From: Pseudoalteromonas translucida KMM 520
GTDB lineage: Bacteria > Pseudomonadota > Gammaproteobacteria > Enterobacterales > Alteromonadaceae
Reading direction: 5' to 3'
Assembly (NCBI RefSeq): GCF_001465295.1
Contig: NZ_CP011035.1
Span: forward strand, 1-32,000
Length of the DNA: 32,000 nt
Positions within the stretch are counted from its first letter, which is position 1; the number at the start of each line of letters is the position of its first letter. Both the position numbers and the translations under genes were made by a program. Positions 1 to 32,000 of this stretch are shown one piece after another. The notes beneath the pieces were generated by a model that worked only from the letters and a program-made list of their open reading frames with translations, did not search any database and was not told where the DNA came from.

Positions 1-159
1 TACTTAACCATACTTAACCTTTCTATTTATACTAAGAGATATTAAGCATGTAAAAATATTATTAGATGTCTTGTTTATAAAACACATGTCACTATAAATA
101 GTTGTTTACAGCAAATTGAATGGACATTATACTAACAGCCTAACTTTGAGGAATTAAGT

Positions 160-1398
160 ATGTCTATCAATAATAATGCGCTAAGTACCTACCGGCTTTT
201 GAAAGCAACTGCTGAAGTTGCTGAAAAGTCACTAGAAGGACGTATACAACATTATCGCGCTCATCTTAAATCTGAAGAAAAAGAATTAAGAACTTATACG
301 CAAAAAGCTGCTGCCGATCTGCTTGGTTGTAACAATCGTACCTTAAAAAGACGCCACGACAATGGTGATTTTGATAATTTAAATATCAAACGTGGTGCTA
401 ATGGTCATTATGCTTACACTTTGGTAAATATTTTTGCCATGGCCGATATTATGGATATTCAGCCAGATCACCGTACTGGAGATGACAAACTACAAGTTAT
501 TGTAATTAACTCCCTAAAAGGCGGTTGTGGTAAAACAACTAGTATGGTTAATATTGCAGCAGCACTGGCAACTACAAATATAAAACGCTACCGTATTGGT
601 ATTATTGATTTAGATCCTCAAGGTTCATCATCTAGCTTTTTTCCATCAGCAGAGCCCGATCCAATCACCGTTGGCGATTTAATGCGTGATTGTATTGAAT
701 TAGACGAAGGTGAAACGTGGCCTGAATTTGTATCAAGCTCATTTTTACCTACACATATTCCAAATATTCGTGTTTTACCATCTGGTATGGATGATTTTTA
801 TTTTGAACACGAAACAGCAACTTTACTCAAAGACACCTCAAATTACGAACAAACCCGTCATTATCATAAGTTACTTGAAAAAGTAATAGACCCAGTAAAA
901 GACGAGTTTGATGTGTTATTAATCGACACAGCACCAACCCTTAACTTTATGTTTTATAATGCATTAATGGCATCTACAGCGATGCTAATACCAGTTCACC
1001 CTGAAGCGGTAGACTTTGATGCTAATAATAAATATTTAAAACGTTTAGGCGAGATTTATCATACAGTTGCAGCCCTAGGCCATGAAGGATGGGACTTTAT
1101 GCAGTTTTTAGTAACTAACTATGTAAAAGGTAACCATTCACAACGCGATATTGTTAAAGATGTTCGTAGTGCTTTTGGTCGTCAAGTAATGAGTTACCCA
1201 ATTAATCATAGCTCAGCAATAACAGCCAGTTCGTCTTCTTTTAACACTATTTTTGATCAAAAAGCGTCAGATAGTTTAGCTAGTCGCGAATCGTTAATGC
1301 GTGCCCAAGAAAATATAAAAGATGTAGTTGATGAGCTTGAAATGCTGATCCGCTCTAATTGGCAATCTACACAATCAAAACTAAATACCCCTAAGTAA
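160..1398 (+). CDS. parA: Type Ia partition ATPase ParA (long form with N-terminal HTH extension)
   Basis: 412-aa ORF. Deviant Walker A KGGCGKTT; IIDLDPQG and VLLIDTAP motifs. About 110-aa N-terminal extension with HTH-like TQKAAADLLGCNNRTLKRR, as in P1 ParA, F SopA and Vibrio ParA2. GAGG Shine-Dalgarno upstream of the ATG. parB starts 16 nt downstream. Confidence 0.9.
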   Translation: MSINNNALSTYRLLKATAEVAEKSLEGRIQHYRAHLKSEEKELRTYTQKAAADLLGCNNRTLKRRHDNGDFDNLNIKRGANGHYAYTLVNIFAMADIMDIQPDHRTGDDKLQVIVINSLKGGCGKTTSMVNIAAALATTNIKRYRIGIIDLDPQGSSSSFFPSAEPDPITVGDLMRDCIELDEGETWPEFVSSSFLPTHIPNIRVLPSGMDDFYFEHETATLLKDTSNYEQTRHYHKLLEKVIDPVKDEFDVLLIDTAPTLNFMFYNALMASTAMLIPVHPEAVDFDANNKYLKRLGEIYHTVAALGHEGWDFMQFLVTNYVKGNHSQRDIVKDVRSAFGRQVMSYPINHSSAITASSSSFNTIFDQKASDSLASRESLMRAQENIKDVVDELEMLIRSNWQSTQSKLNTPK

Positions 1399-1413
1399 GG
1401 ATGTTAAACAAAA

Positions 1414-2376
1414 ATGGCTAAAAAACGTAAAAATGACACCCGCTTAGACCCTTTTGCAACAGCGGTCGGTAGTAGTAGTCTTGATGCTTTATTAGAGCAA
1501 GCAAACGCAGGCGATGTAATTCGTATGCCTGCACCAAGCGATCCTACCCGAGAAATTACCCTAGTTTGTAAAGTAATTTCCCATAGTGACATTGAGTCAA
1601 CAACCCAGGTATATGGCAAAAACCGCCGAGTACAATCGCTGTTAAATGAAAAGTCGGTATCCGACATTCTACCGGCAATAAAAGAAGATGGCCGTAATCA
1701 ACACCCGGCACTTCTGTGGGATCAAGGTGATACAAGCTTAGTACTTGCGGGATCACGCCGTCGTAAAGCCTGCATTTTGGGTAATGCCGATTATTTAGTA
1801 TTAAGCTCTAGTGACTTTACCGATAAAGATGCAAAAATTTTAGCTGTTTCCTCGGATCAATACATAGCACCTAGCTTATGGGAACTTGGACAAGCTTATC
1901 AAAACACTAAAAATGAATTAATTGAGCAAGGTAAAAAAGGTTCCTACCGTGAAATTGCAGTTATTGAGGGCGTGTCGCACACCGCGGTTGCCGATGCAAT
2001 AAAAGCATACGAGCAAATCCCAGCAGATATTGTTGCACTTTACCCTACCGCTAATCATGTTGGTCGTGAAGTGGCTAAAAAGCTAATTAGCGCAAAGGAG
2101 CGCGACCAAGCAGCCTTTAACCAGCTAGTTGCTGACATTGCTAATCATGAAGACATAAACGCAGCAGCAAGCGATGACAAGCGTGCAATGGCTATTACTA
2201 AGTATTTAACTACCGAACCAAAAATAGCCGTTAAACGTGAAGTTGTGCTTGAGAGTAACTTTGTTTCAGTACAGCGCAGTTTAAAAAATGGTGATGTTTC
2301 AATAAAAATAAACAATAAAGTTATGACAGACAAGCGCTTAGAGCAACTTACTAAGCTATTAGCTGCATTTAACTAG
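1414..2376 (+). CDS. parB: Partition protein ParB (centromere-binding)
   Basis: 320-aa ORF directly after parA. Arginine patch LVLAGSRRRKACIL (ParB/Srx box). HTH-like segment SYREIAVIEGVSHTAVADAIKAY. Confidence 0.85.
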   Translation: MAKKRKNDTRLDPFATAVGSSSLDALLEQANAGDVIRMPAPSDPTREITLVCKVISHSDIESTTQVYGKNRRVQSLLNEKSVSDILPAIKEDGRNQHPALLWDQGDTSLVLAGSRRRKACILGNADYLVLSSSDFTDKDAKILAVSSDQYIAPSLWELGQAYQNTKNELIEQGKKGSYREIAVIEGVSHTAVADAIKAYEQIPADIVALYPTANHVGREVAKKLISAKERDQAAFNQLVADIANHEDINAAASDDKRAMAITKYLTTEPKIAVKREVVLESNFVSVQRSLKNGDVSIKINNKVMTDKRLEQLTKLLAAFN

Positions 2377-2580
2377 TTAGTAAAATAATGATCTACAAGG
2401 GTGTTTGCTTAGTTAAATATTGATCTGAATACCCTTTGAGTTAGTAAAAAACTGATCCCATATAGCTAAACTTAAGCATAAAAGTGTAACTTACTTATAT
2501 TAGATCAGATTTTTACTAACTAAATTGCCTTTTTATCTTAGATCCTTCCTGTTTCGCGCTTTGTTAGTATAAAGCTGATC
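2377..2580. repeat. Array of five 17-mers TTAGTAAAAWNNTGATC; candidate partition centromere or iteron array
   Basis: Copies at 2377-2393, 2409-2425, 2441-2457, 2503-2519 (inverted) and 2564-2580. Degenerate relatives near 2599 and 2679-2695 (inverted, GATT). The first three starts are exactly 32 bp apart and later ones about 61-62 bp apart. Each copy ends in GATC. The array begins at the base after the parB stop codon. Confidence 0.7.
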
Positions 2581-2800
2581 TGTAAACCCCCTTCTTTGTT
2601 AGTAAGTTGTTTTTAACTTGTGAGTTAGCTGTGTTCTTTATTTTAAATAAATAATAATTAGCCCGGTATTTAGCTATAAATCAATTTTTTACTAAGCGCT
2701 CAGCTCCAACCAGTTTATTTAACGTTAATATTGCTTTAGCTCAGAGCATATAAGGCATATACTAAAAAAATTGTTTTTAAAATTTAATACTTTGAGTGAC

Positions 2801-5800
2801 ATGTCTGCTAACTTATCTAAAACTGATCTAATGGCTATTTTTGAAGAAATTAAAAATGAGCAGGCTACCCAGTTTCCTCTTTCTGAACGCTTCATTAAAA
2901 AATTGTTTAAGCCCGCCGTATTGGCTAAAGGTAAAGCGTATTATAAAAACGGCCAAATTAGCTGGTTAGAGCATAATAGCGATTTTTCAGTTGTGGATTC
3001 AACAGTACGTGGCGACAAAGGTATTTCGTTTAATCAACGTATTGAGATCAGTAAAGTACCTACTGGTTACTCGGTAGACACTCACTGTACTTGTAACGTT
3101 AAAACGAAATGCCGCCACCTAGCTGCTATTTTACTCAAGCTTAAAATAGAACACTCTGGTGAGTACGGCGAAGACTACTTTATTAATGATTGGTTTACTG
3201 AGCTCGGAGCACTTAAAAACAGCACCGAACAACCACCTTCACAAGTGCTTTTATTTGTATTAGATATAGAAAACAATAAAGTGTTTTTAACGCCAAAAAT
3301 AGCTAATTACGATGAAAATCAAAGCTATGCCTTAGGCCGTAACCTTACCGAACAACAGCTAAACAGCTTTGTAACTCCTAGCGATTTATTAGAAAGCGAC
3401 TTTAGATTATTTAGCTGGATACGCTCACAAAATGCAGTAGGTAATATTGAGCTTAAAGGGCAATGGGGTTTTAACGCACTACAACAACTTATAGCAACCG
3501 ATAGGTTGTTTTTACAACGATCACGCGTATCTATTAAAGCGCAAACAGGTCAAGCGTTAAGCTTTAGTTGGCAGCAAGTAAAAGATCTTACCCAATTAAA
3601 AGTTAATTTAGAAAACAGCAAAAATTGGACACTAATTAAAACTACGCCACCTACTTATTTAGATCTCGATACTTATAAAGTAGGACGTATTCGCACGCCC
3701 TTAAGTGCAGATGAAATTGCCCACTTACAAACAATTCCAGCATTACACGATACTAATTTTGACCGTATTTATAAACAACTCGCTGATAACTTTGGCTCGG
3801 GTGTTATTCCGCATCCCACTAATGAAAAAAACAATACCTCAAAACTCTCTAGTAATGCTGTTTTAAAGGTAACAATGTCGGCGGAAGGCTTAACACTTTC
3901 GTTATTATTTAAATATAAAAATAAAAACTATTTGGCAGGCACCGCGCCAGAAACTCTAGTAAATAGTGCTTTTGAAAACACTGTAAAAAATGAGCTAATA
4001 AATTTAGGTTTCGATTTTTGTAAAGGGGGTTTACAAAGCGAGTTTATTTTTAATAAACAATCGCCCATTCATTTACACTGGTTAGTATATGAGGTGTTTC
4101 CTAGCTTTGTACAACGTGGCTGGAAAGTATCGGTTAGTAAAGTAAATGCTGTTAACCCACAAAGCCAAGTAGCTTTGCATGTGCACCGTACTGCGGGCCA
4201 TCAAATGCAGTGCAAAATTATATTAAACGATGCTAAAGCTACGTTATTATTTAATCAAACTGATGCTCATTATGAATCGTTAAATCGTCAAAGTGAGTTG
4301 TTTTATTACTACCCAATAGGTCGTGAGTTTGGCGCTATAAATAAAGCAGCGTTGCATTTGTTAAATGAGTTTAAACAACGATTTGAATTTATAAAAACCA
4401 GAGATGAGTTTAATATTCCGCTTTCATACTTGCCTGAACTGGTAAGTCATACTGCTATAAATGTTGAACTACACGACGAATCATTGTCGCGTTATTTAGA
4501 AGAGCTAAATAGTAATGACCAGTCGCGCCCCACTACGCTTATACAAGGGTTAAATGACTCAGTTGTATTGCGCGAGTATCAGCAGCAAGGGGTTGCGTGG
4601 TTAAACTTTTTAAAGCGTCATCAGCTTGGCGGAATTTTAGCAGACGACATGGGCTTAGGTAAAACACTGCAAGTTATTGCTTACCTAACAAGTAGTTATA
4701 ATAATGCGCAGGCAGGCCCTACACTTATTGTGTGCCCTACAAGCCTAGTAAGCAATTGGGAAAAAGAAATAACCAAGTTTGCTAAAAACTTAAAAGTAAC
4801 CACTATTTTTGGTGCCCAGCGTAATGAGTTATTACAAAATGTAGCGCAAGCACAATGTATATTAACTACTTATCCGCTACTTAAACGCGATATTGCGTAT
4901 TATTCACCACTTTATTTTGAAAATATTATACTCGACGAAGCGCAATATATTAAAAACGATACCGCCCAGGTATCGCGTTTAGTAAAGCGCCTTAATGCCG
5001 ACTTTAAGCTTTGCTTAAGTGGTACGCCAATAGAGAACAACTTGTTTGAGCTTAAATCATTACTTGATTTTGCTATGCCGTCATTACTTGGCTCACAAAC
5101 GCATTTTAAAACTCACTTTCAAACGCCAATTGAGCGTGAGAGCAATGCAGAGCGAGCACAGCAGCTTAAAGACTTAATTATGCCGTTTATATTACGCCGT
5201 ACTAAAGCGCAAGTTGCTCAAGAGTTACCGCTAAAAACAGAGTTAATTAAAGAGTTTGAATTTGAGCCAAAACAAAAAGAAATGTACCACAGTATTACCC
5301 AGGCATTAGAAGAAAAACTAACTGATCTGTTTTCTGAACAAGGCATGCAAAAAAGTAAACTTGCCTTTTTAGAAGCACTGCTAAAATTAAGGCAAATTTG
5401 TTGTCACCCTAAATTAATAGAACCAACAACTCAGGCCGGCAGTGCAAAGCTAGAATGGCTAAGTAATCGCTTACCGCTAATGCTAAGCCTAGGTAGAAAA
5501 GTAATTATATTTAGTCAGTTTACTTCTGCGCTCGATCTTATTGCTGAACGTCTAAAAGAAATAAATATAAACTTTAGTTTATTAACCGGACAAACACGCC
5601 AGCGCGATAAAGTAATTGATGAGTTTACCAGTGGTGCAACATCGGTGTTTTTAATTAGTTTAAAAGCCGGTGGTACGGGGCTTAATTTAACGCAAGCCGA
5701 CACGGTAATTCATTACGATCCTTGGTGGAACCCAGCAGTAGAAAAACAAGCCACAGATCGTGCTTATCGTATTGGCCAAACTAACCCAGTGTTTGTGTAT

Positions 5801-5947
5801 AAACTTATTATGGCAAATTCAATTGAAGAAAAAGTATTTAAAATGCAACAAGACAAGCAAGCTCTTGTAGATGCATTATTTACCGAAAAATCAATGAGTT
5901 TTACCCAGTTTGACGAGCAACAAATGCTCTCTTTAATTAAAGATTAA
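2801..5947 (+). CDS. SNF2-family helicase with N-terminal SWIM zinc finger
   Basis: SWIM CxC..CxH signature HCTCNVKTKCRH. SNF2 motifs LADDMGLGKT (I), LDEAQYIKN (II), LSGTPIEN (III), SLKAGGTGLNLT and QATDRAYRIGQ (V/VI). The ORF track starts at TTG 2771; I prefer ATG 2801 (MSANLSK), but the start is uncertain. Confidence 0.85.
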   Translation: MSANLSKTDLMAIFEEIKNEQATQFPLSERFIKKLFKPAVLAKGKAYYKNGQISWLEHNSDFSVVDSTVRGDKGISFNQRIEISKVPTGYSVDTHCTCNVKTKCRHLAAILLKLKIEHSGEYGEDYFINDWFTELGALKNSTEQPPSQVLLFVLDIENNKVFLTPKIANYDENQSYALGRNLTEQQLNSFVTPSDLLESDFRLFSWIRSQNAVGNIELKGQWGFNALQQLIATDRLFLQRSRVSIKAQTGQALSFSWQQVKDLTQLKVNLENSKNWTLIKTTPPTYLDLDTYKVGRIRTPLSADEIAHLQTIPALHDTNFDRIYKQLADNFGSGVIPHPTNEKNNTSKLSSNAVLKVTMSAEGLTLSLLFKYKNKNYLAGTAPETLVNSAFENTVKNELINLGFDFCKGGLQSEFIFNKQSPIHLHWLVYEVFPSFVQRGWKVSVSKVNAVNPQSQVALHVHRTAGHQMQCKIILNDAKATLLFNQTDAHYESLNRQSELFYYYPIGREFGAINKAALHLLNEFKQRFEFIKTRDEFNIPLSYLPELVSHTAINVELHDESLSRYLEELNSNDQSRPTTLIQGLNDSVVLREYQQQGVAWLNFLKRHQLGGILADDMGLGKTLQVIAYLTSSYNNAQAGPTLIVCPTSLVSNWEKEITKFAKNLKVTTIFGAQRNELLQNVAQAQCILTTYPLLKRDIAYYSPLYFENIILDEAQYIKNDTAQVSRLVKRLNADFKLCLSGTPIENNLFELKSLLDFAMPSLLGSQTHFKTHFQTPIERESNAERAQQLKDLIMPFILRRTKAQVAQELPLKTELIKEFEFEPKQKEMYHSITQALEEKLTDLFSEQGMQKSKLAFLEALLKLRQICCHPKLIEPTTQAGSAKLEWLSNRLPLMLSLGRKVIIFSQFTSALDLIAERLKEININFSLLTGQTRQRDKVIDEFTSGATSVFLISLKAGGTGLNLTQADTVIHYDPWWNPAVEKQATDRAYRIGQTNPVFVYKLIMANSIEEKVFKMQQDKQALVDALFTEKSMSFTQFDEQQMLSLIKD

Positions 5948-6008
5948 AATATTTTTAAATATCCAGATCTTTTTTGAACTTAATTAAATATGCAGCGTCT
6001 ACTATTAT

Positions 6009-6112
6009 GCTAGCGGTTGAATTGCAGTTTAACCAAGCATTATGTTGATTTCCCATTTAGTTACTTAAATAAGTAATGATTTAGCCAGCCCACTTTAGGG
6101 CTGGCTTTTTTT
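6009..6112 (+). ncRNA. Candidate sRNA, tandem copy 1 of 5
   Basis: Promoter GAACTT (5976-5981), 16-nt spacer, TCTAC (5998-6002). Stem-loop 1 GGTTGAA/TTTAACC, conserved unpaired CATTATGTTGATTTCCC, stem-loop 2 TTACTTA/TAAGTAA. Terminator AGCCAGCCC (6083-6091)/GGGCTGGCT (6098-6106) plus a T-run to 6112. The 5' end is estimated from promoter geometry. Confidence 0.55.
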
Positions 6113-6196
6113 ATGCCTTTTTTACACGGCTGCTTTGCACATAAACTTAAGTTTATTTTTTTTGAACTTAATTAAATATTCAACGTCTACTATATT

Positions 6197-6301
6197 GCTA
6201 GCGGTTGAATTGCAGTTCAACCAAGTTTCATGTTGATCCCCCCCTATTTAGTTACTAAATTTAGTAATGATTAAGCCAACTCATTTGAGTTGGTTTTTTT
6301 T
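6197..6301 (+). ncRNA. Candidate sRNA, tandem copy 2 of 5
   Basis: GAACTT (6164-6169), 16-nt spacer, TCTAC (6186-6190). Perfect stem-loop 1 GGTTGAA-TTGCAG-TTCAACC. Stem-loop 2 is the palindrome TTACTAAATTTAGTAA. Terminator AGCCAACTCA/TGAGTTGGTT plus a T-run to 6301. Confidence 0.55.
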
Positions 6302-6391
6302 GCAAAAAATTACTTAGTAGCCCTCTAAACAACATATAAATAAATTTAAATTATTATTGAACTAAATACTCAACTTGCCGTCTACTATTAT

Positions 6392-6496
6392 GCTTGTTAT
6401 TACATTGCAGTTAATTCAAGTTTCATGTTGATTCCCCTATTTAGTTACTAAGTTTAGTAATGATTGAGCCAGCTCGTTTGAGTTGGCTTTTTTTTT
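6392..6496 (+). ncRNA. Candidate sRNA, tandem copy 3 of 5
   Basis: GAACTA (6359-6364), 16-nt spacer, TCTAC (6381-6385). Stem-loop 1 is rebuilt with different bases (CTTG..ATTA / TAAT..CAAG) around the same TTGCAG loop. Terminator GAGCCAGCTCG/TGAGTTGGCT plus a T-run to 6496. Confidence 0.55.
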
Positions 6497-6585
6497 GCAA
6501 AAAATACTTAGTAGCCCTCTAAACAACTTATAAATAAATTTAAATTATTGTTGAACCAAATATTAAATTTGCCGTCTACTATTAT

Positions 6586-6690
6586 GCTTGTTATTACATT
6601 GCAGTTAATTCAAGTTTCATGTTGATTCCCCTATTTAGTTACTAAGTTTAGTAATGATTGAGCCAGCTCGTTGGAGTTGGCTTTTTTTTT
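6586..6690 (+). ncRNA. Candidate sRNA, tandem copy 4 of 5
   Basis: GAACCA (6553-6558), 16-nt spacer, TCTAC (6575-6579). The transcribed part is identical to copy 3 except one base in the terminator. T-run ends at 6690. Confidence 0.55.
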
Positions 6691-6778
6691 GCAAAAATAC
6701 TTAGCAGCCCTCTAAACAACATATAAATAAATTTAAATTATTGTTGAACTAAATACTCAACTTGCCGTCTACTATTAT

Positions 6779-6880
6779 GCTTGTGGTGAATTGTTGTTAA
6801 CGCCAGTTTCATGTTGATTTCCCTATTTGGTTACTAGTTTTAGTAATGTTAGGCCAACCTTTTGTAGGTTGGCTTTTTTT
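6779..6880 (+). ncRNA. Candidate sRNA, tandem copy 5 of 5
   Basis: GAACTA (6746-6751), 16-nt spacer, TCTAC (6768-6772). Divergent stem-loop 1, conserved CATGTTGATTTCCC segment, stem-loop 2 TTACTA/TAGTAA. Terminator AGGCCAACCT/AGGTTGGCT plus a T-run to 6880. Confidence 0.5.
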
Positions 6881-6964
6881 ATGCCTTTAATTTATATCCC
6901 GCCCTACTGCTATCGATAGTTATTCGTTATGATGGCATGTCTCTAAATTTAATAAGTTTATTTT

Positions 6965-8431
6965 ATGTTTTCTCAGTTATTAACTCATATTGATTGGCTA
7001 AGTGTCGGCGTAGGCGTTACCGCAGGTGGCGTACTTTGTAGCCTAGTATCTGCATCGCTTAGTAAAAAATTAAAACAACAACTTAGTGAGCAACAACAGC
7101 AGTTGTCGTTATTGCAAAGTCAGTTTGATAACAAAACCCTGCAGTACACCCAATTAGCGGATGATCACGAACTTTTAGAGCATAGCCATCAAGAGCAACG
7201 CGACCAAGCACAGCACTTTAAAACCCGCTTTACCGAGCAAGAAAAACAAAGCCAGCAATATAATCAGTTTTGGCAAAAAGCTGAAGCTGAGCTAAGTGCA
7301 CTGCGCAAACAGTATAGCCAACGCGATGTAGAGCTAAATAATATACGCACTACGCTTGAGCAAAAACAACAACACTTTAGCGAGCAACTTGCGCAAATAG
7401 AGCAAAGCAAAGAGATGCTTAAAAAAGAGTTCGAAAACTTAGCAAATCAAATTTTAGAAGAAAAATCACAAAAGTTTAAAGTGCTCAATCAAGAAAGCAT
7501 TGAGCAACTATTAAAACCAGTGCAAGGCGAGCTAAAAGGTTTTCGCGACAAAATGGAGTCAATCCATGTTGAAGACTTAAAGCAACGCGCCGCGCTTAAA
7601 ACCGAGTTATTGCATTTACAAGCAAAAAGCCAAGCCATAACCGAGCAAGCCGACAGGCTCAGTAACGCCCTACAAGGACAAAAGAAAACCCAAGGTAATT
7701 GGGGCGAGTTAATGCTAGAAAACGTGCTAGACAGCGCAGGCTTACGCGCAGGCGTAGACTACAAACGCGAGGTGTCGTTTAACACCGAAGATGGCCGCTT
7801 ACGCCCCGATGTAGTTGTGTATTTACCCCAAGGTCGCCATTTAGTTATTGACGCTAAAACTTCGTTAAACGCCTACACACGCTATGTTAACGCCGATAAC
7901 GAGCTAGCAGCACAGCAAGCTATTAAAGAGCACGTTGAGGCTGTTAAGGCGCGTATAAACGAGCTTGCGAGTAAATCGTACGACCGTCTACCTGGGCTTA
8001 ACTCGCCCGAAGTAGTGGTGATGTTTGTACCAATAGAATCAGCCTTTGTTGAAGCGCTTAAATACCAAAGTGATATTTACCAGCAAGCAATCGAAAAAAA
8101 TATTTTAGTGGCAACCCCCACTACCTTGCTCACTAGTTTAAATATAGTTAAACAGCTATGGCGCTTTGAAGAACAAACTAAATACTCAAAAGAACTGGCA
8201 GCCCGAGCCGAGCGTTTTTATAACAAGCTCAACGGCTTTTTAACCAGCATGGAAGGGGTTGGCAAACAGCTCGATCGTGCTAAAGAAAGCTACGACAAAG
8301 CGTTTTCGCAGCTTTACCGAGGTAAAGGTAACTTAATTAAACAGGCAAGCGAGTTTAAAGAGCTGGGTGTATCGGTACAAAAAGAATTACCAGCAGAGAG
8401 CGTTGAACGTGCAAATTTAGAATTAGATTAA
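6965..8431 (+). CDS. rmuC: DNA recombination protein RmuC
   Basis: 488 aa. N-terminal TM helix and a long Q/E-rich coiled coil. C-terminal block GNWGELMLENVLDSAGLRAGVDYKREVSF...RPDVVVYLPQGRHLVIDAKTSLNAY is collinear with E. coli RmuC as I recall it. Confidence 0.9.
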   Translation: MFSQLLTHIDWLSVGVGVTAGGVLCSLVSASLSKKLKQQLSEQQQQLSLLQSQFDNKTLQYTQLADDHELLEHSHQEQRDQAQHFKTRFTEQEKQSQQYNQFWQKAEAELSALRKQYSQRDVELNNIRTTLEQKQQHFSEQLAQIEQSKEMLKKEFENLANQILEEKSQKFKVLNQESIEQLLKPVQGELKGFRDKMESIHVEDLKQRAALKTELLHLQAKSQAITEQADRLSNALQGQKKTQGNWGELMLENVLDSAGLRAGVDYKREVSFNTEDGRLRPDVVVYLPQGRHLVIDAKTSLNAYTRYVNADNELAAQQAIKEHVEAVKARINELASKSYDRLPGLNSPEVVVMFVPIESAFVEALKYQSDIYQQAIEKNILVATPTTLLTSLNIVKQLWRFEEQTKYSKELAARAERFYNKLNGFLTSMEGVGKQLDRAKESYDKAFSQLYRGKGNLIKQASEFKELGVSVQKELPAESVERANLELD

Positions 8432-8630
8432 CTGCGTAGCTAAAGGATTAGGTATTTAAAAACTGTCACCTTCATTGCACATCTAATGACTACTTTAATT
8501 AACATGGCGTATTAATTCCCTTTTTCAGCTCAATCCCTTAATAACGCGATAAACGCTCAGATCCTATTTGGCTTATTTGCTAAAGTAGCGGGGTCAGTAT
8601 TTATTTAATAAACACCCCCTAGGAAACGCG

Positions 8631-10964
8631 ATGAAAATAATTAAAACCTCAGCACTGTTAGTTGCCATTATGGCGGGTATAACCATACAAGGGTGTTCTA
8701 TGACATCAAATACATCACCATTAACAACCGGTAATGCAGTTACAGCTATTAGTAACCCGCTTACTCTTGAGCAAATATATAAAGATAAATACTTTAAAGC
8801 ACAGCGTAGTACTTACTTTAAATGGTTAGATGATGGCACTGGCTACACAGTACTTGAGCAACGTGAAGCCGATAAAAAAGTAGCCGTTAAAACTGATGAC
8901 GAAAAAGAGCACGGAGTAAAAGGCAACGACATTGTGTTTTACAACGCCGATGGCACAGGGCGAAAAGTGCTGGTTGCTTTTGAAAAGTTACTGCCAGAGG
9001 GCGCAGATGAAGCGTTTGCAATTGAAAGTTATCAATTTTCAAAAGATGGCCAGTGGCTTATGGTATTTACCAACAGTGAGCAAGTATGGCGTTCGCGCAG
9101 CCGAGGAGATTTTTGGTTACTTAACTTAAATACGAATAAACTCTCGCAGTTAGGCGGCGAAAACCCTGAGCCTAAAAAGCTTATGTTTGCTAAGTTCTCT
9201 CCCGACAGCTCAAAAGTAGCGTATGTACGCGATAATAATATTTATATGCAAGCAGTTGGCAGCAATGCCGTTAGCGCATTAACAACCGATGGCAGCGCTA
9301 CCCTAGTTAATGGTAATTTTGATTGGGTATACGAAGAAGAATTTTCTATTCGTGATGGCTTTAGTTGGAGCCCAGATAATAAATCAATCGCGTATTGGCA
9401 GCTCGATACTAGCGGCGTTAAATACTTTACCATGATCAACAACACCAAAGCGCTCTACCCTAGCCTTACTGAATTTCCATACCCTAAAGCAGGCGAAACT
9501 AACTCAGCAGTACGCGTAGGCGTAGTGAGCCTGAGTGACAAGCAAATCCGTTGGGCTAAGCTTGAGGGCGATAACCGCGATCGTTACATACCACGCATTA
9601 GCTGGGCAGGCGATGGTGAGTCGTTACTGATCCAAGATTTAAACCGCCCACAAAATCATAATAATTTATGGTTATTTAATTGGCAAAAGCAGCAGCTAAC
9701 TAAAATACTGACAGAAAAAGACGATGCGTTTATTGAATGGTTTTATAGTGCTAATTGGTCAAAAAGCGGTGAGTTTTTTATTTGGCACAGCGAGCGCGAC
9801 GGCTGGCGTCATTTATATCGTATATCGCGCGATGGCAAAACAATTATTGACCTAACCCCAGGTGATTACGACATTGTTGATATGCTTGCAATCAACGAAG
9901 ATAAAAACGTATTGTACTTTAGTGCATCGCCAGATGATGCAGCGCAGCGCTATTTGTATCGCACAGCAATAGATGGCAGCAGTAAACCAGTACGAGTAAC
10001 ACCAGAGCAGTTTAACGGCTCCAACAGTTATTACGTGTCAAAGGATGCTTCTTGGGCCATGCACACCTATTCTAAATTTGGTCAGCCGGCAGTTAAGCAA
10101 ATTATTAAGGTGAGCGATCACAGTAATGTAAAAACCTTGGTCGAAAACAGCGAGCTGAAACAAAAATTAGCAGAGCAAAGTTTACCAAACCACGAATTTT
10201 TTAAAGTAGCCGCGCGTGATGGCACCGAGCTTGACGGTTATATTATGTTTCCTGCGGATATGGATCCAAATAAAAAGTACCCAATCGTATTTTACGTTTA
10301 TGGCGAACCATGGGGATCAACCGTACAAGATCGCTTTGAAGGCAATAGCTATTTATACAAATCGTTATTAACTCAAAAAGGCTTTATTGTTGCATCGGTT
10401 GATAATCGTGGTACACGCGCGCCAAAAGGCCGTGATTGGCGCAAATCTATTTATAAAAAAATAGGCTCAATTACAGTGCAAGACCAAGTTGATGCTTTAG
10501 ATGCGATGGCTAAACGCTGGGATGTAATAGACTCAGAGCGGGTTGGCGTATGGGGACACTCTGGCGGCGGTAGCTCTACACTTAATTTATTATTTCGTCA
10601 CGGCGACAAATTTAAAGTAGGTATTGCTTCAGCACCTGTGCCCGATATACGTTTATACGACACCATTTATCAAGAGCGTTATTCGGGTAACCCAAACACC
10701 GATCCACAAAGCTATGATAATACCTCGCCAATTAGTTTTGCTAAAAACCTCAGCGGTAAATTATTACTGATCCACGGTACTGGCGACGATAACGTGCACT
10801 ATCAGGGATCTGAGCGTTTAATTGACGAGCTTGTTAAGCACAATAAACAATTTGAGTTTTTTGCTTATCCTAATCGCTCACATAGCTTAAAAGAAGGCAA
10901 AGGAACGGCTTTGCATTACCACACTATGATGGCCGAATTTTTTGAGAAAAATTTACTAAAATAA
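8631..10964 (+). CDS. Dipeptidyl-peptidase IV-type S9 serine peptidase (lipoprotein)
   Basis: 777 aa. Lipobox IQGC after the signal peptide. DPP-IV N-terminal beta-propeller style (DWVYEEEF). Catalytic serine motif GVWGHSGGG. C-terminal HGTGDDNVH and the NRSHS region fit the Asp/His of the triad. Confidence 0.9.
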   Translation: MKIIKTSALLVAIMAGITIQGCSMTSNTSPLTTGNAVTAISNPLTLEQIYKDKYFKAQRSTYFKWLDDGTGYTVLEQREADKKVAVKTDDEKEHGVKGNDIVFYNADGTGRKVLVAFEKLLPEGADEAFAIESYQFSKDGQWLMVFTNSEQVWRSRSRGDFWLLNLNTNKLSQLGGENPEPKKLMFAKFSPDSSKVAYVRDNNIYMQAVGSNAVSALTTDGSATLVNGNFDWVYEEEFSIRDGFSWSPDNKSIAYWQLDTSGVKYFTMINNTKALYPSLTEFPYPKAGETNSAVRVGVVSLSDKQIRWAKLEGDNRDRYIPRISWAGDGESLLIQDLNRPQNHNNLWLFNWQKQQLTKILTEKDDAFIEWFYSANWSKSGEFFIWHSERDGWRHLYRISRDGKTIIDLTPGDYDIVDMLAINEDKNVLYFSASPDDAAQRYLYRTAIDGSSKPVRVTPEQFNGSNSYYVSKDASWAMHTYSKFGQPAVKQIIKVSDHSNVKTLVENSELKQKLAEQSLPNHEFFKVAARDGTELDGYIMFPADMDPNKKYPIVFYVYGEPWGSTVQDRFEGNSYLYKSLLTQKGFIVASVDNRGTRAPKGRDWRKSIYKKIGSITVQDQVDALDAMAKRWDVIDSERVGVWGHSGGGSSTLNLLFRHGDKFKVGIASAPVPDIRLYDTIYQERYSGNPNTDPQSYDNTSPISFAKNLSGKLLLIHGTGDDNVHYQGSERLIDELVKHNKQFEFFAYPNRSHSLKEGKGTALHYHTMMAEFFEKNLLK

Positions 10965-10990
10965 TTTTGATTTATTATTAAAAACAAAAA

Positions 10991-11018
10991 AGCCACAATT
11001 TTTAATTGTGGCTTTTTT
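10991..11018. terminator. Bidirectional intrinsic terminator between the peptidase gene and copG
   Basis: AGCCACAATT (10991-11000), TTT loop, AATTGTGGCT (11004-11013). A-run before and T-run after the hairpin. Confidence 0.75.
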
Positions 11019-11047
11019 GTGCAAGTTGTAATGGGGGTTTACAGTTT
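10995..11047 (+). repeat. Left copy of the ~50-nt direct repeat flanking the copper island
   Basis: ACAATTTTTAATTGTGGCTTTTTTGTGCAAGTTGTAATGGGGGTTTACAGTTT. Aligns with 18475-18526. The 44-nt core from AATTGTGG has 4 mismatches. Confidence 0.8.
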
Positions 11048-11088
11048 TTTATAGGTGCTAAATAGTTTCACAAACTATGCCACAACAG

Positions 11089-11616
11089 TTAAAATTGCTC
11101 GTCGTATTGACTAATGTGCTTGTACACACCTGTGGTGGTGTTTGTGGTAATAAATTCAATGTTGTATTTATGAAATGCATCACCCATTTCCATACCTGGT
11201 GTGCCTAGTGGCATTGCGGGTACGGTTAAACCGATAATATGCGCTGGGTGTTTTTCCGATAAAAATTGTTTAATAAATTTAGCCGGTACGTGGCCTTCAA
11301 ACACAAAACCGTTGGCCGACACAGCTGTATGACATGAGCGCTGGTTAGGCTTTATTTGATATTGCGATTTTATTAACCCCATATCGTCTGCATCAATGGC
11401 TTTTGTATTAATGTCGCTTTGATTTATATGCTCAATCCAGCCTTTGCAACAGCCACAGTTTTTATCTTTATAAACAGTAAGCTTTAACTCCTGCTTTTTG
11501 ATGCTATCGGCTGAGCTAGTTGCTTTATGTACTTGCGGTGATTGCTCAGAGCACGCGGCCATAAGAGGCAGTGCTAGTGCTAAAAGCACGCTTGAGGTGA
11601 TTTTAATTATACGCAT
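11089..11616 (-). CDS. copG: CopG-type DUF411 metal-binding protein (lipoprotein)
   Basis: 175 aa. Lipobox LMAAC. Hallmark CGCCKGW cysteine cluster of DUF411/CopG. Last gene of the cop operon. Confidence 0.8.
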   Translation of the reverse strand: MRIIKITSSVLLALALPLMAACSEQSPQVHKATSSADSIKKQELKLTVYKDKNCGCCKGWIEHINQSDINTKAIDADDMGLIKSQYQIKPNQRSCHTAVSANGFVFEGHVPAKFIKQFLSEKHPAHIIGLTVPAMPLGTPGMEMGDAFHKYNIEFITTNTTTGVYKHISQYDEQF

Positions 11617-11626
11617 AATTAACGCC

Positions 11627-12115
11627 TTAATTTGACCAATGAATATGAGTTATTTTCCAGCCTGAATCGGTGTTTTTTAAGGTGATTGACTCCATACCTG
11701 TGGCGCTTATTTCTTTACCTTTATAGTTGCCATGGCTTTTACTTCTTGATACCGAGTAAGCCATATCACCATTAATAAACACTTGGTGCTCTAACAGGTC
11801 GCTGTTAATTGCACTTAGGTATTTCATGTCAGCTAACATGTGGTGGTTAGCGTATTCATCGGCTGAGCGCTCAACGCCGCCTCCTTCAAAAATAATCACA
11901 TCATCGGCTAGTAATTGTCGAGCAGTTACTTTATCGCCTTGCTTAAGCGCAGTATGAAACGAGCTAACAACTTTTGCTGCAGCACTGCTTACATTAACAA
12001 ATAAAGCTGATTTTTTTGCGTGCTCTTCATCACCATGCGCGTTTACAGTAAAAGAGCTTGTTGCAGTAAGTAACAGCGCTGAGATCAATCCAAATTTAGG
12101 GTGTTTTATTAACAT
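11627..12115 (-). CDS. Secreted NTF2/SnoaL-like (DUF4440-like) protein within the cop operon
   Basis: The track ORF starts at 12172 and overlaps copD. The internal ATG at 12115 gives MLIKHPKFGLISALLLTATSSFTVNAHG, a clean signal peptide, and removes the overlap. The C-terminal GWKITHIHWS ending is typical of small NTF2-like folds. Family call is tentative. Confidence 0.5.
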   Translation of the reverse strand: MLIKHPKFGLISALLLTATSSFTVNAHGDEEHAKKSALFVNVSSAAAKVVSSFHTALKQGDKVTARQLLADDVIIFEGGGVERSADEYANHHMLADMKYLSAINSDLLEHQVFINGDMAYSVSRSKSHGNYKGKEISATGMESITLKNTDSGWKITHIHWSN

Positions 12116-12137
12116 GTTTTTCTCTTTATAAGATAAA

Positions 12138-13040
12138 TTATACGGGCGGCCCAACGAGCGTGGTAAATACACTGGTGGTTAGCAATACACACACGGCAAT
12201 AACCATTTCAACAGAAATAGAACGCTTTAAAGTAACAACATGATGTTGCTGTGTAATTTGCGGAACTAAACGTAGTTTATGCCAAGCACCCAGTAGTAAC
12301 ATAGCACTCACTAACAACAGTTTTAACATTATTAGCTGGCCATAATTTGAAGTAAATAATACAGAAAATGAATTTAAGTATTGCCATAATAAGGTTATAC
12401 CAGATATGAGCAGTACCGCTATGATAATAATTGCTAGCTGTCCAAAGCGTTCCATTAAATGCTTTATCGTATTTAACGATAGCAGTTGGCAACTTTTATA
12501 AAGAGGCCATAGTGAGCCAATCCAACTAGCAATGGCAATTAAATGCAGTGTTAATATACTTTTAATTAATAGGCCTTTTTCGGCGCTGTGGCCGGTTAAG
12601 GTAAAGCTATAGGTAAGGATAACAAGTGCTAATAGTGTAATAACAAAATTAGCCACGTTAGCTGAGTTTGAATGGGTGCGCCAAGTGCACACCGCAAACA
12701 AGGCAATTATAAATGCAGGCACTCTAATACTTACCTGCTCACCAATTACTGATTGCCAAATTATATCCAGCATGAAGGGGTCTATCATGCCAGCAAAACC
12801 AGATTCAGCCATGGCCCCCGCTTCAATTGGTATTTGTAATATTGCACCAATAAAGCCCACCATAACAAGGGTGATTTGCCAGCGCTTTAAATACCGATTA
12901 AAACAGCTTAATTGTTTATCTGGCGTTGTACTCTCATTATTAAGTAAGCGTATTAGCAAGCAGCCCGCAAGGGCTGCAATAGCTAAATAGCTTACTATTT
13001 TTAATAATAGTAACAGCACTGACCAATCACTTAATTGCAT
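12138..13040 (-). CDS. copD: Copper resistance inner-membrane protein CopD
   Basis: 300-aa polytopic membrane protein (about 8 hydrophobic segments) immediately downstream of copC in a copABCD arrangement. Confidence 0.8.
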   Translation of the reverse strand: MQLSDWSVLLLLLKIVSYLAIAALAGCLLIRLLNNESTTPDKQLSCFNRYLKRWQITLVMVGFIGAILQIPIEAGAMAESGFAGMIDPFMLDIIWQSVIGEQVSIRVPAFIIALFAVCTWRTHSNSANVANFVITLLALVILTYSFTLTGHSAEKGLLIKSILTLHLIAIASWIGSLWPLYKSCQLLSLNTIKHLMERFGQLAIIIIAVLLISGITLLWQYLNSFSVLFTSNYGQLIMLKLLLVSAMLLLGAWHKLRLVPQITQQHHVVTLKRSISVEMVIAVCVLLTTSVFTTLVGPPV

Positions 13041-13051
13041 TATATGACTAC

Positions 13052-13456
13052 CTAATGATTATGTTGTTTATGCGGAGCAGACATATTTTTCATTTTAGAA
13101 TGTGCGTCGCTGCTGTGCAGCATAAAGTCAAAATTGCCTGACATTTTATGGCCATCGCCACCAAGCGCTATCCATTTAACTGTGTAATTACCTTGTTCAA
13201 GCTTGGGCAACGGCCAGCTAAAGTTGCTATTAGCTTTTGCACTGGGTTTAAAGTTAAAATCTACTTGCTTGTTTGCAGCATCACTTAAGAGTACTTTGGC
13301 AAGTTGTACTTCGCCGCTAAACGTTAATGTAAGTTGCTCTGGACTTTGCATTAGCATCGCACTATTTTGTGGTGTTGATTGCTTTAGCGAAATATGAGCT
13401 GATGCCGAAAAGCTTAAAGCTAAGCCTAAAATTGCCGCAATAGTTATAAATTTCAT
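13052..13456 (-). CDS. copC: Periplasmic copper-binding protein CopC
   Basis: 134 aa. The signal peptide ends ..SASA and the mature N-terminus is HISLKQSTP (His1 Cu(II) site typical of CopC). His/Met-rich C-terminal tail. Confidence 0.85.
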   Translation of the reverse strand: MKFITIAAILGLALSFSASAHISLKQSTPQNSAMLMQSPEQLTLTFSGEVQLAKVLLSDAANKQVDFNFKPSAKANSNFSWPLPKLEQGNYTVKWIALGGDGHKMSGNFDFMLHSSDAHSKMKNMSAPHKQHNH

Positions 13457-13478
13457 AATTACCTCTTATTTTTAAATA

Positions 13479-14354
13479 TTAAAACCAAAATTTTATACCG
13501 GCAACAAACTCAGTATCGTTGCTGCTCTGCTCGTTTAGCTTGGCGTAATCTGCTGTGCTACCAAATTTATTAGTCCACTCTACACCTACATAAGGTGCAA
13601 ATTGGCGAGTAAATTCATAACGAACCCTAACGCCAATAGCAGTACTAGATAGTCCACTGCCTAGCTCATTTTGTTCATCGTCTTTACCATAAAATGTTAT
13701 TTCAGCACGAGGCTGTATAATGAGCCTTTGTGTTAAAAGCAGCTCATATTCAGCTTCTGCTGTAAATGCTGTATTGCCGCTCTCACCTACATACGCTGTC
13801 ATATCAAGCTCAAACCAATAAGGTGCTAAGCCTTGAATACCAAACGCTAACCATTGACGGTTTTTGCCCTCTTTATAATAATCGTAGCGAATACCGACTT
13901 GCGTATCCCAATAAGCCGAAATTGCATGGCCCCATAAAATATCAGTTTGATTTTCTTCAAGCTTGCCATCACTAACATCGCCCTCGGTTTTTATCACTAA
14001 TCGATTAAATGTGGTGCCGTACCACGCTTGTAAATCGAAAACAGCAGCATCGGCTTGTTCGTTATACTCAAGGCGATCACCTAAAATAGCGTAAAACTTA
14101 TGCTCATCTGCAAGGGTTAAGCGCTCGCCATCAGCTAAAGCATATGGCCCTTGCGTTAAGGTTGTGCCATTAGCATAAGCGTGTGGATCGCGAGCATTTT
14201 TAGGGGCATCGCCGCCTTGCTGCTGCATTTTATCGCCCGCCATATCGCCAGACATGTCGCCCATTTCAGTTTGAGCAAACACATGCAGGCTCAATAACGG
14301 TGCACTAATTAATAGTGCACTAGTAAGTACTGTTGATAAGGTTAAATTTCTCAT
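13479..14354 (-). CDS. copB: Outer-membrane copper resistance protein CopB
   Basis: 291 aa. Signal peptide, Met/Asp-rich N-terminus (MGDMSGDMAGDKM), beta-barrel-like C-terminus ending in F. Its ATG overlaps the copA stop (ATGA at 14351-14354). Confidence 0.85.
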   Translation of the reverse strand: MRNLTLSTVLTSALLISAPLLSLHVFAQTEMGDMSGDMAGDKMQQQGGDAPKNARDPHAYANGTTLTQGPYALADGERLTLADEHKFYAILGDRLEYNEQADAAVFDLQAWYGTTFNRLVIKTEGDVSDGKLEENQTDILWGHAISAYWDTQVGIRYDYYKEGKNRQWLAFGIQGLAPYWFELDMTAYVGESGNTAFTAEAEYELLLTQRLIIQPRAEITFYGKDDEQNELGSGLSSTAIGVRVRYEFTRQFAPYVGVEWTNKFGSTADYAKLNEQSSNDTEFVAGIKFWF

Positions 14355-16189
14355 GATACAACCACCTCTCTAAACATACCTGCATCCATATGAAATAGTA
14401 AATGACAATGCCAAGCCCAACGACCAACATCATGTGGCGTAGTTAAAAAGCTAATTCTTTGGGCGGGCTGTACCATTATGGTATGGCGGCGAACTAACAC
14501 ATCACCTTGATCGTTCTCCAAGTCGCTCCACATACCATGTAAATGCATAGGGTGTGTCATCATGGTATCGTTTTGTAAAATAACTCGTACCCGCTGATTA
14601 TGCTTCATATGCACAGGAGTACTTTTACCAAACTCTAAGCCATCAAAAGACCAGCTGTAGCGTTCCATATTACCGGTTAAATGTAGCTCTATTTCGGCTT
14701 CGGGTGCTTGGTGGTCAACTATGCCATCAAGAGAGCGTAAATCTGCGAGTGTTAAAACACGACGGCCGTTATTACGCAGCCCAATACCAGGATCGTCTAA
14801 GTTTGTGCGTGGCGTATCAACGCGCATATCAACTGAGGCGCCATATTCTGTTTTAGCGTGGCGAACTTTCTGACTTGGAACAGCCAGTGGGTTTCCACCC
14901 ATATTATGCTGACTATGGTCCATAGCCATTGCACCATGGTCCATTGTGCTGTGATCCATTGCCCCCTTATCCATACTGGTTTTGTCCATGCTAGCGTGGC
15001 CCATAGCGCTGTGATCCATTCCAGGCATAGCAGAGTGATCCATATTGCCCATCATATCCCTCATTGCTAACCACTCAACGGGGTCAAGTGCAGGCACTGG
15101 CGCATCAATATTAGCAGCGACAGACAAAGTCCCTTTGGCATAACCTGAGCGGTCCATGCTTTGTGCAAAAATTGTGTATGCGTCATTCTTAGGTTCAACA
15201 ACCACATCGTAGGTTTCACCTGGACCAAAGCGAAACTCATCTACGGTGACAGGTTCAACATTTTGTCCATCTGCTTGTACCACAGTTAATTTTAACTCTG
15301 GGATACGTACATCAAAAAAGGTGTTACTTGAGCCATTAATAAATCTTAAACGTACTTTTTCGCCCGCTTTAAACAGCCCACGCCAATTAGCCATTGGTGC
15401 AGTACCATTCATTAAATAGGTCATTGCCGAAGCCGATAAATCAGCTAAATCGGTTGGACTCATTCGCATCTGGTTCCACATTTCACGTCGTTGAAGTGCA
15501 TTAGCAACGCCGCTTGTTGCTATGTCATCAAAAAACTCAGGTACAGTGGGCTGATTAAAGTTAAACACATCCCCCTGAATTTTTAATTTACGGAATAACT
15601 CCATAGGATCATCATCAGTCCAATCAGAGAGTTGAATAATATGTTCATTATCTGCGCTGATAACATCTTGCTCACGAGGCTCAATAATTAACGCCCCATA
15701 CATACCGGTCATTTCTTGAAAACCACTGTGTGAGTGATACCAATAAGTACCGCTTTGTTGTAACTTAAATTTATAAACAAACGTTTCGCCAGGCATAATG
15801 CCTTTAAAGCTAATGCCCGGTACACCATCCATTTGATACGGTAAAATAATACCATGCCAGTGAATAGAGCTAGGTACCGCTAAATTGTTGGTAACGCGAA
15901 TGGTCACGTCGTCACCTTCTTTAAGGCGTAATGTTGGCGCGGGAATAGAGCCATTAATGGTGGTAGCCATACGCACCACACCGGTAAAATTTACCGGGGA
16001 CTCATCAATAACCAAGTCAATAACTTTACCGCTCAACTCCGGCACTGTACCTGTTAATGTTGATGCCGCTAAAGATGATGCTGCATGTAATACAGTTGGA
16101 AAAGCTGCCAGCACACCGCCTGCAATTAATCCTTGAACAAAACGCCTACGTGGCTTTGAAATGTGCTGTAATGACTCTTTAAAACCCAT
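14351..16189 (-). CDS. copA: Multicopper oxidase CopA (Tat-exported)
   Basis: Twin-arginine motif SKPRRRFVQG. Copper ligand motifs HWHG, HSHSG, HPMHLHG, HCHLLFHMDAGM. Met/His-rich insert at aa 386-442. I prefer ATG 16189 (AGGTG Shine-Dalgarno upstream) over the track start 16219. Confidence 0.9.
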   Translation of the reverse strand: MGFKESLQHISKPRRRFVQGLIAGGVLAAFPTVLHAASSLAASTLTGTVPELSGKVIDLVIDESPVNFTGVVRMATTINGSIPAPTLRLKEGDDVTIRVTNNLAVPSSIHWHGIILPYQMDGVPGISFKGIMPGETFVYKFKLQQSGTYWYHSHSGFQEMTGMYGALIIEPREQDVISADNEHIIQLSDWTDDDPMELFRKLKIQGDVFNFNQPTVPEFFDDIATSGVANALQRREMWNQMRMSPTDLADLSASAMTYLMNGTAPMANWRGLFKAGEKVRLRFINGSSNTFFDVRIPELKLTVVQADGQNVEPVTVDEFRFGPGETYDVVVEPKNDAYTIFAQSMDRSGYAKGTLSVAANIDAPVPALDPVEWLAMRDMMGNMDHSAMPGMDHSAMGHASMDKTSMDKGAMDHSTMDHGAMAMDHSQHNMGGNPLAVPSQKVRHAKTEYGASVDMRVDTPRTNLDDPGIGLRNNGRRVLTLADLRSLDGIVDHQAPEAEIELHLTGNMERYSWSFDGLEFGKSTPVHMKHNQRVRVILQNDTMMTHPMHLHGMWSDLENDQGDVLVRRHTIMVQPAQRISFLTTPHDVGRWAWHCHLLFHMDAGMFREVVVS

Positions 16190-16247
16190 TTTATTACACC
16201 TGAATAGCAAAATATGCATTGAGTATAATATTTAAACCTGACATCGA

Positions 16248-16287
16248 CATGACGCGAACATTACAAAGTTGTAATCTTAATGTCATG
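16248..16287. promoter_or_regulatory. Candidate CopR/CusR operator (cop box) in the copA-copR divergent region
   Basis: Nested palindrome CATGAC(16248-16253)..ATTACAA-AG-TTGTAAT(16260-16275)..GTCATG(16282-16287). The core has the same half-site architecture as the E. coli CusR box ATGACAA-NN-TTGTCAT. Confidence 0.5.
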
Positions 16288-16363
16288 TTGCTGTTGTAGC
16301 GCATATGGCATAGTGCTGTTTAAGTGATAACTAAAATCAGAATAAAAGTAACAAAGGAATTAT

Positions 16364-17050
16364 ATGCGCTTACTAATCGTTGAAGACGAGATTAAAACCG
16401 GTGATTACTTAAAACAGGGCTTAACCGAAGCCGGCTTTCAGGTTTGTTTGGCGCGCAATGGCCTTGACGGTCACCATTTAGCAATGACTGAATTATTTGA
16501 TGTGATTATATTAGATATAATGTTGCCCGATGTATCTGGCTGGCGAATTTTAGAGTCGGTACGAGAAGCCAAAAATGACACGCCAGTATTATTTTTATCG
16601 GCTCGCGATAGTGTTGATGACAGAGTAAAAGGGCTTGAACTTGGCGCAGATGATTACTTAATAAAACCGTTTGCTTTCTCAGAAGTACTTGCTCGAGTGC
16701 GTACGCTAATTCGCCGCGGTGGCGTGCAAAAAGTGGCCGACATACTCACGATTGCAGACTTAGAAATGGATATACCAAAGCGTAAAATACAACGTGCAGG
16801 TAAGCGTATTTTACTCAGTAATAAAGAATTTAGCTTATTAGAGCTGTTACTGCGCCGAGAAGGCGAAGTGTTATCTCGCTCACTTATCGCGTCGCAAGTA
16901 TGGGATATGAACTTTGAAAGTGATACCAATGTAATCGATGTTGCAATTAGACGCCTGCGGGGCAAGGTTGACGATGACTATAGCATTAAACTTATTCATA
17001 CAGTGCGCGGTATGGGCTATAAATTAGAGGTCGAAAATGCCCAAAACTAA
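16364..17050 (+). CDS. copR: OmpR-family copper response regulator
   Basis: 228 aa. Receiver domain ([14 protein letters not shown] phospho-acceptor Asp context, KPF) plus a winged-helix C-terminus (TVRGMGYKL). Divergent from copA and followed by the sensor kinase. Confidence 0.9.
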
Positions 17051-18434
17051 CGCTCGACCTATGTCGCTGACCATGCGGGTAGTGTTGTTTATTGCTGTTA
17101 CTGTAATAGCCTGTTTAACCTTAGTGGCGTCATTAATTAACTCCTCCATTGAACATCACTTTATTGAGCAAGACAGTGGCGAGTTAAAGGTTATTAGCCA
17201 GTCAGTTGCAGCTGTTTTAGCCCAGCAGCATAGCTCAAGTACAGCATTGGGGCAGGCATTATCCAAAGCTGTAGCAGGGCATCATGGTGTTTATTATCAA
17301 GTAAATAGCCAACAAGGAACCTTAATTTACCAAAGTTCAGATCGCGATTTTACTAAGCAGATTATGAGCGCGCCATCGGCGCTTGGTTTTAACCGCGATA
17401 ACATAGTGCTTTGGCAAGCTAATGATCATACCTATCGCGCATTAGTCAGCGACTTTAACGTGCAGCAACAGCAATATAAAATTACCGCCGCCATTGATAT
17501 GAGCTTTCATAAACATTTTTTGCGCCAATTTAAACAAAGTCTATGGGTGATTATGTTTGGCTCAGCGGTGCTCATTTTACTCGTTGCTTGGTTTGCGGTA
17601 CATCAGGGGTTAAATCCACTACGTGGCTTAAGCAAAAAAATATATGACATTCAAACCCATAAAATGGATGTTAGGTTAGATGAAAGTAAAGTGCCGATTG
17701 AGCTGGTGAATATGGTGCATTCATTTAATGCCATGTTGGATAGATTACAAGATGAGTTTATGCGCTTATCAAATTTTTCTACCGATATAGCTCACGAACT
17801 GCGTACTCCGCTTACTAACATTATTACTCAAACACAAGTTGGCTTAACAAAAAAACGCGACCTTGTGCAATACCAAGAACTGTTGTTTTCAAACCTTGAA
17901 GAACTAGAGCGACTAACAAAAATGGTTAGTGATATGTTGTGGTTGGCAAAAACTCAAAATGGACTAATAAAAGCACAACAACAAGTATTACAAAGTGATG
18001 AAGAAATAGACGCGTTACTAGAATACTTTGATGCGGTAGCTGAAGATGCCAATATTACCTTTATTAAACAAGGTAGTAATGTTGAGTTTTATTGTGAACA
18101 ATTACACTTTAGGCAGTTGTTATCTAATTTATTATCAAATGCGATTAGGTATACTCCAGCAGGCGAATCAATAACTATTAAGAGTGAGCGCATTGGCAGT
18201 GATCAAGTGTGTATTTCGGTTATTAACCCAGGCGAAAAAATAGCAGCAGAGCATTTACCCTATTTATTTGACCGATTTTATCGAGCCGATAAATCAAGGC
18301 AGCGACAAGGCAACGGCGCGGGTTTAGGGCTTGCGATAGTAAAAGCGCTAGTTACAGCAAATGGGGGCGAAATAGTGGTAACCTCAAATGAAAACACTCG
18401 CTTTAACGTGTTTTTTAAACACATAAAAAGTTGA
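17037..18434 (+). CDS. copS: Copper-sensing histidine kinase (CusS/CopS type)
   Basis: 465 aa. Two TM segments flank a periplasmic domain. HAMP region, H-box [15 protein letters not shown]-box [10 protein letters not shown]-boxes DRFYRAD and GAGLGLAIV. Overlaps copR by 14 nt. Confidence 0.9.
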
Positions 18435-18474
18435 GCTTAACCCTCTTATTAGCACAGTAGCCATAGCGTAAAAT

Positions 18475-18526
18475 ACAATTTAAATTGTGGCTTTATTATG
18501 CAAACTGTAATGGGGGTTTACAGTTT
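18475..18526 (+). repeat. Right copy of the ~50-nt direct repeat flanking the copper island
   Basis: ACAATTTAAATTGTGGCTTTATTATGCAAACTGTAATGGGGGTTTACAGTTT. Contains a 12-bp-stem hairpin TGCAAACTGTAA/TTACAGTTTGCA. Same orientation as 10995-11047. Confidence 0.8.
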
Positions 18527-18613
18527 GCATAAGCGAAAACCAACGAAAAAAAGCAGTGCCAATTAACATTAGCGTTTAGTATTATCGATTGACACAAAAA
18601 GTACCAATTGTAG

Positions 18614-18639
18614 GTCGGATAAGCGAAGCGCCATCCGAC
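18614..18639. repeat. REP-like extragenic palindrome
   Basis: GTCGGAT-AAGCGAAGCGCC-ATCCGAC, preceded by GTAG. Closely resembles the enterobacterial REP consensus GTAGGYCGGATAAGGCG...CGCCGCATCCGRC as I recall it. Confidence 0.4.
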
Positions 18640-18768
18640 ACAGTAAAATATCTTGCCAATTTATTATCAGCATTTTATGTTGTCGAATGGCTGGAAAGTG
18701 CCATTTGCGGACATTGGAAACGCTCAAATCAGCGAGCGCCGCTTTTTGGCGTCCGCTGCCTTTGCTTA

Positions 18769-19329
18769 TTAGGCATTTCCTCTGTTGCTTGGATGAATTC
18801 GCTCTTTAAGAATGCGGGTTAGATCTTCAACAGATAATGGACCAAAGTCTATATTTTTTCGAATTTCTCCGAAAACGGAAAACATTCTTCCGTGCCCTTC
18901 TAAAGATGGGCAATGAGAGTTGAAATTTCTACCTTTGAATTCTTCAAATCGCCCTAAATCATTAACAATAAAAGATGCAGTTCCCATATAGGAAGATTCA
19001 TTATTTCCATCAAATCCCGGAAACTTTGGGTCTTTTCCAAACGGTTTTGCCGCCTCTTCTAAGTTTGCTTTTTCTTCGTCTGACAACTGCTCATAACTAT
19101 GCTCAATAAAGCTCCACATATCTAATATATCAAGGACTTCTTTAACAATTTCTGGATCATCTTGATCTTCAAAAGGTATTCCAGAATATTTCCACGGTAT
19201 TGCCCATAAGTTATTACTAAATATTGCAGACTGAATAAATTTCGGCTCAATTTCACCGTCTATTTCTAGGTTCTCATACAGCTCACTCAGCATCAGGAGT
19301 ATTAGTTTTTCACCATCTGATATTTTCAT
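18769..19329 (-). CDS. YfbU-family (UPF0304) protein; third gene of the low-GC cassette
   Basis: Collinear resemblance to E. coli YfbU from memory: N-terminal xxEKLILLML (YfbU AQRLILSNQ), central FPGFDGNNESSYMGTASFIVNDLGRFEEF (YfbU [29 protein letters not shown]), and a C-terminal GRMFSVF / LSVEDL region. The track start is TTG 19341. I prefer ATG 19329, which has GGAAG 6 nt upstream. Confidence 0.65.
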   Translation of the reverse strand: MKISDGEKLILLMLSELYENLEIDGEIEPKFIQSAIFSNNLWAIPWKYSGIPFEDQDDPEIVKEVLDILDMWSFIEHSYEQLSDEEKANLEEAAKPFGKDPKFPGFDGNNESSYMGTASFIVNDLGRFEEFKGRNFNSHCPSLEGHGRMFSVFGEIRKNIDFGPLSVEDLTRILKERIHPSNRGNA

Positions 19330-19342
19330 ATTATCTTCCAAA

Positions 19343-19843
19343 TTATTTAGCTAATATTGAGCGTTCCTGACGCTCGTCAGCGAGATCTTTAACAAAGGGC
19401 ATGAAGCTATTAATCTTGTAATAAATCCTCTTCCCAACTTCTTTAATAGTTTCAGGGCCAGAAGCATCCGATAACGCTTCAATATCTTCATTTAACTCAT
19501 CGCACAGTGCGCTAGCTTTATTTACAAAGAGATCGGAGAAATTTGAGCTTTGCTCATTCAGAAGCCGTGCATACTCCTCTACCTCCTTTGCAATACTATG
19601 AAAGTCGACACCTTTAAGCTTTTTGGCGTTGCATGACGGACCTATTTTTGATACTACGGATAAAATTCTATCTGTTTGGGCATGAACTTTTGAAACCTCA
19701 ACTAAACGTCTACGATCAATCATCTCGTCTCTAACTTTTACTGCCTGAGACGCAGAATCTGCAGCCTTGTTAGCTTCGATAAATGCCCATATCGCAGCCC
19801 CGATAGATGCAACCGATCCTAGTATTGATAATATAGTTTCCAT
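19343..19843 (-). CDS. Hypothetical single-pass membrane-anchored helical protein; second gene of the cassette
   Basis: 166 aa. N-terminal hydrophobic helix ILSILGSVASIGAAIWAFI; the rest is charged and helical. GAGG Shine-Dalgarno 5 nt before the ATG. Its stop lies 1 nt from the next track ORF. No family recognised. Confidence 0.6.
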   Translation of the reverse strand: METILSILGSVASIGAAIWAFIEANKAADSASQAVKVRDEMIDRRRLVEVSKVHAQTDRILSVVSKIGPSCNAKKLKGVDFHSIAKEVEEYARLLNEQSSNFSDLFVNKASALCDELNEDIEALSDASGPETIKEVGKRIYYKINSFMPFVKDLADERQERSILAK

Positions 19844-19916
19844 TTATACCTCAGGTTGTTCTTTAGGGTTGCCTAACGCCTCAAACACAGCCGTAATTCG
19901 TCCAGTAATTGACTTG

Positions 19917-20534
19917 CTAGGTATTTTCATCACCCATAATGTGATCATAAACTTCAGGTGGTAGGTCGATGGTAATACTATGAACCTTCATTTTAATTAG
20001 CCTAAGAAATTCAGATTTAACCCATATGTAAGCTTTGGACACATTAGATATATCATCACTAGTAATTTGAATATCGTAAAACGTTCTTGGATGCGTCAAT
20101 TTATTCCTTGCTTCTTTCGCTATTAAAAAAGCGCTATATTTTTCATCATTAGTATTAAGATTAAACCCCTCAAGCCCCCAAACTTTTGATGCTAGAGAAA
20201 ACGTTTTCTTAATATTCTCATCTATGGGTATGAAAAATGGAATTGTTTCTTCATTTCTAATTTTCTCTTCAAATAAAACTTCAGAATTTTTTTTTGTGAG
20301 GGAGTAAGAAAACCTATTTAATCGTAAATCACTTTTTATTTCATACTTGATAATATGAACGACAGCCTCAATGAAAGAAAATACATTTCTTACTGCGGCT
20401 CTTCTTAAATGTTGTGACTTCTTATCAGATTCTAAAATCTTGTAAGATTCAAGGACATCATCTAATAAATGCTCAAATAGTTTATGCATTCTTGTGGATC
20501 CTTCACCTAATAATATATCGGGGGATGACGCCAT
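19917..20534 (-). CDS. Hypothetical protein with a HEPN-like Rx4H motif (candidate RNase); first gene of the cassette
   Basis: 205 aa. AGGAG Shine-Dalgarno 5 nt upstream of the ATG. R143-N-K-L-T-H148 (codons at 20108-20091) in the C-terminal half of an apparently all-helical protein. An upstream helix RRAAVRNVFSFIEAVVHII resembles the first conserved helix of several HEPN families. The fold assignment is inference. Confidence 0.5.
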   Translation of the reverse strand: MASSPDILLGEGSTRMHKLFEHLLDDVLESYKILESDKKSQHLRRAAVRNVFSFIEAVVHIIKYEIKSDLRLNRFSYSLTKKNSEVLFEEKIRNEETIPFFIPIDENIKKTFSLASKVWGLEGFNLNTNDEKYSAFLIAKEARNKLTHPRTFYDIQITSDDISNVSKAYIWVKSEFLRLIKMKVHSITIDLPPEVYDHIMGDENT

Positions 20535-20817
20535 ACTTACTCCTGATACCTAACAATTTAATAATACGCTCATCGCTGCCGACTTAACGCTCATTCATCT
20601 ACTTTATATAGTTTTAACAAATAACCTAAGTTATTACTATAACTAAGTTTTCTAAAGTTTTTAGGTAAAGTTAAATGAACCAATATGCGCGCAGCGCTCA
20701 TTTTCATGAATATATGCGCAAAAGTAGTTTGACCACTCAATTGACTATTATATTTATCCAATCTCAATGACTGGTTATCGCTCTATGCTGCCACCTAAAA
20801 AATTAAGCTTTAAAACG

Positions 20818-20846
20818 CAGTAAGCGCATATAAAATGCGCTTACTG
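20818..20846 (-). terminator. Hairpin downstream of the permease gene
   Basis: CAGTAAGCGCAT-ATAAA-ATGCGCTTACTG, a 12-bp perfect stem 32 nt past the stop. The U-tract on the minus strand is weak (CGTTTTAAAG). Confidence 0.45.
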
Positions 20847-20877
20847 GGAGTAATTTACTTTAAGCTAACTTTTAAAG

Positions 20878-22395
20878 TTAGTGCCTAAAGCTTGATACTA
20901 ACGCGGGTATACCTGGCAGCATGCCTACCATGGCCATTACGCTGGTTAGTAATACAAACATGACTAGTGGAATAACCCAGCGGCTCATGCGGGTAAGTTC
21001 TTTACTTCTTTCTTTACAACCAATAAAGCCTAAGTTGTCTAGCAATATGGTGAGTGACCAACCAAATGCAGGGTTAACTAAGCTTGAAGCAAATACTACA
21101 ATAGCAGCTGATTGGGTGGTTTTACCTACGCGAGTCATTTCCATGCCGGCTTCTAGTAGTGGAATAAATACCCCTACTATTAGCGCTACACATAGCACTG
21201 GTTGCCAAATTGCAAGGTCCATAGGGTAGCCCCATACGCCAGCAATAATACAAAATAGTGCGGTTAAAATAGCGCCTGCTGGTATTGGGCGTTTAGCAAT
21301 GGCTGCTGGCACTATGTAAGTACCCCACGATGATGCAAAGTTAGCGCCGCCCAGTAGCGAGCCAAAGGTTTGCCTAACTGATGCGCTAAGCATGGTGTCG
21401 TCTATGTTCATTTGTACTTTTTCGGTACGTTTTGGGTAGCTTATTTTTTGAAATACCTGATGGCCTAAAAAGTCCGGCGACCACATAGCAACAGCAAGCA
21501 CTGCAAATGGCAGTACTACTACAAAGCTTTCTAGGGTAGGTAGGCCTAACATCCAGCCGGTGTCTTCGCCCCACCAGTACATAGGGTCCATGTTTGGTAG
21601 GCCCGGTGCAGTATGAAACTCAAACGGTGCGCCTAATGCAAAGGCTATTGCGCCGCCTAAAATACAGCTAAGTGGTACGGCTAACCAACGCTTTTTAAAA
21701 TGCTCTAACATGGCATATAAAATTATAGTGGAAAAAATAACAATAAAGGCAATGTGGGTCATATCGATGGCTTCGGCCCATGCAAACAGCTTTTTAACTT
21801 GCGAGGTTATGCCTATAAACCCTAGGTAGAGTAAAAGCCCGCCACATACGCCTTTACTGGTTAGTTTAGCCAGTAGTGTTCCGCCTTTACTTATTGCCAA
21901 AATTAAACCAAAGGCTGCTATGAGCAAGCCAAATGCCATAGGATGCCCCCCTGCTGCAACTACAATTGGAATTAACGGAATTAAAGGGCCATGAGTACCG
22001 GCTAAGTTAGCGGTAGGTAAAATAAAGCCTGAAAACAAAATAATAAAAAAGGCGACGATAAGTAATTCGTAACGCACGTTTTCTAAAACAAAAGCGTCGC
22101 TTAAACCCAGTGGGCTTGCAAACGTTGCGGCAATGGCGGCAACCATAACCACTTTACCTATGGTGGCAGCCATTGCAGGAATAGCGTCTTCAAATTCGAA
22201 CCTGTAGTCTCTAAAGGGTAAGTTTGGGCGCCAGCGTTTAGGCTGCATAATTTGCAGCTCGTGTTCTAGGTATTCGTCTCGGCTATTAAACTCAGAGCTA
22301 GGCTTGTATAGATTTTTATAGCTATTGGCAGCGGTTTGAGTATCCGCTCCTGGTTTTGCATCAGATGAAATATCATCTTGCGGCGTGGTATTCAT
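20878..22395 (-). CDS. Polytopic inner-membrane permease, family not confidently recognised
   Basis: About 12 hydrophobic segments and a hydrophilic N-terminus. I prefer ATG 22395 (AGGAG 6 nt upstream, MNTTPQ) over the GTG at 22422 in the track. Confidence 0.7.
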   Translation of the reverse strand: MNTTPQDDISSDAKPGADTQTAANSYKNLYKPSSEFNSRDEYLEHELQIMQPKRWRPNLPFRDYRFEFEDAIPAMAATIGKVVMVAAIAATFASPLGLSDAFVLENVRYELLIVAFFIILFSGFILPTANLAGTHGPLIPLIPIVVAAGGHPMAFGLLIAAFGLILAISKGGTLLAKLTSKGVCGGLLLYLGFIGITSQVKKLFAWAEAIDMTHIAFIVIFSTIILYAMLEHFKKRWLAVPLSCILGGAIAFALGAPFEFHTAPGLPNMDPMYWWGEDTGWMLGLPTLESFVVVLPFAVLAVAMWSPDFLGHQVFQKISYPKRTEKVQMNIDDTMLSASVRQTFGSLLGGANFASSWGTYIVPAAIAKRPIPAGAILTALFCIIAGVWGYPMDLAIWQPVLCVALIVGVFIPLLEAGMEMTRVGKTTQSAAIVVFASSLVNPAFGWSLTILLDNLGFIGCKERSKELTRMSRWVIPLVMFVLLTSVMAMVGMLPGIPALVSSFRH

Positions 22396-22999
22396 GGCTT
22401 CTCCTGCAACATAGTTGCTCACTCAAAATAAAAATACAGCTTTGTTTAAAGCAAATAAAAATTGAGGCGGCAGGATAAAGCAGCTAGCAACAGATTACGA
22501 TTAGTCAAAGGTCTTGTATGAAACCATTTTATAACATTTATATACCTATGGCTGAATGTAGGATTTGGTGTTAAATGTATTTTTTATTGTTTTTAAACAG
22601 ATGGTTAGCTTGTTTTTATAAAGGTTAAAGTGCAGTGGATTATTTTTTAGCATTTACAGCAATAATAAAAATTAAAATAATTTTATCTGTATTTATATTA
22701 TGTTACTTAAACAAATAGGGTATTTAGCCATGTTTTAGCTGAAAATTTAACTAAAGTTTGGTTATTGATACAAAAATAACGCAGCAGAATAATAATGTGT
22801 GGCTTTGCATCTCTCTATAATTAGCAGGTTATTACAAGCGAGCTTAATTGCTTTAACAAGGATAAAAAACAGTTTACTGTTTTTGTTAGCGCTCATCAGA
22901 TAGAATCCGCCTTATGATTTTTACTTGTTAAGTATTTTCAAAACCGTAACGTTTAAATAGCGAGACCTTCTTATCCTTTTAGAAAATGATACAAAACCA

Positions 23000-23869
23000 A
23001 TGAATGATATAACGATAGCAACTCACAACGGTACTTTTCATGCAGATGATGTTTTTAGTGTAGCTGCACTTAAGTATATTTATCCTTCTTTTAAACTTAT
23101 ACGCACCCGCGATATGGAGCTTATAAGCAAAGCCGATGTTGTGATTGATGTAGGTGGCGAGCATAACCCAGAGACAGGCCGTTTTGATCACCATCAACGT
23201 GGCGGTGCCGGGGCGCGTGAAAACGGTATTCCTTTTTCTTCATTTGGTTTAATTTGGCAAAAATATGGCCTTGAAATATGCCAAGGCAGCCAAGAAACAG
23301 CCAATGCAATTGACTCTGGTTTAGTATCTACTATTGATGCAATTGACTGCGGCCATGTTGAAGGCGTTGCTAAAGGCATTAGCCTTAGCCAAACTATTTC
23401 AATGTTTAACCCAACGTGGCAAGAAGAGAGCAACTTTGATGCCTGTTTTGATGAAGCGGTTGAGTTTGCATCGCGCATTTTAACTCGCTTTATTGCTGCG
23501 GCTAACGGTGGCATTAATGCAAAAGCAATTGTTGCTAAAGCGATTGAAAATGCCGCTGATCCACGCGTAATTGTGTTAGAGCAATACACACCGTGGAAAA
23601 AAACCGTGCATGCGCTTTCTGATAAAGCATTATATATGGTTTATCCTTCGCACTCTGGCCAGTGGATTGTGCAAACTGTACCGGTTGAGCCAGGATCGTT
23701 TGAAGACCGCAAGTCACTCCCAAAACCGTGGGCTGGTTTATCTGATAAAGAATTTCAGGACGAAACTGGGCTTGAAGATGCTGTTTTTTGTCATAACGGT
23801 TTATTTATTGCTGGCGCAAAGTCGTTTTCAAGTGCGATGAAAATGGCAGCAATGGCGCTAGAAGCCTAG
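23000..23869 (+). CDS. MYG1-family (UPF0160) metal-dependent hydrolase/exonuclease
   Basis: 289 aa. Signature THNGTFHADDVFSVAAL, DVGG, and FDHHQ. Confidence 0.9.
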   Translation: MNDITIATHNGTFHADDVFSVAALKYIYPSFKLIRTRDMELISKADVVIDVGGEHNPETGRFDHHQRGGAGARENGIPFSSFGLIWQKYGLEICQGSQETANAIDSGLVSTIDAIDCGHVEGVAKGISLSQTISMFNPTWQEESNFDACFDEAVEFASRILTRFIAAANGGINAKAIVAKAIENAADPRVIVLEQYTPWKKTVHALSDKALYMVYPSHSGQWIVQTVPVEPGSFEDRKSLPKPWAGLSDKEFQDETGLEDAVFCHNGLFIAGAKSFSSAMKMAAMALEA

Positions 23870-23925
23870 TAATATAGGGCTTTAAAAGCGCTAGCCGCTA
23901 AAATTAATATTTACGCGCATAAAAA

Positions 23926-23956
23926 AACGCTAGCAAGTTAAGCTAGCGTTTTTTAA
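23926..23956. terminator. Bidirectional intrinsic terminator between MYG1 and the GyrI-like gene
   Basis: AACGCTAGC..loop..GCTAGCGTT with an A-run before and a TTTTT run after. Confidence 0.65.
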
Positions 23957-23971
23957 TTATTGCCTAAAGCA

Positions 23972-24421
23972 TTATTCTTTAACTGCTATGGCTATTTCTA
24001 CTTCATCAGCACTTTTGTAATATTCGTAGTCGCTGCTGTAGGTACGGGTAAAGAGACAGTCGTCTGAGCTAAAGTATTGCCAAATTTCGCCCCACAGATC
24101 GATTACCGCATCGGGCATTTCACCTGTCCCGTTAAATACTAAATAACTCCCTGCCTCGGTAGTTACTTTTACTGACTTTTTATCTCCAATCGACAAGTCG
24201 TCGCAACAGGCTATTACATCAAACTCACCGGTTACATCGCTTTCATAGTTAGTGTAAACACCATACGTTTTTGTATTTTTTGTTAGCTGTTGCCCATGTT
24301 TTTCACCAAATTTTTGCCAAAGCTCCGTTATTTTTGCAGTGCCAGAGTTCATTTCATCGGCGTTACACGTTCTTACCTTTAAACCAGTTAAAGTTATACT
24401 TGGGAGTTGCTTTACTTGCAT
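23972..24421 (-). CDS. GyrI-like small-molecule-binding domain protein
   Basis: Pattern LTGLKVRT..N......I.ELWQKF...YGVY..YE....G.FD....., ...GSYLVF.G.G.MP..V...W..IW..., ...YEYY...DEVEIAIAV is typical of GyrI-like/AraC effector-binding domains. ATG 24421 has an AGGAAGG Shine-Dalgarno; the track start is 24445. Confidence 0.7.
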   Translation of the reverse strand: MQVKQLPSITLTGLKVRTCNADEMNSGTAKITELWQKFGEKHGQQLTKNTKTYGVYTNYESDVTGEFDVIACCDDLSIGDKKSVKVTTEAGSYLVFNGTGEMPDAVIDLWGEIWQYFSSDDCLFTRTYSSDYEYYKSADEVEIAIAVKE

Positions 24422-24564
24422 TATGACCTTCCTTACTTCAATCACTTAGCTTTAACGTAACTATAACGTAACAGAAAAACCATTATGGACTGTAACTATT
24501 TATAAGTCCTTTAAATTATTTAATTTGAACTCTGGTTAAGAGATTTACTAATGTATTACAGCAA

Positions 24565-25434
24565 TTATAAACTCTCTTTTATTGTTTTAATTACTGTATG
24601 CATACGTTTTGCTAATGGCCTGTTGCGATGGTGGCACACGTAAATATTTTCACTTATAGGGTTTGCCAAATAATGAGTTTGTATAAGTTTAGGCTTATTA
24701 AACGCACTTATTGCATGCGCAGGTAACACAGTAAAGCCCAGGCCTAAGCTTACCGGCTCCAGTATTAAACTTATTTGATTAGAAAAGCCGGTGTGTTTTA
24801 TTTGCTCTAAATGTTCAAACTGCGGGTAGTTTTCGCTCAACAAAAGTTGCGCATGATGTTTAGCGTCGGGGTGAGCAATAAAGCCAAGTTCACATAAAAC
24901 CTGCCATGTTGGGGTTTTAATATGTGCTGGAGTAACTAATAGTAACGGCTCATTGCCTATTTTATGGCTGGTTACTTCGCTAAGCGTGGGCGCTTGGGTT
25001 AAAAAACCAATGTCGGCATTATGGTTAGCTACGGCCTGCTCAACACTCATATTTGGCGCAAAGCGGTAGTCAATATTCAGCCCTTGGTGCTTTGTTTGCA
25101 AAGCTAATAACTGGCTATAAAACTGCAATCCACAACTACCAGGCGACTGTATTTTTACTTTACCGCTGTAAGGCGAGTCGTCTTTTAATTGCTGCTCTAA
25201 AAACTGCCACTCTTTAAGTAATAAACTGCCTTGTTGATACAGATTTTGCCCATGCACAGTAAGCGAAAACTGTTTGCCGTGTCTTTCTAGCAAAGCACAG
25301 TTAACGTGCTGCTCTAATTTTTTAATGTGTTGGCTTACACCCGACTGGGTCATGTGGAGGCGATTGGCTGTTTGCGTAAAGTGATTTACCTCAACCAAAG
25401 TACAAAACGTATTTAACCATATGGGATTTATCAT
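24565..25434 (-). CDS. LysR-family transcriptional regulator
   Basis: 289 aa. N-terminal wHTH LNTFCTLVEVNHFTQTANRLHMTQSGVSQHIKKLE. Divergent from the VOC gene. Confidence 0.9.
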   Translation of the reverse strand: MINPIWLNTFCTLVEVNHFTQTANRLHMTQSGVSQHIKKLEQHVNCALLERHGKQFSLTVHGQNLYQQGSLLLKEWQFLEQQLKDDSPYSGKVKIQSPGSCGLQFYSQLLALQTKHQGLNIDYRFAPNMSVEQAVANHNADIGFLTQAPTLSEVTSHKIGNEPLLLVTPAHIKTPTWQVLCELGFIAHPDAKHHAQLLLSENYPQFEHLEQIKHTGFSNQISLILEPVSLGLGFTVLPAHAISAFNKPKLIQTHYLANPISENIYVCHHRNRPLAKRMHTVIKTIKESL

Positions 25435-25538
25435 TACAAAATGTACTCAAAATGATGATTAATGATTATTTTACTTAATTTAACTGGCTTCGTAAACTAA
25501 ACGCATTAACCAGTAACAAGATAAGCAGGAACATTATT

Positions 25539-26039
25539 ATGAGTCATACCTATCCACGTAGTTTTTCGCATATTGGTATTTCGGTACCAAACGTTGAAAA
25601 AGCAGTAGAGTTTTATACCCAAGTTATGGGTTGGTACACTATTATGGAGCCAACCGAAATACTCGAAGACAAAAGCCCAATAGGCGAAATGTGTACCGAA
25701 GTGTTTGGTGAAAAATGGGAAAAATTTAAAATAGCGCACTTATCTACAGGCGATCGTATTGGTGTAGAAATTTTTGAATTTAAAAATCAAGAAAACCCAA
25801 AAGATAACTTTGAATATTGGAAAACCGGTATTTTTCATTTTTGTGTGCAAGACCCAGATGTTGAAGGCCTAGCAGAGCGCATTGTAGCCGCCGGTGGTAA
25901 AAAACGTATGGCCGAGCCACGTTACTACTACCCAGGTGAAAAACCATACCGCATGATCTACATGGAAGACCCGTTTGGTAATATCCTAGAAATATACAGC
26001 CACAGCTACGAACTTATTTATAGCGCTGGCGCATACTAA
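25539..26039 (+). CDS. VOC (glyoxalase/bleomycin-resistance/dioxygenase) family protein
   Basis: 166 aa. FSHIGISVPNVEKAVEFYTQVMGW opening beta-alpha-beta module, followed by HFCVQDPDVEG and EDPFGNILEIYSH. Confidence 0.85.
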   Translation: MSHTYPRSFSHIGISVPNVEKAVEFYTQVMGWYTIMEPTEILEDKSPIGEMCTEVFGEKWEKFKIAHLSTGDRIGVEIFEFKNQENPKDNFEYWKTGIFHFCVQDPDVEGLAERIVAAGGKKRMAEPRYYYPGEKPYRMIYMEDPFGNILEIYSHSYELIYSAGAY

Positions 26040-26067
26040 GTTAGTGTACTTAGCATTAAAATATATA

Positions 26068-26097
26068 AAGGCTGCAGTAAGTTACTGCAGCCTTTTA
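26068..26097 (+). terminator. Intrinsic terminator after the VOC gene
   Basis: AAAGGCTGCAGTAA-GT-TTACTGCAGCCTTTT. Confidence 0.7.
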
Positions 26098-26101
26098 AAT
26101 G

Positions 26102-26223
26102 CCCCAAATTAAGTAGAAAGTTAAGAGTTAAGTAGACACCCACACTTATTATCAGTATTTGAATAAAGCTGTTCTTAATTAAATAATCACTGATTTTTAA
26201 AGTGGGTGTCTACTTAATTGGGG
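26102..26223. repeat. MITE-like long imperfect inverted repeat
   Basis: Right arm GTGGGTGTCTACTTAATTGGGG (26202-26223) is the reverse complement of the left arm CCCCAA(A)TTAAGTAGA (26102-26117) joined to TTAAGTAGACACCCAC (26128-26143). The left arm carries an internal ~19-nt duplication. An inner pair is ATCAGT (26151-26156)/ACTGAT (26189-26194). Confidence 0.4.
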
Positions 26224-26353
26224 TTTAGTTAGTTGCCGTAGCAGCTAATTTGGGGATGCACTGTAAATGCCCTTTACAGTATAAAAATAAAGCATAGCCA
26301 GTTATTGAGCATCACGTTAATATGGATAAAAATAACACGATAAGAATTATAAA

Positions 26354-26974
26354 ATGTTAAACAAAACCAATGCACTTATTTACTTTTTGGCCTTTAGTAG
26401 CGGCTTTAGTATTATGGGAATTGAGCTGTTAGGTGGGCGTATTTTAGCGCCGTTTTTTGGTAGTAGCGTACATATTTGGGGCAGTATAATTACGGTATTT
26501 ATGCTGAGCCTATCGTTTGGTTACTTACTTGGTGGTAAATTGTCGATTAAGCGCCCTAACCTAGCCAAGTACGGGAGTATTTTTTTACTGGCAAGCATTA
26601 TGGTGTTACCCATTGCGTTATTTGCTAACCCGATAATGGAATTTATTTTTACTCACATTGAAGACAGCCGCTATGGCTCGTTGCTCGCCTCAACGGCATT
26701 ATTTTTTGTTCCTACTATTATATTAGGCATGATCTCTCCTTACTCGGTTCGGCTTTTAGTTACCGACAGCGAACACAGCGGCCAAGTTGCTGGCGGGTTG
26801 TATTTTGTAAGTACCTTGGGCAGCGCATTAGGCACTATTATTACCTCATTTTATATGGTGCTCGCGTTTGACGTAAACGCCATAATAATTGGTTTTGCCT
26901 TAACCTTAGCGGTATTAGGCTTATTAGCCATACTGGTAAATAAACTATTTTTAGCGGAGCGTCGTTATGCATAA
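26354..26974 (+). CDS. Polytopic membrane protein resembling the N-terminal module of fused MFS/spermidine-synthase proteins
   Basis: 206 aa with about 6 hydrophobic segments. Overlaps the next gene by 8 nt (ATGCATAA). Confidence 0.65.
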   Translation: MLNKTNALIYFLAFSSGFSIMGIELLGGRILAPFFGSSVHIWGSIITVFMLSLSFGYLLGGKLSIKRPNLAKYGSIFLLASIMVLPIALFANPIMEFIFTHIEDSRYGSLLASTALFFVPTIILGMISPYSVRLLVTDSEHSGQVAGGLYFVSTLGSALGTIITSFYMVLAFDVNAIIIGFALTLAVLGLLAILVNKLFLAERRYA

Positions 26975-27875
26975 AAGCAATTTTCACATGGTTTTATATA
27001 TGCTTATGCTACTTAGCTTGTTGTTTTCAAACTTTAGTGTGGCTAAAGCAATTCATAGCGAGCGCTCGCTTTATCGTAATATATTAGTGGAAGAAACCGG
27101 TAATTTACGTTGTTTAAAGTTTGATGAAAAATCTAGCCAAAGTAGTCAAAGTTGTATGTATATTAACGAACCAAAAAAGTTAGTTTTTAATTACACTAAA
27201 TTGGTGTTTTCAAGTTTGTTGCTAATAGAAGATCCTAAAAAAGTACTTATTATTGGTTTAGGCGGCGGGACTTTATCTAACACTATTTCAGAGCTTTACC
27301 CTAAGGCAATAATCGAAAACATTGAAATAGATCCTGCGGTAATTAAAGTAGCTCGCGATTACTTTTATTTTAAAGAAAGCGCTAAGGTAACGGCAAAAGT
27401 ACAAGACGGTCGTATTTTTATAAAGCGTGCGGCGCTTAAAAAGCAGCAGTTTGATTGGATAATTTTAGATGCATTTAATGGCGACTACATTCCTGAGCAT
27501 TTACTAACTAAGGAGTTTTTTGAAGAGTTAAAAAGTGTGCTTGCAAGTGACGGCGTTATTGCGGCCAATACGTTTTCATCGAGTAAACTGTACGAGCACG
27601 AGTCGGCCACTTATTACGCTGTTTTTGGCGACTTTATTAACGTTAGCCGAAAAAACCACAGTAATCGTATTATTTTAGCTGGCAATAAAAATACCCTTAC
27701 CCAAGCGCATATTAATAAACGCGTAAATGAGTTAACCCCGCTGTTATTGCCATACGGTGTAAATATTAAAGCTATTAGCCAAATGCTGCACTTTACAAAA
27801 AATAATCACGATTGGCCTGAAAATACAAAAGTTCTTACTGATCAATACTCCCCTGCTAACCTACTCAACTTTTAG
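26967..27875 (+). CDS. Spermidine-synthase-like class I methyltransferase-fold protein with an N-terminal signal/anchor
   Basis: 302 aa. Glycine-rich nucleotide-binding loop VLIIGLGGGTL. IENIEIDP and ILDAFNGDYIPEHL motifs, as in the spermine/spermidine synthase family. N-terminal hydrophobic MVLYMLMLLSLLFSNFSVAKA. Confidence 0.75.
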   Translation: MHKSNFHMVLYMLMLLSLLFSNFSVAKAIHSERSLYRNILVEETGNLRCLKFDEKSSQSSQSCMYINEPKKLVFNYTKLVFSSLLLIEDPKKVLIIGLGGGTLSNTISELYPKAIIENIEIDPAVIKVARDYFYFKESAKVTAKVQDGRIFIKRAALKKQQFDWIILDAFNGDYIPEHLLTKEFFEELKSVLASDGVIAANTFSSSKLYEHESATYYAVFGDFINVSRKNHSNRIILAGNKNTLTQAHINKRVNELTPLLLPYGVNIKAISQMLHFTKNNHDWPENTKVLTDQYSPANLLNF

Positions 27876-28050
27876 CCTAGGCGTGTTTGGTATTATGTGT
27901 GGTTATTGCCTTTTTATGGGAATAACCACACTACATAGGCTCTGCCTTACCTAAAACCAAATATAACGCTGCAAATTAAACCTTAAAAAGATCAGCTACC
28001 CCTAGTGTTTTAGCGACTAAACCTTTACTAAATCCTAGCTAAATATTTAC

Positions 28051-28089
28051 TTAGCATGCTAACTAATGGTAAAGTGCTTAGCATGCTAA
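28051..28089. promoter_or_regulatory. Two copies of the perfect 12-bp palindrome TTAGCATGCTAA; candidate MarR operator
   Basis: Copies at 28051-28062 and 28078-28089, 27 bp centre to centre, ending 17 nt upstream of the marR ATG. Confidence 0.55.
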
Positions 28090-28105
28090 GTAGTTAGAGG
28101 TTGAA

Positions 28106-28597
28106 ATGTCTAAACCAGTTCCTTTTCATGAAACACTCGATTTAACCTTGTGTGGCAGTATGGGTCGAGTGCATAGGTTATGCCGAGAAGTTGTTACAGT
28201 TGCCGTTGAGCCGCTAGGTTTAACTCAGTCGCGTTGGATTGCTTTGGTGCATATAAATATGCTTAAAGAAGGAGTAACTCAACAAGCCTTGGCGCATAGT
28301 TTAGGCATTGAAATGCCGTCGCTTACGCGCACGCTTAAGCAACTCGAAGAGCTTACTCTTATTACCCGTCAAGTTGATAAGCACGATAAGCGCAGTAAAA
28401 AAATTTATTTTACAGAGCAAGGCCGCAATATATTACAGGCGGTAGAGGCACAGATCACTGATATTAAAAATCAGCTTTATAATGGACTAAACGATGAGCA
28501 GCTTGATTTAATGGCTCATGGTTTAATTAAAATGGAAGACAACGCAAAAAATTATATTAAATATCACAGTTCTAATAAGGCTAACAATGACACCTGA
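28106..28597 (+). CDS. MarR-family transcriptional regulator
   Basis: 163 aa. wHTH GVTQQALAHSLGIEMPSLTRTLKQLEELTLITR followed by the wing DKHDKRSKKIYFT. Confidence 0.9.
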   Translation: MSKPVPFHETLDLTLCGSMGRVHRLCREVVTVAVEPLGLTQSRWIALVHINMLKEGVTQQALAHSLGIEMPSLTRTLKQLEELTLITRQVDKHDKRSKKIYFTEQGRNILQAVEAQITDIKNQLYNGLNDEQLDLMAHGLIKMEDNAKNYIKYHSSNKANNDT

Positions 28598-29654
28598 TCA
28601 AAAATTTGCGCGCTATGTGAGGCTTTCACTCGTTGGATTTATTTTAGTATTTTTATACTATGTTATAGCCGATATTTGGCTGCCAGTAACGCCACAAGCG
28701 CGTGTTTACCACCCAGTAGTACAAATTTCACCGCAAATAAGTGGCCGTGTTACTAAGGTGTTAGTTAGCAATAACCAACCGGTAAAGGCTGGTGATATAT
28801 TGTTTGAAATTGATCAAAGCACTTACTTACTGGCTGTTGAGCAAGCTAAATTAACCCTCGATGATGCCAAATTACAAAACAAACGCCTTGATACGAATGT
28901 TAAAGCGCTTGAGGCACAAATTAGTGCAGCTAAAGCAAAACAACATGAGCAAAGCTTATTAAAAAGTAGAGGCGAAAAGCTCTATAAACAAAACTCTATA
29001 TCGGAACAAGAGCTGGAGAGTATTCGGGCTAACTTTGCTGCAAGTAAATCAAACGTAGCGGCTTTTGAAGCGCAATTAGCTGAAGCTGTTTTAGCGCGTG
29101 GCACATCGGGGGAGGATAACTTAGCGCTGCGCCATGGAGCGAATCAGTTAGCGCAAGCTGAGCTTAACTTATCGTACACACAAGTTCGCGCTTTAAGCGA
29201 TGGTGTGGTTGCTAACTTGCAATTACTTGACGGTGCTTATGCCCTTAGTGGCCAACCTTTGTTAGCTATTGTGGCTAAAAAGGCTGATTTAGTAGCCGAC
29301 TTTCGTGAAAAATCATTGCTTAATATGCACCCAGGTAGTTTAGCAAAAGTGGTTTTTGATAGCCGCCCCGGTGAAGTGTACGATGCAAAAATTAGTACCT
29401 TTGAAGCGGGTGTAAGCGATGGCCAATTAAGTGCCAATGGCTTGCTAAGCACTACCGAAACCAGTAACCGTTGGGTACGCGACGCACAGCGCCAACGTAT
29501 TCATTTACAGTTATTAAAAAACGATCAAGCGCTAATTACTAATATGCCTAGTGGCGCGCGTGCTACGGTGCAACTACTTCCTGAGTCAAAACTTGGACAA
29601 TGGTTAGGCGCAGCACAAATACGCTTTATTAGCTGGTTACATTATATTTATTAG
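28587..29654 (+). CDS. HlyD-family membrane-fusion/adaptor protein (AaeA-like)
   Basis: 355 aa. N-terminal anchor, lipoyl-like GRVTKVLVSNNQPVKAGDILFEID, coiled coil, then beta-barrel VRALSDGVVANL. Overlaps marR by 11 nt. Confidence 0.9.
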   Translation: MTPDQKFARYVRLSLVGFILVFLYYVIADIWLPVTPQARVYHPVVQISPQISGRVTKVLVSNNQPVKAGDILFEIDQSTYLLAVEQAKLTLDDAKLQNKRLDTNVKALEAQISAAKAKQHEQSLLKSRGEKLYKQNSISEQELESIRANFAASKSNVAAFEAQLAEAVLARGTSGEDNLALRHGANQLAQAELNLSYTQVRALSDGVVANLQLLDGAYALSGQPLLAIVAKKADLVADFREKSLLNMHPGSLAKVVFDSRPGEVYDAKISTFEAGVSDGQLSANGLLSTTETSNRWVRDAQRQRIHLQLLKNDQALITNMPSGARATVQLLPESKLGQWLGAAQIRFISWLHYIY

Positions 29655-29664
29655 TGGGGGCAAA

Positions 29665-30714
29665 ATGAGTCAAAAAATTAGCCAGTCTCCACAACTTGAT
29701 TCAAACGGCCTACGCCAAGCACTGCGTATTGCCGGCGGGTGCACGTTAGGGTTTGCTATTAGTAAATTAATGGACTGGCCAAATGGGATTTTTTTTACCG
29801 TTTACCCCATGTTGCTATTAGGCTTAGTGCCAACATTAAATAAATCTGTGGTTAGGCAGTTTTTTGCCAGTGCCGCATTTAGTGCGTTTGTTGTGCTTAT
29901 ATTACAGGGGTTATTTTCGCACTTGCCGGTGCTTATGGTACTGATTGTATTTGCCTGTTTTTGTATTTTATTTTACCAAATGAGTAGCGGAAGTGGCTTT
30001 TTGTTTGGTGCCTTAGGTGCGGTTAGTTTATCGATTCAATTACACTTTGCCAGCTACGTAACCAGTAGTAGCAGTATTTATCCGCTTATTTTAAGTAACG
30101 GTATAGCCATTATTTTAACTGTAGTAATTGCAGCATTAATGCATGGTTTATTCCCCGATGTTACTGCGCGCCCTGGGCGTGCAGTGCCAACAAAAGATAA
30201 AGCAAGTATTCGCCACGAAGTGCTGTTGTGCTCAAGCGTGGCTACGTTATCGTTTATTGTTTTTCAGGTACTGGATTTACAAGACTCTATTTCGGCGCAG
30301 GCGGCATCTATTTTAATTTTATTTTCGTTGTGTTGGAAAGCCGCAGGCATAGCCAGTTGGCAGCGTATAATTGGCACGCTTATAGGCTGTAATGCCGCGC
30401 TTTTGTCGCAGTTGTTTTTATACACTCATACCGACTTTTTACTGTTTCCTGTTATTGTGTTGTGGATTTTATCGTTTATATTTAGTCGTTTTCATATTTT
30501 AGGTGGAGGGCCGCCGGGCATTGGCTTTGGTGTTTTAACCACGTTTGGTATTTTATTTGGGCAGTCGTTAGCCCCTGGGCAAGACTTGATTTACAGTGCG
30601 TTGTATAGGTTTAGCTCTGTAACAGTGGCTGTTGTGGTTAGCTTAAGTGCGGTATATGTAATGCACAGAGTATTAAATAAATTTAATACTACACGCCATC
30701 ATACCTACGATTAG
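29665..30714 (+). CDS. FUSC/AaeB-like inner-membrane efflux component (DUF2955-type, tentative)
   Basis: 349-aa polytopic membrane protein in the typical marR-hlyD-membrane protein arrangement. Family named from memory of that gene context, not from a motif. Confidence 0.55.
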   Translation: MSQKISQSPQLDSNGLRQALRIAGGCTLGFAISKLMDWPNGIFFTVYPMLLLGLVPTLNKSVVRQFFASAAFSAFVVLILQGLFSHLPVLMVLIVFACFCILFYQMSSGSGFLFGALGAVSLSIQLHFASYVTSSSSIYPLILSNGIAIILTVVIAALMHGLFPDVTARPGRAVPTKDKASIRHEVLLCSSVATLSFIVFQVLDLQDSISAQAASILILFSLCWKAAGIASWQRIIGTLIGCNAALLSQLFLYTHTDFLLFPVIVLWILSFIFSRFHILGGGPPGIGFGVLTTFGILFGQSLAPGQDLIYSALYRFSSVTVAVVVSLSAVYVMHRVLNKFNTTRHHTYD

Positions 30715-30739
30715 CGATTAGCGATTAGCGATTAGCGAT
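30709..30739. repeat. Heptanucleotide microsatellite (GATTAGC) x4.4
   Basis: GATTAGC at 30709, 30716, 30723 and 30730, plus GAT. The first unit contains the stop codon TAG (30712-30714) of the preceding gene. Confidence 0.9.
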
Positions 30740-30740
30740 A

Positions 30741-30772
30741 AAAAAGGCTGCATTTTATTTGCAGCCTTTTTT
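30741..30772. terminator. Bidirectional intrinsic terminator between the efflux gene and arfB
   Basis: AAAAAGGCTGCA-TTTTATT-TGCAGCCTTTTTT. Confidence 0.8.
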
Positions 30773-30797
30773 ATGTATTAGCTAAATATATATTTGT

Positions 30798-31211
30798 CTA
30801 AAGCTTAATATTGCCGCGTAATGCTTTGGTTTGGCCGTGTTTGGTTTTTTTATCCATGCGTTTACGCTGCGAATTACGGCTAGGTTTAGTGGCTCTGCGG
30901 GCTTTATTTACTTTAGTGGCGTTAATAATTAGATCTTTTAAGCGTTTAAATGCATCTTCGCGATTAAGCTCTTGCGTGCGGTGGCTTTGCGCTTTTATTA
31001 TTAATACGCCGTCTTTGGTTATGCGGCTATCGTTTAGTGCAAGTAAGCGTTCTTTATAAAAGTCGGGTAATTTAGAGCGGTTAATATCAAAACGAAGATG
31101 AATAGCGCTGGCTACTTTATTAACGTTTTGTCCACCGGCACCTTGCGAGCGAACTGCGGTTAATTCGACTTCCCATTCATCAATGGTCACGGTATTTGAA
31201 ATAGTTAACAT
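30798..31211 (-). CDS. arfB: Alternative ribosome-rescue factor ArfB (YaeJ), peptidyl-tRNA hydrolase
   Basis: 137 aa. GGQ motif in SQGAGGQNVNKV and a basic C-terminal tail KARRATKPSRNSQRKRMDKKTKHGQTK. Confidence 0.9.
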   Translation of the reverse strand: MLTISNTVTIDEWEVELTAVRSQGAGGQNVNKVASAIHLRFDINRSKLPDFYKERLLALNDSRITKDGVLIIKAQSHRTQELNREDAFKRLKDLIINATKVNKARRATKPSRNSQRKRMDKKTKHGQTKALRGNIKL

Positions 31212-31391
31212 TATACTCAGCTAGTTTTTATAAAAACCTAGTATACCATTTGTGATTAACTATACCCAAATCAAGGTAAGCAGCTATTAATTGGCGTAAA
31301 TTTAACCCGTAACGGTTAACCCGCCCTTTAGGTTGTAACCTAAAGGCGCGGGAGTATATACTCAGTTATCTTGTGTTTATTATAGTGTTTT

Positions 31392-32000
31392 ATGTCTTTA
31401 TCTACTTTTGCCCCAGTAACCACGATTGATGATCAAAAAAAGCTTTGTGTTTTATTAAGTTTACTTTTAAGTTCTTCATCTTACAGCTATCAAAATTCGC
31501 CTCAGCTGTTTTCTAAACTGCTATTTAATCATTTTATAAACGGGTATTCGTTTTCACACGCCGAAGTAAAAAAAATAACCCGCGAGTTAGAAGAACAATC
31601 ACTGGTTTGGGAGCAACCGTTTAGGCAAAATCATAAACTTTCTATCGATGCCATCGTATATGCAATTGTAAGTTTGTTAGAGTACTGCCCTGGCTTAATT
31701 AAAAACTTTTTAACGCAAATAACCACTATATACCGCTTTAACGACAGTGCTTTAATGTTTATGTTTGAGCTATTTAATAGCATTGAAAAAAGTGAAGGCT
31801 CGCCGTTAGCGTCATCTGCAGAGCCTGAAATTGATCATCACTTTATTAATTTACTAGCACAATCAAAATACAGTAAGCAGCTGTGGTTAGCTTTACCCGC
31901 GCAGTGGCAACAAATATGTTTAGAGCATTTTATTCGCGGTGAATTTTTTAATCTAACTGCTGAGCATTCATGGCCATCAATAGTACAAAGTACCGCAACC
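31392..32000 (+). CDS. Hypothetical protein, 5'-complete, truncated by the window end
   Basis: My own translation from ATG 31392 (MSLSTFAPVTTIDDQKKLCVLL...) stays open for all 203 codons to position 32000. It is absent from the track, presumably because no stop is reached. No family recognised. Confidence 0.5.
   Translation, partial: MSLSTFAPVTTIDDQKKLCVLLSLLLSSSSYSYQNSPQLFSKLLFNHFINGYSFSHAEVKKITRELEEQSLVWEQPFRQNHKLSIDAIVYAIVSLLEYCPGLIKNFLTQITTIYRFNDSALMFMFELFNSIEKSEGSPLASSAEPEIDHHFINLLAQSKYSKQLWLALPAQWQQICLEHFIRGEFFNLTAEHSWPSIVQSTAT

Follow-up and report, generated by a model that had tools for sequence, protein, structure and literature searches.

The repeat array downstream of the SNF2 helicase gene

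The window, which is the whole 32,000-nt stretch of Pseudoalteromonas translucida KMM 520 DNA analysed in this study, carries on its + strand a SNF2-family helicase gene (2771..5947; Pfam SNF2-rel_dom, Helicase_C and ResIII) followed at 5975-6880 by five head-to-tail units, each made of a promoter, a body of ~104 nt and an intrinsic terminator. Near this stretch lie the chromosome II partition genes, and the array itself fills the gap between two genes of DNA-repair type. Its downstream neighbour, given for context only, is rmuC (6965..8431, + strand; Pfam PF02646; 100% identity to P. translucida KMM 520 RmuC), and in other Pseudoalteromonas clades it is separated from the RNA gene by other genes.

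The units were placed by nhmmer at 5972-6117, 6160-6302, 6356-6498, 6551-6693 and 6744-6885, giving periods of 188, 196, 195 and 193, and Tandem Repeats Finder reported an array at 6209-6884 (period 194, 3.5 copies, 89% matches). The mean column identity in the five-way alignment of the units was found to be 81%. A first-pass annotation, made earlier from the letters of this DNA, had proposed five direct units whose starts agree with the nhmmer positions to within 2 nt; a small correction is that the -35 heptamers lie at 5975-5981, 6163-6169, 6358-6364, 6552-6558 and 6745-6751. It had also described each unit as a complete gene, and a promoter, a structured body and a terminator were indeed found in every one.

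All five units lie on the + strand. The promoter of unit 1 (5975..6002) consists of the -35 heptamer TGAACTT (5975-5981), a 16-nt spacer and the -10 element TCTAC (5998-6002), and in its RNA (6009..6112, predicted +1 G at 6009) stem-loop 1 is followed by the core CAUUAUGUUGAUUUCCCAUUU, which is single-stranded (6038-6058), by stem-loop 2 and by a terminator at 6083-6106 together with the U-run. Unit 2 has the promoter TGAACTT-N16-TCTAC (6163..6190) and an RNA (6197..6301) with the core UUUCAUGUUGAUCCCCCCCUAUUU and a run of seven C. In unit 3 the promoter is TGAACTA-N16-TCTAC (6358..6385) and the RNA (6392..6496) contains the core UUUCAUGUUGAUUCCCCUAUUU; the unit 4 RNA (6586..6690) is near-identical to it and is preceded by TGAACCA-N16-TCTAC (6552..6579), with one departure in the -35 element. 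Unit 5 combines the promoter TGAACTA-N16-TCTAC (6745..6772) with an RNA (6779..6880) having the core UUUCAUGUUGAUUUCCCUAUUU and a divergent stem-loop 1.

Promoter elements and the choice of sigma factor

The motif GAACT-N16-GTCTA (with at most one mismatch) is present in all five units and has one other weak match in the 32 kb, whereas shuffled sequences gave a mean of 1.06 matches and none of 100 shuffles reached six. Among 136 distinct full-length homologues the -35 element is TGAACT[AT] in 122 and the -10 element is GTCTA[CT] in 135; counted by the GGAACTT/TCAAA convention, the spacers are 16-17 long, and they vary in sequence. The promoter is also found in all of the synteny-selected loci (L001-L007), which were picked without regard to it. 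A conserved G lies 7 nt past TCTAC in all clades, and a T/A-rich tract precedes the -35 element in the units and in the homologues. The layout of unit 1, TGAACTT-N16-TCTAC-N6-G, is that of the E. coli micA (TGAACTC-N16-TCTGA-N6-G(+1)) and rybB (AGAACTT-N16-TCTTA-N6-G(+1)) promoters. In the E. coli sigma-E consensus (PMC1312014), GGAACTT and TCAAA are separated by 16 nt and followed by a discriminator of 5-6 nt and a purine start, and the region upstream is AT-rich. Each of these features of the sigma-E (RpoE, ECF02-type) class, from the -35 and -10 elements and the spacer to the discriminator, the purine start and the AT-rich upstream tract, was found in the sequence, as judged against the E. 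coli consensus. The sigma-E/ECF-type promoter ascribed to every unit by the first-pass annotation thus agrees with the published E. coli consensus and with the micA/rybB architecture. Its statement that there is no usable sigma-70 spacing here also holds, as no sigma-70-type promoter was predicted on the + strand of the window, and a sigma-54/Qrr reading was rejected as well (the GG-N10-GC element is absent and the Qrr covariance score is only 18 bits).

These features point to RpoE, rather than another ECF sigma factor, as the probable driver of the RNAs. When the RNA promoters were turned into a weight matrix, its sole matches on the 680-kb HL-AS2 chromid were the four RNA promoters. No such promoter was seen upstream of 16 envelope-related genes of this chromid (bamB, prolyl isomerases, DsbA, porins and ushA among them), and the motif is therefore uncalibrated on a known regulon member. 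The RNAs could be real and yet be transcribed by another ECF sigma, for example the ChrR-partnered one encoded on the same chromosome, since the motif also suits the generic ECF rule of an AAC-like -35 and a CGT -10 element. With this sigma and the chrR site predicted below, chrR being the top-scoring among the chromid start regions, a positive feedback would result in which the sigma drives an RNA that in turn blocks the anti-sigma. On the same replicon, TGATCC-N16-CCGTAT is the promoter of the ChrR-type ECF operon and recurs at another promoter of that gene cluster, so that TGAxC-N16-CGT is common to both promoter types. The RNA promoters, however, read TGAACT-N16-GTCTA and match E. coli micA/rybB position by position, and the differences of AAC against ATC in the -35 and GTCTA against GTAT in the -10 element are consistent across the genus. 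Transcription by another ECF sigma is hence considered unlikely.

Structure of the RNA

All five RNA bodies were found to fold better than their shuffles (z -2.5 to -4.3), the unit 1 RNA with -32.9 kcal/mol and z -3.7. The strong rho-independent terminators proposed earlier were recovered as five terminator-like sites at the unit ends on the + strand, against 0.5 expected. In the homologue alignment three helices have the support of compensatory changes. The suggestion that the stems are kept by different bases in different copies is confirmed across 122 distinct homologues, where 15 of the 25 pairs have changed on both sides; 92.3% of the alignment cells are paired, compared with 21-49% when the partners are slid, and the covariation score was reached by none of 500 shuffles. 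Between two covariation-supported helices lies an invariant 13-nt single-stranded core, AUGUUGAU(U/C)nCCC, and the 5' end of the RNA (GCUUGUUG...) is paired in stem-loop 1, covarying with its partner strand. An independent gene, an intrinsic terminator with a U-tail and a conserved unpaired region are features of Hfq-type small RNAs, and all of them are present.

Distribution and novelty of the family

The RNA gene directly follows the SNF2-helicase gene in all 68 Pseudoalteromonas loci examined, in 1 to 6 copies. Counted where the fetched sequence includes the SNF2 end (about 60 of the 68 loci), the distance from the SNF2 stop to the array is at most 36 nt in most, 62-119 nt in three and 1109 nt in one (L012). 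When 185,579 species genomes were scanned with a pattern, the gene was confirmed in no genus besides Pseudoalteromonas; the 19 pattern matches outside it (Akkermansia, cyanobacteria and others) were attributed to chance, as nhmmer confirmed none of them. The first-pass annotation had recognised no known family and asked for an Rfam check, and no Rfam 15 family (MicA, RybB, VrrA, Qrr and MicC included) reached its gathering score in the window and 10 diverse loci. In E-value mode the best sub-threshold scores were at most 29.7 bits, with alignment mainly to the terminator hairpin. No description of such an RNA was found in the full-text literature or in the supplements of the P. fuliginea Csr papers, and it may have been detected earlier in the P. 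fuliginea sRNome RNA-seq catalogue. By its predicted features the array thus represents a tandem-amplified new family of sigma-E-type small RNAs specific to Pseudoalteromonas. All checkable elements of the earlier interpretation were borne out, and our study adds that the predicted family extends over the whole genus with strict synteny and a varying number of copies, and that it has candidate targets.

The close linkage raises the question of a role in cis, in which the units would serve SNF2 as a terminator stack, as a 3'-UTR stability element or as RNAs processed from the SNF2 mRNA, with no independent, stress-controlled role in trans. The short distance from the SNF2 stop in most loci covering that gene end would suit this, and so would the SNF2 gene itself, for which the + strand terminator prediction in the window gave no terminator of its own. 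A terminator stack, on the other hand, needs neither a conserved promoter in each unit nor an invariant 13-nt single-stranded core nor a covarying 5' hairpin. Read-through from SNF2 may occur, but it would supplement the promoter-driven expression and not replace it, which leaves a purely cis role highly improbable.

Candidate targets of the core

Targets were sought among the 1372 start regions of the complete 680-kb second chromosome of one strain, HL-AS2, which makes up ~20% of the genome; inside the 32-kb window no target rose above the shuffled controls. The core has a complement at the ribosome-binding site and start codon of a conserved gene on the same chromosome (RB215_RS16490 in HL-AS2), which encodes an Oar-like TonB-dependent receptor of the outer membrane, and this receptor ranks second of the 1372 chromid start regions for the type A core. 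Unit 1 is such a type A copy, in which the core lengthens the match to the receptor start codon, and in each array the receptor is best matched by the first copy. The unit 1 RNA of the window can pair with the receptor start region over 10 + 6 bp; the match is 10 + 6 bp in HL-AS2 and 9 + 7 bp in CF6-2, and unit 1 of P. fuliginea BSW20308 is a perfect 16-nt complement of the site. The block CGGGAAA..CAACA..AUG at the receptor start is kept across the genus and the sequence upstream of it is not. One compensatory pair of changes was observed between lineages, CAUAAUG with CAUUAUG in one and CAUUAUG with AUAAUG in the other. The Oar-like receptor is the best-supported candidate target, and the RNA would probably shut down the synthesis of this outer-membrane transporter.

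The energy of the receptor duplex falls inside the range of shuffled cores, and the receptor start of Thalassotalea, an outgroup presumably without the RNA, also gives ~-20 kcal/mol; duplex energies therefore discriminate poorly. As a class, the receptor start regions showed no significant enrichment for complementarity (p = 0.077). In the pigmented clade the receptor match is reduced to 6 + 5 bp with the core unchanged, so that other, unseen targets must constrain the core. Immediately 5' of the core (UUUCAUG) the later copies diverge, and their C-runs are of different length; their targets are hence probably partly different.

A second candidate is chrR, which encodes the anti-sigma factor in the ChrR-type ECF operon; its start is the top chromid match, with 20 contiguous pairs and -27.8 kcal/mol. 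Among 12 shuffles of this core type the best gave -23.4 kcal/mol, and a lower energy than that of the chrR match was obtained with one of 36 shuffled cores over three core types. The site is lost in P. xiamenensis, and its conservation says little because it falls within the 3'-terminal coding sequence of the sigma gene. At least one copy could pair across the sigma-stop/chrR-start junction in the non-pigmented clade, over these 20 contiguous pairs, and change the ratio of sigma to anti-sigma. The RNA would then link the envelope-stress and photo-oxidative-stress sigma factors, with copies specialised, unit 1 for the receptor and others for other targets. We regard this extension as possible but rather doubtful.

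Base pairing itself may be questioned, as multi-copy arrays with a conserved C-rich single strand could also suit an RNA which binds or titrates a protein, the C-run and the copies providing multiple binding sites. The GGA motifs of a CsrA sponge are absent from the sequence, however, and the CsrA RIP-seq peaks of P. fuliginea BSW20308 leave out the array (NZ_CP013139.1, 681975-682913). The complementarity of the core to a start region, with its compensatory change, favours pairing, and protein titration is accordingly judged highly improbable. Loci such as Ldr/Rdl or Ibs/Sib are often tandem, with units of similar size, but a reading of the repeats as type I toxin-antitoxin or small-protein genes is hardly credible, since no conserved ORF was found on either strand of the homologous arrays (in line with the non-coding nature claimed by the first-pass annotation), no conserved small hydrophobic ORF lies opposite or beside the RNA, many arrays lack any ORF of at least 25 aa, and periods as short as 145-160 bp leave no room between the units.

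Proposed mechanism and significance

The reading which we prefer, and consider reasonably probable, is that the array comprises five paralogues encoding a small RNA of ~104 nt that acts in trans by base pairing and which is sigma-E-driven, Pseudoalteromonas-specific and has a candidate outer-membrane target. Under this reading envelope stress would release RpoE, which would transcribe all copies of the array at once, the dose of RNA being set by the copy number. Hfq would probably bind the RNA at the terminator U-tail, and in target mRNAs the core would pair with the AUG and with GGGAAA, which resembles a Shine-Dalgarno sequence, blocking translation initiation and promoting mRNA decay. A damaged envelope would in this way receive less new outer-membrane protein, following the logic of MicA, RybB, VrrA and MicV.

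Sigma-E-dependent small RNAs are a textbook arm of the envelope stress response and have been described mainly from enterobacteria and Vibrio, with sequences unrelated between the groups. Pseudoalteromonas serves as a model in work on cold adaptation, marine biofilms and biotechnology, and to our knowledge its known small RNAs are so far Csr sponges only; the present family would be its equivalent of the sigma-E-dependent small RNAs. Because TonB-dependent receptors are dominant outer-membrane proteins of marine heterotrophs, it would matter physiologically if an envelope-stress RNA controlled one of them. The ChrR anti-sigma link, if true, would constitute an unusual sigma-factor cross-talk. 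As arrays of 1 to 6 copies occur naturally and their pairing regions diverge, the family may further be useful for studying the duplication and specialisation of sibling small RNAs.

Comparison with known small RNA systems

Among tandem siblings, LhrC1-5 of Listeria and the CcsR1-4 'cuckoo' RNAs of Rhodobacter are induced by envelope or oxidative stress, under LisRK and RpoHI/HII, respectively; their C-rich single strands pair with Shine-Dalgarno sequences, and CcsR has a protein gene immediately upstream. They belong to other phyla or classes, have several C-rich loops per RNA in place of the one core seen here, and show no sequence relation. OmrA/OmrB of enterobacteria are adjacent duplicated genes whose targets include the TonB-dependent receptors cirA, fecA and fepA, a likeness in duplication and in receptor targets without sequence relation; they are driven by OmpR and not by an ECF sigma, have two copies only and pair through the 5' end. 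CsrB/RsmZ-type CsrA sponges (Pf1-3 of Pseudoalteromonas), which bind CsrA and have several GGA motifs in their loops, differ in that the unit 1 RNA lacks GGA and the BSW20308 array has no CsrA RIP-seq peak.

VrrA (RF01456) and MicV are sigma-E-dependent small RNAs of Vibrio with overlapping outer-membrane protein targets, an example of two related regulators side by side, and RybB, MicV and VrrA share the seed CRCUGCUUUU (PMC6694218). The likeness is that of sigma-E-type small RNAs in a marine gammaproteobacterium; VrrA and MicV are, however, unlinked single genes as opposed to a tandem array, and VrrA scores 19.7 bits on the window against a gathering score of 50. The parallels drawn by the first-pass annotation with LhrC and with MicA, RybB and VrrA are apt as analogy but do not extend to family membership, the seed being absent from the Pseudoalteromonas RNA. 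Neither MicA (RF00078) nor RybB (RF00110) was matched even at E <= 10, and no sequence or covariance-model similarity to them was found. They are single-copy, in contrast to 1-6 tandem copies, and their pairing region is of different sequence and lies at the 5' end, whereas that of the Pseudoalteromonas RNA is internal, between two hairpins. What they have in common with it is an identical promoter architecture, xGAACTx-N16-TCTxx-N6-G(+1) with a T-rich upstream tract, a short RNA ending in an intrinsic terminator, and the proposed role of repressing outer-membrane proteins by pairing at the ribosome-binding site.

Architecture of the array

The gap between the SNF2-family helicase gene (2771-5947, + strand; Pfam SNF2-rel_dom, Helicase_C and ResIII) and rmuC (6965-8431, + strand) was found to hold an array of five direct sRNA units on the + strand at 5975-6880. 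The units were placed by nhmmer at 5972-6117, 6160-6302, 6356-6498, 6551-6693 and 6744-6885; Tandem Repeats Finder gave a period of 194 with 89% matches and the five-way alignment a column identity of 81%, and the repeats described in the first-pass annotation were confirmed to within 2 nt of their coordinates. Each unit runs from TGAAC(T/C)(T/A), 16 nt and TCTAC through a body of about 104 nt to a G+C-rich hairpin and a run of 7-9 T. In the 32-kb window the promoter pattern has five matches in the array and one weak match elsewhere (shuffled mean 1.06; 6 matches were reached in 0 of 100 shuffles), the unit ends carry five + strand terminators (0.5 expected), and all five bodies fold more stably than their shuffles (z -2.5 to -4.3). 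Pattern scan, terminator scan and folding scores agree with the earlier division of each unit into promoter, structured body and rho-independent terminator. No sigma-70-type promoter was found on the + strand by the promoter scan. Because the SNF2 gene lacks its own terminator, some of its transcripts are likely to read through and end in unit 1 as well. Elsewhere in the window, Tandem Repeats Finder reported the heptamer CGATTAG repeated 4.6 times without a mismatch (100% matches, 30708-30739). This repeat lies at the 3' end of ORF 29665-30714, in the interval that separates it from the convergent ORF at 30798-31211.

Distribution in Pseudoalteromonas

The RmuC of the window is 100% identical to that of P. 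translucida KMM 520, on a 757-kb contig. Homologues of parA and parB lie at the window start (160-2376) and the same partition genes open the chromosome II record of P. phenolica, which places the locus near the partition genes of the second chromosome (chromid). In strain HL-AS2 a gene for a Tus-like replication-terminus-binding protein occurs about 2 kb beyond the partition genes on the other side (fetched locus L092, 14620-15495), an unusual neighbourhood for partition genes.

In seven loci selected by synteny through RmuC homologues, blind to the RNA, the element lies directly 3' of the SNF2 gene in every case. P. haloplanktis has three copies, and P. lipolytica, P. luteoviolacea, P. fenneropenaei, strain JC3 and P. 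xiamenensis have one each. P. phenolica carries one shortened variant (L005, 4785-4900), which keeps the promoter (TGAACTA...GTCTAT), the UUUCCCCCC run, present as UUUAUUUCCCCCC, and the terminator, and lacks CAUGUUGAU and the second hairpin. On the evidence of this variant, the C-rich part may be the oldest functional piece.

A pattern scan of one genome per species (185,579 species), with ATGTTGAT required in the pattern, yielded 79 stretches, 60 of them in Pseudoalteromonas; the other 19, single matches in unrelated phyla, were unconfirmed by nhmmer and are attributed to chance. The nhmmer total reached 159 copies at 68 Pseudoalteromonas loci, with one copy in 37 loci and two to six in the remainder. 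Where the sequence retrieved includes the end of the SNF2 gene (about 60 of the 68 loci), the array mostly starts within 36 nt of it, the exceptions being 62-119 nt in three loci and 1109 nt in one (L012). Periods are 145 to 200 bp in nearly all cases. The pigmented clade and the lipolytica/shioyasakiensis group typically have a single copy, and the haloplanktis/arctica/atlantica group typically has multi-copy arrays. Synteny across the genus and variable copy number are features of this RNA gene, together with the invariant unpaired core described below.

Arrays of the arctica/fuliginea type end, on the rmuC side, in a longer paralogue of about 145 nt. Its first hairpin is enlarged by an insertion of about 40 nt, its -35 reads TGAATTA in place of TGAACTA, and its core is CACAUGUUGAUUUUCCC (L015 6341-6505; L016 2310-2478; L073 6162-6326; L058 3271-3436, minus strand; also L020, L046, L055 and L068).

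RNA structure and coding potential

A three-helix model was evaluated on a sequence-only alignment of 122 distinct RNAs (alignment A2). Standard pairs occupy 92.3% of cells, against 21-49% with partners slid by 1-3 columns, and the covariation score of 0.247 (0.151 in shuffles) was reached by 0 of 500 shuffles. Changes on both sides were found in 15 of 25 pairs, which bears out the claim that the stems are held by different bases in different copies; in the most variable helix, the 5' hairpin, this holds for 9 of 11 pairs. The second hairpin and terminator were recovered independently by RNAalifold. Hairpins 1 and 2 are separated by an unpaired stretch with an all but invariant core, AUGUUGAU(U/C)nCCC; this is partly ascertainment, the scan pattern having demanded part of it, and the invariance is seen too in extra array copies and in the synteny-selected loci. 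Depending on the copy, the C-run of the core is 3 to 7 C long, as in homopolymer slippage (7 C in unit 2, window 6240-6246), and the distance that separates the two halves of the pairing region changes with it.

Across the Pseudoalteromonas loci, neither strand has a conserved ORF. The ORF from an RTG overlapping the predicted start is 3 to 39 codons long, and ORFs of at least 25 codons are wholly absent from many arrays, which eliminates both a small-protein and a type I toxin-antitoxin reading and sustains the non-coding assignment made earlier. The five units are complete, structured, non-coding genes.

Promoter and sigma factor

The -35 heptamer TGAACT[AT] is present in 122 of 136 distinct full-length homologues and the -10 element GTCTA[CT] in 135, with a spacer of variable sequence. 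A G seven nucleotides past TCTAC is kept in all clades and was taken as the transcription start, predicted for units 1-5 at window 6009, 6197, 6392, 6586 and 6779 (+ strand). The E. coli sigma-E model comprises GGAACTT and TCAAA with a strongly preferred 16-nt spacer, a 5-6 nt discriminator, a purine start and an AT-rich upstream region (PMC1312014). In the E. coli genome sequence the rybB and micA promoters read AGAACTT-N16-TCTTA-N6-G and TGAACTC-N16-TCTGA-N6-G; that of window unit 1, TGAACTT-N16-TCTAC-N6-G, has an identical layout, and all three share a T-run upstream of -35. The sigmaE/ECF-type promoter of the first-pass annotation is supported by this identity and by the conserved -10, and we infer that RpoE drives the RNA genes.

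The chromid also encodes another ECF sigma factor, partnered with a ChrR-type anti-sigma factor. This sigma factor could transcribe the RNAs, but its own promoter and another in its gene cluster read TGATCC-N16-CCGTAT, a different motif, which makes it the less likely driver. In HL-AS2 these promoters lie at chromid 243169 and 234524; the sigma/ChrR operon (241817-243170, minus strand; L094 41817-43170) precedes photolyase, cyclopropane-fatty-acid synthase and related genes, a classic singlet-oxygen regulon layout sited on the chromid. The RNA promoter motif was absent from the envelope genes checked on the HL-AS2 chromid.

At about 28040-28122 on the minus strand of the window, a loose sigma-E-like match (GGAACTGG...CCTCTAA) precedes the palindrome TTAGCATGCTAAG, which occurs twice; these elements lie in the intergenic stretch ahead of the ORF at 28106. 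The arrangement looks like the operator of a local regulator; the orthologous HL-AS2 region holds a MarR-HlyD-DUF2955 cluster.

Candidate targets

Pairing of the core with sequences inside the window gave nothing beyond chance, and the complete chromid of the close relative HL-AS2 (NZ_CP133572.1, 680,547 bp), which carries four copies of the RNA gene, was therefore assembled. On this one chromid, 1372 candidate start regions were scanned against the single-stranded part of the HL-AS2 RNAs. The top match was the start of chrR, the anti-sigma gene, and the second match for the type A core (that of unit 1) was the start of a 1068-aa Oar-like TonB-dependent receptor.

An S1/P1 nuclease gene lies upstream of the receptor gene, and the pair is found on the chromid throughout the genus. 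The receptor start region contains a block conserved while the upstream sequence diverges: CGGGAAAACAACAUAAUG in HL-AS2 and P. nigrifaciens, CGGGAAAUCAACAUUAUG in BSW20308 (P. fuliginea), CGGGAAAUAACAUAAUG in CF6-2, CGGGAAACAACACAAUG in P. xiamenensis and P. luteoviolacea, and CGGGAAAUGAAACAAUG in P. piscicida. Among outgroups, Thalassotalea retains GGGAAAC alone and Colwellia retains nothing. Comparisons of RNA and receptor from the same strain are the most telling. The first unit of BSW20308, AUAAUGUUGAUUUCCC, matches GGGAAAUCAACAUUAU perfectly over 16 nt, by Watson-Crick complementarity throughout. The first unit of HL-AS2 and window unit 1 both read CAUUAUGUUGAUUUCCC, which forms 10 + 6 pairs around one A-A mismatch on the receptor start, window unit 1 being judged on the HL-AS2 and P. 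nigrifaciens starts as proxies; the single CF6-2 copy forms 9 + 7 pairs around one bulge on its own receptor start. Between the HL-AS2 and BSW20308 lineages the mRNA changes from CAUAAUG to CAUUAUG and the RNA from CAUUAUG to AUAAUG, a compensatory exchange. This extension on the start-codon side is limited to the first unit in both arrays, later units reading UUUCAUG. The receptor duplex energies fall inside the shuffled-core range, the Thalassotalea start also gives about -20 kcal/mol, and enrichment of complementarity in the 16 chromid receptor genes of HL-AS2 as a class is not significant (p = 0.077). Taken together, the Oar-like receptor is probably a target of the array RNA. Two further TonB-dependent receptor genes on the HL-AS2 chromid, RS16495 (L097 9343; CAUGGGAAAACAAAAUG) and RS16875 (L098/L099 450173; ACACGGGAAACAAAUAUG), have start regions of the same type and are possible additional targets.

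The chrR site, AAAUGGGAGAUCAGCAUGAU, forms 20 contiguous pairs with AUUAUGUUGAUUUCCCAUUU, three of them G-U, and spans the chrR Shine-Dalgarno and AUG along with the final codons of the sigma gene that overlaps chrR. Its duplex energy is -27.8 kcal/mol against -23.4 for the best same-type shuffled core (12 shuffles), and 1 of 36 shuffled cores of three core types went lower. The non-pigmented clade keeps the site (-21 to -30 kcal/mol); P. piscicida has a weak version and P. xiamenensis none. Its conservation is uninformative because it is coding sequence. We regard chrR as a tentative candidate. If chrR is a target, the array RNA may mediate cross-talk from the sigma factor of envelope stress to the anti-sigma factor ChrR.

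Proposed mechanism and comparison with known RNAs

Under envelope stress, RpoE would transcribe every copy, and the RNA, probably with Hfq, would pair its core to GGGAAA...AUG start regions and block translation, with the Oar-like receptor as the best candidate. Copy number would set the dose, and the diverging flanks of the core would split the target range.

The first-pass annotation had recognised no known family, and Rfam 15 likewise gave none at gathering score in the window and ten diverse loci. Sub-threshold matches were scattered over unrelated families (Ref84, VqmR, MicC, VrrA, Qrr, RyhB and others) and align chiefly to the terminator hairpin. In the literature searched, the Csr sponges Pf1-3 were the only Pseudoalteromonas sRNAs found; the BSW20308 RNA-seq catalogue, outside this coverage, may list the array RNA as an anonymous candidate. 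The sponges have GGA motifs, whereas the array RNA has none, and no CsrA RIP-seq peak of BSW20308 falls in the array. The seed common to RybB, MicV and VrrA, CRCUGCUUUU (PMC6694218), is absent from the Pseudoalteromonas RNA, and membership in the MicA, RybB, VrrA or MicV families failed on the defining seed and covariance models. By the proposed mechanism the array RNA would work like these four RNAs but belongs to none of their families; it is a new, Pseudoalteromonas-specific family within a well-known kind of regulator, its less common traits being tandem amplification to six copies and a fixed site 3' of one protein gene.

Follow-up and report, generated by a model that had tools for sequence, protein, structure and literature searches.

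Within the window, by which we mean the whole stretch of 32,000 nucleotides that was analysed, chromosome II of Pseudoalteromonas translucida KMM 520 carries an insert with three co-directional minus-strand genes and with elements resembling integron recombination sites (Table 1). The insert is bordered by a gene for a DUF3360 membrane protein and by a 117-nt repeat. The orientation of the genes and their setting, between the terminator of the DUF3360 gene on one side and the repeat with its REP-like palindrome on the other, had been described correctly in an earlier first-pass annotation; counted from its upstream start, the open reading frame of the third gene covers 18769-19341.

Table 1. 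Features of the insert and its borders, in window coordinates.
Feature	Position	Strand	Remark
Conserved Pseudoalteromonas attC- or attI-like element	20548..20783	-	Ends in core site GTTAGGT (20554-20548)
Gene 1, 205-aa HEPN-like protein, cargo of cassette 1	19917..20534	-	Identical to PTRA_b0018 of P. translucida KMM 520
Putative, degenerate attC of cassette 1	19871..19922	-	R''-like ACCTAGC over the gene 1 stop, to GTTAGGC (19877-19871), the start of cassette 2
Gene 2, 166-aa N-terminally membrane-anchored helical protein, first gene of cassette 2	19343..19843	-	113 homologs
Gene 3, 186-aa YfbU-family protein, second gene of cassette 2	18769..19329	-	Alternative TTG start at 19341 (190 aa)
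Putative attC of cassette 2	18719..18774	-	GCCTAAT over the gene 3 stop, to GAGCG^TT
Variable segment, the whole two-cassette insert	18717..20762	-	Without match in Pseudoalteromonas sp. HL-AS2
117-nt repeat with REP-like palindrome, right-hand boundary of the hot spot	18600..18716	.	Two copies in HL-AS2, 91-92% identical

The insert occupies a variable slot. The near-identical relative HL-AS2 has both flanks on its chromid NZ_CP133572, with 97.7% identity over 20763-23500 and 92% over 18600-18716, and it has no counterpart of 18717-20762. Its slot instead holds a GIY-YIG-like gene and the PADLOC candidate PDC-S56 (E=4e-237); the 215-aa and 656-aa proteins found there were compared with the proteins of the insert and are unrelated to them. 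Further copies of the 117-nt repeat occur in strains CuT4-3 and HL-AS1. A hot spot with accessory genes, in which a close relative keeps a candidate defence gene, is thus supported, and the genes had rightly been regarded as accessory rather than core. The segment has a GC content of 35.9%, which places it in the 8th percentile of windows of the same size, compared to 39.0% on average in the window. A previous estimate of 28-34% was too low: gene 2 reaches 40.3%, which equals the window mean, gene 3 has 36.2% and gene 1 31.6%.

All three genes are real, intact and under purifying selection, with dN/dS values between 0.04 and 0.21 (gene 1: 0.15-0.21; gene 2: 0.04-0.13; gene 3: 0.04-0.11). The assignment of gene 3 to the YfbU family, collinear with its E. 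coli namesake, was confirmed by a match to Pfam PF03887 (E=8.5e-20, 71.9 bits against a cut-off of 25) that covers model positions 1-164 of 166. The protein also matches the YfbU sequences 1WPB/4LR3 in the PDB (E about 3e-6) as well as phrog_6084 (E=1e-42), and 767 homologs were found. Its score of 54.2 bits against the NCBIfam equivalog PRK05445 stays under the cut-off of 90, which indicates that gene 3 is not the housekeeping YfbU ortholog. It belongs to a divergent, mobile YfbU subfamily.

The stop codon of gene 2 lies 13 nt before the ATG of gene 3, in agreement with the tight coupling proposed for the two genes, which were found to be a strictly co-occurring pair. The description of the gene 2 product as anchored at its N-terminus and helical was likewise upheld. 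A hydrophobic helix is located at residues 4-22 (Kyte-Doolittle 19-residue mean of 2.1), and the AF2 model is all-helical with a long N-terminal helix followed by three helices (pLDDT 84.6). A small-residue transmembrane segment SILGSVASIGAAIWAF and a GPSCN motif are conserved in the family, and homologs in Vibrio and Shewanella are 85-89% identical. Gene 2 matched no Pfam family, no informative profile or fold was obtained, and a search of its profile against PDB sequences returned nothing meaningful. Foldseek gave generic four-helix bundles only (designed proteins, BRIL-fused GPCR entries such as 7c61, 8cic, PsbQ and p130Cas), which are functionally uninformative.

For gene 1, the AGGAG Shine-Dalgarno sequence 6 nt ahead of the ATG and the residues R143-N-K-L-T-H148, both pointed out before, are present. 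The 17 homologs share R143, L146, T147, H148 and P149 without exception. The superfamily comprises more than 2,000 cluster representatives; among 63 diverse members the conservation of R143 and H148 is 90% or higher, and all of them have the proline after the histidine. The confident AF2 model is all-helical (pLDDT 86), and the PDB matches with the best TM-scores in Foldseek are HepT toxins (TM 0.55-0.63, probability up to 0.96, E at least 0.6), among them chains 8xdj, 8xeh and 6m6w with TM 0.57-0.63 on the target and probability 0.85-0.96. Rank 2 in the BFVD is a phage protein of the MAE_28990-like HEPN type (probability 0.99, TM 0.52, E 0.11). The invariant Rx4H motif and these best-TM matches make it plausible that gene 1 is a HEPN protein and a putative RNase.

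This assignment, also made in the first-pass annotation, therefore holds for motif and structural resemblance but not for statistical significance, as every Foldseek E-value is above 0.05 and no significant HEPN profile was found. Gene 1 itself matches none of the Pfam HEPN families at E up to 1, and in 26 relatives (16 homologs and 10 distant ones) none of the Pfam HEPN models is significant: the best match among the homologs is a single HepT-like one (E=0.065), and the 10 distant relatives have none. UniRef labels a protein identical to gene 1 as 'RiboL-PSP-HEPN', a label which Pfam did not reproduce. Profiles built from 17 and from 63 sequences found nothing meaningful among PDB sequences, and tblastn against phage genomes gave no match. 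Gene 1 can accordingly be regarded as an uncatalogued family with a conserved RNxLTHP motif that is absent from Pfam. The remaining matches of genes 1 and 2 in Pfam, NCBIfam, PADLOC and PHROGs (Cas6b_C, Cas11, FtsL, tail protein) are at chance level and were treated as noise.

The three genes had been proposed to form a single cassette. Read as one operon-encoded defence or toxin system, it would have a HEPN RNase as effector, with the membrane protein and the YfbU protein as sensor or regulators. In favour of such a system, the co-directional genes are separated by gaps of only 73 and 13 nt, no minus-strand terminator-like site was called between them and all three gene families occur in defence-type neighbourhoods. 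The co-occurrence test suggested together with the proposal gives the opposite result: gene 1 and the pair of genes 2 and 3 are found together in 0 of 32 related loci. Genes 2 and 3 are absent within 6 kb from thirteen gene 1 loci, one of them with a 79%-identical homolog, and gene 1 is absent from 19 pair loci. Genes 1 and 2 are separated by the core site GTTAGGC and the remnant of an attC; DNA homology across genera breaks exactly there, and the GC content of the two genes differs by 9 points. The one-operon model is largely refuted by the co-occurrence test, and we regard it as very improbable.

The DNA homology and the core-site boundaries split the region into two units. Cassette 1 consists of G^TTAGGT, gene 1 and a decayed attC-like site, and cassette 2 consists of G^TTAGGC, genes 2 and 3 and an attC-like site. 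In other genera each is found without the other, and the homology stops at the G^TT recombination points. By blastn the module of cassette 1 (20555-19912) is 82.8% identical to metagenome contigs L017/L018, and that of cassette 2 (19877-18719) is 89.5% identical to a Vibrio cyclitrophicus locus (L007). For cassette 1 the cross-genus homology begins at 20555, 1 nt upstream of the core-site G, and for cassette 2 it begins precisely at G19877; at the other end of cassette 2 the homology with L007 stops at 18719, which is the GTT of the GTTAGGT in L007. A scan for promoters and terminators gave results at the level of shuffled sequences, with a convincing promoter for neither cassette, and Rfam and tRNA scans of the intergenic flanks were empty.

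Core sites of the form GTTRRRY keep a fixed distance from the start codons, 20-25 nt upstream of gene 1 in 7 of 10 loci and 34 or 35 nt upstream of gene 2 in 7 of 9 pair loci, compared to a background of 8% for any position within 80 nt. They are missing from the pair loci of Aeromonas (L014) and a Raoultella plasmid (L026) and from the gene 1 loci L001-L003. At 5 of 10 gene 1 loci the stop codon is overlapped by the motif GCCTAAC, for which the background is 1%. Sites of the form GCCTAAC...GTTA accompany the gene 1 homologs in L005, L017 and L018, with a full attC in L005 and L018, and in Stutzerimonas the homolog is flanked by two copies of one attC. In the window the attC of cassette 1 folds no better than shuffled sequences (z 0.18). 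That of cassette 2 forms a canonical R''/R' hairpin in L007 (-10.4 kcal/mol, z -1.55); in the window it keeps a strong inner stem (z -2.1), and the R' half is replaced after GTT. The element ahead of cassette 1, present in one copy in the window, has counterparts of 82-91% identity on at least six Pseudoalteromonas replicons. All aligned copies terminate in ...TATTAAATTGTT and then diverge into differing genes. As a single strand the element has the outer stem TACCTAA/TTAGGTA, and its whole fold is not significant (z -0.7).

In V. cholerae the gene 2 and YfbU pair is a cassette between VCR/attC sites in the arrays of chromosome 2, where it was observed in three different cassette contexts with a full VCR; directly after the GTTA beside the pair the sequences of the strains diverge. 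Neither an integron integrase nor a tyrosine recombinase is among the ten other window ORFs that were scanned, and no tyrosine recombinase is annotated in the syntenic HL-AS2 region. The locus is for this reason at most a CALIN-type attC cluster, that is, integron-type cassettes outside a complete integron. This integron-type nature had escaped the first-pass annotation. Taken as a whole, we consider it probable that 18717-20762 is an integrase-less attC cluster which holds two independent cassettes, both candidates for abortive infection or addiction.

The pair of genes 2 and 3 is intact in 19 of 19 loci from about ten genera. Its hosts include Vibrio with the superintegrons of V. cholerae, Shewanella, Aeromonas, Alcanivorax, Photobacterium, Vreelandella, Rhodoferax and an IncFII plasmid of Raoultella. 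Wherever a YfbU protein is at least 54% identical to gene 3, a homolog of gene 2 lies 1-15 nt upstream, with the one exception of a Yersinia phage copy (54% identical) that stands alone. The 551-aa neighbour of this phage copy was considered as a hidden gene 2-like domain and rejected (hhalign probability 0.1; baseplate-like). Solo YfbU genes on plasmids are at most 38% identical to gene 3. As cargo, YfbU genes occur on tiny plasmids and on a P2-like phage; a 3.4-kb plasmid has only two other annotated genes, a 430-aa hypothetical protein and a tyrosine recombinase, and on pXcaw58 the YfbU gene adjoins RelE/ParE. Around the gene 1 loci and the pair loci, the neighbours include the defence-type genes DndB, SLFN_AlbA_2, NB-ARC, Mrr_cat, AbiJ/Abi_C, ParE/Phd, CAP12-PCTIR_TIR and putAbiC. 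Neighbours of 271, 275, 228, 236 and 282 aa were compared as candidates for a conserved third gene beside the pair and are mutually unrelated.

A defence or toxin role is reasonable by analogy, because the YfbU-fold protein Kamadhenu has been shown experimentally to be an abortive-infection system (PMC11381338). Cassette 2, and possibly cassette 1, could instead be a toxin-antitoxin addiction module, selected for stabilising arrays, plasmids and islands against loss and not for phage defence. Cassettes with toxin-antitoxin systems are frequent in chromosomal integrons and have a stabilising effect on them (bioRxiv 10.1101/2024.07.02.601686), and for E. coli the yfbU gene was reported to be a 'death gene' following damage to DNA (PMC2646832). 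The two-gene, translationally coupled layout of the pair would suit such a module, as would the presence of YfbU cargo on very small plasmids like the 3.4-kb one and next to RelE/ParE on pXcaw58. Against this, the two proteins of the pair show no resemblance to known families of toxins or antitoxins, exceed the usual size of type II components and lack DNA-binding antitoxin domains. That YfbU genes also occur alone, in Kamadhenu, on the plasmids and in the Yersinia phage, argues against an obligatory toxin-antitoxin pairing, and the only mobile-element YfbU-fold protein that has been tested gave phage resistance (PMC11381338). An addiction module is in our view unlikely.

Ordinary cargo has to be weighed as well. 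Gene 3 could be a paralog of the housekeeping YfbU with a physiological role in the response to stress or DNA damage. Gene 2 would then encode its partner in the membrane, and gene 1 a helical protein without catalytic activity that uses its RxxxxH for another purpose. YfbU of the E. coli type is encoded by a conserved chromosomal gene whose function is not known, integron cassettes have many non-defence functions, and gene 1 has no significant HEPN profile. No defence model matches any of the three proteins, which agrees with the earlier statement that no named system can be assigned: in PADLOC-DB v2.0.0, a version that predates Kamadhenu, genes 1 and 2 gave chance-level matches only (E at least 0.0027) and gene 3 none. 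The score of gene 3 below the equivalog cut-off (54 against 90 bits) speaks against a physiological paralog, as does a sporadic distribution with 77-89% nucleotide identity between genera. Repeated adjacency to defence genes, the occupation of the same slot by PDC-S56 in the sister strain and the retention of the RNxLTHP motif over the entire gene 1 superfamily point in the same direction, so that we hold a role unrelated to defence to be quite improbable.

Returning to two candidate abortive-infection or addiction cassettes, each may be a self-contained module; chromosomal integrons are now known to be full of such modules. Cassette 1 would encode a stand-alone HEPN-like RNase in which R143 and H148 cleave RNA once activated, leading to growth arrest. 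In cassette 2 translational coupling could provide a fixed ratio of the YfbU-fold protein and its membrane-anchored four-helix partner. By analogy with Kamadhenu, the YfbU component might sense phage replication or recombination. The gene 2 protein, with its conserved small-residue transmembrane helix, would in turn serve as the effector or as an anchor, and might for instance oligomerise and compromise the membrane; to see it as an effector rather than a regulator or antitoxin is a guess, as it has no informative homolog or fold match. The position of gene 1 beside the pair may be an accident of cassette stacking without functional link.

A more far-reaching proposal, which we put forward tentatively and which is rather doubtful in its full extent, regards cassette 2 as an undescribed two-component abortive-infection system that integrons have disseminated among marine Gammaproteobacteria, with V. 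cholerae as one of the hosts. Its YfbU protein would sense phage recombination or replication proteins, which Kamadhenu also appears to do, and trigger the membrane-collapsing four-helix partner. Independently of this, gene 1 would stand for a large HEPN-like RNase superfamily, not covered by Pfam, that likewise moves as a single-gene defence cassette.

The unit of study is hereby corrected from a three-gene HEPN system to two portable cassettes, each of which can be cloned alone. With about 1.16 kb, the pair is a compact, strongly conserved and horizontally exchanged candidate unit. If it is a defence system, it would extend Kamadhenu, the only experimentally known YfbU-based system, to Gram-negatives, and the added membrane partner could help to explain the action of the enigmatic YfbU fold. 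Adjacent genes in attC clusters should not be taken as operons. The locus further illustrates that integron-type cassettes with genes of possible defence function can become established outside integrons, in hot spots that are occupied by other such candidates in sister strains.

In comparison with known systems, gene 1 resembles the HEPN toxins of the HepT/MntA type in its Rx4H motif, which is placed in a helical bundle according to the model, and in its best-TM matches to HepT. It differs by its length (205 aa compared to about 130), by an extra beta-hairpin and helices, by Foldseek E-values that are not significant and by the lack of a significant Pfam HEPN match. None of the gene 1 loci examined showed an MNT nucleotidyltransferase as partner; this covers the precomputed annotation (genes and Pfam) of L017-L021 and, for L001-L006, raw ORF lists without domain searches. 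With E. coli YfbU (UPF0304; PDB 1WPB/4LR3) gene 3 shares the family PF03887 and is collinear across the domain. The identity is about 28% over about half the length, and the E. coli gene is a core gene, whereas gene 3 is mobile, sporadic and paired with gene 2. The neighbour of E. coli yfbU is yfbV, which encodes an unrelated membrane protein.

Chromosomal integron cassettes have been described as defence biobanks, and Esos, one of the tested cassettes, has a HEPN-like domain only (bioRxiv 10.1101/2024.07.02.601686), as has gene 1 when compared by description. The V. cholerae SCI defence cassettes Esos and Sucellos are, like those reported here, small one- or two-gene units bounded by attC, and Sucellos as a two-gene cassette with a membrane protein loosely resembles the pair. 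That study mentions no YfbU, PF03887 or UPF0304 cassette, and unlike the SCI cassettes the present ones lie outside a complete integron, with no integrase in the ten scanned window ORFs.

Kamadhenu, which comes from a plasmid of Lactococcus, brings about abortive infection with a single gene for a YfbU-fold protein (PMC11381338, PMC12184496), and phage mutants that escape it are altered in a Sak-like single-strand annealing protein (SSAP) (PMC12184496). Gene 3 is likewise a YfbU-fold protein on a mobile element, a likeness at the level of the YfbU assignment made in PMC11381338. One gene suffices in Kamadhenu, whereas gene 2 accompanies the YfbU gene in 19 of 19 loci of the cassette clade, and a Gram-positive plasmid stands against an integron cassette in marine Gammaproteobacteria. 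By this analogy, the pair of genes 2 and 3 is a candidate for a two-gene variant of the YfbU-based Kamadhenu system.

The first-pass annotation had read three minus-strand genes (gene 1, HEPN-like; gene 2, membrane-anchored; gene 3, YfbU family) as a single candidate defence or toxin cassette, to be doubted if the three did not occur together elsewhere. The three open reading frames are all present in the window, the AGGAG Shine-Dalgarno of gene 1 lies 6 nt 5' of its ATG, and the gene 3 ATG follows the stop of gene 2 at a distance of 13 nt, so that the close junction described for these two genes is confirmed. Among 32 loci with a relative of either gene 1 or the pair (gene 2 and gene 3), none had both. 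A gene 1 homolog was present in 13 of them (in Larkinella, Castellaniella, Polaromonas, Nitrosomonas, Stutzerimonas, a deltaproteobacterium and several metagenome contigs; one is 79% identical), and the flanks fetched around these homologs, up to 6 kb per side where the contig allows, held a homolog of gene 2 or gene 3 in 0/13 loci. The other 19 carry the pair (Vibrio cyclitrophicus, V. cholerae, Shewanella algae, Aeromonas hydrophila, Rhodoferax, Vreelandella, Alcanivorax, Photobacterium and a Raoultella IncFII plasmid), with gene 1 in 0/19. In the pair loci the stop of the gene 2 homolog lies 1-15 nt from the YfbU start, except in Aeromonas (L014), where both overlap by 4 nt, and no neighbour of the pair is conserved upstream or downstream. 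The observation underlying the trio is real, but reading it as a single three-gene system is wrong.

A 429-aa protein without Pfam or PADLOC match, with a near-identical N-terminus in both loci, adjoins the pair in Shewanella algae (L008, 8180-9469) and lies directly upstream of a gene 1 homolog in Castellaniella (L002, 4642-5931). It is another mobile gene common to these neighbourhoods.

The base composition differs within the region. The 2-kb segment is indeed low in GC (35.9%, window mean 39.0%), but the hand-counted 28-34% was too low. Gene 1 has 31.6%, gene 3 36.2% and gene 2 40.3%, and a 9-point gap separates both ends of the formerly proposed cassette. Purifying selection acts on all three genes, with dN/dS of 0.04-0.21 (each against its nearest DNA homologs).

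Positions of the genes, modules, core sites and repeats in the window
Feature	Position	Strand	Remark
ParA-like ATPase	160-1398		window start (160-8431)
ORF, 320 aa			window start; no Pfam match
SNF2-family helicase	2771-5947		1058 aa
RmuC	6965-8431		
117-nt repeat	18600-18716		right edge of variable slot
GTT of GAGCGTT	18721-18719		right boundary of pair
gene 3	18769-19341	-	190 aa from TTG, or 186 aa from ATG at 19329
gene 2	19343-19843	-	166 aa
Pair module	19877-18719		gene 2 + gene 3
Core site GTTAGGC	19877-19871		left boundary of pair module
gene 1	19917-20534	-	205 aa
Gene 1 module	20555-19912		
Core site GTTAGGT	20554-20548		left boundary of gene 1 module
~236-bp repeat	20548-20783		homology up to 20817; upstream of gene 1; Pseudoalteromonas-specific
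Cass2/GyrI-like protein	23972-24445	-	157 aa

On the DNA level the genes belong to two modules, that of gene 1 being 82.8% identical to metagenome contigs (L017/L018) and that of the pair 89.5% identical to V. cyclitrophicus and 77% to Shewanella algae. The left boundaries of both modules fall on integron core sites, and the GTT at which the pair ends on the right is aligned with that of GTTAGGT in the Vibrio locus. The motif GTTRRRY is located 20-25 nt upstream of the start codon of gene 1 in 7/10 loci and 34 or 35 nt upstream of that of gene 2 in 7/9 loci (background 8% in both cases), and GCCTAAC, the R'' box, lies over the gene 1 stop codon in 5/10 loci (background 1%). V. cholerae carries the pair between VCR/attC repeats in three cassette contexts, the strains diverging right after the downstream GTTA, and the Stutzerimonas gene 1 homolog has a copy of one and the same attC on either side. 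In Vibrio the attC of the pair folds into a canonical R''/R' hairpin, the window copy has lost the R' half beyond GTT, and the attC of gene 1 in the window (ACCTAGC...GTTAGGC) is decayed and folds at shuffle level. A scan of ten other window ORFs revealed no integrase. The region is therefore best described as a small CALIN-type attC cluster (without an integrase) with two cassettes, gene 1 forming cassette 1 and the pair cassette 2. We consider this very probable, the attC calls being based on boxes, boundaries and folding.

A further hint arises from the repeat upstream of gene 1, which is found on at least six Pseudoalteromonas replicons (TAC125 pMEGA, P. arctica, P. nigrifaciens, P. rhizosphaerae, KG3 and CuT4-3). 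All aligned copies end ...TATTAAATTGTT and are then followed by a different gene each: gene 1 here, and elsewhere a glyoxalase-superfamily gene, a 121-aa hypothetical, or a tyrosine recombinase with an IS91 transposase. In its behaviour the element resembles an attC or attI site specific to the lineage.

The DNA flanking the three genes matches Pseudoalteromonas chromids, and a protein identical to gene 1 is PTRA_b0018 of the 757-kb replicon of P. translucida KMM 520. With this locus tag, the gene content at the window start is consistent with the origin-proximal part of a chromid. Synteny with the near-identical chromid of Pseudoalteromonas sp. HL-AS2 stops at 20762/20763 and 18716/18717. In HL-AS2 the slot (L022, 3377-6191) is occupied by a 215-aa GIY-YIG-like gene and by a protein of 656 aa that matches the PADLOC candidate defence family PDC-S56 (E=4e-237). 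The slot is thus a hot spot that different, defence-type genes can fill, and both cassettes are accessory. In itself, the presence of two integron-type cassettes at such a place is ordinary. The 117-nt repeat at the slot edge includes the REP-like palindrome GTCGGATGGCGCTTCGCTTATCCGAC; two copies surround an EamA transporter fragment in HL-AS2, and it also occurs in CuT4-3 and HL-AS1. Elsewhere, the neighbours of both cassette types include the defence or toxin genes DndB, SLFN_AlbA_2, NB-ARC with Phd/ParE, Mrr_cat, AbiJ_NTD4/Abi_C, CAP12-PCTIR_TIR and putAbiC.

Two side observations concern these surroundings. The 656-aa protein of HL-AS2 has a C-terminal RNSYLH motif, and a gene of the Cass2 "integron-associated effector binding protein"/GyrI-like family lies 3.2 kb from the cassettes, adjoining a LysR regulator.

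For gene 1, Pfam, NCBIfam, PADLOC and PHROGs gave no significant match. The close family is tiny, with 17 proteins from an index of 5.8 billion, and a profile of these relatives recovers 2,276 cluster representatives (E <=1e-3), of which ten distant ones were checked without a Pfam match. The close family shows no variation at R143, L146, T147, H148 and P149; among 63 diverse superfamily members P149 is likewise invariant, and the conservation of R143 and H148 is 90% or higher. AlphaFold gave a confident model (pLDDT 86, pTM 0.81) that is nearly all helix. No Foldseek match reached a significant E-value; real superposition was seen with HepT-type HEPN toxins (8xdj, 8xeh, 6m6w; probability 0.85-0.96, TM 0.57-0.63 on the target) and with a phage "MAE-28990/MAE-18760-like HEPN domain" protein (probability 0.99, full-length TM 0.52). 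UniRef labels a protein identical to gene 1 "RiboL-PSP-HEPN d...", a label that the Pfam search does not reproduce. Gene 1 is thus a probable rather than a proven HEPN-like protein of an uncatalogued family that is absent from Pfam; HEPN enzymes in general work as dimers. The deltaproteobacterial homolog (L006, 6001-6574) is probably a pseudogene, as it is broken into three reading-frame pieces; a 1047-aa ORF lies near it on the opposite strand.

Gene 3 matches Pfam PF03887 (YfbU) over the entire model with 71.9 bits (cut-off 25), and the crystal-structure sequences 1WPB and 4LR3 match it at E ~3e-6. With 54 bits it stays below the 90-bit NCBI equivalog threshold for E. coli-type YfbU and therefore represents a divergent subfamily. 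PHROGs has a whole family of YfbU proteins, phrog_6084, of unknown function. In gene 2, a hydrophobic helix with many small residues at the N-terminus (SILGSVASIGAAIWAF; Kyte-Doolittle 2.1) and a GPSCN motif are conserved. Its model (pLDDT 84.6) shows one long helix followed by three helices; fold and profile searches gave nothing informative.

Distant YfbU genes are solo, with plasmid copies at <=38% identity and a copy in a P2-like Yersinia phage at 54%. The latter, in the temperate phage vB_YenM_324 (L036, 2974-3552), lies directly 3' of the tail and baseplate genes, the usual accessory-gene position in such phages. Very small plasmids also carry YfbU-family cargo, namely P. aeruginosa pXM8-3 (L029, 3430 bp) and A. 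lwoffii pAL_065-6 (L028); in one of them an Abi-family gene adjoins YfbU. On the other, of 3.4 kb, YfbU is one of only three annotated genes, next to a 430-aa hypothetical and a tyrosine recombinase, which fits the main rival to a defence function, a toxin-antitoxin-like addiction role stabilizing arrays and plasmids.

In distinction to the architecture and mobility of the cassettes, which were observed, we infer their function, and the mechanism proposed for both of them, from the literature. Kamadhenu, a 180-aa YfbU-fold protein of a Lactococcus plasmid, confers abortive-infection-type phage resistance (PMC11381338), and a G22 mutation in a Sak-like single-strand annealing protein lets phages escape it (PMC12184496). 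For E. coli yfbU, a requirement in cell death following DNA damage has been reported (PMC2646832). V. cholerae chromosomal integron cassettes often encode small anti-phage systems, among them Esos, with a HEPN-like domain only, and the two-gene Sucellos, with a membrane pore protein; a YfbU cassette is not mentioned in that paper (bioRxiv 10.1101/2024.07.02.601686). We accordingly propose that cassette 2 is a YfbU-based abortive-infection module in a two-component form, in which the YfbU protein would sense phage replication or recombination and the co-translated membrane protein would be the effector or anchor. Cassette 1 would be an independent HEPN-like RNase module. The cassette genes could also have a non-defence physiological role, and we regard a defence or addiction function as evenly balanced; the combined statement of structure and such function appears somewhat better founded.

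The overall outcome is useful and moderately surprising: two cassettes, a HEPN-like family missing from Pfam, and a paired membrane-protein and YfbU cassette. The latter is widely spread, strictly paired and not described in the literature searched. Compared to Kamadhenu, which acts as a single gene, the pair would represent a new variant with a membrane-protein partner.
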